From an uncultured archaeon (GTDB lineage: Archaea; Iainarchaeota; Iainarchaeia; Iainarchaeales; JAGVWC01): DNA of 39,156 nucleotides. The position numbers and the translations under genes were made by a program. Shown here piece by piece: positions 1-39,156 of the stretch; within the stretch, counting starts at the first letter, position 1, and the number at the start of each line of letters is the position of its first letter. The stretch covers positions 1 through 39,156 of the forward strand of contig CAYOAS010000001.1 in NCBI GenBank assembly GCA_964402015.1, in the 5' to 3' direction. The notes below the pieces were generated by a model. It searched no databases and was not told the DNA's origin. It was given only the letters and a program-made list of their open reading frames with translations.

Positions 1-1128
1 GTAATTGCGCGCGCGAAGGCAGAGGGCGCGATTATTATTGGCAAGACCGCGCAGGACGAATTTGGTTTTGGGACTTTTTCTGCAAACACTGGAATTGGCT
101 TTCAAGCGCCAAAAAACCCGTTTGATAGTGAACGGAGCTGTGGTGGTAGCAGTGGGGGAAGCGCTGGCTTTACTGCGCTAACGCAGTTCACTCATGTTTC
201 GATTGCGGAGAGCACTGGCGGCAGCATTGCCTGTCCCGCGAGTTTTTGCGGCGTTGCTGGTTTGACGCCAACTTATGGTCTGGTTTCAAGATATGGCTTG
301 ATTGATTTTGCAAATTCGCTTGATAAGATTGGTGCAATGGGGAAAACTGTTGCTGATGCAACAGCATTGCTGGAAACAATTGCGGGGCATGATGCAAAAG
401 ACAGCACTTCCTTGGAACAAGCAATTTCTTTTGATGGAAAGACTGAATTAAAAAACCTGAAAATTGGCGTGGTGAAAGAGTTTTTTGGAAAAGAAATTGA
501 TGGAAATGTTTCAAAGCTCTGCAGAAGCGCTTTGGAAAAGCTGGAAAAGAACGGGGCAAAACTTGTTGAATTATCCTTGCCGTTGAATTCTGAATTTGCT
601 GTTGCCGCTTATTATCTTCTTGCAACAACAGAGGCAAGCACTAACCTGGCAAAATTTTGCGGCATGCGCTATGGCGCGCACGAAAAATTGGAAGGAACGT
701 TTGACGAGTATTTCAGTTCAGTTCGGAGCAAGTGGTTTGGAAAAGAGTCAAAGCGCAGAATCATTCTTGGAACTTTCGCGCGCATGTCTGGCTATCGTGA
801 CGCTTATTATTTGCGCGCTGCAAAAGCGCGTTCTTTGCTCATTGAAGAATTCAAAAGGGCTTTCAAGAAAGTTGATGTTATTGCAAACCCTACAATGCCA
901 ATTGTTGCTCCAAGATTTTCTGAAATAGAAAAAATGCAGCCCTTGCAACAGTATGCAATGGACTTGTGCACTGTTCCGGCAAACCTTGCAGGATTGCCGC
1001 ACGTTTCAATCAATGCGGGTTTTTCTGAAAAAGAAAAATTGCCGATTGGATTAATGCTTACTGCTGGCCATTTGCGGGAAAGCAAACTGTTTTCTGCAGC
1101 GCAATATTTGGAGGGCGCATGCAAATGA
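1..1128 (+). CDS. gatA: Asp/Glu-tRNA amidotransferase subunit A (GatA), 5' end cut by the window edge
   Basis: Frame 1 is open from nt 1. Translation contains the amidase signature GGSSGGSAG and runs into the listed 262..1128 ORF. The stop TGA is at 1126-1128. Confidence 0.9.
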   Translation, partial: VIARAKAEGAIIIGKTAQDEFGFGTFSANTGIGFQAPKNPFDSERSCGGSSGGSAGFTALTQFTHVSIAESTGGSIACPASFCGVAGLTPTYGLVSRYGLIDFANSLDKIGAMGKTVADATALLETIAGHDAKDSTSLEQAISFDGKTELKNLKIGVVKEFFGKEIDGNVSKLCRSALEKLEKNGAKLVELSLPLNSEFAVAAYYLLATTEASTNLAKFCGMRYGAHEKLEGTFDEYFSSVRSKWFGKESKRRIILGTFARMSGYRDAYYLRAAKARSLLIEEFKRAFKKVDVIANPTMPIVAPRFSEIEKMQPLQQYAMDLCTVPANLAGLPHVSINAGFSEKEKLPIGLMLTAGHLRESKLFSAAQYLEGACK

Positions 1129-1883
1129 GCGAAGAATTACTTGTTGCTGTCAAAGCCGCAAAGGAAGCGGGAAAGATTATAATGAAAAGTTTCAGGAAAA
1201 GCAAGGTTGTTGGCAAGAAGACAAGGCGCGATATTGTAACAACCGCTGATTTGAAGGCAGATAAAGCAATTACCAAAATAATATCCAGGCATTTTCATTC
1301 GCACGATTTTTTGACTGAGGAAACAGCGAGGCAAGAGAAAAGTTCTGCTTATTGTTGGATTATTGACCCGATTGACGGGACAGCGCCTTACGCTGCCGGA
1401 TTGGCTGAATTCGGTATTTCAATTGCGCTGGCTTATAATGGCAAGCCTGTTGTTGGCGTTGTTTTCAAGCCTTTTTTCAAGGAACTTTTTTCTGCGGAAA
1501 AAGGCAAGGGAGCTTTCTTAAATGGCGAAAGAATTTCCGTTGGAAAAGAAAATTCCCTTGAAAACTCTTTCATCGGCGGCGACTGGGGGCACAATGAAGG
1601 GCAGAAATTTTTCGGGATACTGGAGAAACTTCTGCCGCTTGTGAGGTACATCCAAATGTCAGGCTCTGCAGTTAATGGCCTGACGAACGTTGCCTGCGGA
1701 AGAATGCAAGCTTATGTTCATAATGACATAAAGCCTTGGGATATTGCGGCAAGTTTTGTAATAATAAAAGAAGCAGGCGGAAAACTAACAAACTTTGAAG
1801 GTAAGGAATGGGAAATAAACGACAAAGAAGTGGTTGCGTCAAACGGTCTTTTGAATGAAAAAATCTTGGAGGCATTGAAATGA
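1119..1883 (+). CDS. Inositol monophosphatase / fructose-1,6-bisphosphatase family protein
   Basis: Contains the WIIDPIDGT metal-binding motif and WDIAA motif typical of the IMPase/SuhB family. ATG at 1125 (ATGA overlap with the gatA stop, GGAGG at 1110-1114) is an alternative start. Confidence 0.8.
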   Translation: MQMSEELLVAVKAAKEAGKIIMKSFRKSKVVGKKTRRDIVTTADLKADKAITKIISRHFHSHDFLTEETARQEKSSAYCWIIDPIDGTAPYAAGLAEFGISIALAYNGKPVVGVVFKPFFKELFSAEKGKGAFLNGERISVGKENSLENSFIGGDWGHNEGQKFFGILEKLLPLVRYIQMSGSAVNGLTNVACGRMQAYVHNDIKPWDIAASFVIIKEAGGKLTNFEGKEWEINDKEVVASNGLLNEKILEALK

Positions 1884-2635
1884 AACTGACTGTTCTTGGT
1901 TCCGGAATGCCATTGTCAGGCGCAGAAAGAGCGTGTTCCGGTTACTTGATAGAATCACAGGGCAATTTTGTTGTATTGGATTTAGGGTCTGGAACATTGC
2001 AGAACATGAAAAAAATAGTTCTGCCAAGCAAGCCTAGCGCATTGTTTTTCTCGCATTTTTCTCACGCAGACCATGTTGCAGATTTGCCGGCTTTTTTTCA
2101 TGCAAGAAAAATGATTTGCACGGAAATGCCGAACGAGGCAAGGCAGCTGAACATGTTTGGGCATAATGGCTTTGAATCATTCGTAAAAAAAGTTTTGGAA
2201 TTGTTTCCAGGGTTTGCGAAACTGCCTTTCCCTGTCTGGGTTGAAGAAATGCAGTATTCTTCAAAAAAAATTTTTGGTTTTACAGTAAAATCAAAACCAG
2301 TAAAGCATGCAGAGGATTCAATTGGTTTCAGGATTGAGGCAGAAGGAAAGGTTATTGCATACAGCGGTGACACAGAGTATTGCGATGAAATAATTGATTT
2401 GGGGCAGAACGCTGATTTGCTGGTTTTGGAATGCAGTTTTCCCGGAACAGAAAAGCACGAAGGGCACTTGAATGCAAGCGAATGCGGCGAGATTGCAAAA
2501 AAAGCAAATGCAAGGCGCTTGTTGCTGACACATTTTTATCCCGAAGCAGAAAAAGAGGATGTGAAGGCGCAGGCTGCAAAAGCGTTTGATGGAGAAATAA
2601 TTCTGGCAAAAGATTTGCTGGAGGTAGAGATATAA
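1880..2635 (+). CDS. MBL-fold metallo-hydrolase (RNase Z-like beta-lactamase superfamily)
   Basis: HFSHADH (HxHxDH) zinc motif. ATGA start/stop overlap with the upstream gene. Confidence 0.7.
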   Translation: MKLTVLGSGMPLSGAERACSGYLIESQGNFVVLDLGSGTLQNMKKIVLPSKPSALFFSHFSHADHVADLPAFFHARKMICTEMPNEARQLNMFGHNGFESFVKKVLELFPGFAKLPFPVWVEEMQYSSKKIFGFTVKSKPVKHAEDSIGFRIEAEGKVIAYSGDTEYCDEIIDLGQNADLLVLECSFPGTEKHEGHLNASECGEIAKKANARRLLLTHFYPEAEKEDVKAQAAKAFDGEIILAKDLLEVEI

Positions 2636-2682
2636 TGGGATTGCGAAGCAATCGCATGTTCGCCAGCCTTAGCCAAGGCTGC
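2636..2682 (+). repeat. Two-hairpin intergenic element, copy 1
   Basis: Stem TGCGA/TCGCA (2642-2656), linker CATGTTCGC, stem CAGCCTT/AAGGCTG (2664-2681). The segment TTCGCCAGCCTTAG..AAGGCTGC is nearly identical to 27460-27482. Confidence 0.5.
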
Positions 2683-2708
2683 GCAAAAGATTTGCTGACT
2701 GTGGAAGT

Positions 2709-4121
2709 ATGACAGAAAAGCGCATTATTATTGGTTTGGAAGTCCACGTGCAATTGAATACTGAAAGCAAGTTGTTCTGCGGCTGCCCGACGGTTCCTGC
2801 TGAAAACGAACCTAATTCTTCTGTCTGCGAAGTCTGCTTGGGAATGCCTGGAAGCAAGCCTGTTTTGAACAAAAAAGCATTGGATTACGCGATTCTTGCG
2901 GCGCTTGCGCTGAACTGCAAGGTAAATGAAGAATTCTTTTTTTCGCGCAAAACATATTTTTATCCCGACATGTCAAAAAACTTTCAGATTTCGCAGTATG
3001 AATTGCCGATTGCAACAAACGGCTTTTTGCAATTGCAAAGCGGAAAAAAAATCAGGATTAGGCGCGTGCATTTGGAAGAAGACCCTGCAGCGCTCGTGCA
3101 CGAGGCTGGAATGCAATCCAGCAATTATTGCCTGGTGGATTATAACCGCAGCGGAATTCCCTTGATTGAAATTGTCAGCGAGCCGGATATTGATAGCCCG
3201 AAAGAAGCAAGGGAATTCATGGATGCGCTGTTAAACGTTTTGAATTACTTGAATATTTTTGTGCAGGGTGTTGGAGTAATGAAAGCAGATGCAAACATTT
3301 CCATTGAAGGCAATGAACGGGCTGAAGTGAAAAACATTTCAAGTTTTAGAGGCATTGAAAAAGCATTAGAGTTCGAGGTAAACCGGCAAAGGGCATTGAT
3401 TGCAAAAGGCGAGCGAATAAAGCTGGAAACGCGCGGTTATATCGCAGAAAACGATTCAACTGTTTCATTGCGCTCGAAAGAAAGCGAGGACGATTATGGA
3501 TATATTACAGAGCCAGATTTGCCGAAAATATTGGTGAGCAAGGATTGGCTTGCTGAATTGAAAAAGCGCTTGCCAGAATTGCCGGAGCAAAAGGCAAAGC
3601 GCTTTGAAAAGGAATTCAAAATTAGCCAGGCTGATGCGCGCATTTTGTGCGGAAATTTTGCTTTGGGAAAACTGTTCGAGGGCGTGGCCACAAAAACAAA
3701 ACCAGAATTTGCAGCGCGGTTTTTGTCCCGCGAACTGTTGGCAATCGTCAATTACAACAATCTTGATTTGTCCTCGCTAAAGCTTGATGCTGGCGCGATT
3801 GCAGAACTGTTGGAGCTTGTTGTTTCTGGCAAGGTCAGCGAGAAGAACGCAAAAGAGGCAATGATAAAATATGCAAACGAAAAAATCCTGCCAGTTGATT
3901 TCCTTAAGCAAAACAATCTTTTGATTGATTTGAAGCAGGATGACGTGGTGCAGATCATTGAAAAAGTTTTGTCTGAAAACAAAAAGGCGTTTGAAGAATT
4001 GAAGGCGGGAAACAAAAAGAGCCTGAACTTTCTTGTTGGCTTGGTGATGCGCCAGACAAAAGCAAAGGCTGAACCGCGCACAATCCAAAAAATTATCGAA
4101 GAAAAAGCGAAACAAAATTGA
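2709..4121 (+). CDS. gatB: Asp/Glu-tRNA amidotransferase subunit B (GatB)
   Basis: 470 aa. N-terminus IIGLEVHVQLNTESKLFCGCP and a C-terminal GatB/YqeY-like tail are characteristic of GatB. Confidence 0.9.
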   Translation: MTEKRIIIGLEVHVQLNTESKLFCGCPTVPAENEPNSSVCEVCLGMPGSKPVLNKKALDYAILAALALNCKVNEEFFFSRKTYFYPDMSKNFQISQYELPIATNGFLQLQSGKKIRIRRVHLEEDPAALVHEAGMQSSNYCLVDYNRSGIPLIEIVSEPDIDSPKEAREFMDALLNVLNYLNIFVQGVGVMKADANISIEGNERAEVKNISSFRGIEKALEFEVNRQRALIAKGERIKLETRGYIAENDSTVSLRSKESEDDYGYITEPDLPKILVSKDWLAELKKRLPELPEQKAKRFEKEFKISQADARILCGNFALGKLFEGVATKTKPEFAARFLSRELLAIVNYNNLDLSSLKLDAGAIAELLELVVSGKVSEKNAKEAMIKYANEKILPVDFLKQNNLLIDLKQDDVVQIIEKVLSENKKAFEELKAGNKKSLNFLVGLVMRQTKAKAEPRTIQKIIEEKAKQN

Positions 4122-4131
4122 GTGGTCCTTC

Positions 4132-4530
4132 TTGTTCAAAGAAATTTCCATTACCAGCAATGCGCGAAGCGAACTGATTGACATCACGGAGCGCGTGCAA
4201 CAAGCAGTAAAGGAATTCAAAATAAAAAGCGGTTTATGCGTTGTTTATTGCCCGCACACAACAGCTGCAATAACAATCAACGAGAACGCTGACCCGAGCG
4301 TGAAAGCAGACATTCTGAAGCAATTGGAAAAAATTGTTCCAGCAAATGCTGGCTATTCCCACTCCGAAGGAAACAGCGATGCGCACATCAAAAGCGCTTT
4401 GACCGGGAACAGCCGCACAATAATGGTTGAAAACAACAGGCTCGTTTTGGGCAATTGGGAAAGCGTTTTTTTCTGCGAATTTGACGGACCGCGGAAGAGA
4501 CACTTTTTTGTCAAAACAATAAAAGGATAA
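4132..4530 (+). CDS. YjbQ/UPF0047 family protein (secondary thiamine-phosphate synthase-like)
   Basis: 132 aa with VYCPHTTAAITINENADPSV and GNSDAHIKSAL, typical of the YjbQ family. TTG start. Confidence 0.75.
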   Translation: MFKEISITSNARSELIDITERVQQAVKEFKIKSGLCVVYCPHTTAAITINENADPSVKADILKQLEKIVPANAGYSHSEGNSDAHIKSALTGNSRTIMVENNRLVLGNWESVFFCEFDGPRKRHFFVKTIKG

Positions 4531-4538
4531 GCACTGCT

Positions 4539-4928
4539 TCAAGGAATGCATTCAAAAGAATCCACTTTTATCAGTATCCAGTCAAGCAGTTCAATAAAAT
4601 CTGTTCCGATTGGTTGCACACCGCGCTTTACTATTTCTCCCCGGATTTTGGCATGGTTGGAATCACAGTTTATTTGCTCTTTCAAAATTAGAGGAATTCC
4701 GGTTGTTTGCTTTCCAAAAGGCTCATTAAGCAAATATCCTTTTTGTTCGCCTTCCCTGAATATCTGTTGTGGGTAAGGCATTGCCCCGCCAACATAGCCG
4801 GAAAGCTCTATTTTTTCGCCCTGTTGCTTTTCAAAGACACTGCGCCAGTCTGTTCCGGCATAGCCTCCGAGGCAACCAGAAAGCAAAATTATTGAAATTA
4901 TTGTAAACCCCACAAAATTGCCTTTCAT
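4539..4928 (-). CDS. Hypothetical lipoprotein / secreted protein
   Basis: 129 aa. N-terminal hydrophobic segment ending LLSGC (lipobox-like). ATG confirmed at 4928. Confidence 0.5.
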   Translation of the reverse strand: MKGNFVGFTIISIILLSGCLGGYAGTDWRSVFEKQQGEKIELSGYVGGAMPYPQQIFREGEQKGYLLNEPFGKQTTGIPLILKEQINCDSNHAKIRGEIVKRGVQPIGTDFIELLDWILIKVDSFECIP

Positions 4929-4981
4929 AAAATAACCTTGTTTTTTCTGTTAAAAAACAGATGCTTTCGGCTTTTGTACCA

Positions 4982-5042
4982 CGGCTTTACTAAAGCCGGC
5001 AAATATGCAACCTTTTCGCTGTTGCTCAAAGGTTGGATTTGC
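4982..5042 (-). repeat. Two-hairpin intergenic element, copy 2
   Basis: Stem CGGCTTTA/TAAAGCCG (4982-4998), linker GCAAATATG, stem CAACCTTT/AAAGGTTG (5008-5035). Outer pairing is GCAAAT/ATTTGC (4999-5004 with 5037-5042). Confidence 0.55.
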
Positions 5043-5046
5043 CTAA

Positions 5047-5104
5047 TGGCGTTGTAAGCCGGCAAATATGCAACCTCCTCATTTTGTTTGGAGGTTGGAT
5101 TTGC
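5047..5104 (-). repeat. Two-hairpin intergenic element, copy 3 (tandem to copy 2)
   Basis: Repeats AAGCCGGCAAATATGCAACC and GGTTGGATTTGC from copy 2. The main stem is CAACCTCC/GGAGGTTG (5071-5097). The second hairpin is degenerate (GGC/GCC with a 7-nt loop). Confidence 0.55.
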
Positions 5105-5346
5105 TTGGCAGCAAAAAACAACTCTAAAACCCAACTTGCAGTTGGACTTCGCCTGTTGGCGTTATTTTGACTGTTGTACTATTGGTTTTCTGCCTTTGTA
5201 CCAAAACCGCTTTATAAAGCGCAAGCGAAGGTAATTATAGCGGTTAAATACCCCATGAATCACCCCGGCAGCAGTTGTCCGCCAGGACAATTGTTTGCCC
5301 TTTTTCTTTTTTTCGTTCAAAAATGTTTCTTAGGAGGCTTTGTTTT

Positions 5347-5649
5347 ATGCAGATTTGGGATCCGTTAAGAATTTTTGACCAGTATGCGGTTTCTTTTGAC
5401 ACTTATATTACGCCGCTTGTTTTAGTTGTTTCATTGATATTGTTGGCGGTTTCAATCCGCGCCTACCAGAAAAACAGCACTAAGCGATTCCTTTTGATTA
5501 CAATTGCTTTTGCTTTTTTTGCTGCAAAATGGCTGCTTAGGCTGTTGGACCTTTTTATCAGCCCAGGAAACTTTTTTTCCATTGCAGCACAGGATGTTTT
5601 TGAATTAATGATTCTTTTCGCATTGTTCTTTGCATTATTCCAGAAATAA
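5347..5649 (+). CDS. Small integral membrane protein
   Basis: About 100 aa with three hydrophobic helices. ATG at 5347 follows AGGAGG at 5333-5338. The longer listed ORF start (5275) runs through hairpin-rich intergenic DNA. Confidence 0.5.
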   Translation: MQIWDPLRIFDQYAVSFDTYITPLVLVVSLILLAVSIRAYQKNSTKRFLLITIAFAFFAAKWLLRLLDLFISPGNFFSIAAQDVFELMILFALFFALFQK

Positions 5650-5670
5650 AATAGCGGGGCATGTTTTCTT

Positions 5671-6207
5671 ATGGAAAAGGCGTACGAAGCCTTGAATCTC
5701 GGAACGCGGAACAAGATATACCAAATAATCGAAGCCAGTCCCGGCTTGCACTTTCGCGAACTCCAAAGGCGTTCTGGCATGGCTGTTGGGGCAATGCAAT
5801 ACCATTTGGATACTTTGGCAAAAAACCATTTGATTCGCGTTGAAAAGCAGGGAAGGTTCAACCGCTATTTTTCAGTTCGCGGAGCACAATTGGGATTGCA
5901 AGAAAAAACAATGTCTTCCTTGCGCCAGGAAAGCGCGAGAAAAATAATAATTTTTTTGTTGGAAAAAAAGCAGGCAACAAATTTTGAAATCGCAACAGCA
6001 GTGCAATTGTCTGCCTCGACTGTTTCCTGGCAATTGGCAAAACTGGCTAAAGCAGGAATTGTTTCAGAAAAGCGCGCGGGAAAACAAAAATTATTCTTTG
6101 TCAACAACCTGCAGGAAACAGCACAACTGCTTGTCAGCTACAAAAAAACCTTTTTTGACTCGCTGGTTGACAATTTTGTTGACACTTGGCAAGAACTGGG
6201 AGAGTAA
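5671..6207 (+). CDS. Winged helix-turn-helix transcriptional regulator (ArsR/TrmB-like, two wHTH repeats)
   Basis: 178 aa with two ArsR-like segments (GLHFRELQRRSGMAVGAMQYHLDTL and NFEIATAVQLSASTVSWQLAKL). Confidence 0.6.
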   Translation: MEKAYEALNLGTRNKIYQIIEASPGLHFRELQRRSGMAVGAMQYHLDTLAKNHLIRVEKQGRFNRYFSVRGAQLGLQEKTMSSLRQESARKIIIFLLEKKQATNFEIATAVQLSASTVSWQLAKLAKAGIVSEKRAGKQKLFFVNNLQETAQLLVSYKKTFFDSLVDNFVDTWQELGE

Positions 6208-6288
6208 GTTGCAAAATCAATATTGCATAATTTTATTTAGCGTTTTCGATTTTTGGAATGCAAAAAAGCACGTTTTTTATTGTAAAAG

Positions 6289-6828
6289 TTAGCTTTTCAT
6301 TGCCTTGAGCCCAACATATGCTAACAATAAACTTAGTGCAATTGCAATCAACTCACCAAAAACCAGAATGTTTAAACTTTCTTGAGTGCCAGTTGTAAGA
6401 AATTTGGTGAACATTGCTTGCACAAAACCAGAAATGAGTCCACCTAGGATTACTATGGCGGATACAAAAATTTGTAACCCTACTTGTTTCTTAGTTTCTT
6501 GATTAATTTTTCTCGGAATTTTTTCGTTTTTACTTTGCACTATCCGTTTGTTCTGGAAAAAGTTTTTTTGCAGAAAATCGGCAATTGTATTGAGAAATGC
6601 AAGCCCGTACAAAAGAAGAACTACGAATCCAACCACCACAAACAACGTTATCATTGACACTATTAAAACTGAGAAAACTAAAGTTAGACTTAAGGTAGTG
6701 CCTTCTTTCTCAAATGCCAAAGCAGTGATTACCCCCACTGTAGAAGAAATAATTACTAGTATTACAGGGTTTCTTAACACACGTTTTACAAGTTTATTGT
6801 CCATTGGCGGCATATAAGTATATGCCAT
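6289..6828 (-). CDS. Hypothetical multi-pass membrane protein
   Basis: Four or more hydrophobic helices. The start was moved to the internal ATG at 6828 (6813 and 6804 are alternatives). The first 10 codons of the listed ORF translate a tRNA-like fragment. Confidence 0.5.
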   Translation of the reverse strand: MAYTYMPPMDNKLVKRVLRNPVILVIISSTVGVITALAFEKEGTTLSLTLVFSVLIVSMITLFVVVGFVVLLLYGLAFLNTIADFLQKNFFQNKRIVQSKNEKIPRKINQETKKQVGLQIFVSAIVILGGLISGFVQAMFTKFLTTGTQESLNILVFGELIAIALSLLLAYVGLKAMKS

Positions 6829-6889
6829 CGAGGAAAATTTAAAAATCCAGTCCAAAAAAAGTATATGTATATATCCCCCTTTTTCGAAT

Positions 6890-6929
6890 AGCCCTGAGGA
6901 GATTCGAATTCTTGTCATAGGGTTTCTTA
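6890..6929 (-). pseudogene. Degenerate copy of tRNA-Gln exon 2 (3' half), possible att-site remnant
   Basis: Hand alignment to 7631-7670 gives 29 of 40 identities, covering acceptor 3' strand, T-loop, anticodon-stem 3' strand and the first intron bases. No matching 5' half is nearby and the T-stem is broken. Confidence 0.45.
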
Positions 6930-7011
6930 AAAGTGGCTTGTGGTGGATGTTATTGTTTTTGAAAATAACGTTTATATTGGGTTTGTTGCAAAATGTTATT
7001 GTGGTTTTTTT

Positions 7012-7215
7012 ATGCAGGTTCAGATTAGCAGGGAATTGGATAAGAAAATAAAGCAGGCTTCAAAAGCACTTGGCTTTGAAGACAAGAAAATCGTTGAAAG
7101 GGCATTATTGTTTTATTTGGACGCAGTCAAGGAACAATTGGCATTGAAACGGGAATTTAAGGAATGGGATAAATTAAGCGATGAAGCCTTGGTTGAATTT
7201 GAAAAGGAATTGTGA
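7012..7215 (+). CDS. Antitoxin of MazEF-type pair (ribbon-helix-helix-like)
   Basis: 67-aa charged protein. Its stop overlaps the MazF start by 4 nt (7212-7215). ATG at 7012. Confidence 0.55.
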   Translation: MQVQISRELDKKIKQASKALGFEDKKIVERALLFYLDAVKEQLALKREFKEWDKLSDEALVEFEKEL

Positions 7216-7541
7216 TGCAAAAAGGCGAAGTGTGGAACGTTGAAATTCCCGCCACAAACGGTTATGAGCAAATTGGTAGCAGACCCGCAATTGTGTTGTC
7301 TAATGGTGAAGCTGGAATTGTTGTAATCGTGTCGTTCACTTCAAAGATGCAGTCCTTGAAATATCGGTATACTGTTGAGATAATTGCATCAAAGCAAAAC
7401 GGGCTGAAAGCCACCTCTGTAGCACTGGTTTTTCAGTTAAGGGCAATTGACAGCAAAAGGCTGAAAGAAAAAATTGGCACGCTTGATAACAAAACAATGG
7501 AAGAAATAGAAAAACAAACCAAACTGTTGTTAAGAATCTAA
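7212..7541 (+). CDS. mazF: PemK/MazF family endoribonuclease toxin
   Basis: 109 aa. N-terminus KGEVWNVEIPATNGYEQIGSRPAIVLS matches the MazF/PemK consensus. Confidence 0.8.
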   Translation: MMQKGEVWNVEIPATNGYEQIGSRPAIVLSNGEAGIVVIVSFTSKMQSLKYRYTVEIIASKQNGLKATSVALVFQLRAIDSKRLKEKIGTLDNKTMEEIEKQTKLLLRI

Positions 7542-7629
7542 TTCCGCGGCGCAACCGCTTGCCCAACATTTTTGGCTTTTGCAAAAACAATATATTAACC
7601 CACTGTCGTATACATGGAAAAAAACAAGT

Positions 7630-7866
7630 TAGCCCCAGAGAGATTCGAACTCTCGTCCCAGGGTCTCTTCTCCAAAGCATCCAAAGTTTTTCTTTTTCTG
7701 GGGAATTTATCCCCTGTTTTTCTTTTGGAAAGCCCGTAGACTTTTCTCTTTGCGGGATTAAAGTCCCGCGGTTTTTCTTTTGGAAAGACCGTAGACTTTT
7801 CTTTTTCGCAAAAAGAAAAGGCTTGGATTCAAAGCCCTGTATCCTTGGCCACTAGACTATGGGGCT
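7630..7866 (-). tRNA. tRNA-Gln (anticodon UUG) with a 164-nt intron at the canonical 37/38 position
   Basis: Exon 1 is 7829-7866 (AGCCCCA acceptor, D-arm, CAGGG stem, loop CUUUGA). Exon 2 is 7630-7664 (A, CCCTG, GGAC, GAGAG-TTCGAAT-CTCTC, TGGGGCT, A). The intron is 7665-7828. Confidence 0.85.
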
Positions 7867-7916
7867 GCACGCAATCGCCGTGCACACGAAATATGTCGAA
7901 CCATCTGCGATGGTTC
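7867..7916 (-). repeat. Two-hairpin intergenic element, diverged copy abutting the tRNA-Gln 5' end
   Basis: Stem GCACG/CGTGC (7867-7883), linker containing AAATATG (7889-7895), perfect 8-bp stem GAACCATC/GATGGTTC (7898-7916). Same order and linker core as copies 2 and 3. Confidence 0.35.
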
Positions 7917-8023
7917 ATTAATATTCTTGAAAAGCGGGTTTTAAAAGCATTGTTTGTCAGAAATAATTATTGCCAGGGAAAGGCTTTTTAGGCTTTTTTT
8001 AGGGTTTTTTTATAGCTTATTTT

Positions 8024-8098
8024 GCGAGAGTAGCTTAGTCTGGCTGGAGCAGCCGGCTGATAACCGGCAGGTCGGCGGTTCGAATCCGCCCTTTCGCA
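8024..8098 (+). tRNA. tRNA-Ile (anticodon GAU), no intron
   Basis: GCGAGAG acceptor pairs with CTTTCGC. Anticodon arm is GCCGG-CTGATAA-CCGGC and T-arm is GGCGG-TTCGAAT-CCGCC. CCA is not encoded. Confidence 0.9.
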
Positions 8099-8127
8099 AT
8101 TTGAACAACATTATTGAAGTGGTGTGC

Positions 8128-8361
8128 ATGGGCTTGTTTGATTCTTTCAAAAAAAAAGAGGAAGAAAAAAAAGAAGTTTCGCCAGAAATGACTGAAGAGG
8201 AACGGCAAAAGGTTTTTGCAGAACAGGACAGGCCAAAAGGAAAATACAATGAAGCGTGCTCTGCTTGCGGCGGCGTTGGAACAGACAAAAAATGGATGGG
8301 GCAGTACTGGCACAAAAAATGTTTACGTCAATCAAGAAAAGCCGCGAAGGGAATGATTTGA
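8128..8361 (+). CDS. Small lysine/glutamate-rich protein with a CxxC...HxxC zinc-ribbon-like motif
   Basis: ATG at 8128 is just downstream of tRNA-Ile. The listed ORF from 7954 reads through the tRNA and was trimmed. Contains CSACGG and WHKKC. Confidence 0.45.
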   Translation: MGLFDSFKKKEEEKKEVSPEMTEEERQKVFAEQDRPKGKYNEACSACGGVGTDKKWMGQYWHKKCLRQSRKAAKGMI

Positions 8362-8366
8362 TTCTT

Positions 8367-8930
8367 TCAGATTTCTGAAAGCAGCTTGTCTATTTTTGCC
8401 TGTATTTCTTCAGGGCTTTCTTCAACCCACGCTTGTTTTTCACTTATTTTTTCTGAATAAATTTGCCTTGTTGCTGCGCGTTTTTGTTCAACAAGCCATT
8501 GCCATTTTTTATAAACTTCAAAGAGCTTTTTTTGCCGCATTCTTTTTGTTATAATATCTTGTTTAAATTTTGCAGGCAGTTTGTACGTATGGTCGAGCCA
8601 ATTGAGAGCTTCAAAGAATTTTCCCCTTGGTTTTAGCAATAGTTCGTTGATTTGTTCTTGCGAGACCTTTCTTTCTTGAGTTTCTAACAGTTGTTTTCGC
8701 ATTTCCCGAGCGTCAAGACTGCCTTTTCTTACAAGTGCAGCAAGCCTGCCAACGCTTTCTGGCCTGACACTGCTTTTTAATATCTGCCTGAATTCTGCAT
8801 CGGAGATTATCCTCGATTCCACAATTCCTTGAAAGTATTGCGCGTCCGGAAGATTCATCTTTTTTCTTTTTACTGCGTCGTCCAATACTGCCCAAAGATT
8901 GCTTTTTTGGGGTTTTTTGTATTGTGCCAT
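8367..8930 (-). CDS. Hypothetical protein
   Basis: 187-aa ORF lying 1 nt downstream of the glucokinase gene on the same strand. No recognisable motif. Confidence 0.55.
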   Translation of the reverse strand: MAQYKKPQKSNLWAVLDDAVKRKKMNLPDAQYFQGIVESRIISDAEFRQILKSSVRPESVGRLAALVRKGSLDAREMRKQLLETQERKVSQEQINELLLKPRGKFFEALNWLDHTYKLPAKFKQDIITKRMRQKKLFEVYKKWQWLVEQKRAATRQIYSEKISEKQAWVEESPEEIQAKIDKLLSEI

Positions 8931-8931
8931 G

Positions 8932-9852
8932 TCAATTCCATTTCATGTTTTTTTTAAATTTTTCTTTTGCTATTAATGCTGCGCCAATTGCTCCGCAAAA
9001 ATCGCCGAGTTTTGTGTGCACTATTTTTGTGTGTTCTGTTGTTTGTTTGACTGCTAATTGTTTCATTTTTTTTGTTGCAATCGGGTAAATCATTTTTGCG
9101 TTTGAAATTCCGCCGGCCAGAACAATCAAATCGGGATTGATTATGTTGCAAATGTTTGCCAAGCCAATGCCCAGGTTTTCTGCCATTTGCTTGTAGGTTT
9201 GCATTGCAACCTTGTCATGTTGCTCTGCAGCGTGTTGTACGGAAAGCGGGTCAAATTTTTTCAAAATAGTTTTGTGTTTGCTTGCAAATTGTTTTGCTGT
9301 TTTTTTGATGAAGGCAGCGTTTGCCATTGCTTCCAAGCAGCCATTGTTGCCGCAACCGCATTTGTAACCATGTTTGTCTATTGTCATGTGGCCTGCTTCT
9401 GTTGCGCCTGAAAACAGTTTTCCGTCAATTATTATGCCGCTTCCGATTCCGGTGCCGAGCGTGAGCAATACTAATCTTTTTGCTTTTTTTCTTTCTCCAA
9501 CACGGCTTTCTGCGAACGCTGCGGCTTTTGCATCGTTTTCCAGAATGGTTGGAACGCGAAATTTTTTTTGCACAATTTTTTTGATTTTTATTCTTTCCAA
9601 TTGGTGCAGGTTTGCTGCTCTTTCGACAAAGCTTTTTTTTTCGTTCAGCGTTCCTGCCAATGCGATGCCGATTGCTGAAATTTTTTTTCCTTTTGAAACC
9701 ACTGCAATTGCTTCAAGAATGCTTTTTAGCAATTTTTTGCTTTTTTTTGCTTTTGTTGGCATTTTTATGGAGCGCACTGTTTTTTTTTGTGAGTTTAGCA
9801 GGATTGCTTTTGTGTTTGTTCCGCCGATGTCCAAGCCGACAAAGTATTGCAT
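8932..9852 (-). CDS. ROK family glucokinase / sugar kinase
   Basis: DIGGTNTK ATP-binding motif and the ROK zinc motif CGCGNNGCLE. Confidence 0.8.
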   Translation of the reverse strand: MQYFVGLDIGGTNTKAILLNSQKKTVRSIKMPTKAKKSKKLLKSILEAIAVVSKGKKISAIGIALAGTLNEKKSFVERAANLHQLERIKIKKIVQKKFRVPTILENDAKAAAFAESRVGERKKAKRLVLLTLGTGIGSGIIIDGKLFSGATEAGHMTIDKHGYKCGCGNNGCLEAMANAAFIKKTAKQFASKHKTILKKFDPLSVQHAAEQHDKVAMQTYKQMAENLGIGLANICNIINPDLIVLAGGISNAKMIYPIATKKMKQLAVKQTTEHTKIVHTKLGDFCGAIGAALIAKEKFKKNMKWN

Positions 9853-9854
9853 TT

Positions 9855-10874
9855 TTATCCTTTTTTTTCTTTTAATTCTGTTTTGAGCGTTTCAATTAAC
9901 GGGTTGTCTGTTGGGTTTTCGTGGTTTAGCATTGCAAGATAGAATGATGTTAGGCTTTCGAGCCAGACAGCGTAAAGCGTGCGCGAGAGTAAAGAGTTTC
10001 CTTCGACAAAGATTTCGATTATTTTGAATTTTTTTTTCCATAATTGCTTGTATATTTCAAATCGTTGTGCAATGCGTTTTCTTTCTTTTTTGTCGCGCAA
10101 TAAAACAAACACTATTTTGTCTGCTCCGTGCAAAGCAACGATTTCGTTGTGGTTCATTTCTGGAAAAACTTGCGAGTGGCAGAATTGTTTGGAGTTTTCG
10201 TTTAGTTCAGTGCAGAACCTGTAACCAATTGTTGCAAATTCTGCTTGTGCATAAATTGCGGGAATTTTGTTTTGCAGTGCAATTGCAAGGTTTATTGCTG
10301 TTGTTTCAATTTTGTGCCTGTGCTTTTCAAGCGAGTGAATTGCTTCGTTGAGTTCGCGGTCTTTTTTCTTTATTAATCCCATTTCGCCAAAAATCATCAG
10401 CAATGGAGTGAAAAGATAACTGAAGCCAAGGCGCGGTTTTGGAAAAGCATTTGGCACTACAAGGCACCATGGGCATTTTTTGTATTTTTTTGCAATCATG
10501 CCGCCGGTTGTTATTGCAATTGTTGTTGCTTTTTTCTTTTTTGCTTCTTTGAGGCAGGAGATTGTTTCTTCGGTATTGCCGCTGTAGGAGACTGCTACAA
10601 CAAGCGAGTTTTTGCCTATAAAGGCGGGCAATTCGTAATCGTTTACTGTTTCTATTGGGATTTTTATTTCTTTTTTTACGAGGTTTTTCAGTACTGCGCC
10701 GCCAATGCCGCTGCCGCCCATTCCGCAGAGTGCAATGTTTGCAATTTTTTTGTTTTTTTGTGCCTTGAATTGTTTGCCAAAGAAGGCGCCTTCCAACAGG
10801 TTTTTTGGAAAAGAGCGCATATAGCGCAGCATTTTTTGTTTGTCATATTTTTCAATTAGAGTGTTCCAATCCAT
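9855..10874 (-). CDS. Bifunctional phosphoglucose/phosphomannose isomerase (SIS domain)
   Basis: GMGGSGIGG and VAVSYSGNTEET SIS motifs. The size (339 aa) is typical of archaeal PGI/PMI. Confidence 0.8.
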   Translation of the reverse strand: MDWNTLIEKYDKQKMLRYMRSFPKNLLEGAFFGKQFKAQKNKKIANIALCGMGGSGIGGAVLKNLVKKEIKIPIETVNDYELPAFIGKNSLVVAVSYSGNTEETISCLKEAKKKKATTIAITTGGMIAKKYKKCPWCLVVPNAFPKPRLGFSYLFTPLLMIFGEMGLIKKKDRELNEAIHSLEKHRHKIETTAINLAIALQNKIPAIYAQAEFATIGYRFCTELNENSKQFCHSQVFPEMNHNEIVALHGADKIVFVLLRDKKERKRIAQRFEIYKQLWKKKFKIIEIFVEGNSLLSRTLYAVWLESLTSFYLAMLNHENPTDNPLIETLKTELKEKKG

Positions 10875-10880
10875 TTTTTT

Positions 10881-12149
10881 TCACTTGCTTGCCACATTTT
10901 GTCCTTTTCTTGTTAAAAAGCCTTTCAGTGCAAAAGTCAAAATTGCAAGCGCGATTGCTATTATTGCTGCTGCAACAAATGATTCGAAAAGCCCGATTTT
11001 GTCAGCGAATGCCCCGAAAAACAATGGTCCCGCTGCTGCGCCAAGGCAGTATGCTGCGTTTGTTATTCCTGTTATTTCTCCAGATTCGTTTTTTGGCGCA
11101 AGGTCTGTTATCAAACCGTTTATTGCCGGTCCAACAATCGCAAGCGATGTGCCGAATAGGAAGCAAAAAAGTATGAATGCTGCAATGTTTGACGCAAAAA
11201 AGAAAACAAAGAAAAGAGAGATTGCAGTCAGCACCAAACCCGAAATTATTACTTTTGGTTTTCCTATCCTGTCGGTTATTTCTGAAAAGAAAAAGCAGAG
11301 AAGGAAAGGGACGTGCATGAGCGCATACAACAATAGTATTCCACTCAAGTCCATGCTGATTTTTTTTGCTGTTAATGGAATAAACACCATCAATAACTGG
11401 TAAAAAAATCCGCCGAAAAAAACAAGCAAGAGGCAATAAAAAGCGGATAATCCCAAAGAAAAAAAATCCATTAGTTCCCTTGTGCCAAGGCCGTCTTCTA
11501 TCAGGACTTCTTCCATCCCTTTGATTATTGTTTGCTCTTTTTTTTCGTGCAGCCTTATTCTCCAGACAAGCAATGCTGCGATTAGGGGGATTGGGAACAA
11601 AAAAAGGAATAATTGCCTGATTGTGAAAACCATTATGAGGAATGCCCCCACGATTGCGCCAGTGACATACGCAAAGTTAACTGCCGTGTTGTAAAAGCCG
11701 AATGTTTCCGCTGTCTTTTTTTCAGGGGAATTTTTCCTGATGAATGATTCTCCGGAAACCCAAACGAGTGTTGCTCCAATGCCGTTTAGTATTCGCGTGA
11801 CATTCAGTTGTATTATGTTTGTTGCCGTGAAATAAAACGCGCCGATTGCGGGATAAAGAAGAAAACCCAGCTGAACAAGTTTTGTTGCTTTTACCCTGTC
11901 TGACAGTGCGCCTGCCGGAATCGCCAGAAATAAAAGCACTATATTAAACAATGCAAAAATAACGCCTATTTCAAAATAGCTGCTGACAAAAGAGCTGAAA
12001 TAAATTGCCTGCAATGGTTCAAGAATTCCCCAGGCAATAGTGTAAACAAACAGCGCGAAAACAAGCATTCTTATTTTTGGTGGAATTCCAATAAAGTCCC
12101 GATTTATTATTTTTATAATGCCGTAAAAATATTTTGGGGTAATCTTCAC
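10881..12149 (-). CDS. MFS transporter
   Basis: 422 aa with about 12 hydrophobic helices and an LSDRVKATK loop motif. GTG start. Confidence 0.75.
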   Translation of the reverse strand: MKITPKYFYGIIKIINRDFIGIPPKIRMLVFALFVYTIAWGILEPLQAIYFSSFVSSYFEIGVIFALFNIVLLFLAIPAGALSDRVKATKLVQLGFLLYPAIGAFYFTATNIIQLNVTRILNGIGATLVWVSGESFIRKNSPEKKTAETFGFYNTAVNFAYVTGAIVGAFLIMVFTIRQLFLFLFPIPLIAALLVWRIRLHEKKEQTIIKGMEEVLIEDGLGTRELMDFFSLGLSAFYCLLLVFFGGFFYQLLMVFIPLTAKKISMDLSGILLLYALMHVPFLLCFFFSEITDRIGKPKVIISGLVLTAISLFFVFFFASNIAAFILFCFLFGTSLAIVGPAINGLITDLAPKNESGEITGITNAAYCLGAAAGPLFFGAFADKIGLFESFVAAAIIAIALAILTFALKGFLTRKGQNVASK

Positions 12150-12161
12150 TCAACAACACCT

Positions 12162-14036
12162 TTAGTTTTTTGATATTTCTTCTTTCAGAATCCTGCTTAT
12201 CTGCTTGCCGGAAGCCTTGCCCCGAAGCTCTTTCATCAGGTCGCCCATTAAAGCAGACATTGCGCCAAGCTTTTTTTCCGAAACAATTTTTTTGTTTGTT
12301 TCAATCACGCGCCTTGCTATGCCGCGGATTTCTTCTTCGCCCGCACTGCCGGCACAGCTTGCAGAAACAATTTCTTCAAGCCTTTTTTGCGGTTCCTTGC
12401 TCCATGCTCCAAGCAACTGCAAAACTATTTCTTTTGGAATCTCTTTTTTCTTTACTGCAAAGACAATCTTTTCAATCATTTCGTCGGAAATTTTTTCCAC
12501 TGCAACATTGCCGCGCTTTAACTGCACTAGCCCTTCAAGCAACAGCCATGCTGCAAATGTTGCATCTGCTCCTTTTGTGGCAAGCGATTCGAAAAAAATC
12601 GCGTTGTTGTCAAGCTTCATTTTTTCAGCAAGTTGTTCTGACAAGCAGAATTTTTTAATGTACAATTGCTTTCTTTGCTCCGGCCAGAGTGGCAGGTTAG
12701 CGGACAATTTTTTCATCAGTTTTGCATCAACAATGATTTCCTTCAAATCTGTTTCCGGATACATTCGTGCTGCTCCTGGCAATGGACGCTGGTATTCAGT
12801 ATTGCAGTTTTCCAAGGCACCCCTTGTTTCTTCCGGCACTCCTTTCAAAGCCTGCTTGCATCTCTCAACAATTACATTCAGTGCCTCTACTGCCTTTTGC
12901 TTTTCCGCACAAACCAAAACAAAGGCATCATTTGATTCCAACCCAAGCAATGTTGCAACACTGTTTTTTTCCTCTTCAGAAACACCATAAGCCGGCAATT
13001 CGTCGCTATGTAATATTCCCTGCAATCCAGTGCGCGCTTTTACATTAGAAGCAAGTTCTGTCCCGAAGCGCCTGTCTGGCTGTATTTCTTTCCCAACAAT
13101 TCCTGCAAAGCCCTTCAATTTTATGCCAAAAACCCTCTTGCCGCGCAAAAACTTGCACTCAGTATTTTCAAAGAAACTGCTTGCATCTGTTGGATCAAAA
13201 AACAAGTCCTTTTCGGAAATTCCGCGTTCCAGCAATTCTTTTTTTATTTGCACAAGCGAAAACTGCCTTTGCATTTCCCTTCGCACAAAATCGTCAATGA
13301 ACTCCAAATCCTGCACTCCTTTTATTTCAACTCGCGCTCCGTCCCTGATTGAAATGTTTATGTCCTGCCTGATTGTGCCTAAGCCGCGTTTTGCCTTGCC
13401 GGTAATCCTGAACATTGCGCCGATTGCAAGCGCTGCATTTTTTACCTCTTCGGGCGAAAACAATTCCGGCGCAGTAGCCAATTCAATCAATGGAATTCCC
13501 AGCCTGTCAAGCCTGTAAATTATTTCTTTTTCGCTTTTGCCCATTGGCCGTGCTGCGTCTTCTTCTACTGCAATTGTTTGAATGCCGATTTCCTTTCCTC
13601 CAATGTCCAGCCGCCCGCCAACGCCAACAAGCGCAGTGCGCTGGAAGCCAGAAGTATTGGAACCGTCAATCACTGCTTTTCTCATTACGACAATTTCATC
13701 CAACACTCTCGCTTTTGCAAGAATGCAGACAGTCAAAACAACTTGCAATGCACCAGGGTTAAGCGGCATCGGCGGTTCTTCATCCAATTCAATAAGGCAA
13801 TTCACTTCTTTGAATGCCTCGTAAACATACGACAAATTCTTGTTGAATGCCTCAAGCGCCGCGGCATCAAACTCGCCAAGCTCTGAAGCAACCGGCCGCA
13901 ATTTCCTCGCAATAATAAAATCCGGTTTTTCCTCTTTCAAAATGCCCGGGCAACGGCAAAACAATTTGCCGGTATCCAATTGCTGGTGGCACTCCAAACC
14001 AGCTTTCAAACCAATTGCCTTAAAATCAAAATCCAT
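12162..14036 (-). CDS. gatE: Glu-tRNA(Gln) amidotransferase subunit E (archaeal GatE)
   Basis: 624 aa. N-terminus GLKAGLECHQQLDTGKLFCRCP, an inserted AspRS-like domain and a GatB-like tail. Confidence 0.9.
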   Translation of the reverse strand: MDFDFKAIGLKAGLECHQQLDTGKLFCRCPGILKEEKPDFIIARKLRPVASELGEFDAAALEAFNKNLSYVYEAFKEVNCLIELDEEPPMPLNPGALQVVLTVCILAKARVLDEIVVMRKAVIDGSNTSGFQRTALVGVGGRLDIGGKEIGIQTIAVEEDAARPMGKSEKEIIYRLDRLGIPLIELATAPELFSPEEVKNAALAIGAMFRITGKAKRGLGTIRQDINISIRDGARVEIKGVQDLEFIDDFVRREMQRQFSLVQIKKELLERGISEKDLFFDPTDASSFFENTECKFLRGKRVFGIKLKGFAGIVGKEIQPDRRFGTELASNVKARTGLQGILHSDELPAYGVSEEEKNSVATLLGLESNDAFVLVCAEKQKAVEALNVIVERCKQALKGVPEETRGALENCNTEYQRPLPGAARMYPETDLKEIIVDAKLMKKLSANLPLWPEQRKQLYIKKFCLSEQLAEKMKLDNNAIFFESLATKGADATFAAWLLLEGLVQLKRGNVAVEKISDEMIEKIVFAVKKKEIPKEIVLQLLGAWSKEPQKRLEEIVSASCAGSAGEEEIRGIARRVIETNKKIVSEKKLGAMSALMGDLMKELRGKASGKQISRILKEEISKN

Positions 14037-14061
14037 AATTAACAGTCCAAAAAAATAACGA

Positions 14062-14268
14062 CTAAACCAATTTAACCATTTTGTTCCTGCCCCAAAATTC
14101 AGTGTTCACTGAATCGCCAAGATATTTTTCCAAGTATCTGCTTACAGTGCTCTTGTCCAGGCGCGCCTGCCTTGCCAATTCCCTGACCCACAATCCTTCG
14201 GGGTGCGCGCGCAGGGCGCGGAGCAATGCCTTGAGTTTTTTTTCATCAGCTGCTCTTTCCCGCGGCAT
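14062..14268 (-). CDS. Small winged-helix DNA-binding protein
   Basis: 68 aa with the HTH segment LWVRELARQARLDKSTVSRYLEKYL. A palindromic box lies between a TATA-like AATAAATA and its ATG. Confidence 0.55.
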   Translation of the reverse strand: MPRERAADEKKLKALLRALRAHPEGLWVRELARQARLDKSTVSRYLEKYLGDSVNTEFWGRNKMVKLV

Positions 14269-14278
14269 AATAATAAAT

Positions 14279-14292
14279 GAGACATTTGTCTC
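14279..14292. promoter_or_regulatory. Palindromic operator-like box GAGACATTTGTCTC (proximal copy)
   Basis: Perfect 6+2+6 palindrome 11-24 nt upstream of the ATG at 14268. The 18-mer TGAGACATTTGTCTCTAT (14278-14295) is repeated exactly at 14405-14422. Confidence 0.45.
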
Positions 14293-14405
14293 TATTTATT
14301 CTTTTCGCACGGAGCGCCTTTTTTGCCGGCCTCGCGATTTTGCCAAAAGGCAAAATGCGCCCATTTTGGGCTTTGCCCAAAATCGGGTTTCCAAGAAAAA
14401 ACCGT

Positions 14406-14419
14406 GAGACATTTGTCTC
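14406..14419. promoter_or_regulatory. Palindromic operator-like box GAGACATTTGTCTC (distal copy)
   Basis: Exact second copy, downstream (minus sense) of a TTTAAAAC TATA-like tract at about 14433-14441. Confidence 0.4.
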
Positions 14420-14435
14420 TATCTGGCCTTTTGTT

Positions 14436-14864
14436 TTAAACCAGTTTCTTTTCTGTTGCTTTGAGGAAATCTTCCGCATCAATTATTGCATTTTTTGCCT
14501 TTTCGGACGGAACAGTGAGGCCGTCGTATTGTGCGTTGTTTCTGAGTTGCCTGTAATTGTCAAGGATTTTGAGAAAATTGTGCAATTCTGTTTCAGCATA
14601 TTCCTTGAGCAGAAAAGCAATCAGGCAGTAATGGTTTCTTTCCTTGAAGCCTTTGTTGTAAAGCAATGCTCTTGCAGTATGGAACATTGCAGTGTATGCA
14701 GTGGTGAATGCAATGTCTGGCACGCCTGCCTTGAGAATTTTCTTTGCTTTCAAGATTAGCTGCTCTGCAAGGAGAAGGCTGTTTGTTATCTCTGTCTTGC
14801 CCGCGGATGTTTTTATTAACTGGCTTTTCTTAAAGCATTCTTCTATGCTACCCAACGAGTTCAC
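14436..14864 (-). CDS. HEPN domain protein (partner of the upstream nucleotidyltransferase)
   Basis: 142-aa all-helical protein with the HEPN-family pattern (ALLYNKGF...H, C-terminal R..AQY). Overlaps the MNT gene by 17 nt. Confidence 0.7.
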   Translation of the reverse strand: MNSLGSIEECFKKSQLIKTSAGKTEITNSLLLAEQLILKAKKILKAGVPDIAFTTAYTAMFHTARALLYNKGFKERNHYCLIAFLLKEYAETELHNFLKILDNYRQLRNNAQYDGLTVPSEKAKNAIIDAEDFLKATEKKLV

Positions 14865-15414
14865 TTCCTGCCAGAATTATGTGGTTTTTCAGGACTGATT
14901 CTGCAAAGCCGTTTTTTTCTTTCAGTTTTTGCCTCCATTGCGGCAAAGGCATTGCAATCGCATTGATTTCTCCAGTAAACACTTTTTTCAGGGCGTCATG
15001 TGCCTTCTGGGGCAGTTTTCGTTCATTGGAAATTATTAAGAGGTCAATGTCGCTGTTGCTGTCGTTTGTGCCTTTTGCATATGAGCCAAAGAGTGCAATG
15101 GTGTTGAAGCGCATTTCTTTTGCAGCTATTTCAATAAAGCCGCTTTCAAAAATCTTTGCAACCGAAAAGAATGCTTTGATTTGCCTTGACAGTGCATTGT
15201 CCTTGAGCCTGAAAAAAACAGCGTTTGCAGCCTTTTCCTTTTCAAGCAGGCCGGCCGAATGATAAAGTTTCAGGTAAATGTTTGCAGTTCTCGGGCTTAT
15301 CTTCAATTGTTTTGCCAAACCGTTGATATGTGTCTGTTTTTCCGGGTACTCTAGGAAAAACGACAAAACAGCCCAGCCCCTGAACTTTTGCCAATCCTGC
15401 AAAAAAGAAACCAT
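14848..15414 (-). CDS. Minimal nucleotidyltransferase (MNT) with an N-terminal wHTH domain
   Basis: LFGSYAKGTNDSNSDIDLLI matches the GSxxxG...DxD pol-beta NTase motif. The N-terminal segment INGLAKQLKISPRTANIYLKL is HTH-like. Confidence 0.8.
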   Translation of the reverse strand: MVSFLQDWQKFRGWAVLSFFLEYPEKQTHINGLAKQLKISPRTANIYLKLYHSAGLLEKEKAANAVFFRLKDNALSRQIKAFFSVAKIFESGFIEIAAKEMRFNTIALFGSYAKGTNDSNSDIDLLIISNERKLPQKAHDALKKVFTGEINAIAMPLPQWRQKLKEKNGFAESVLKNHIILAGSELVG

Positions 15415-15427
15415 AAATCAATAATAT

Positions 15428-15451
15428 AATCATATTATTTAAAATATGATT
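15428..15451. promoter_or_regulatory. Perfect 9-bp inverted repeat AATCATATT-N6-AATATGATT upstream of the MNT-HEPN operon
   Basis: Lies 14-37 nt upstream of the ATG at 15414 in AT-rich promoter DNA. It is a candidate operator for the wHTH-MNT protein. Confidence 0.4.
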
Positions 15452-15516
15452 GTATTTTGTTAATCAACCAGTTTTCGTTTGCCTTTGGCCATTGAAACGG
15501 GAGTTGTTGTGCCTTT

Positions 15517-15897
15517 TCAGCCCCATGGCCAGACTGGGGTGCTGCCGCTGTCACTGCTGCTTGCTGTGCCGTCTTCCGGCTTTTTTTCTCTTGGTTTTCT
15601 TTTTCTTTTTGGCTTCGGCTTGGGGCCGTGCCATAATTCTTCGTTCCAGCCTTTTAGCGGGCTTTCGCTGTGCTGGCCAAAAAAGAAAAACAAAATCGCA
15701 ATTATTGCCCAAATAATTGCCGCGTACATTGCAATTGTCGCGTTTTCTAAAAAGAAAACAACTGCGAAAACTGCTGCTGCCAGCAGGTTCAATGCCTTGA
15801 ATGCAGTTTCGTTTTCGGAATCCATTGTTTTTATTATGAATGCAATTGCTGCCGTTACTGTTGCGATTACAGCCAGCATTCCGGTTTCCGCGATCAT
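15517..15897 (-). CDS. Small membrane protein with a basic/proline-rich C-terminal tail
   Basis: Three clear hydrophobic helices and then a KPKPKRKRKPREKKPE tail. Preferred over the overlapping plus-strand ORF 15479..15967. Confidence 0.4.
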   Translation of the reverse strand: MIAETGMLAVIATVTAAIAFIIKTMDSENETAFKALNLLAAAVFAVVFFLENATIAMYAAIIWAIIAILFFFFGQHSESPLKGWNEELWHGPKPKPKRKRKPREKKPEDGTASSSDSGSTPVWPWG

Positions 15898-15963
15898 TTC
15901 AATCCCTGTTTATTTTTTGTGTTTTATTGTTTTAAAGGCTTTGCCTGTATTGTTTATGTTTTT

Positions 15964-17553
15964 ATGAATCTTCCTTTGCGTGCATTGTTGCTTGGCGCGT
16001 TGTTGAGCGTTGTAGTTTCCATGTACAGTGCCTTTGCTGGATTAAAAATCGGCGGGGTTTACTGGCCAAGCGTTACTGTAACAATAATGGCAATGGCAAT
16101 CCTTGGCGCACTCGGCAAAACCAACCGCCATGAAATAAACATTGCCCAGACAGCCGCGAGCGCTGGCGGCTTGCTTGCCGCTGGATTGATTTTCACTATT
16201 CCCGCAATCTGGCTTTTGGGCTTGCAGGTGGGCATCTGGGAAATCTTTTTCGTTTCGATTGTGGGCGGCCTGGCTGGAATAATTTTTTCCTTGCCGTTGC
16301 GGGTACAAATGGTTGAAAAGGAAAAACTTGCTTATCCCGAAGGAACTGCTGTTGCAGCAATAATCCAGGCCGGTGACACCGGCGGGCAGAAGGCAAAGAA
16401 TGTTTTTGCTGCCTTTGGCGTTGGGGCAATTTTTTCCCTTTTGCGCGATTACTTTGTTGTATTGCCCGGAGTTATTGGAATTGATTCAATAAAGTCGCGG
16501 TTTTCAGAATTGTTTTCTTTTGGCACAAGTGTTTCACTGATTCCGTTTGCCGGCGGCTATTTAATCGGGCCGTTATTTACCAACCTGTGGTTTGCAGGGG
16601 CAGTTCTGTCAAATTTTATCCTTATCCCTTATTTGGTTTCTATAAATCTTTTTTCCACCAAAGCGCTTGCTTCAGCAAATATTGCTGCTCCGTTGGGCAT
16701 CGGGATTGTTGTGGGCGCGAGCATTGCATATTTTTTCTTCAAGGTAATTCCGCGCTTGGGAAATATTTTTTCGTCTTACGGGGAAAGCAGTACAAAGAAC
16801 CATAAATTTTTTGGCCTAGCAATAATCTTCCTAATCGCACTCCTTACTATTGTGCTTGAGCTGAATGTTGTTGTGAGCATTATTGCTATTTTTGGCGCTT
16901 TTGTAATGGCATACATTGGCGCGCGCGTTACCGGCGAAATGAATGTTGACCCAATGGAATTGTTTGCAATGATTGTCTTGCTTGCAGCAAAAATCTTGTT
17001 TGGCTTCAACGCTGTTTTGCTGGTTTTGCTTGCCGCGGTGGTTTGCATTTCTGCGGGAATTGCTGGTGATTTGATGCAGGACTTGAAAGCAGGTTTCCTG
17101 CTTGGAACAAATCCAACTCACCAATTGTGGGCGCAAACAATCGGCGTGGTTTCAGCTTCGCTTGTCATTGGCTTGGTTTTGTTTGCATTGAACAATTCTT
17201 ATGTAATTGGTTCTGCACAATTGCCTGCGCCGCAAGCCTCTGCATTGAGTGCTGTTGTCAGTGCAAACGCGCTTTCAACAGTCCTAGTTGTTGGAATAAT
17301 AATTGGTTTTATTGCGGCTATAGTTTTGAATTTTGTTTCCAATCCGCTTTTTGTTATTGCTTTCGGCATTGGAATCTATGTTCCAATAACGCTCTCTTTT
17401 CCGCTTTTTGTCGGCGGCTTATTGCGTTTGTTCGCTGACAAAAAGAAATTCACTGAAAAAGGCAGGTTGCTTGCCGCTGGAACTATTGCTGGCGAGGGCT
17501 TTATTGGCGTGGCTCTTGCTTTAATTGGTTTTGCTGCAACTTTTTTTGGGTGA
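15964..17553 (+). CDS. OPT family oligopeptide transporter
   Basis: About 530 aa and highly hydrophobic. Features typical of the OPT superfamily include the N-terminus LLLGALLSVVVSMYSAFAGLKIGG and EKLAYPEGTAVA. ATG at 15964. Confidence 0.8.
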   Translation: MNLPLRALLLGALLSVVVSMYSAFAGLKIGGVYWPSVTVTIMAMAILGALGKTNRHEINIAQTAASAGGLLAAGLIFTIPAIWLLGLQVGIWEIFFVSIVGGLAGIIFSLPLRVQMVEKEKLAYPEGTAVAAIIQAGDTGGQKAKNVFAAFGVGAIFSLLRDYFVVLPGVIGIDSIKSRFSELFSFGTSVSLIPFAGGYLIGPLFTNLWFAGAVLSNFILIPYLVSINLFSTKALASANIAAPLGIGIVVGASIAYFFFKVIPRLGNIFSSYGESSTKNHKFFGLAIIFLIALLTIVLELNVVVSIIAIFGAFVMAYIGARVTGEMNVDPMELFAMIVLLAAKILFGFNAVLLVLLAAVVCISAGIAGDLMQDLKAGFLLGTNPTHQLWAQTIGVVSASLVIGLVLFALNNSYVIGSAQLPAPQASALSAVVSANALSTVLVVGIIIGFIAAIVLNFVSNPLFVIAFGIGIYVPITLSFPLFVGGLLRLFADKKKFTEKGRLLAAGTIAGEGFIGVALALIGFAATFFG

Positions 17554-18370
17554 ATTTGTTTTGATTCTTGGAATTGATTTTGGCGCCACTACTACTGATG
17601 CTGTTTTTTTTGACGGAAAAAAAATTGTAAAGAAGGCAAGTTCCCAGAAAACAATTTTTTCAAGGCGCGCACTAGAGCAATTCTTGGACCAAAATGGCTT
17701 TTCTGCGAAAGAAACCAGCGCGGTTGCTGTTTCTGGCGGAAAGAGCGCTTTTTTCACGGAAAAAATATTCGGCATTGCGCCAGTGCACATAAGCGAAATT
17801 GACGCGATTGGTTTTGGCGCTGCTTTTTTGGCAAAGCAAGAGCGTTGTTTGGCTGTTTCAATGGGCACTGGCACTTGCATTGTGCTTTTTGACAATGAAA
17901 AATGCTCTCACATTATTGGAACCGGCGTCGGCGGTGGAACAATAATTGGCTTGAGCAAGCTGTTGCTTGGCGAAACAAATATTCCAAAATTGAATTCTCT
18001 TGCGGATAATGGAAAAACTTCAAACATTGACCTTTCAGTTGGCGATGTTGTTGGAAAAAAATTCAGCATGCTGGATGAAAAAGTTACTGCGTCAAATTTT
18101 GCAAAGCTGGAACACTATGGCAAGGCTGATTTGGCTGCCGGCATCCAGAATTTGGTTGCTGAATCAGTGGCAGTGCTTGCTGTTTGCGCTGCACGCCAAT
18201 GCAATTGCAATGCTGTTGTTTTTTGCGGAAAGGCTTCTTGTTTTTCTTTTGTGAAAAAGCGCTTGCTTGTTGCTTCCACATTGTTTGGCAAAAAATTCTT
18301 GTTTCCAAAAAACTTTGAGTGCGCGACTGCCTTGGGCGCTGCAATTGTGCTGCAGAAAAACAAAAAATAG
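17525..18370 (+). CDS. Type II pantothenate kinase-like (fumble/CoaW-like) ASKHA-fold kinase
   Basis: ILGIDFGATTTD phosphate-1 motif, SMGTGTCIV, GTGVGGGTIIGLSKLLLG and NIDLSVGDVVG resemble type II PanK. The start is uncertain: TTG at 17525 overlaps the OPT gene, and TTG at 17561 is possible. Confidence 0.55.
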   Translation: MVLLQLFLGEFVLILGIDFGATTTDAVFFDGKKIVKKASSQKTIFSRRALEQFLDQNGFSAKETSAVAVSGGKSAFFTEKIFGIAPVHISEIDAIGFGAAFLAKQERCLAVSMGTGTCIVLFDNEKCSHIIGTGVGGGTIIGLSKLLLGETNIPKLNSLADNGKTSNIDLSVGDVVGKKFSMLDEKVTASNFAKLEHYGKADLAAGIQNLVAESVAVLAVCAARQCNCNAVVFCGKASCFSFVKKRLLVASTLFGKKFLFPKNFECATALGAAIVLQKNKK

Positions 18371-18387
18371 TTTTATTCAATGGCGTG

Positions 18388-19362
18388 TCAGTTTATTTTT
18401 GTCAATTCTTTGAGTTTTTTTATTAGTCTTAAGTCTTCGGTTTTCTCGTCCCATTGGGCAATGATTTCGTGTATTTCTTTTTTTAATTGCTTCTCTGAAA
18501 GTTTTGCGGGTTCTTTACAGGCAACATTTTTTGATAAAAGGAAGCCGTAAAGTTCTTTTAGCGAGTTTTTTTGTCTGAATTCAATGACTTTAACGCCAAT
18601 CTTTCTTGCTTCTTCAATCATCATGTCTGTTAATTTGTCGATGAGGAATAAATCTACTTTTCTTGCCAATGCTTCGTCTCCAATTTCTGGGTTTCCTATG
18701 CCCAACAATTTCAGCTCTATTGTCAGGGGCTTTTTATCCTTGGAAAAAATAATGGCGTCTATTTCTCTGTTTCCAACCAATCCTTTTCTTTTCATGTCAT
18801 CAAATAAAAGAACATAATCTTCTTCGTTGATTTTTAAAAGTTTGAAGATTGTGAATAGCAATGTTTTTTCTGTTTGTTTTCCGACTTCGCTCCAAGCACC
18901 GCCTTGAATAGTCAATCTCATTGCAGAAATTGTGTTTACAAAAATAATGCTTTCAATTTCATCAAGCTCAATTGTTTCTCCTTTATTTCTAATGCTGACG
19001 CGTAATTGATATTCGGTTTTTTTAAAATTCTTAAGAAGGAGCTGCAACGCGGCAATGTTCTTTTTCCCTATATCTAAACAAATTTCTTTTGTGGAAATTC
19101 CGCCAGTCATATTTTTTACTGTTTTGTCGTTTATGCCGCCAAACCAGAGCAGTTTGAATTTGTTCTCTTTGCCCGGCTTGTTTTTCGTGTCTTCTAAGAG
19201 TTTGTCTATCCAGTTGCCGCCGTTCTTTTTATAGTTAAAAATGTCTGCCGTGAGTTCTTGTGCTTTTTCTATGAATCGCTCATTAATCGTGGCTAGAACA
19301 AAAGTCCTGTAATCTTTGCCGCTTAAAATGGAAAAAATAATTTCTGACATCAGTTGTTTCAT
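18388..19362 (-). CDS. Putative type II restriction endonuclease (PD-(D/E)XK)
   Basis: 324 aa. ATGA overlap with the upstream methyltransferase. Candidate catalytic motif IDAII...TIELK (D-x14-E-x-K). Confidence 0.5.
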   Translation of the reverse strand: MKQLMSEIIFSILSGKDYRTFVLATINERFIEKAQELTADIFNYKKNGGNWIDKLLEDTKNKPGKENKFKLLWFGGINDKTVKNMTGGISTKEICLDIGKKNIAALQLLLKNFKKTEYQLRVSIRNKGETIELDEIESIIFVNTISAMRLTIQGGAWSEVGKQTEKTLLFTIFKLLKINEEDYVLLFDDMKRKGLVGNREIDAIIFSKDKKPLTIELKLLGIGNPEIGDEALARKVDLFLIDKLTDMMIEEARKIGVKVIEFRQKNSLKELYGFLLSKNVACKEPAKLSEKQLKKEIHEIIAQWDEKTEDLRLIKKLKELTKIN

Positions 19363-20738
19363 TTTTTCGCCTTTATTTTTATGTCCTCAGGAATTGTTTT
19401 AATTGCATCTGTTATTCTTTCGATGTTTTTCAATAATCTTTCTTTTGTTGGGGTTTTTCCCCTTGTGGATGATCCCTGCTTTTTTTGTATCTGTTCTTTG
19501 AAAGAAGCCATCTGTTGTTTTACTTTTTGTGCTATGACCTCATCATTGCTTGCGTTAGCGCTGCAATCTGAAATTTTTCTTAATACTACAATATATTCAT
19601 CATCTATTCGCCCAACATCCGCGTTTGTGTATTTTCTTGTTTTGTCAATATTCCTAAAATACGTCTTCACATGTTCAAATCCGATTTCTTTGGCAAAAGC
19701 AATAAAGTATTTGTGGCTTTCTATCAGTTCGTATTCTAAACTTGAATTGCCTACAACAATAGCGCAGGTTTTTCCAGTTTTTAAGACCCTGTTCATTTCA
19801 ATCATTGACCTTAACATATCGCCCAAATATTCTGAAAGAAGCCTGAAGCGGTTGGTTATGAAATGTGAGTGTCCTCCGATTTCGTGCTTTCTAAATAACT
19901 CAAAGTCCATGCCCAGCCAAAGCATGTTGTACATATGCGTTCTATAATAGTCTAAAGCATTGACGTATGGGGGGGATGTAACAATAAGGTCAACGGTGTT
20001 GTTATCTACTTCCAGTTTTCTTGCATCTCCCTGAATAAGTTTTACATCTGGTTGCAGAAGAACGATTTTTGAAATTTCCAATATTTCTTTTTTCATTGAT
20101 TGAGTTTTTCTAATAAACGAGTTTTCAATGTCTGGCCCATTGCCATTTTCTACTAATCCCCATATTGTTGATGAAAGGGCAACCTGGCAAAAGTCAAACA
20201 AGTCATATTTTTTTTCTTCTTTTAGTTCCAATACCATTTCTTTTATTGCCTCTAACTTTACAATAGTTTCTTTATCAAATAGCTTGCTTATTGTGCGGTT
20301 TGGCAAATCATTTACTCTGTCTTCAATTCTTTTATGATCCAAATCCAAGTATTTTTTTGTTCTTGAAATTTTTTTATCTAAATATTCGAAATCACCAGGT
20401 GAAATTAAAGTTGTTTTGACTTTGCTTATTAGCACTGCCAATGGATTGAAATCGTTTCCTATGGCGTTTCTATTATTTAGAAAGCACTCTACAATCGTTG
20501 TTCCGCAACCGCAAAACGGGTCAAGAACAATATCTCCTTTTTTTGTGAGTAGGTTGATGAATGTTAATGGTATTTGTGGTATGAATCGTGCGGGATAAGA
20601 ATGAAATTTATGCGATAAATATTGTGTGGTTGCCTCTTTGAAATCCCAATTTATCTTGTCCAATTTTTCTATTAAAGAATCGCTTTTTTCTGTTTTGTTG
20701 ATTGCTAATTGTACCATGCTGCTAACTTGTCCGTTCAT
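19359..20738 (-). CDS. N4/N6 DNA methyltransferase
   Basis: DPFCGCGTT (motif I, aa 73-81) preceded by HSYPARFIPQIP. TSPPY (motif IV, aa 254-258). Confidence 0.8.
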   Translation of the reverse strand: MNGQVSSMVQLAINKTEKSDSLIEKLDKINWDFKEATTQYLSHKFHSYPARFIPQIPLTFINLLTKKGDIVLDPFCGCGTTIVECFLNNRNAIGNDFNPLAVLISKVKTTLISPGDFEYLDKKISRTKKYLDLDHKRIEDRVNDLPNRTISKLFDKETIVKLEAIKEMVLELKEEKKYDLFDFCQVALSSTIWGLVENGNGPDIENSFIRKTQSMKKEILEISKIVLLQPDVKLIQGDARKLEVDNNTVDLIVTSPPYVNALDYYRTHMYNMLWLGMDFELFRKHEIGGHSHFITNRFRLLSEYLGDMLRSMIEMNRVLKTGKTCAIVVGNSSLEYELIESHKYFIAFAKEIGFEHVKTYFRNIDKTRKYTNADVGRIDDEYIVVLRKISDCSANASNDEVIAQKVKQQMASFKEQIQKKQGSSTRGKTPTKERLLKNIERITDAIKTIPEDIKIKAKK

Positions 20739-20825
20739 AATTATCTAATTGGAAAACTGGTTTTTAAAACGATTCCCAAACCGCATTTCCCCTGCCTTTT
20801 TTGGGCGTGCTATTTTTGTGGATGT

Positions 20826-22145
20826 TTATTCTGTCGGTGTAATAGAGTCCAACGGTGTTCGCTCGCTGATTTCTCCGCGCAAATTTGTTGCCATTAACCG
20901 CTTGATTTCTTCCTTGTTCTTGTAATTGCCCAGCAGCCATGCAAGCTTTACAAAAGCTGTTTCTGGCAGCATGTCCTCGCAGAAGATTATGCCTGCTTCG
21001 TTCAGCTTTCGGAGGTTTGTGTAAACAGTCGGGTGCACTCTGCCGTAAAGGCACTGCGTTGTCATTGCTATAACAACTCCTTTTTTTAGCAGTTGCTTTA
21101 GCGCTAAAAAGTTTTTCTGGTTTTCTTTTGTGTTTACCGGCGCGTGCCCCAAACCAGTGCCTTCTATTACCAGCCCTTTCATTTTTTTGAATACTAAAAA
21201 TTGTTCCGGTTTCATTTCTGGATGGGTTTTCAGCAATGCAACCTTGTTTTCCATTTTGTCTTTTAGCAAGAATTTTCCATCTTGTTTTGGCAGTTCTTTC
21301 AGGAATTTTATTTCTCTTGTTTCAAAATTCACGCGCGCTATTGGCGAATCATTTATTGCCTTGAAAGCATCCCTGCGCGAACTGTGCATCTTTCTTGTTT
21401 TGCAAGCAGGCAATATTACGCAGTTTTTGTCGTCGCTTGTTTCATGCATGCAGATTGCGACTCCGGCAAAGCCGCTTCTTGCAATGAATTCTGCTGCACA
21501 AACAAGGTTTTCGGCTGCGTCTGTTGAACCGCGGTCAGTGCTGCGCTGTGCGCCAACCACAATAACCGGAATAGTGCAATTTTCAAGAATGAAAGAGAGC
21601 GCTGCTGCTGTGAATGCGAGCGTGTCTGTTCCATGGCCGATAATTATGCCTTTTGCGCCTTTTTTTATTTCTTCGGCGACAGCGTTTGCTATTTTTTTGT
21701 AATCCGAAAAAAGTATGTCTTCGCTCATAATGTTGCTGACGAAAACAGATTCAATGTTTGCTATTTTTGTTATTTCCGGAAACATTGTAATGAAATCTTC
21801 CACTTTGAAAGAGGCATATACTCCGCCTGTTTGGTAGTTTACTCTGCTTGCAATAGTGCCGCCGGTGTGCAGTATTGAAATTGTCGGCAGTTCCGGGTTT
21901 TTTTTCACTTCGATTGTTTTTGCCTTGCCAACGCTTTTTCCTTCACTGATTTTTTTTATTGAAGTTATTTTTTCTATCAATAATCCTGCATTGTAACCAT
22001 TCTTGAGTTTCAACATCAAAACGTTTTCCTCGCGCGTTGGGATAATGTATCCTTCAAGCGTTTGGCTGTCTGTTTTTACAGTAACGAAATCGCTTTCCTT
22101 GAGCTTTTTCTTTTTCAGGAATTCATTCAATTTCATGGCAATCAT
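20826..22145 (-). CDS. gatD: Glu-tRNA(Gln) amidotransferase subunit D (archaeal GatD, asparaginase-like)
   Basis: HTGGTIAS and GHGTDT asparaginase motifs. The start was set to ATG 22145, about 23 nt from an AATAAAAAAA TATA-like tract. The listed ORF begins at TTG 22160. Confidence 0.9.
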   Translation of the reverse strand: MIAMKLNEFLKKKKLKESDFVTVKTDSQTLEGYIIPTREENVLMLKLKNGYNAGLLIEKITSIKKISEGKSVGKAKTIEVKKNPELPTISILHTGGTIASRVNYQTGGVYASFKVEDFITMFPEITKIANIESVFVSNIMSEDILFSDYKKIANAVAEEIKKGAKGIIIGHGTDTLAFTAAALSFILENCTIPVIVVGAQRSTDRGSTDAAENLVCAAEFIARSGFAGVAICMHETSDDKNCVILPACKTRKMHSSRRDAFKAINDSPIARVNFETREIKFLKELPKQDGKFLLKDKMENKVALLKTHPEMKPEQFLVFKKMKGLVIEGTGLGHAPVNTKENQKNFLALKQLLKKGVVIAMTTQCLYGRVHPTVYTNLRKLNEAGIIFCEDMLPETAFVKLAWLLGNYKNKEEIKRLMATNLRGEISERTPLDSITPTE

Positions 22146-22212
22146 TGTTTTTGAAGGCAAACCTTTTTTTATTCGTTTTGCCTATTATTAAACACTGTTT
22201 TGACGTGATTAT

Positions 22213-23106
22213 ATGGTTTTAGCCAATAATGCTGTTTTGTTGAAGAAGGCGCAGAAGCGAAAGTTTGCTGTTCCAGCGTTCAATTCCATCAATCTTGAAA
22301 CAGCCCAGGCGATTGTTGGTGCTGCGGAAGCAAAAAAAGCACCGGTAATTTTGCAGGTCACGCACAAGACAATAGAATACGCTGGATTGGAGAATACTGC
22401 TAATTTTGTTTTGCCGCTCATTAAAGCAGCGCGTGTTCCAATTGCTTTTCAGCTGGACCATGGGAAGGATTTTGAAACAGCAAAGCGTTGCATTGCACTT
22501 GGTTTTTCGAGCGTGATGATTGACGGTTCCAGGCTTCCGCTGGATAAAAACATTGTTTTGGCAAAAAAAGTTGTTTCTCTTGCGCAAAAATTTGGTGTTT
22601 CGGTTGAAGCAGAGGTTGGCGCTTTGGGAGAAAACAATTTTACCAATCCTGTTGATGCATTGTTGTTTTGCGCAAGCGTTCCAGTGAACGCGCTTGCTGT
22701 TGCTGTCGGGACAAGCCATGGCGCGCACAAGTTTGCTGGCAAGCCAAAAATCAATCTGCAGCTTATCAAAAAAATTTCTTCTTTGGTTAGCGTGCCGTTG
22801 GTTCTGCACGGCGCTTCAAGCATCGAACAAGGAGCCATTAAGAATGCCAGAAAATTTGGTTTGCAATTGGAAAAAACCAGTGGCGTGCCAATGCAGCAAT
22901 TGAAAAAAGCAATAAAACTCGGGGTTTGCAAAATCAACATTGACACTGACTTGCGCTTAAGCTTCAGCATTGCGCTGCGCGAATACCTGCAAAAGAATTC
23001 TTCCGACTTTGACGCGCGGAACGCGCTTTCCTTTGCGCGCGCGGAATTGCAAAAAACCTGTGAAAAAAAAATAATTGATTTCGGGGCTGCCGGAAAGGCA
23101 AAATAA
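22213..23106 (+). CDS. fba: Class II fructose-bisphosphate aldolase family
   Basis: 297 aa with FAVPAFN, QLDHG, VEAE.G..G and LVLHGAS motifs. TATTATTAAA lies about 25 nt upstream of the ATG. Confidence 0.85.
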   Translation: MVLANNAVLLKKAQKRKFAVPAFNSINLETAQAIVGAAEAKKAPVILQVTHKTIEYAGLENTANFVLPLIKAARVPIAFQLDHGKDFETAKRCIALGFSSVMIDGSRLPLDKNIVLAKKVVSLAQKFGVSVEAEVGALGENNFTNPVDALLFCASVPVNALAVAVGTSHGAHKFAGKPKINLQLIKKISSLVSVPLVLHGASSIEQGAIKNARKFGLQLEKTSGVPMQQLKKAIKLGVCKINIDTDLRLSFSIALREYLQKNSSDFDARNALSFARAELQKTCEKKIIDFGAAGKAK

Positions 23107-23208
23107 TCTTTTCCAAAATATTTTTTTGGTTTTTTTTAAATCAGAAAAAAACTATGATTTTTTGAATGGCAGTTTGAACCAGCTGTCTTTGATTGGCATC
23201 GCTTGGAT

Positions 23209-24285
23209 TCAGTTGACTGTTACGTCCTTTGGGTCCGCCGGGCTATCAGGCTTCCATGGCCGTATGTCTGTAGGTTGCTCTTCTTGCCCTGGGTTTTCTG
23301 TTTGCTTGGTTGTTTCTGGTGCACAAGTGCCATTAACAGGTTCTGTTATTTCCATTGCATGATGTGGGTCAGCGTCAACAAAAACCTTTTCTGGTTCCGC
23401 ATCTTGCCACGCGTTTTTGCATTCGAACGCGTAATAACAATTGCTGCAATAATAATTTTGTTCGCATTTTTCCGTTGAACTGTCAAAAATTGTTTCGCCT
23501 TTTCCAGCCGGCTTGCAAAGCGAGACTCCTGTTCCAATAACTGAAAATTCCACTGAATTTTCGTCAAAGCCAGCGTTTTCCCCTTCCACTCTTATTTCAG
23601 CGACATAGTTTGCCGCTAGTTCTATTTCAAGGTTTATTGGAATGAGTTTTTGCTCTCCCGGGCCGAGTTCTGTTTCTCCACTGTTTTTTTCCAGCACTAA
23701 TTCCATTGTTGTTTTTTGCTGGTTGAGCTTGAACAATTTTGTTTTTGCAAAAACGCTTGGCGCAAAAACGCTTCCGTTGTTTTTTACCAGCAAATCAATA
23801 TTGAACGTGTTTTCCGTTGAAAAATCCATTTCGCTGAGTGCGCTTGTTGAAACAATTTTTATTTGCGCCGGCCTTTGCCCGAAGTATACTGTGCATGCCG
23901 CAATGTTGTGCTGGGATTCGCAGCGCGCGAATGTCCTGATTGCCTTTTTTTGCTTGAACAAAACGCTTGCCTCGTTCCATTCTATTGTGTTGCTGCATTC
24001 TGTGCCCTTATCGCAGCAGTCGCTTGCGGAATTGCATTCAAACATTGTTTCCAATTGTGCTGCCCTGAAAGTGTTGCCTGAAAAACTTGTTTCGCTTTCA
24101 AAAACAGTGTTTTCCGCTTCAATTGCCTTGCCAGGTTTTGCTGTTGCAAACAATATTGCGCTTTCTATTTGTTTTTGCGCGTCCTTTGGCCACAAAAAAT
24201 ACGGTGAAAGATAAACGAAAAAGATGTACAGCAGCGCGAGCGTTGCAATTGCTGCAATCACAATCTTGAACGGCGTGAATTCCAT
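23209..24285 (-). CDS. Membrane-anchored cysteine-rich extracellular protein
   Basis: N-terminal TM helix and many Cys residues (CNSASDCCDKGTEC, CEQNYYCSNCYYAFEC). A central beta-rich CARDB-like segment is present. ATG at 24285 forms a TAATG junction with the upstream ORF. Confidence 0.5.
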   Translation of the reverse strand: MEFTPFKIVIAAIATLALLYIFFVYLSPYFLWPKDAQKQIESAILFATAKPGKAIEAENTVFESETSFSGNTFRAAQLETMFECNSASDCCDKGTECSNTIEWNEASVLFKQKKAIRTFARCESQHNIAACTVYFGQRPAQIKIVSTSALSEMDFSTENTFNIDLLVKNNGSVFAPSVFAKTKLFKLNQQKTTMELVLEKNSGETELGPGEQKLIPINLEIELAANYVAEIRVEGENAGFDENSVEFSVIGTGVSLCKPAGKGETIFDSSTEKCEQNYYCSNCYYAFECKNAWQDAEPEKVFVDADPHHAMEITEPVNGTCAPETTKQTENPGQEEQPTDIRPWKPDSPADPKDVTVN

Positions 24286-24542
24286 TATTTCCACCTTTTT
24301 CTTTGCCCGCTGTTTGCCTCAATCCTGAAAACTAGTTTCAGCAGGTAACGAAGCACATAACCAATGCCTAAAACAAACGCCATTATTATTGCAAATTCTT
24401 CCCATCTGCCAGTTTTCAAGAAAAAATCTTTGAAGGGATCGGACCATTGCATTAGTGCAATTGTCGCATAAGCCACTATTGCGAATGCCGCGAGAAAAAT
24501 TATTGCCTTCTGGAAAAAAAGAATTGTTCTTTCGCCAAACAT
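24285..24542 (-). CDS. Small two-helix membrane protein
   Basis: 85 aa with two hydrophobic helices. Translationally coupled (1-nt overlap) to the downstream Cys-rich protein. Confidence 0.4.
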   Translation of the reverse strand: MFGERTILFFQKAIIFLAAFAIVAYATIALMQWSDPFKDFFLKTGRWEEFAIIMAFVLGIGYVLRYLLKLVFRIEANSGQRKRWK

Positions 24543-24584
24543 ATCGAATAAAAGAAGGCGCGTTGAAGTATAAAAACATTGTTT

Positions 24585-26459
24585 TTATTTCTGCGCTTGC
24601 TCTTCGCTTGCAGCGCTCGTGGCAATCTTTCTCTGGTTTTCAAACATTTGAATTATTTCTTTTACTGTTGTTGCCTGTTCCGGTTTTTTGTCCGAGCGCA
24701 TTTGTATCATCCGCGGAAAGCGCAGTGCAAATCCCTCTTCGCTGTCCTTTTTTTTGCCAGCGGTGTGGATTGGGCTTTTTGTTATTTCGTCCGCGCGCAC
24801 TTCAATGACATGTTTTGGTTCGCACCAAAAATCAGGCTCAATCTCTGAATCAACGCGCGCCGGCTTGCTTGAACGCTTGATTTTGCTGAGCATTTCTTCC
24901 AAATCTGTCAGGGTTTGCTCGCTCATTCCGGTTCCAATCTTTGCAATGCTCTTGAACATGTCTTCTCCCTCGTCGTAAACTGCAGTCAACAATCCTCCCA
25001 AGCCGAATTCTGTTCTTTTTCCCCTGCCCTTGAAATAACCGATTATTACTGCGTCGATGGAATCAGACAATTCGCCCTTGTACGAGCGCTTTAATTTTAT
25101 CCACGCAAATTTTCTCGCTCCTGCAATGTATCTTGCATTCAGGTCTTTTGCGATTATTCCTTCCAATCCTTTCGAAACATTGTCTTCGAAAAACTTGTTC
25201 ATTTCTTTTGCAGAATCCGTAACAATGCTTTTTGTTGCTTCTATTACCGCGCCTTTTTTGATAATTTTTTCCAGCGCTTGCCGGCGCTCTTTGAAAGGCA
25301 ATGGCATAATGTTTTTTCCGTTCAGGTACATCAAATCGAAGGCAAAAAGCTTCAGGGGATATTCTGCGGCTTTTTCTTTTATGTCATATTTTCTCTTGCG
25401 CTGTATTGTCACCTGAAAAGGAAAATATTCCCCTGTTGTTTCATTGACTGCAAGGGCTTCGCCTTCAAAGATTGCTGTTTTCGCGTCAATCTGTTTTTTT
25501 ACTGCGTCAATTATTTCCGGAAACATGCTTGTCATTTTTTCCATGTTCCTGCTGAAAATCTCAACTTTTTCATTATTCTTATGAATCGCCAAACGCAACC
25601 CATCGTATTTTGCTTCTACAGCACACTTTCCCAATTTTTCAATTATTTCTTCCGCGCTTGGCAATCGTTCTGCAAGAGTCGGCCTGATTGGAATGCCGGG
25701 CATTATTTCAATTTTTTCCAGTCCCTTCAATCCGTTTTCTTTCAGCGTTTGTGCAATCGCGCCCAAATCAGAATGAATATTGTATTTTTCCTCAATTATT
25801 TCCCGCAGTCGAATTTTCACGCGCAAATCAAATTCTTTTTTTCGCTTCTCCGGGTTTTTTTCTTTCAGATTTTCCTCGATTTCTTTGGTTATTTTTGGAT
25901 TCTTTTCCACAAACTCTTTTGAATAAAGGATTGCAAGCGAATCCATTATTGTCGGGTCGCCAATGCCCAGGCGCAGGTTTTCCATTACTATCCTTACAAC
26001 AAACCTTGCCTCCAAGGGATTGGCGCTGTTCAATAATTCCGCCAACAACCGGATTTTTGAATCCTGGCTTCCGGCGCCGGAAACATTTGCAATCTTTTGA
26101 AGATTATCAAATACTTTTTTCAGCGTCAATTTTTCCGAAAACAATGCCAATTGTTTTTTCTTTTTCAACAATTCCTCTGCAACAAAACCCAAATCTCCCT
26201 TTTGCTTGTACAAGCGCTCGACTTCCCCTTTTGTATATCCTGCCGCGCTAGCGATTGCTTCTTGCACAAAGCTTTCCCCCATTCCGATATTCACGCCCTC
26301 AAACTGTGGCGCCAACAATCCCTGTGCCAGAAAAACAAACCTTGCTGTTTCATCCGCGCGCATTTGCCTGAAGAATTCCACCAAATAATCCGCCATATCC
26401 AGCCTCGAACTGGCTTTTTCCACGCGCTCGAACAATTCAGCAATCAAAGCAAAATCCAT
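24585..26459 (-). CDS. lig: ATP-dependent DNA ligase
   Basis: Motif I AVEAKYDGLR (KxDG adenylation lysine), EGIIAK and a C-terminal OB-fold region. ATG at 26459 (MDFALIAELFERVE). Confidence 0.9.
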   Translation of the reverse strand: MDFALIAELFERVEKASSRLDMADYLVEFFRQMRADETARFVFLAQGLLAPQFEGVNIGMGESFVQEAIASAAGYTKGEVERLYKQKGDLGFVAEELLKKKKQLALFSEKLTLKKVFDNLQKIANVSGAGSQDSKIRLLAELLNSANPLEARFVVRIVMENLRLGIGDPTIMDSLAILYSKEFVEKNPKITKEIEENLKEKNPEKRKKEFDLRVKIRLREIIEEKYNIHSDLGAIAQTLKENGLKGLEKIEIMPGIPIRPTLAERLPSAEEIIEKLGKCAVEAKYDGLRLAIHKNNEKVEIFSRNMEKMTSMFPEIIDAVKKQIDAKTAIFEGEALAVNETTGEYFPFQVTIQRKRKYDIKEKAAEYPLKLFAFDLMYLNGKNIMPLPFKERRQALEKIIKKGAVIEATKSIVTDSAKEMNKFFEDNVSKGLEGIIAKDLNARYIAGARKFAWIKLKRSYKGELSDSIDAVIIGYFKGRGKRTEFGLGGLLTAVYDEGEDMFKSIAKIGTGMSEQTLTDLEEMLSKIKRSSKPARVDSEIEPDFWCEPKHVIEVRADEITKSPIHTAGKKKDSEEGFALRFPRMIQMRSDKKPEQATTVKEIIQMFENQRKIATSAASEEQAQK

Positions 26460-26556
26460 AAGAACCAAACAATTATTGCACTTTTTGCATTAAAAAAACA
26501 ATAGTCTGCGCGCCAAACAAGCAAGCTTTAAAACAAAAATAAGCTTTTTTTTGTGC

Positions 26557-26964
26557 CTATTGCAAGATAGTATTTGGCTCTTTTCTCGCAATTTCCAATC
26601 CGTCAAAGTGCTTGTCAAAGCTTATTATTGCCTTGCAGTTGAATTGTTTTGCAACAAAATATTGTATTGCATCATCAAAACCCAAGCCGGTTTTTTCCAT
26701 CAAGTCAATTATTTTCAATTCGTCGGATATTACAGTGTGGTAGATAAAAAGGTTTTCCATTGATGCAAGCTCTTTCAAAAACTTTTTCAAGGCAGTGCCT
26801 TTGCCGTTTGCCAAAAGAACAAGCTCAATAGAATGAATTGCGAAAGAACTTGTCAATCCAACCATGTTCCCATTGGCAACTTTTTTTAGCAATGAAACGC
26901 ATTCCGCGCACTTTTGCCTGCCCAAAAGCACTTCCAAGAAAATATTAGTGTCAATCAGATACAT
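26557..26964 (-). CDS. vapC: PIN domain toxin (VapC)
   Basis: MYLIDTNIFLEVL N-terminus and distal acidic residues (FDDAIQ, SFDKHF). The ATG at 26964 is 1 nt after the antitoxin stop. Confidence 0.75.
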   Translation of the reverse strand: MYLIDTNIFLEVLLGRQKCAECVSLLKKVANGNMVGLTSSFAIHSIELVLLANGKGTALKKFLKELASMENLFIYHTVISDELKIIDLMEKTGLGFDDAIQYFVAKQFNCKAIISFDKHFDGLEIARKEPNTILQ

Positions 26965-26965
26965 T

Positions 26966-27226
26966 TTAATCCGCTTTTTCAAGCCACTTTTTTAGCGCGC
27001 TATGCTGCAAAGAAACAGAATCGCATTTAATGTCTTTTGCAAGCCCCACAAGGCTTTCAATACTGCCTTTTCTTTTTCCCCTTGTTTCAATCCTGTTCAT
27101 CCAATCATCGATTGCAACTGTTGCAGCCTTGCTGATTGCACCTTTCCTAAAACCAAAACTCTTCATTGCAAGCTGCCTGAATCTTGCAACAGCCCCTTCT
27201 TTCAACTGTATCCTCAATGTTTCCAA
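26966..27226 (-). CDS. VapB-like antitoxin
   Basis: 86-aa ORF immediately upstream of the PIN gene. TTG start. GCTAT(A/T)T direct repeats lie in its upstream region. Confidence 0.5.
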   Translation of the reverse strand: METLRIQLKEGAVARFRQLAMKSFGFRKGAISKAATVAIDDWMNRIETRGKRKGSIESLVGLAKDIKCDSVSLQHSALKKWLEKAD

Positions 27227-27421
27227 TCAAACCACCATATAGCAATATAGCCAAATAGCCTTAAAAATGCCATCGCCAAAAAAACACAAAACCACCCTGT
27301 GCCGGAAAATGACAATCTATTCTCTTGCGGGCAAGCTGTTTCTTGAATAGTTAGCAATTTAAGCCTTCTATTCAACAAATTTTTCAACAAGTTTATGCGG
27401 TTTTAACAACTATGCCGCCAG

Positions 27422-27481
27422 GCATATTCAACCTCTGAGCAAAGCGAAGAGGTTGCATTTTCGCCAGCCTTAGTAAGGCTG
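27422..27481 (+). repeat. Two-hairpin intergenic element, copy 4, upstream of tRNA-Pro
   Basis: Stem CAACCTCT/AGAGGTTG (27429-27455), linker CATTTTCGC, stem CAGCCTTA/TAAGGCTG (27465-27481). About 82 percent identical by hand alignment to the reverse complement of 4982-5042. Confidence 0.55.
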
Positions 27482-27496
27482 CTTTAGTAAAACCGA

Positions 27497-27648
27497 GGGG
27501 ATGTAGTATAGCTTGGTCCAGTATTCTCGCTTTGGGCCGCAGCTTTTTTCGGGGAAAAAACCTGGGAAAAAAAGGTTTTTTGCTGTTGCAAAAAACAATT
27601 GCCTGTGCAAAAAAGCGAGTGACCCCGGTTCAAATCCGGGCATCCCCA
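27497..27648 (+). tRNA. tRNA-Pro (anticodon UGG) with a 77-nt intron at 37/38
   Basis: GGGGATG/CATCCCC acceptor, CTCGC/GCGAG anticodon stem, loop TT-TGG-G. Intron 27537-27613. T-arm CCCGG-TTCAAAT-CCGGG. Confidence 0.85.
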
Positions 27649-27663
27649 ATTCAAGCATTTTTT

Positions 27664-27756
27664 GGGGCTGTAGTCTAGCCTGGTAGGATTCTAGCATGGG
27701 GAACCTTTACAGTATCCAGAATGCTAGCGACCCGAGTTCAAATCTTGGCAGCCCCA
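27664..27756 (+). tRNA. tRNA-Pro (anticodon GGG) with a roughly 20-nt intron
   Basis: GGGGCTG/CAGCCCC acceptor and CTAGC/GCTAG anticodon stem enclosing 27 nt (7-nt loop plus 20-nt intron, about 27702-27721). T-arm CCGAG-TTCAAAT-CTTGG. Position 32 would be A, so the anticodon call is less certain. Confidence 0.75.
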
Positions 27757-27800
27757 TTTTTCAATTAATTTATTAAACTGGTTCGGCGCAAGGTGATTAA

Positions 27801-29297
27801 ATGGCAGAGAAAAAAACAGTTGTTCAGGAAAAAAAACCGGAAAAAATCACTTTTAATATTGACAAGAAGGCAAATTTTAGCGACTGGTTCACTGAAATAA
27901 TCCAGAAAGCAGAGCTTGCTGATTTGCGCTATAACATCAAGGGCTTTCTCGTTTTTCAGCCTTGGTCTGTTTTTGCAATGGAAGCAATGTATGATTATTA
28001 CGAGCGCGCGCTGCAGAAGCGCGGGCACAAGCCTTATTGGTATCCTGCGTTGATTCCTGAAACCAATTTTCATTTGGAAAAAGAGCATGTTGAGGGTTTT
28101 GCGCCTGATGTTTTTTGGGTTACTGAATATGGCAATGGGCAAAAGCTTGAGGAAAAATTTGCTTTGCGCCCGACAAGCGAAACAGCAATGTACCAGATGT
28201 TTTCAATCTGGATTCGCTCTTACAACGATTTGCCTTTCAAGACATATCAGCGCTGCCAGGTCTGGCGCCACGAAACAAATGCAACAAGGCCTTTTTTGAG
28301 GAGCAGGGAATTTTATTGGATTGAAGCCCATGATGCTTTTGCCACAGAGCAGGACGCAATAAAACAGGTTCATGAGGATATGAATACTGCTGAAGAGGTT
28401 TTGCACGGGATTTTTGGCGTGCCATTCATTTTTTTTGAAAGGCCGCAGTGGGACAAGTTTGCTGGCGCGGAAAAAACCTTTGCGGCAGACACAATAACTC
28501 CTGACGGAAAAATAATCCAGCAGCCTTCAACACACTTGTTAGGGCAAAATTTCAGCAAGCCGTTCAATGTAAAATTCACTGACAAGGACGGGCAAGAAAA
28601 ATATTGTTACCTTACCTGTTACGGTCCAGCAATCAGCAGGATTTTTGCTTCGGTCATTGCAACGCACGGAGACAACAAGGGATTGCGCTTTCCATTCGAA
28701 ATCGCGCCAGTACAAATAATTATTGTGCCAATCGCGGCTGACAAAAACAAAAAGGTTTTGGACAAATCAAAAGAGCTGAAAGAAACGCTTTTTGGGGCAG
28801 GCTACCGTGCAGACGCTGATTTTAGCGAAAAAAGGCCCGGGGAAAAATTTTATTTTTGGGAAATGAAAGGCGTTCCGTTGCGCATTGAACTCGGGCCAAA
28901 AGAGCTTTCTGAAAAAAAGCTTATTGTTTACCGCAGGGACTCCGGAAAAAAAACAGCAATCAAGGAAAAAGAGCTATTGCAATTTGTGGAAAAAACCGGA
29001 AAAGAAATTTCCAGCGCACTAAAGGCGGAAGCCGACAAAAAGTTCCAGAACATTATTGAAAACGCTGATTCAATTGAAGAAACAAAAAAAGCCATTGAGT
29101 CAAAAGGCATAGCCCGCGTGAATTTTTGCAGCATTGGAATGGATGCAATAAAATGCGCAGAGGCAGTGGAAAAAGATTTGCAGGCAACAGTCAGGGGCAA
29201 GCGCGTTGGCATCGAAGAAAAGCCTTTTGGCAGCAAAAAATGCGTTGTCTGCGGCAAGGAAGCGAAAGTTGTTGCGTATATTGCAAAGCAATATTGA
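27801..29297 (+). CDS. proS: Prolyl-tRNA synthetase, archaeal/eukaryotic type
   Basis: 498 aa with class II motifs (FALRPTSE, RCQVWRHE). The C-terminal zinc-binding extension CVVCGKEAKVVAYIAKQY ends in Tyr. Confidence 0.9.
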   Translation: MAEKKTVVQEKKPEKITFNIDKKANFSDWFTEIIQKAELADLRYNIKGFLVFQPWSVFAMEAMYDYYERALQKRGHKPYWYPALIPETNFHLEKEHVEGFAPDVFWVTEYGNGQKLEEKFALRPTSETAMYQMFSIWIRSYNDLPFKTYQRCQVWRHETNATRPFLRSREFYWIEAHDAFATEQDAIKQVHEDMNTAEEVLHGIFGVPFIFFERPQWDKFAGAEKTFAADTITPDGKIIQQPSTHLLGQNFSKPFNVKFTDKDGQEKYCYLTCYGPAISRIFASVIATHGDNKGLRFPFEIAPVQIIIVPIAADKNKKVLDKSKELKETLFGAGYRADADFSEKRPGEKFYFWEMKGVPLRIELGPKELSEKKLIVYRRDSGKKTAIKEKELLQFVEKTGKEISSALKAEADKKFQNIIENADSIEETKKAIESKGIARVNFCSIGMDAIKCAEAVEKDLQATVRGKRVGIEEKPFGSKKCVVCGKEAKVVAYIAKQY

Positions 29298-29359
29298 GCC
29301 GCCTTAAGGCGGTGCAAATGCGCAACCTTCCAGTTGAGCATGCCTAACGGCAAAGGTTA
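29298..29359 (-). repeat. Two-hairpin intergenic element, copy 5
   Basis: 14-bp palindrome CCGCCTTAAGGCGG (29299-29312), linker TGCAAATGCG, stem AACCTT/AAGGTT (29324-29358) with a 23-nt loop. Same order as copies 2 and 3. Confidence 0.4.
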
Positions 29360-29372
29360 AGAATTGTTTTTT

Positions 29373-30281
29373 ATGGAAACAATGAGGATTCTTGTTACCG
29401 GTGGAACAGGCTTTATTGGTTCCAACATTGCGTTGGAATTGCTCAAGCAAGGGCACGAAATAATAATCACCGGAACAAAAACCGGCGAACAAAAATTACT
29501 GGAACTTGAAGATTCAATAATTGAAGGGCACTTGAATGACATTGACTGGAAACGCGCTGGCATTTTCGATTTGTTGTTTCACGAAGCCGCAATAAATGAC
29601 ACGACCTTTCTGGACGAAAAAGAAATGTTCCGTGCCAACGTTGAACCAGCAAAAAAACTGTTTCCATATACTTTAAGCGCTGGCTGCAAGGCAATTGTTT
29701 TTGCTTCTTCAACTGCTGTTTATGGCGATGTTACAGTTCCGTTCAGGGAAAATGGTCCAGTGCATCCACTAAACCCTTATGCTGAATCAAAGCTTGCATT
29801 GGAAGAGTATGCAATGGATTTTGCAAGGAAGAACAAAGGAATGAATATTGTTGGTTTGCGTTACTGCAATGTTTTTGGCCCGAGGGAAAACCACAAGGGA
29901 AAGCGCGCGACAATGATTTACCAGTTGGCGCAGCAGATGAGAAAAGGCAATCCAAAACTGTTCAAGTTTGGCGAGCAAAAGCGCGATTATATTTACGTAA
30001 AGGATGTTGTCAGGGCAAACTTGCTTGCAGCAAAGTCAAAAAAAACAGGAATTTTTAATTGCGGCAGTGGAAAACCAACCTCTTTTAACCGGCTGGTTGA
30101 AATCCTGAATGGGGTGCTTGGCACAAATCGCGTGCCGGAATACATTGGCAATCCTTACACTTCCGCTTACCAGGCGCACACTGAATGCGACATGTCTTTT
30201 ACAAAAAAAAAGCTCGGTTTTGTTCCGGAATACGATATTGAAAAAGGAATTTTGGATTATTACAAATCAGGTTTTCTTTAA
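29373..30281 (+). CDS. NAD-dependent epimerase/dehydratase (extended SDR)
   Basis: ILVTGGTGFIGSNIA Rossmann motif, SSTAVYG and YAESK catalytic motif. The start may be ATG 29373 or 29382. Confidence 0.8.
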   Translation: METMRILVTGGTGFIGSNIALELLKQGHEIIITGTKTGEQKLLELEDSIIEGHLNDIDWKRAGIFDLLFHEAAINDTTFLDEKEMFRANVEPAKKLFPYTLSAGCKAIVFASSTAVYGDVTVPFRENGPVHPLNPYAESKLALEEYAMDFARKNKGMNIVGLRYCNVFGPRENHKGKRATMIYQLAQQMRKGNPKLFKFGEQKRDYIYVKDVVRANLLAAKSKKTGIFNCGSGKPTSFNRLVEILNGVLGTNRVPEYIGNPYTSAYQAHTECDMSFTKKKLGFVPEYDIEKGILDYYKSGFL

Positions 30282-30736
30282 TCGCTTTGCTGTTGGATTT
30301 GCAGTTCCATTTCTTCTGCTTCTTTGCCCCCAATTTTTTTCTTTAACTCTTTAATTTTTTTGAATCCTGATTGCTCGTAAATTTTTTTTGCGGTCTTGTT
30401 TTCTTTTGCAACCAGCAAAACGATTTTTTTGCACGCCTGCTTTTTGAAGAAGTCGATTGCAAAATCAACGAGTTTTTTTCCGATTTTTTTTCCGCGGAAT
30501 TTTTCAAGGACGCTCAATGCGGTTATGCGGCCGGTTTCTTCGTCCAGAAACTCCAAATCAATAAAGCCCGAAAGCCCTTTGCTTTCCATTGCCTTGAAAA
30601 CGAAAACGCTTGGCTGCAACACTCTTTCGTGAAATTTTTCCGTTTCAAATTGCTTGTATGGAAATTCTTTTTGCACTATTTTCAGTATTGTTGGAACATC
30701 CAGCGGCTCTATCGGAACTATTTTTTGCAATCGCAT
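30278..30736 (-). CDS. GNAT family N-acetyltransferase
   Basis: RGKKIGKKLV acetyl-CoA binding motif (R/Q-x-x-G-x-G/A). ATG at 30736 forms a TAATG junction with the upstream PIN-like gene. Confidence 0.7.
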   Translation of the reverse strand: MRLQKIVPIEPLDVPTILKIVQKEFPYKQFETEKFHERVLQPSVFVFKAMESKGLSGFIDLEFLDEETGRITALSVLEKFRGKKIGKKLVDFAIDFFKKQACKKIVLLVAKENKTAKKIYEQSGFKKIKELKKKIGGKEAEEMELQIQQQSD

Positions 30737-31413
30737 TACCTTTGGGTTTTCAAATAATCGCATATTTCTTTTTCAGTGACAGAGCAACCACTGTATTTCA
30801 TTGCAAACAATGCTGCTTCCAGAGCCTGTTTTGTCTGGCCCAGTTCGTCTGCGAAAAATCCTTTTTCGAAACAGAGCGCAATGAGTTCGCTTGACCTTAC
30901 TATTTCTATTCCGGAAAGCATTTTTTTCAGTTCTGAAATTTTTTGGTTGTCAAAAACAATTTTTTTTTCTATCCCCCGTTCAAGCCTTTGTTTTAGCCTC
31001 ATCGGGTCTTCCAAGAGCATTCTTGCAGTCCTTTCGTCTATTGCAATCGCTTTTGCCCCAGTTTTTTTTGCCAGGGCAAACGCTTCCGCTTCGCCTTCTT
31101 GAATGAGATTTATTGGTTTTCCATTGGCAAAAAAAACATTGTTTGCTGTTTCAATTATTTTTTGCATTTGCCTTTGCGTTTCCTCGTCGCGCGGCATTAC
31201 TTTCAGCCAGCCGGAATCAACTGCTTTTTTTATGCGAATCGCATTCAGCTCAAAGCGCTTGATTTGCAAGGGGTGCTCTACAATTTCATAATACACCGAA
31301 CGTGGAATGAGGAATTCTGCCTTGCTGCTGTTTGCAAGCTTTTCCAGTATTTCAATAAAGCATTTTTCCGAAATGGAAATAACAGCGCTTGAATCAAAGA
31401 CAATGGAATTCAT
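30736..31413 (-). CDS. PIN-like nucleic-acid-binding protein (COG2405/DUF3368-like N-terminus) with a C-terminal extension
   Basis: N-terminus VFDSSAVISIS...LIPRSVYYEI follows the DSSxLI...IPxxVxxE pattern of that family. IAIDERTARML follows further downstream. ATGA overlap with the upstream gene. Confidence 0.45.
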   Translation of the reverse strand: MNSIVFDSSAVISISEKCFIEILEKLANSSKAEFLIPRSVYYEIVEHPLQIKRFELNAIRIKKAVDSGWLKVMPRDEETQRQMQKIIETANNVFFANGKPINLIQEGEAEAFALAKKTGAKAIAIDERTARMLLEDPMRLKQRLERGIEKKIVFDNQKISELKKMLSGIEIVRSSELIALCFEKGFFADELGQTKQALEAALFAMKYSGCSVTEKEICDYLKTQR

Positions 31414-31964
31414 GTTTCAAGCACCTTTTTCAATTGCTTCAGCCTTGCCGCAATTCCTTTTGCTTCCCCGACTTCATCGTGCATTTTTGTTATGCCAATG
31501 TAATTCAGCAATTGCTTTTTGTCCGCGCCAGTAAGTGCGGCGGCTTGGCTAAGGCTCAGCCCCAGGGCATAGGCACTGCTTGCCATTTTCACTCGCGCTG
31601 TTTCATAAATGTTTGCAACATAGTTTCCAAGCTCCTTGTCTGTTTCAATAACGTGCGCGCTAAGTTCAGCAAGTTCCTCTTCAAACCTTTCCGCATTTTT
31701 TTGTTCTAGTGCTTCAATCGCGCTGTCAAGCGAGCGCAATATTGCGTCTTTTACTTTTCCCCAGCGCTTGTGTTTTGTAATGTGTGTTTTGACTGACATC
31801 TTGTGCAGCGAATACGCTATCAGCGATATTTCCGCGAGCAATTTATCCGAATTGAAAGAGGCTTCGTTTATTGCCTTGCTGCTCTGAACGCGCAATTCGA
31901 CAATATTGCCTTGTTCAAAAGCGTCACGGATTGCGCGCATTTTCAAAGCCAATTCTTCAAGCAT
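31410..31964 (-). CDS. Helical protein with a C-terminal UPF0175-like HTH (putative antitoxin/regulator)
   Basis: The C-terminal GLSLSQAAALTGADKKQLLNYIGI resembles the UPF0175 HTH. ATG at 31964 lies 25 nt from an AATTAAATAAACC TATA-like tract. Confidence 0.4.
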   Translation of the reverse strand: MLEELALKMRAIRDAFEQGNIVELRVQSSKAINEASFNSDKLLAEISLIAYSLHKMSVKTHITKHKRWGKVKDAILRSLDSAIEALEQKNAERFEEELAELSAHVIETDKELGNYVANIYETARVKMASSAYALGLSLSQAAALTGADKKQLLNYIGITKMHDEVGEAKGIAARLKQLKKVLET

Positions 31965-32022
31965 GAAAGACAATACGCTGCGGTTTATTTAATTGTTGTT
32001 GGGTTGTTGCAGCTAAAAAAAG

Positions 32023-32032
32023 CTTTTTATAT
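32023..32032 (+). promoter_or_regulatory. TATA box (CTTTTTATAT) with an A-rich BRE-like tract, for a leaderless transcript
   Basis: Centred about 26 nt upstream of the ATG at 32054 and preceded by AAAAAAAG. Confidence 0.45.
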
Positions 32033-32053
32033 CCTAAAGGCTTATTTAGTATC

Positions 32054-33385
32054 ATGGATTCGAGATTGCTTGTTTTTGCTTTGTTGGCAGTGTTTTTGCT
32101 GCCTTCAGCGTTCGCTGTCATTAGCAGCCAGCGTGCCCTGGATTTTGTAACGAAAGAGAACTATTTTTTGTATGAAAATGAAAGCGGGCAAGTGTTTCCG
32201 ACAGTGAAAATCAAGAGTTTTGGCCAGTATTATTGGCTTGTTGCTGTTTCGAGCGGAGAAGCCCCTGTTACATATATTCCTGTTTTGGACAAAAAGGAAA
32301 TCAGCGTTCCGGACAGCACTGCCACGCAGCGCGCATTGTTCAAGACAGCAGATGTAATGTGGTTTATTTCAAAATTCAAGGAACGCCTGTCGAGCCAGGA
32401 CCAATGGTTTTTCAGCACTACAAACGCGAGCTTTTTTTCCAATCTTGCGCTAGTGATACAAAACGAGCCTTTCGAGCTTGAATCAATAAAAACTGATTTG
32501 AAGGATGCAAAGGCGAATGCTGAAATTTCTTCAATGAATTCCCTGTTGGTTTCAATGAGCCTTAAGGCGAGCGCGCTTTCGGCGCAAATAAACGATACTA
32601 TTGCGGCAGAACAGTCTTTTTTCAATGACCCTGATTCCAACCAGTTGAATTATTTGAAGAATTCCTTTGACGACGGTTTTTCTCTTGCAAAGGATTTGGA
32701 CGAGGAAATAATCCAGTACAACGCGAGCGTTGTGCGATTGAAAGACATTGTTTCAAAATCCAGCATTGACTCTTCAAAGAAAAACCAATTGCTTTCTTTT
32801 GCAAACCCGCCGCAGCAATTGCTGCAGGTTTCCAGCAAGGTTGTTGTTGCCGACAGCGTGAAGCAGGCAATTGATTCCGCATTCAATTCTTCCATTACGC
32901 GTTCAAAGGATTTGGTTGACAATCTTGCATTGCGCACCAAGCGCAATAAGGCTGCTTTGGACTTGAAATCAAGCGATGAAGATTTCAAGCAGAAAACAGA
33001 CGGAAAATTAGCTTCCCTCGAGCAGGCTGCCGCAACAATTCTTTCAAGCGATTATTTTTCGCTTTGGAAAAACCAGGAAAAGCTCCAGGAATTTTCCGAG
33101 AATTATTCGCAGGCAAAATCCTTGTTTGAAAAAGGCGATTATGATTTGTCAATGAATTATTCTGTAAAGGCAAAGGGCAATGCCGTAATTGTCTTGCGCG
33201 ACGGCTTCCTGGACAATACCCCCCCCGGAATTGATTGGTCGCTCTGGATTTATTTTGCAATAATAATCGTAATAATTTTTGCAATAATTTATTTCCTGCG
33301 GAACAGGGAAAAGTTTTCCGCGCTAATACAACAGCAGGGCGGCGAAGAGGAAGAGGTGAAATTCCGTGGCTGGGAAAAAAAGTGA
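32054..33385 (+). CDS. Secreted, C-terminally membrane-anchored surface protein
   Basis: Signal peptide LLVFALLAVFLLPSAFA, a long Ser/Asn/Asp-rich helical ectodomain, a C-terminal TM (IYFAIIIVIIFAIIYFL) and an acidic tail. Confidence 0.55.
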   Translation: MDSRLLVFALLAVFLLPSAFAVISSQRALDFVTKENYFLYENESGQVFPTVKIKSFGQYYWLVAVSSGEAPVTYIPVLDKKEISVPDSTATQRALFKTADVMWFISKFKERLSSQDQWFFSTTNASFFSNLALVIQNEPFELESIKTDLKDAKANAEISSMNSLLVSMSLKASALSAQINDTIAAEQSFFNDPDSNQLNYLKNSFDDGFSLAKDLDEEIIQYNASVVRLKDIVSKSSIDSSKKNQLLSFANPPQQLLQVSSKVVVADSVKQAIDSAFNSSITRSKDLVDNLALRTKRNKAALDLKSSDEDFKQKTDGKLASLEQAAATILSSDYFSLWKNQEKLQEFSENYSQAKSLFEKGDYDLSMNYSVKAKGNAVIVLRDGFLDNTPPGIDWSLWIYFAIIIVIIFAIIYFLRNREKFSALIQQQGGEEEEVKFRGWEKK

Positions 33386-34280
33386 AATAATACTTTTTTT
33401 TCTGTTGCTTTTGCTTCCGGCTTTTTCTTTTGCAAGGGATTTTGCTGTTTCCATTGAACCAAAAGATTTCAACGGAATTCCTGAAATTTACAAAGACGAG
33501 CTTGTTTCCTATCAGGTCAAGGCAATAAATTTCAGCAATGAAAAAATAACCGGCCTGCATATTGAAATAGGCGCAGAGCCAGGGCTTGCAATCATTGACA
33601 ATGCCGCGGAAAACGAGAACAATATTGAAAGGCAAAAAAAGACTTTTGAAATAGAGCAGATAAAACCGGGAGAAATCGCTGTTGTCGAATTCCTTTTGAA
33701 GGCAAAGGCGGAAAATAGCGAAAAAGCCATTGTTTCCGCAAATTATGGCTTGCTGAATTACACTAATTCCGTTGTTGCTTTCCTGAAAATTGTTCCAAGC
33801 GACGTTGTTGTTTCAGTGAATGCAAAACAGCCTTTGTTTGCGCCAACAGAAGAAAACGCATTGTTGCTGACAATTTCCAACAATTCTGCAAAACCAATTT
33901 CTGCAGTGCAAGCACAGCTGGTTTTGCCCCGCGATTTTGAATCGGATGCAAACATTCTTGCCTTGGGGGAACTCGCGCCAAGACAGAAAACAGAAAACAA
34001 CGAATTCTTTTTTCACGCGAAAGAGCTCGCACAGGGAAAGCGCAGGGTCGCATTGCTTGTTTCGTTTTCCGATGAAAAAGGAAAGCACACTCTTGACAAA
34101 GCAGTGAATGTGGATGTGAAATCCTCTTCGTTTGCGATTCTGGTTGTTTTCATTGCAATCGCATTCATTGTTGGAATTGTTTTGCTTTCCGGCAATGGCA
34201 AAAAAAATAATTTTTTGGCTGAAAAAAAGAGCGAAAAACCGAAAGCCGCGGAACAAAAAAAAGCCGAAGCAAAACCTTGA
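33366..34280 (+). CDS. Secreted, C-terminally anchored protein with two CARDB/NEW3-like beta domains
   Basis: Signal peptide ILFFLLLLLPAFSFA. Repeated pattern (Y.V.A.N.S...I.GL.I.I; LLTISNNSAKPISAVQAQLVLP). C-terminal TM plus a lysine-rich tail. GTG start overlaps the upstream gene by 20 nt. Confidence 0.55.
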   Translation: MAGKKSEIILFFLLLLLPAFSFARDFAVSIEPKDFNGIPEIYKDELVSYQVKAINFSNEKITGLHIEIGAEPGLAIIDNAAENENNIERQKKTFEIEQIKPGEIAVVEFLLKAKAENSEKAIVSANYGLLNYTNSVVAFLKIVPSDVVVSVNAKQPLFAPTEENALLLTISNNSAKPISAVQAQLVLPRDFESDANILALGELAPRQKTENNEFFFHAKELAQGKRRVALLVSFSDEKGKHTLDKAVNVDVKSSSFAILVVFIAIAFIVGIVLLSGNGKKNNFLAEKKSEKPKAAEQKKAEAKP

Positions 34281-34297
34281 CAAGGCAAGTTTTTGTT

Positions 34298-35437
34298 TCA
34301 AGAGTATATTTCTATTGTGTCAAAATCCTGGAGCTTGTAATTTTTTGAAACGCGTTGCCCTTCAAATTTCGAGGAACCCCAGACTTTTACATATTTCAGG
34401 TTTTTTGCAAAATCCTTGTGCAGCATTCCTGCAACGTTCTCCACTGCCGTGCCTTTTTTCAGAACCAGCGGTTCATTGAAGTCAGCCGGCTGGCCGGGTT
34501 TTTTTGTATAAACAATGACTTTTTCCAGCAGCATGAAAATTTTCTGTTTCAGTTCTTCTACTTTCGAGTTCTCAAAAACAGTGCAATTAAATCCTGCCGC
34601 AAAATCAGGTTTTTTCACTGTTGTTTCGTTTTTTGCGTTCAATATTGCAATCGCGCGCTTGTAAACTATTCCCTCGTCTATTGCCTGCAATATTTTGTCA
34701 GCGCTTTTCAGCTCTTCGTTCAAAACAACGCTTGCCTTGTGGTATCCCAGTGATTTCAGCAATTGTTCAAGCTTGTCAATCGGCATTTTGAGAAATTTTT
34801 TTCCCGCAATGCTTATTCCCTTGTATTCGCTTTGTTCTATTTTTATTTTCGGTTTTTTTTCATTCAAACGGATTTTTGCCTTTGCCAATTCGTTTTTTAT
34901 TGTTTGAAATTCAGATTCAGCATTTTCCGCATCAAGAACAACAATAACCGCGTCAGCATTCCTTATTATTGAAAGAAACTGTGTTCCATTAGCTTTTCCT
35001 TCCGCGCTTCCTTCAATTATTGCAGGAACTTCAACCAATTGCACGTGCGCGCCCTTGAAATTCATTGAGCCAATCTCCGGTTTTGTTGTAGTGAATTCGT
35101 GCGCCGCAATCTCCACTTCAACGCCAGTAAGCGCTTTCAATAAAGTGCTTTTTCCGCTGTTCGGCAAACCAATAACAACAATTTGGCCAGCACCCTCTTT
35201 TTTTACGTTGTATGATATGCCGGAGCCTTTCTTTGTCATTTGTTCTTTTTGCTTTTCCATTTCCCTGCGCAGGTTTGCGATTTTTTTGCTCAATTCCGCA
35301 CGCAGGTTTTCTCCACCCTTGTGCCTAGGCGCAAAGCTCTGCATTTCCAGCAAGGCAACCAGCTTTGCCTCCAAACTGTTCGCCTGCTCATATTTCATTC
35401 TCGCGCGCTCAAACTCAAAACCCGCATTAGCCGGCAT
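34298..35437 (-). CDS. DRG/Obg-family GTP-binding protein with a C-terminal TGS domain
   Basis: G1 motif GLPNSGKSTLL, G2 TTT, and a C-terminal TGS-like segment (VYTKKPG...VKVWG). Confidence 0.85.
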   Translation of the reverse strand: MPANAGFEFERARMKYEQANSLEAKLVALLEMQSFAPRHKGGENLRAELSKKIANLRREMEKQKEQMTKKGSGISYNVKKEGAGQIVVIGLPNSGKSTLLKALTGVEVEIAAHEFTTTKPEIGSMNFKGAHVQLVEVPAIIEGSAEGKANGTQFLSIIRNADAVIVVLDAENAESEFQTIKNELAKAKIRLNEKKPKIKIEQSEYKGISIAGKKFLKMPIDKLEQLLKSLGYHKASVVLNEELKSADKILQAIDEGIVYKRAIAILNAKNETTVKKPDFAAGFNCTVFENSKVEELKQKIFMLLEKVIVYTKKPGQPADFNEPLVLKKGTAVENVAGMLHKDFAKNLKYVKVWGSSKFEGQRVSKNYKLQDFDTIEIYS

Positions 35438-35472
35438 ATAATTGTTTTTTGTTGGTTAGTTTTTTATTCTCG

Positions 35473-36120
35473 TTATATGTTTTTCAGCCAGATGGTTTCG
35501 TTTTTTTCTTTTGACACAACTTTGTAGCCATGGCTCTCAAGCAATTGCCTGTAAAGTTTTTCTTTTTGTGTGGGCGGAATTTTTTCTTCATCCCGCGCAT
35601 GAACAACCACTGATTTTATGCCTGCTTTTTTCATGCCTGCTTCAAACTCTTGCAATAAGGCATCGTCAAATTTCCAGAACCTTTTCCTGGTATTGTTTGG
35701 CAGCAGCGCAACAAAAGGGTGCCTCATTTGGATTGTGTCAACAAAAACAGCTGGCTGTACAAAATTGATTTTTTTTGCTTCCAGTATTGCTTTTGCAGGT
35801 GCCACTATGTCGCCTTTCATATAGCCAATTGCCCCCCTCAAGTTAACTGATGCATCAAAATCAGTAAGCCTAAAAAGCGCAACCAATTCCTGGCTTTTTT
35901 TGAATTCGCCAGGATGCGGAAAAGCAACAAGCCTTGCGGTTGGGCCGCTTCTGAACAGTTTTAGCACTATTTTTGTATTATTATTAAGCGAAACAGTTCT
36001 GGCGCTCGGAAAACCGCTCCAGAATTCAGCACACAAATGATTGAAAGCAGCTGTTGCACCAAAAGACGTGAATCGCAGATTTACCGGCTTTATTTTTTTC
36101 TGCCTGTTTTTTTTCTTCAT
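35473..36120 (-). CDS. Hypothetical protein
   Basis: 215-aa ORF with no recognisable motif. The start was set to ATG 36120, which sits about 27 nt from the shared TATA palindrome. The listed start 36135 is a TTG. Confidence 0.5.
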   Translation of the reverse strand: MKKKNRQKKIKPVNLRFTSFGATAAFNHLCAEFWSGFPSARTVSLNNNTKIVLKLFRSGPTARLVAFPHPGEFKKSQELVALFRLTDFDASVNLRGAIGYMKGDIVAPAKAILEAKKINFVQPAVFVDTIQMRHPFVALLPNNTRKRFWKFDDALLQEFEAGMKKAGIKSVVVHARDEEKIPPTQKEKLYRQLLESHGYKVVSKEKNETIWLKNI

Positions 36121-36140
36121 TAAAGAGATTTGCAAAAAAC

Positions 36141-36151
36141 ATTTTTATAAA
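36141..36151. promoter_or_regulatory. Palindromic TATA element (TTTATAAA core) shared by divergent genes
   Basis: Core at 36144-36151, about 25 nt from the plus-strand ATG 36172 and about 27 nt from the minus-strand ATG 36120. Confidence 0.45.
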
Positions 36152-36171
36152 CAACCCCTCAAATTTTCTTG

Positions 36172-36579
36172 ATGACCAAGAAAAGGAACGGTTTTGACGA
36201 ATTGTTTGCTGCAATGGCTGCAGGCAGGAAGCGCTGCCCTTGGGCAAAAGAAATGACTTTAAAAGAATCAGCGGAATTCATTCTTGCAGAAGCAAAAGAG
36301 CTCATGGCAGAAGTTGAAAAAAATTCTGTTGAAGAAATGAAAGAAGAATTAGGCGATATACTGGCAGTCTCTTTCTTCTTTGCTGTTCTTGCAAGAGAAA
36401 AAGGCTATTTTTCAATCAATGACGCACTGAAGAACGCTGTTGAAAAATTCAAGCGCAGGAAACCCTGGATTTTTGACGAAAAAATAAAAATCGAAAACTC
36501 TGAAGAAGCAAAGCGCTTTTATTTGCAGGCAAAGCAAAAAGAAAAATCGGAAAAAGCAGCTAAGAAAGACAGACCTTGA
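36172..36579 (+). CDS. MazG-like nucleotide pyrophosphohydrolase
   Basis: EExxE...ELGDIL metal-binding helices (EAKELMAEVE, EELGDILAVSFF). Confidence 0.7.
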   Translation: MTKKRNGFDELFAAMAAGRKRCPWAKEMTLKESAEFILAEAKELMAEVEKNSVEEMKEELGDILAVSFFFAVLAREKGYFSINDALKNAVEKFKRRKPWIFDEKIKIENSEEAKRFYLQAKQKEKSEKAAKKDRP

Positions 36580-37159
36580 AGACAAGCAGTTCTTCAAAAA
36601 ACAAGCGCTTCCGCGCGACAACTTCAAAAGCAAAACCAGTTTTTTTCAGCAATTTTTTTGTTTTGTTTTCCCAGTTCAAACTGCTCTGGACAAAAAAAAT
36701 TATTCCACCATTTTCCAGACGCGCTTTTACCTGCTGCAAAAAGCTGTCTAACACTTCCCTGCCTTTAATGCCGCCGTCAGTGTCCAGCCATTTTTTTTCG
36801 TTGCCAGAATCAACGTATGGTAGATTGAAAATTATCAAACCAAATTTTTTGTTTTTCAGAGCAGAAAACAAATCGCTTTTTTTGAAAACAGCGCTCTTTC
36901 CGAAGCCAAGCGTTTGTGCGTTTTCCTTTGCGTTTGCAACAGCGTTTTTGTCAATGTCAACAAAAAAAATTTTTTTTGCACCCAGCAATAGCGCGTTCAA
37001 TCCCTGCAATCCTGTTCCGCAACCCAAATCCAAAACGATTTTGCCTTTTGCGTCGCTTTCTTTTATTGCATCAGCTAACAATAATGAATCTTCTTTTGGC
37101 TCGAAAACAGAATCAAAAACAGCAATTTCAAGGTTCTTGAAAAAAAATTTGGTATTCAT
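36560..37159 (-). CDS. HemK/Mtq2-like class I SAM-dependent methyltransferase
   Basis: VLDLGCGTGLQG SAM motif and IIFNLPYV (an NPPY-type motif with Leu at position 2). The size is typical of archaeal Mtq2/HemK-related methylases. Confidence 0.75.
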   Translation of the reverse strand: MNTKFFFKNLEIAVFDSVFEPKEDSLLLADAIKESDAKGKIVLDLGCGTGLQGLNALLLGAKKIFFVDIDKNAVANAKENAQTLGFGKSAVFKKSDLFSALKNKKFGLIIFNLPYVDSGNEKKWLDTDGGIKGREVLDSFLQQVKARLENGGIIFFVQSSLNWENKTKKLLKKTGFAFEVVARKRLFFEELLVFKVCLS

Positions 37160-37165
37160 TTGTTT

Positions 37166-37696
37166 TCAGCTTGCCTGTTGCCATATTTCAGAGAATTCGC
37201 TCTCGAATTCGTCAATTATTTCCTGGTTGACTAAAAACACGAGGTTTTCGTCATTAGTTTCGTCAGCGTTTTCAGTGTAATTGAAGGAACCAGTTGCAAC
37301 CAGCCCGCTGTCTATTGCCATGAACTTGTTGTGCATTGAGCCGCCGTCGATTCTCCTTATCCTGACTTCTATTCCGTTTTGCCCGAGCAATTCGTCCTTG
37401 CTGTATTTGCTTTCCGCCTGCACTGCATCGGTTATTATCCTGACCTCAACGCCGCGCTTTTTCGCTTCAATTAGCGCGTTCGCTATTTTTGCGGAAGTGA
37501 AACTATAGACTGCCGCGTGAACGCTTTTTTGGCTTGAATTTATTTGTTGCACAAGCTTGCTGGCGCAATTGTCTTCAGGGCAAAAGAATGCCTGTTCGGA
37601 AAAAGTTTTTTGCTGTGCGTTGTTTTCATAGGCAATGAAAACAACTGAAGCGCACAATAGGAATAGCAATGCGAGAATTGTTTTTTGAGTTTTCAT
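37166..37696 (-). CDS. Secreted phospholipase D-family nuclease (single HKD domain, Nuc-like)
   Basis: Signal peptide ILALLFLLCASVVFIAY. HKD motif MHNKFMAIDSGLVATGSFNYT. Confidence 0.75.
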   Translation of the reverse strand: MKTQKTILALLFLLCASVVFIAYENNAQQKTFSEQAFFCPEDNCASKLVQQINSSQKSVHAAVYSFTSAKIANALIEAKKRGVEVRIITDAVQAESKYSKDELLGQNGIEVRIRRIDGGSMHNKFMAIDSGLVATGSFNYTENADETNDENLVFLVNQEIIDEFESEFSEIWQQAS

Positions 37697-37702
37697 TTTG
37701 AT

Positions 37703-38839
37703 TCATTCTTTCTTGCAAGCGTTGAAATCTGGATGAACCGTGCAGATTTGCTTTTTCAAGTCTGTTGTTTCGATTGTGGTGTAAATGCAGTCTATTACTG
37801 CGCTGGGCAGCGCAAACAGCTTGTATTGCCTTGCCGCATTATGGTCATTTTCCACTGTTGCTTTTGTCTGGTTTTCGTCAAGGCATTTTTCGAAAGCAGC
37901 CTGGTCTGGCATTTTTATTTCAATTGCTTTTGTTTTCAATGCATTTGAATCAGTAATGTCAATTGATTTTTCAAACAATGCCATGAAAAGCGCTTTTTTG
38001 TATTCTTCAAGTTTTCCTTGGTTTCGCGCGCATTCTGTTGCAATTGCTGTTTTTTCAGATTGTTCAACTATGGGAAAACTGTGGTAATTGTATTCGATGT
38101 TTTCGTTGAAATCCTTTTTTATTTGTTCAATTATTCCCTGGCTCTCAAAAGAGTACTTGCTGAAATAATCGTTGAATTCGTCTATTCTTACAGTGCCATT
38201 CTTTACTCCGCACCTTTCCTTGAATTGCGGGTCCATGAACATTATCGGGGCAAATTGTTGCGCTTCTCTTGCAATATCTGCTTCCGCAATGACAAAATAA
38301 TCGCCGTTTGCTGTCGAAATTTGATTTATTGCGGCATACGCTTTTGGGTCTGTTAATTTCAGTTGTTTCCAGTTCAATAACACTGAAGGGAAGCTTTTTA
38401 TCCCGTACATTCCTGCAAGAACCCCGTTTTCTTTTTCCTGCACATCAAGCCTTTCCACGCTGTATTTTACATTCCTTTGCGAAAGATATGCTTCAAGAAC
38501 GCTTGCATTAAAGCAAATTTTGCAATCCGAATTGAAAAATACTTTTAGTTCCACTGCTTGCTCGTCAAAGGTTCCCTTGTTTACAGAACCGCCTGGCAAT
38601 TGTGCTGCCTTTGGGAGAAAAAGCGAGTTTATTGCAAGCCCTGCCGCAATGCCAAAGACAATAAGCAATACTGCCAGATAAACCGGAAAACCAGTTTTGT
38701 TTTCCTTTCCGGCCTTTGCTTGCGCGCGCTGTTTTTTTCCTTCTTTGCAGCTTTTCTTTTGTGTTATTTGCTTTTTTTTCTTTTCCAAAGAAATCCCTCT
38801 CAAATAATCAATTATGCTGTTTGAAAAAGTTTGATACAA
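37703..38839 (-). CDS. Membrane-anchored protein with two DsbA/thioredoxin-like regions
   Basis: Lysine-rich N-terminus and one TM helix. The first module has CKIC (CxxC). The second module has the equivalent position as SKYS. TTG start, so the start is uncertain. Confidence 0.45.
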   Translation of the reverse strand: MYQTFSNSIIDYLRGISLEKKKKQITQKKSCKEGKKQRAQAKAGKENKTGFPVYLAVLLIVFGIAAGLAINSLFLPKAAQLPGGSVNKGTFDEQAVELKVFFNSDCKICFNASVLEAYLSQRNVKYSVERLDVQEKENGVLAGMYGIKSFPSVLLNWKQLKLTDPKAYAAINQISTANGDYFVIAEADIAREAQQFAPIMFMDPQFKERCGVKNGTVRIDEFNDYFSKYSFESQGIIEQIKKDFNENIEYNYHSFPIVEQSEKTAIATECARNQGKLEEYKKALFMALFEKSIDITDSNALKTKAIEIKMPDQAAFEKCLDENQTKATVENDHNAARQYKLFALPSAVIDCIYTTIETTDLKKQICTVHPDFNACKKE

Positions 38840-38895
38840 ATATTTTAAAAAACCTCCCGAATGGAAAATTATTATCCTTAGGCCAAAGTGATTGG

Positions 38896-39156
38896 GTGTC
38901 TGAATTTACTTTTTTTTTGGCAATTGTCGCGCTCGCGCTTTTTGCAGTCATAGTTTTTGTCTCTTTTGTTTTTCCGAAAAAGAAAACTTTGGCGCTTGCA
39001 AAACAGAGTTCTCCTGAATCCTTGCCGGATTGGCAAAGCGCACAGTTTTTTCCAGGGCAGTTCGATGGCTTGCCGGAAGAAAAATTTCCAGTTTTAGAAG
39101 CGCGCCTGAATGCCCTGGGCAACAAGGTTTTGCTCGCGCACGAGCGCCTGCAAAAA
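38896..39156 (+). CDS. Hypothetical membrane-anchored protein, 3' end beyond the window
   Basis: Frame 1 is open to the window edge. GTG at 38896 is followed by a TM-like FTFFLAIVALALFAVIVFVSFVF and then a hydrophilic helical sequence. It reads more protein-like than the antisense ORF 38808..39125. Confidence 0.35.
   Translation, partial: MSEFTFFLAIVALALFAVIVFVSFVFPKKKTLALAKQSSPESLPDWQSAQFFPGQFDGLPEEKFPVLEARLNALGNKVLLAHERLQK

Follow-up and report, generated by a model that had tools for sequence, protein, structure and literature searches.

The window (the whole stretch of 39,156 nucleotides analysed here) contains a gene for an MBL-fold hydrolase followed on the same strand by gatB, and the junction between the two is occupied by a 47-nt hairpin element with a version of the MBL gene end on either side (Table 1). 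Further upstream, ATGA couplings are present at the gatA/IMPase (1125–1128) and IMPase/MBL (1880–1883) junctions, as described in the original prediction, and the same type of overlap is found in the second version of the MBL end, which reads AKDLLTVEV-stop and whose TGA (2710–2712) overlaps the gatB ATG (2709–2711).

Table 1. Features of the MBL/gatB junction and copies of the repeat family in the window.
Feature	Coordinates	Strand	Description
MBL-fold hydrolase gene (RNase Z/BN-like; Lactamase_B_2)	1880..2635	+	251 aa; 3' end formed by repeat copy A
Direct repeat, left copy A-5'	2606..2620	+	GCAAAAGATTTGCTG; codes AKDLL
A-3', present MBL end	2621..2635	+	GAGGTAGAGATATAA; EVEI-stop
Bridging ORF	2635..2712	+	25 codons, MGLRSNRMFASLSQGCAKDLLTVEV-stop
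Element copy c1	2636..2682	+	47 nt, two hairpins; variant or truncated member of the ~63-nt family
Direct repeat, right copy B-5'	2683..2697	+	GCAAAAGATTTGCTG; identical to A-5'
B-3', putative relic of native MBL end	2698..2712	+	ACTGTGGAAGTATGA; TVEV-stop; TGA overlaps gatB ATG
gatB	2709..4121	+	470 aa; GatB_N and GatB_Yqey homologues
Family copy c3	4981..5050	-	upstream of minus-strand ORF 4928..4539; R1 70 bits
Family copy c4	5058..5114	-	direct tandem with c3; R1 47.5 bits with filters off
Family copy c2	27412..27482	+	all three hairpins; R1 82 bits
Family copy	29298..29353	-	R1 24.4 bits, E ~1e-5 to 3e-5; opposite orientation

The first 15 nucleotides of the two MBL ends (2606–2620 and 2683–2697) match at 15 of 15 positions and the following 15 at 8 of 15, which can be read directly from the sequence and amounts to 0 versus 7 differences in the two halves of the repeat (Fisher p = 0.006). 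An exact 15-mer was reached in none of 300 shuffles of the flanks, and its BLAST E value within the window is 0.004; A-5' itself is partly palindromic (GCAAA-AGA-TTTGC). The original prediction had proposed a target duplication of about 30 nt, of which only these 15 nt are convincing: the 8/15 identity between A-3' and B-3' is at background level, as MBL 3' ends across lineages match each other at 6–13 of 15 positions, and A-3' (8–10/15 against the MBL ends of other lineages) is no closer to B-3' than to those. B-3', on the other hand, matches at 13 of 15 positions the one MBL end found in L029, a related lineage without the element, GTGGAAGTATGA included. The two copies had also been placed in the same frame. 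As they are offset by 77 nt, their absolute frames differ, whereas deletion of these 77 nt does restore a continuous MBL frame.

MBL homologues are mostly 249–253 aa long and end in A[KE]DL[LM]xVxV, and in the window copy A keeps both this length and this C-terminal motif; A-3' leaves the protein at its native length and with xVx[VI]-stop. A Shine-Dalgarno-like GGAGGT within A-3' precedes the ATG at 2635 by 9 nt, so that copy A and TAATG together resemble an intact native junction with a 1-nt overlap. A-3' must stem from some MBL end, yet it is not a recent copy of B-3'. Among 120 MBL homologues, none has an in-frame C-terminal extension with peptide motifs encoded by the element.

The 47 nt between the two MBL ends form two hairpins, GATTGC-GAA-GCAATC (2639–2653) and CAGCCTT-AGCC-AAGGCTG (2664–2681), joined by the linker GCATGTTCGC (2654–2663), with a predicted folding energy of -23.5 kcal/mol (z = -2.9). 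Searches with Rfam covariance models, small ribozymes, C/D and H/ACA sRNAs and CRISPR repeats among them, gave no match on 2400–2900 at E <= 10. Near-exact copies of the 47 nt (up to three mismatches) are absent from the window, where the family first became visible through a 19-nt core. Its full unit of about 63 nt is composed of hairpin 0, ATCC, hairpin 1, GCATNTTYGCC and hairpin 2, of which hairpin 0 is unrecognisable in c1. A covariance model (R1) built from six copies outside the junction recovered the junction copies of both the window and L006–L009, one of the related lineages (27–29 bits, E ~1e-6 to 5e-6); c1 itself was found at 2624–2682 with 27.1 bits (E ~2e-6 to 5e-6), which places it in the family.

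Five family copies were identified in the 39-kb window. The most complete one, c2, sits 14 nt upstream of an intron-bearing tRNA gene (27497–27648), with a second tRNA and then ProRS downstream. Copies c4 and c3 fold together as a tandem with z = -6.8; c4 is without a normal hairpin 2, and its linker doubles as the 5' arm for hairpin 0 in c3. The copy at 29298–29353 fills the 66-nt gap between ProRS (27801–29297) and an epimerase gene, its hairpin 2 abutting the ProRS stop codon. Outside the window, copies were found in L001 (two), L017 (three), L020, L021, L022 and, weakly, L060, and the family occurs in Diapherotrites/Iainarchaeum-type DPANN archaea. All three helices co-vary: pairing holds in 94.4% of the cells of the family alignment, and 14 of the 20 base pairs are altered in both partners, a level reached in none of 500 shuffles, while slid controls pair at 22–53% only. 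G-T/T-G pairs in the helices outnumber A-C/C-A pairs by 11 to 3, and the core TTCGCCAGCCTTAGTAAGGCTG hardly varies among genomes with saturated synonymous sites. A folded single strand is probably the form in which the family acts, the sense strand being weakly preferred.

The copies are intergenic and occur in both orientations, about 10 of 12 pointing at the start of a downstream gene. Six lie 0–15 nt upstream of a tRNA gene (window c2, two in L017, and one each in L020, L022 and L060), and the position upstream of the tRNA that precedes ProRS is conserved between the window and L060. Several copies are followed by a T-run after hairpin 2. Two copies, at 29298–29353 in the window and at 4640–4694 in L017, are antisense to the surrounding genes; some tRNA genes have no copy, and L059, with a ProRS of 74% identity, carries none in 21 kb with three tRNAs. 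A nearly invariant core and a predominant orientation towards gene starts look more like a host function than like selfish DNA. Beyond these genomes, the family pattern gave only five chance matches in species-representative genomes, all of them bacterial, the lineage being apparently absent from that set, and two patterns gave zero matches in viral contigs, where 28 matches to a looser pattern were rejected as chance hits without the family structure. Rfam searches on 27000–27800 and 4900–5700 returned only tRNAs and sub-threshold noise, and no published description of the family was found in literature searches. Two structural ideas were also discarded. Pairing of the hairpin-1 loop with the linker (CGAA:TTCG) would give a pseudoknot and is seen in many copies, but a loop change in L006 breaks it, and for a triloop it is sterically doubtful; the hairpin-2 loop TTAGTAA as a TATA box would lie about 24 nt from the tRNA 5' end in three copies versus about 8 nt in two, without a consistent register.

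The original prediction held that MBL and gatB once overlapped directly, and the relatives bear this out. An empty junction is present in seven related lineages (L004, L005, L029, L001-3, L025, L026 and L027/28), whose MBL proteins are 53–85% identical to that of the window, either as a 1-nt overlap (TGATG/TAATG) or as a 4-nt overlap (ATGA), and without any gap in L027/28. The filled junction was seen in the window and in L006–L009 only, among the lineages compared; a search with gatB homologues added none (the junction of L029 is empty, and the L030 sequence breaks off within gatB). An empty junction with overlapping genes is the usual arrangement among the relatives compared, and read against them the element at the junction is an insertion.

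A single simple insertion at this site, as originally proposed, is too simple an account of the distribution. The window and L006–L009 are not sisters in the MBL tree, yet they carry the same filled allele at the same site, with 44 of 47 element positions identical, while the 4-fold sites of the flanking genes are only 27–41% identical between the two lineages (saturation expectation ~26%). Outside the element, A-3' is 10/15 identical between the two filled lineages, significantly less than the element (p = 0.016), the counterpart of the 15-mer repeat in L006 matches at 12 of 15 positions versus 15 of 15 in the window, and no recombination tract extends into MBL, the last 90 nt being 66% identical. 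The high element identity in so distant a lineage points either to horizontal, homology-guided spread by way of the AKDL[LM] codon block or to an ancient origin followed by strong constraint and repeated precise excision between the flanking repeats, which we consider about equally likely. Had the element been gained twice independently, at precisely one nucleotide position and with one flank structure, a targeting mechanism would be required; a single ancient gain would need at least five precise losses, plus gene conversion to explain the 15/15 identity of the repeat.

Turnover of the family was also seen at a second site, where CAATTGTTTGCC and CTTTTTCT are 0 nt apart in the window but separated by ~98 nt with a family copy in L001. 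Upstream of a 129-aa ORF that is syntenic in both, the window has two tandem copies and L001 one diverged copy; a TATA-like box, read by eye, lies between the element and this ORF in both, which would place the element outside the transcript of that gene. Presence/absence at two sites supports the mobility claimed for the family in the original prediction, whereas the flanks of the other copies do not: none of ten was flanked by a duplication above chance (apparent ones being chance or low-complexity matches), so that a long target duplication is not a signature of family movement, and the 15-nt repeat at the window junction is the only significant case. The original prediction had itself named this outcome as one that would weaken it, and to that extent it is weakened.

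The original prediction had overlooked that an ORF of 25 codons reads through the element and links MBL to gatB. Its ATG overlaps the MBL stop codon (TAATG) and its TGA overlaps the gatB ATG (ATGA), overlaps that come from the junction being duplicated. The same 25-codon ORF is present in L006–L009 (MGLRSNRMFASLSQGCAEDLMEVSV-stop), with the first 16 residues identical to those of the window. The element differs between the two filled lineages at three nucleotides, each of them silent in this frame (P ~0.008) but also in an unpaired position (P ~0.047), and the synonymous sites of the element are too conserved for coding constraint alone (P ~0.004). The part encoded by copy B keeps the pattern A-x-D-L-[LM]-x-V-x-V despite 11 differences in 30 nt, including a change from TTG to CTT, both Leu.

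Taken together, these results make it probable that 2636–2682 is a variant copy of a dispersed structured repeat that lies inside a former direct overlap of the MBL stop and the gatB start. The AKDLL codons flank the element as a 15-nt direct repeat, copy A supplies a normal-length MBL C-terminus (251 aa) with its stop codon, and copy B would be the old MBL end, which still overlaps the gatB ATG. The bridging ORF starts on the MBL stop, traverses the element and stops on the gatB start, so that ribosomes finishing MBL could pass to gatB; both genes would have survived because the MBL end is present twice and a 25-codon frame spans the gap. In the mRNA, the c1 hairpins would probably separate MBL from gatB as a structured spacer, while the bridging ORF maintains translational coupling. 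We infer that the family behaves as a non-autonomous, REP/MITE-like element subject to gain and loss. The 30 window ORFs scanned include no transposase, integrase or HUH gene, and thus no mobilising enzyme was identified.

In several respects the family resembles the bacterial REP/BIME (REPIN) elements, which are likewise short structured palindromes with many extragenic copies in both orientations, sometimes located within an operon just after a stop codon, conserved beyond neutral expectation and without terminal inverted repeats or target duplications. It differs from them in its three hairpins in fixed order over ~63 nt with conserved single-stranded linkers, in its archaeal (DPANN) hosts and in its strong placement at tRNA 5' ends. 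A RAYT-type (Y1/HUH) transposase was not seen in the 39 kb and flanks, and there are no REPIN-like inverted doublets, the inverted copies flanking whole genes instead (the tRNA-tRNA-ProRS block in the window, one tRNA in L017). MITE-like traits are the non-coding nature of the family, its multiple copies and its variable presence between relatives, together with direct repeats, at the window junction copy only, and an insertion that is tolerated in an operon because stop and start signals are re-created. Terminal inverted repeats are absent, as the ends TTGCC... and ...AAGGCTG are not inverted copies of each other (13–15 copies aligned), no parent insertion sequence of the family is known, and the 30 window ORFs encode no transposase. 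Chunjie elements measure 178–235 bp (PMC10969869) versus 47–63 nt in this family. Rickettsia palindromic elements (RPEs) also enter or abut coding genes and leave frames open, but they are ~150 bp long and become an in-frame part of the host protein, whereas the present element lies between genes with a separate ORF, and the lineages concerned are unrelated.

An unlikely alternative, though one with several observations in its favour, is that the family is not mobile DNA but a vertically inherited functional RNA module, a 5' leader or small RNA made with tRNAs and other units, which RNase P could for example set free when it processes the tRNA 5' end. In that case the junction copy would be a domesticated operon-internal instance, selected in two lineages and lost elsewhere. 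Strong covariation with a sense-strand excess of G-U pairs, the six copies close to tRNA 5' ends, conserved positions (tRNA-ProRS in the window and L060; the 129-aa ORF in the window and L001, there with compensatory change), the conservation of the core where synonymous sites are saturated and the T-runs after hairpin 2 would all fit an RNA. Such a module is harder to reconcile with two antisense copies, with presence/absence at two sites and a tandem fused copy, with the TATA-like box between element and gene in the window and L001, and with tRNAs that have no copy, L059 having none at all.

It is improbable that the selected feature is the 25-codon ORF, as a micro-protein or an obligatory bridging ORF, with the hairpins being secondary. 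In both filled lineages the ORF is uninterrupted, beginning at TAATG and finishing at ATGA or TGA-ATG, GGAGGT precedes its ATG by 9 nt, and the identity of its first residues, the synonymous element differences and the C-terminal pattern of its B part agree with selection on a peptide. Against this, there are two sequences only, the three differences also fall in unpaired positions, synonymous sites are over-conserved, a duplicated junction by itself produces the overlaps at start and stop, and the other family copies are non-coding, with a variable hairpin 1.

Attachment (att) sites in gene 3' ends, for example of tRNA genes, consist of an identical core with a replacement gene end on one side and the displaced native end on the other, and the window has a core-like pattern with a 15/15 core and 8/15 arms, decayed to 12/15 in L006. 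The junction may accordingly be regarded as the scar of a site-specific or Campbell-type recombination in which a small DNA carrying A-3' as an MBL-end-like segment, the element and a 15-nt core joined the host at its AKDLL codons, a reading that we judge very improbable. The abrupt change in identity between core and adjacent halves (p = 0.006), the native character of B-3' (13/15 against L029), the resemblance of A-3' plus TAATG to the 1-nt-overlap junctions of L025 and L006A and the use of the same site in two lineages are in line with it. What lies between the cores, however, is 62 nt without genes, neither an integrase nor another recombinase was seen in the window, other family copies lack such cores, and the divergence of A-3' (10/15) relative to the element (44/47; p = 0.016) argues against one recently transferred unit. 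Finally, the idea that the 77 nt at 2621–2697 are a bulge-helix-bulge intron, with the mature MBL ending in copy B and again overlapping gatB, was rejected as extremely improbable: the 15-mer repeats can pair in the window at the 77-nt offset (3 bp, AAA bulge, 4 bp, AAA bulge, 3 bp), but the motif is weak, with a central helix of two G-U and two A-U pairs in a geometry that follows trivially from a repeated half-palindrome, it is absent from L006, and the unspliced mRNA already encodes an MBL of normal length.

Beyond the preferred reading of a dispersed repeat inserted at the junction, we tentatively entertain the possibility that the three-hairpin unit is an undescribed functional RNA class of Iainarchaeota-type DPANN, transcribed as the 5' leader of tRNA genes and further transcription units, and/or that the junction copy is part of a 77-nt 'homing' cassette. 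Such a cassette would contain the core of AKDLL codons, a replacement MBL end and the element. Recombination at a conserved codon block would carry it between distantly related genomes, and the stop codon, the ribosome-binding site and the bridging ORF that it brings along would keep the invaded operon functional.

The genomes of DPANN archaea are very small and dense, gene overlap with translational coupling being the norm, and to our knowledge dispersed repeats have hardly been described in them. The locus presents a conserved structured repeat family outside Rfam that favours the 5' side of tRNA genes, and a short duplication plus a bridging mini-ORF that appear to have neutralised an insertion between overlapping genes. 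The covariance model of the family is ready for use in annotating such genomes. A stretch of 47 nt at 94% identity in two lineages with saturated neutral sites would imply either horizontal, site-directed spread or unusually strong constraint, and either outcome would be informative on the genome dynamics of uncultivated archaea.

Direct reading of the sequence between the MBL-fold hydrolase gene (251 aa) and gatB confirmed the original prediction of a duplicated MBL end around a 47-nt element: the gene ends in GCAAAAGATTTGCTG GAGGTAGAGATATAA (copy A) and, beyond the element, GCAAAAGATTTGCTG ACTGTGGAAGTATGA follows (copy B), where the TGA overlaps the gatB ATG. The element forms two hairpins, GATTGC-GAA-GCAATC and CAGCCTT-AGCC-AAGGCTG (fold energy -23.5 kcal/mol, z = -2.9). 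The junction was compared in nine lineages, the window included, and the predicted empty sites were found: seven lineages are without the element, L027/28 with neither gap nor overlap and the others with 1- or 4-nt overlaps of the TGATG, TAATG or ATGA types. The element at this junction is thus an insertion.

State of the MBL/gatB junction (filled, element present; empty, element absent) and protein identity to the window
Lineage	MBL	gatB	State	Junction
Window			filled	
L006-L009 (four metagenomes)	69%		filled	
L004	85%		empty	TGATG
L005	76%		empty	ATGA
L029	72%	78%	empty	ATGA
L001-3	71%		empty	TGATG
L025	70%		empty	TAATG
L026	69%		empty	ATGA
L027/28	53%		empty	neither gap nor overlap

Relatives share the gene order gatC-gatA-(IMPase)-MBL-gatB. 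The long introns of its tRNA genes identify the window as archaeal, and the names borne by the MBL, gatB and ProRS homologues (Candidatus Diapherotrites or 'ainarchaeum') place it in the DPANN archaea. Both tRNA-dependent amidotransferase systems, GatCAB and GatDE, are encoded within this 39-kb window. In the lineage with 53% MBL identity gatB (622 aa) carries a fused N-terminal tRNA_edit (YbaK-like) domain, a fusion also present in several other gatB homologues found by search.

The exact 15-mer shared by copies A and B is far above chance (0/300 flank shuffles reach it; E = 0.004), while the second halves match at 8/15, a background level given that MBL 3' ends of other lineages match at 6-13/15 because they encode similar peptides. 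This uneven distribution of differences (0 against 7) is significant (p = 0.006), and in L006 the first halves match at 12/15 and the second at 6/15, so the robust repeat spans the AKDL[LM] codons, some 15 nt, and not 30. At its final 15 nt, copy B agrees with the sole MBL end of the empty-site L029 at 13/15 positions, GTGGAAGTATGA included, and retains the ATGA overlap found in L029 and L005; this segment is therefore the relic native MBL end. Copy A ends MBL at exactly the usual length of its family and, with TAATG, resembles a complete native 1-nt-overlap junction (GGAGGT 9 nt ahead of the ATG). Its last 15 nt must derive from some MBL end, yet are not a recent copy of those of copy B.

In L006-L009 the same element occupies the same position, with TGGGATTGCGTAGCAATCGCATGTTCGCCAGCCTTAGTCAAGGCTGT GCAGAAGACCTTATGGAAGTGAGCGTCTGA between TAA and ATG, and is followed by an MBL-end-like segment, AEDLMEVSV-stop. 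This lineage and the window are not sisters in the MBL tree. Between the window and L006, protein identity is 42% (IMPase), 69% (MBL) and 58% (gatB), and 4-fold degenerate sites are 27-41% identical (26% expected at saturation); the element is identical at 44/47 positions, high identity ends at its edges (plus TATAA), and identity over the final 90 nt of MBL is 66%. Two readings of this pattern can be proposed, both resting on two filled sequences. The first, of two gains or of horizontal spread directed by the conserved AKDL[LM] codon block, would account for the shared site, the 15/15 core in the window and the native end of copy B, but requires a targeting mechanism that is as yet hypothetical and poorly fits the last 15 nt of copy A, only 10/15 identical between the filled lineages compared to 44/47 for the element (p = 0.016). 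Alternatively, a single ancient gain may have occurred, the element then being under strong purifying selection and precisely lost at least five times. Direct repeats that flank hairpins make loss of this kind mechanistically easy; gene conversion is also required for the 15/15 identity.

An ATG overlapping the MBL TAA (TAATG) opens a bridging ORF, MGLRSNRMFASLSQGCAKDLLTVEV-stop, whose stop overlaps the gatB ATG. The same 25-codon ORF is found in L006-L009, with its first 16 residues identical to the window. At three nucleotides the element differs between these lineages, and all three are synonymous (P ~0.008) and unpaired (P ~0.047). Constraint on coding alone would not explain how conserved the synonymous positions are (P ~0.004). 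Other junctions in the operon are ATGA overlaps; judging from sequence, the simplest role of the bridging ORF would be to hand terminating ribosomes from MBL to gatB over the 73-nt gap.

The core GCATNTTYGCC with hairpin 2 was seen again at 27455 (+) and as a tandem pair near 5000-5110 (-), and a metagenome scan added members in L017, L020, L021 and L022. A covariance model built from six non-junction copies only recovered both junction copies (27-29 bits, E ~1e-6 to 5e-6), together with two more members in L017, two in L001, one after ProRS in the window and, with filters off, c4. The family unit (~63 nt) comprises hairpin 0 (TTGCC-GNAA-GGCAA), ATCC, hairpin 1 (commonly CAACCTCC-GAA-GGAGGTTG), GCATATTCGCC and hairpin 2 (CAGCCTT-AGT-AAGGCTG). 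Across 13 copies 94.4% of cells are paired and 14/20 pairs have changed in both partners; none of the shuffles matched this, and slid controls fell to 22-53%. G-T pairs exceed A-C pairs (11 vs 3), which hints weakly at folding of the sense strand. In the junction copy the sequence of hairpin 1 is distinct and hairpin 0 cannot be recognised; a subtype resembling it, TTGCGAAGCA...TTTTTCGCAAGCCTT...AAGGCTT, abuts the tRNA preceding ProRS in L060. An Rfam search returned no family resembling the repeat.

Coordinates of the features in the window and in related loci
Feature	Locus	Position	Strand
gatA...gatB (GatCAB)	window	1-4121	+
MBL-fold hydrolase ORF	window	1880-2635	
Copy A	window	2606-2635	
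Bridging ORF, ATG	window	2635	
Element (junction copy)	window	2636-2682	
Copy B	window	2683-2712	
gatB ATG	window	2709	
Family copy c3	window	4981-5050	-
Family copy c4	window	5058-5114	-
Conserved non-coding block	window	~5205-5310	+
	L001	10225-10320	
	L029	~2560-2660	
ORF	window	6289-6918	
tRNA-like segment	window	6889-6928	-
tRNA-Gln(TTG)-like gene	window	7631-7865	-
41-nt intron repeats	window	7711-7751, 7766-7806	
tRNA-Gln orthologue	L006	8291-8363	
gatE, gatD (GatDE)	window	12162-14036, 20826-22160	-
Restriction-modification pair	window	18388-20738	-
DNA-ligase ORF	window	24585-26468	
tRNA-Ser call (probable false positive)	window	26390-26480	-
Family copy c2	window	27412-27482	+
tRNA genes before ProRS	window	27497-27648, 27664-27756	+
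ProRS	window	27801-29297	
Family copy after ProRS	window	29298-29353	-
gatB/tRNA_edit fusion	L027	10755-12623	
	L028	3374-5242	
Tandem units	L060	1150-1420	

Six copies precede a tRNA gene of the same orientation by 0-15 nt (c2, two in L017, and one each in L020, L022 and L060), others lie 40-70 nt upstream of protein genes (c3/c4, two in L001 and, read by eye, L021), and two reversed copies abut a gene 3' end (after ProRS in the window, after a tRNA in L017). Some tRNA genes have no family copy, and 21 kb of sequence with three tRNAs, from a relative with 74% ProRS identity, contained none. The two intron-bearing tRNA genes directly upstream of ProRS both look like tRNA-Pro (anticodon regions TGG and GGG by eye), and this tRNA-tRNA-ProRS block is flanked by two inverted family copies with hairpin 2 inward. 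Upstream of the tRNA preceding ProRS, L060 carries ~60-nt tandem units (aagccttttttcctgttggaaaaaagccttgggaaaatcgcgcctgatgacgca) and a duplicated tRNA 3' fragment.

One tRNA-Gln(TTG)-like gene (5' part AGCCCCATAGTCTAGTGGCCAAGGATACAGGGCTTTGAATCC, 3' part ...GGGACGAGAGTTCGAATCTCTCTGGGGCTA) is unannotated and was missed by both ARAGORN and Rfam. It contains a ~165-nt intron holding two 41-nt direct repeats; its L006 orthologue is intronless. A segment resembling a tRNA T-arm and the 3' strand of an acceptor stem (AAGAATTCGAATCTCCTCAGGGCTA), 78% identical to 7630-7669, overlaps the start of an ORF and may be a tRNA fragment or half-gene. The tRNA-Ser called by ARAGORN had no Rfam support and overlaps the start of the DNA-ligase ORF. 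A non-coding block common to three lineages, composed of a palindromic TATA-like GCTTTATAAAGC, TTAAACACCCCATGAATCACCC, a hairpin GGACAATTGTTTGCC and a T-run, had no Rfam match and may represent a small RNA or a bidirectional promoter region. Elsewhere, a CfrBI-type restriction endonuclease gene adjoins an N6/N4 DNA methylase gene.

With regard to mobility, the MBL/gatB junction is filled in some lineages and empty in others, a second site has 0 nt in the window compared to ~98 nt including a family copy in L001, a syntenic site holds one copy in L001 and two tandem copies in the window, and copies occur in both orientations. On the other hand, family copies have no terminal inverted repeats, no transposase or integrase was found among 30 scanned window ORFs, and the family core is near-invariant across very divergent genomes. 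The argument for mobility originally drawn from a 30-nt target duplication is not upheld in that form, the repeat being ~15 nt and no flanking repeats being found at 10 other family copies. Among small structured dispersed repeats, a broad class (REP/MITE/RPE-like), the element is a new member with an unusual three-hairpin layout and placement at the 5' side of tRNA genes.

Follow-up and report, generated by a model that had tools for sequence, protein, structure and literature searches.

A small multihairpin repeat of DPANN archaea, mobile or formerly mobile, found beside and within tRNA genes

Copies of the module in an Iainarchaeota window

The window analyzed here, a stretch of DNA of 39,156 nt, encodes archaeal proteins, namely, both GatB (plus part of GatA) and GatD/GatE, an ATP-dependent DNA ligase, and an archaeal-type ProRS, along with intron-containing tRNAs. 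The best named relatives of its GatB belong to “Candidatus Diapherotrites” (Iainarchaeota), and the nearest relative, which is 79% identical, lies on the 1.19-Mb metagenome contig Ga0209514_10000002. The intergenic DNA of the window carries copies of a module of 45 to 75 nt, of which an earlier note had listed six and a possible seventh.

The module is composed, in order, of a variable hairpin (hp1), a T-rich spacer of 1 to 9 nt, the motif TTCGCS, and a conserved hairpin (hp2). Hairpin hp1 has 6 to 12 bp and a loop such as GAA, GAAA, or GTGA; at least 10 copies instead show tandem G.A in an apex of the form GAGC-N3-5-GCGA. Hairpin hp2 reads S-AGCCTT-AG(N1-2)-AAGGCT-S', with S and S' covarying as C..G or G..C and an apex of the type YTTA-R-N-AAR; the variants GGCTTT..AAAGCC and CCGCC..GGCGG occur in the lineage of the window. 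In that lineage there is often also an upstream hairpin of 4 bp with a GNNA loop (hp0; TGCC-GNNA-GGCA). The conserved unit is thus TTCGCS plus hp2 and not hp1, a point that the earlier note had missed, as it had hp0. Copies found by the model alone have other hp2 apexes (TTAATAA, TTAACAA, and TTAA), and the loci were retrieved by an exact core, so the invariance of that core is partly a product of the search.

The window was searched, with filters off, with a covariance model (R1) built from five copies outside the window, all from other organisms. MAFFT alignments left hp1 structurally unaligned, and the five copies that seed R1 were therefore chosen for their equal geometry. The model recovers five of the six listed copies, three strongly and two weakly, whereas the sixth (7867 to 7916) shares the architecture alone and the possible seventh (7925 to 7970) is without support. 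A strict pattern, CAACCTNN..NNAGGTTGCATNTTNG, has three matches in the window and none in 100 shuffles.

The first copy (c1; 2635 to 2681, + strand; R1 E = 1.1e-7) consists of hp1 GGGATTGC-GAA-GCAATCGC, ATG, TTCGCC, and hp2 AGCCTTAGCCAAGGCT(G) and is flanked by an MBL-fold gene (stop codon at 2633 to 2635) on one side and gatB (ATG at 2709) on the other. The second and third lie in tandem on the − strand. Copy c2 (4982 to 5050; E = 1.7e-6 for 4982 to 5038; also delimited by alignment A7 and by its fold) has hp0 GCC-ATTA-GGC, hp1 CAACCTTT-GAGCAACAGCGA-AAAGGTTG, CATA, TTTGCC, and hp2 GGCTTTAGTAAAGCC, and it ends 53 nt upstream of a gene (ATG at 4928) whose product, of 129 amino acids (aa), has a putative signal peptide. 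Copy c3 (5047 to 5113; E = 0.079 for 5047 to 5100; alignment A7) is 77% identical to c2, with hp0 TGCTGCCAAGCA, hp1 CAACCTCC..GGAGGTTG, and TTTGCC; its hp2 is truncated after GGCTTA, at the start of c2.

Copy c5 (27412 to 27493, +; E = 1.5e-8 for 27426 to 27481; fold z = −5.4) has hp0 ATGCCGCCAGGCAT, hp1 CAACCTCT-GAGCAAAGCGA-AGAGGTTG, CATT, TTCGCC, and hp2 AGCCTTAGTAAGGCT, followed by a second weak hairpin, GCTTTAGTAAAAC. This last hairpin is separated by 3 to 4 nt from position +1 of tRNA-Leu(TAA) at 27497, which, with tRNA-Pro(GGG), forms the intron-containing pair directly 3' of the copy (27497 to 27757, +; Rfam and ARAGORN with introns allowed). The diverged copy c6 (29299 to 29359, −; E = 0.028 for 29299 to 29339) lies antisense between proS (stop codon at 29297) and an epimerase gene and comprises TGCC-GTTA-GGCA, a CAAC..GTTG hairpin, GCGCATTTGCA, and hp2 CCGCCTTAAGGCGG; it has local similarity (AAGGTTGCGCATTYGC) to positions 13619 to 13660 of locus L009. 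The diverged copy of the earlier note (c4; 7867 to 7917, −) gives no R1 match at E < 10 and, judged from its sequence, is an architectural analogue: a hairpin GAACCATC-GCA-GATGGTTC, GACATA, TTCGTG, and a hairpin TGCACG-GCGATTG-CGTGCA, the final base of which is position +1 (7866) of tRNA-Gln (c[7630,7866]).

The hand alignment of the reverse complement of 4982 to 5042 with 27422 to 27481, on which the family had been proposed, proved exact at 50 of 61 identical columns (random 60-mers of the window average 47%, with a maximum of 59%), and the three compensatory pairs read from it are present. Every window copy is indeed intergenic, and the family has, as described, no open reading frame (ORF), terminal inverted repeats, or CRISPR-like spacing.

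Distribution and structural conservation

The exact core, TTCGCSAGCCTTAG(N1-2)AAGGCT, was found on 46 metagenome contigs, for which chance would provide a handful by a rough estimate, and nearly all of these cores follow a hairpin on which the query had placed no requirement. The GC content of these contigs ranges from 30 to 59%. The window and L029 (30% GC) belong to Iainarchaeota/Diapherotrites, and L031 (59% GC) belongs to Altiarchaeota, which thus contribute at least one contig. A model search of 407 kb yielded 62 copies, 49 of them distinct, with 5 in the 39-kb window and at least 9 on one 1.19-Mb contig. The viral contigs scanned for the core gave no match. In Rfam 15, tRNAs alone reached the gathering threshold and the best weak matches (E of 0.018 to 10) were to unrelated families, so that the module matches no RNA family described there, in keeping with the earlier note, and our literature searches found no description of the element.

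Both stems show extensive covariation. Among the 49 distinct copies, 94.8% of cells are paired, compared with 74% in shuffles, and 139 cells carry double-sided changes, compared with 40, figures that are inflated by an alignment fitted to the model, although the hairpins were also found independently of it. Double changes occur in all eight pairs of hp1 and in five of the seven pairs of hp2, and sliding the partner by one column lowers pairing to 50 to 55%. The covariation of the two stems over 49 copies backs the selection on hairpins that had been proposed from the window alone. Furthermore, c1 and its orthologue in L052 are identical at 25 of 26 positions outside the searched core, the single change falling in the hp1 loop, while the adjoining coding DNA is ~75% identical and the duplicated flank ~60%; the estimated P value for such slow change is ~0.005 at 25% divergence. 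The relatives in these comparisons were ascertained via the exact core, and the gene calls in their loci are crude ORF picks.

Several descriptors and candidate identities were discarded. A window-specific hp1 pattern had seven single matches in genome contigs, all in unrelated bacteria and with ~18 expected by chance, and was uninformative; a loose hairpin descriptor (174 matches versus 67 in shuffles) was useless. A tRNA-like cloverleaf closure is seen in c5 and L019 and is absent from the other copies. The hammerhead core motif is incomplete. A C/D box small RNA (sRNA) or K-turn was rejected since there are no boxes and the GAGC..GCGA apex has tandem G.A but no bulge.

Insertion, gain, and loss

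At the MBL/gatB junction, the two genes overlap in L009 (TGATGG) and c1 is absent; the window has 74 extra nt, consisting of c1 and a second copy, of ~33 nt, of the end of the MBL gene and the start of gatB. An exact 15-nt repeat (GCAAAAGATTTGCTG) marks this target duplication, with the left copy at 2606 to 2620 (+) and the right copy at 2683 to 2697 (+), now within the gatB 5' region. In degenerate form, the left duplication reaches ~33 nt, to the old gatB ATG at 2635 to 2637. At a second site, in front of a 100-aa gene, a copy is present in L009 and missing from the window.

Direct repeats of at least 15 nt flank 5 of the 49 distinct copies and 1 of 196 random sites. In L028 and L016, the flanking repeats are second copies of the end of a coding gene, over 33 and 15 nt. 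Overall, target duplications measure ~10, 15, 17, 33, and 33 bp, and most copies have none. No conserved sequence is common to the flanks of the module. The copies of the window, L021, and L046 share the sequence of hp0 and hp1, so copies have multiplied within that lineage. These data show that new sites have received copies of the module within lineages and that copies are gained and lost between relatives, and the family is a structured one that is mobile or formerly mobile. The 74-nt insertion, the second presence/absence site, and the flanking duplications thus lend direct support to the REP/MITE-like mobile hairpin, one of three options (with a structured RNA and a portable promoter) raised in the earlier note. 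Among the ~30 window proteins scanned, there is no candidate mobilizing gene and no Y1/RAYT or other transposase.

Rearranged copies were also found. In L048 (844 to 1045) and L044 (240 to 400), the module and its flanks are tandemly duplicated (a 109-nt unit, 100% identical, in L048 and a 67-nt unit in L044). One copy in L048 has a hairpin-rich insert of 53 nt in the hp2 apex (AGCCT|TAGTAAGGCT), and window copy c3 is truncated at the same point.

One further copy is nested in a 299-bp MITE, found at L047 6114 to 6412 (−) and also in L025, L030, L040, L042, L051, L034, and L055, with a 79% version in L015. The MITE copies are 97 to 99% identical with unrelated flanks and have a 15-bp inverted repeat (GGCTCCGGTGAAAAT), a target duplication of 7 to 10 bp, and a long-rod fold (z = −9.1); the one two-hairpin module within is flanked by GAGAGGCAAC/GAGGGACAAC. 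A rod-like RNA of 305 nt, considered as a signal recognition particle (SRP) or RNase P RNA, has no Rfam match and is this MITE, the rod arising from its inverted repeats.

Association with tRNA genes

A link to tRNA genes, which had gone unnoticed in the earlier note, takes two forms. In the first, the last hairpin ends 0 to 4 nt before position +1 of 10 tRNA genes, where ~0.01 such placements would be expected by chance (an estimate from ~41 tRNAs in 407 kb). There is no gap for L056 Asp, L029 Ser, L021 Ser, and L046 Ala, in which the closing G of hp2 is G1 of the tRNA; the gap is 2 to 3 nt in L012, L033, and L050; and in c5, L019, and L021 Gly an additional weak hairpin, TTTAGTAAA, is followed by 2 to 4 nt to +1. 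Unrelated hairpins abut position +1 of other tRNAs, that of the window tRNA-Gln included. An inverted pair of copies occupies both flanks of the L021 tRNA-Ser; a leader-trailer duplex around this tRNA was rejected, its pairing being poorer than that inside each hairpin.

In the second form, the module lies in the 37/38 intron of 10 other tRNAs (Gly, Asp, Val, Arg, and Glu), antisense in all 10; none of the window copies is inside a tRNA. In the intron copies, hp2 starts one nucleotide past A37. In the introns inspected by eye (L014, L043, L049, L036, and L039/L057), its AGC pairs with a GCU adjacent to the 3' splice site, beside a central helix of 4 bp, completing a bulge-helix-bulge (BHB) motif; L020 has GUU at that position. 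The intron copies resemble one another, so they may represent few independent events.

Some features of these tRNAs are recorded here as separate observations. The tRNA-Ser genes of L012 (1267 to 1352) and L033 (1426 to 1509) have the anticodon ACT (A34), where L029 has the usual GCT; the anticodon loop of both, TTACTAA, exactly complements TTAGTAA, a common apex of hp2. The idea of a T-box-like pairing of an hp2 apex AGY with the downstream anticodon was dropped, as tRNA-Ser(GCU/ACU) accounts for 3 of the 10 downstream tRNAs. In L021 (5378 to 5470), the last ~20 nt of tRNA-Gly (TTCGATTCCCGGCAGACGCA) recur ~80 nt downstream, and the repeats flank three hairpins, one with a GAGC..GCGA apex.

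Orientation and strand-specific features

Within co-directional gene pairs, 11 copies are sense and 3 are antisense; c6 and two other copies are antisense to both neighbors. The end of hp2 lies 19 to 53 nt before seven start codons, the genes concerned including gatB and those for ribosomal protein L1, a LeuD-like protein, and a putative lipoprotein of 127 to 129 aa. Of the 40 informative copies, 27 have an hp1 that folds more stably on the given strand and 13 have one that does not (P = 0.014); among the 16 that are tRNA linked, the given strand is favored in 14. The GAA/GNRA-like and GNNA loops are likewise found on the given strand. It is only on that strand that purine-rich loops and a G.A apex are meaningful, and this applies to the antisense intron copies as well. 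With hp1 and hp0 loops that are GNRA/GNNA-like, a recurrent tandem G.A apex, and better folding of the given strand, the structured RNA option stays alive.

Interpretation and alternatives

We tentatively favor, at a little under even confidence, the view that the family is a structured module, insertion competent and strand specific, that is usually cotranscribed as a 5' leader; a conserved factor would bind or cut its core. The module would fold as a single strand, on the strand given here, and TTCGCS plus hp2 may be the recognition site of a conserved trans-acting factor, either a protein or an enzyme. As their positions suggest, most copies would enter the transcript of the tRNA or mRNA that follows, as its 5' leader, and at tRNA genes the foot of the last hairpin would coincide with the 5' processing site. 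Antisense copies would survive as BHB tRNA introns or downstream of genes, and some copies at least may have been taken over by the host and kept by selection. This leader reading fits the placement at gene starts and tRNA +1 positions, the RNA-like loops, the core shared across phyla, and the slow evolution of c1; gain and loss, compensatory pairing, and the same core at 30 to 59% GC in two DPANN phyla are further points for it. However, the antisense intron copies keep the core and the strand-specific G.A apex, which a leader RNA role leaves unexplained; the copies antisense to both neighbors (c6 and two others) also count against it, and the target duplications vary in length (10 to 33 bp), unlike those of a normal transposase.

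Those intron copies are best explained by the main rival reading, somewhat unlikely in our estimation, in which the module is a selfish single-stranded DNA hairpin resembling REP or an IS200/IS605 derivative, and a Y1/HUH-type enzyme reads TTCGCS plus hp2 on one strand and copies the element. Transcription would then be irrelevant, and the module would lie near tRNAs because such sites are chosen as targets or, in compact genomes, tolerated. Optimization of the same strand everywhere, introns included, follows directly, and the gain and loss, the target duplications, the copy nested in a MITE, and the two copies interrupted at one same point of the hp2 apex all fit, as does the resemblance of a conserved flank beside a variable-stem hairpin to GTAG plus REP. 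However, the window proteins scanned contain no Y1 or other transposase, and target duplications are seen here, whereas REP and IS200/IS605 elements make none. An identical core over two phyla and a 30-point range of GC would be unusual for a coevolving selfish element, the orthologous c1 changes more slowly than its flanks, and hp1 is unconserved, unlike the paired LE/RE hairpins of IS200/IS605.

A bolder proposal, to which we assign a rather low probability, is that DPANN archaea conserve the module as a signal connected with tRNA biogenesis. In one version, a mobile hairpin would target the borders of tRNA genes and, by landing antisense in the anticodon loop, would create new BHB introns; in the other, the foot of a leader hairpin would define the tRNA 5' end in lineages that are otherwise nearly leaderless. 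The two versions share that low probability jointly. The first, if true, would offer a direct view of the origin of archaeal tRNA introns.

The portable promoter of the earlier note is disfavored, there being no fixed spacing to tRNA +1. Such an expression cassette, working at the DNA level, would use the T-rich spacer or the AT-rich apex of hp2 as its TATA or proximal promoter element; transcription would start just past hp2, and leaderless tRNAs and short 5' untranslated regions (UTRs) would be expected. Modules near gene starts are almost always sense, hp2 ends at tRNA +1 (G) in four cases, the tRNAs of these genomes that lack a module have TATA-like boxes at about −36 to −24, and c1 could supply gatB with its own promoter. 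Against this, the distance from hp2 to +1 is 0, 2 to 3, or 16 nt, and the segment from −30 to −22 is only weakly AT-rich and in most copies does not resemble a TATA box. A protein-binding palindrome would also not be expected to show compensatory changes in its stems, as both stems do here, and some copies face the 3' ends of genes or lie within introns or a MITE. We consider this cassette improbable. TATA-like boxes are also found 1 to 34 nt upstream of hp1, at positions that are ambiguous in AT-rich DNA; their distances are inconsistent, and hp1 of some copies may therefore escape transcription, a point against the leader reading.

Last, a terminator or insulator in which hp1 and the T-rich tract stop transcription on the given strand is very improbable, although many copies have a GC-rich hairpin followed by TTTT(T)CG or TTCTTTCG, those of c1, L028, and L016 are sense directly after a stop codon, and a sense copy in a tRNA intron would be lethal, in agreement with all intron copies being antisense: many copies lack a run of four or more T, the distances of 0 to 4 nt to 10 tRNAs and 19 to 53 nt to start codons leave no room for a promoter, and the conservation of hp2 would go unexplained.

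Comparison with known systems

Like the bacterial REP/BIME elements associated with RAYT transposases, the module is a short extragenic hairpin element with many copies in both orientations, a short conserved motif beside a hairpin with compensatory stem change, and some copies that are useful to the host. REP elements carry GTAG at the 5' foot of the hairpin, and neither they nor IS200/IS605 elements make target duplications. The module differs in its archaeal hosts, in having two or three hairpins with the last one conserved, in its TTCGCS flank in place of GTAG, in its target duplications, and in a cross-phylum core and precise placement at tRNA borders; no RAYT-like gene is among the ~30 window proteins scanned. 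Similarly, in contrast to the IS200/IS605-derived element PATE, it has an hp1 that is variable and unlike hp2, target duplications, and no fixed flanking tetranucleotide.

As with MITEs, the module is nonautonomous, shows presence and absence between relatives, and has flanking target duplications. Unlike MITEs, it lacks terminal inverted repeats (its ends are two unrelated hairpins), is only 45 to 75 nt long, and has duplications of 10 to 33 bp. DPANN genomes have been reported to be MITE rich (PMC11602168). The regularly spaced identical repeats of a CRISPR array were not found for the module. An integron attC site was considered from the window copies by eye, where ATCCAAC fits RYYYAAC and GTTGCAT does not fit GTTRRRY; hp1 of other lineages is unrelated, there are no arrays, and the window proteins scanned include no integrase.

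Other parallels concern tRNA genes. Fujishima et al., in 2010, reportedly described tRNA intron transposition in Thermoproteales. The likeness to the module lies in a homologous sequence in the 37/38 introns of many tRNAs with a BHB motif; the module differs in occurring in DPANN, in lying also outside tRNAs, in the opposite orientation, and in having intron copies antisense to the best-folding strand. Small RNAs can be matured by tRNA processing, as in the C/D box sRNA of the tRNA-Trp intron and the tRNA-sRNA cotranscripts of Nanoarchaeum. The positions of the module, at the 5' end, position 37/38, and the 3' end, are likewise exactly the three sites at which tRNA-processing enzymes cut, but it has no C/D or H/ACA boxes, and it is not oriented alike at all three. 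Ty3-type elements in yeast are known to integrate where tRNA genes start, and the boundary of the module likewise falls within 0 to 4 nt of tRNA +1; this is an analogy only, since the module has no coding capacity.

Small dispersed hairpin repeats are well studied in bacteria and barely in archaea, and none is known to have been described in DPANN. The present family combines easy recognition, occurrence in two phyla, compensatory evolution, and a tie to three cut sites of pre-tRNAs, an unusual combination that therefore gives a concrete handle on three questions: how archaeal tRNA introns are gained, how tRNA 5' ends are set in reduced genomes, and how selfish or domesticated hairpins persist in genomes of 1 Mb. 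Metagenome-assembled genomes would benefit as well, through better annotation of their tRNA genes and intergenic DNA.

Other elements in the window

The window tRNA-Gln(TTG) (7630 to 7866, −) has an intron of 164 nt and is missed by ARAGORN without the intron mode. The intron contains a 55-nt tandem repeat (7711 to 7751 and 7766 to 7806), the unit of which (GAAAAGTCTACGGNCTTTCCAAAAGAAAAA) is shared with the intron of tRNA-Asp in L056, which belongs to the 1.19-Mb relative; such units make up a second repeat family carried by introns. A 78% copy of the tRNA-Gln 3' end (7630 to 7669) is located at 6889 to 6928, and between the two are a 91-aa ORF (6940 to 7215) and a MazF/PemK toxin gene (7212 to 7541). 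The region from 6889 to 7669 looks like a small toxin-antitoxin cassette integrated at a tRNA 3' end. An ARAGORN tRNA-Ser(TGA) at 26390 to 26480 (−) is unconfirmed by Rfam, overlaps the start of the DNA ligase ORF, and is probably a false positive.

A noncoding block is conserved between the window (5160 to 5300) and L009 (13420 to 13570) and precedes a DUF7471-like ORF and a gene for a double winged-helix regulator. It contains TTGTAC..GTACAA inverted repeats, a palindromic TATA-like GCTTTATAAAGC, and a conserved ACCCCATGAATCACCC..CAATTGTTTGCCC stretch and could be an operator or a small RNA. We also found genes for a CfrBI-like restriction endonuclease and an adjoining DNA methylase (18388 to 20738, −) and a PIN-domain gene (26557 to 26982, −).
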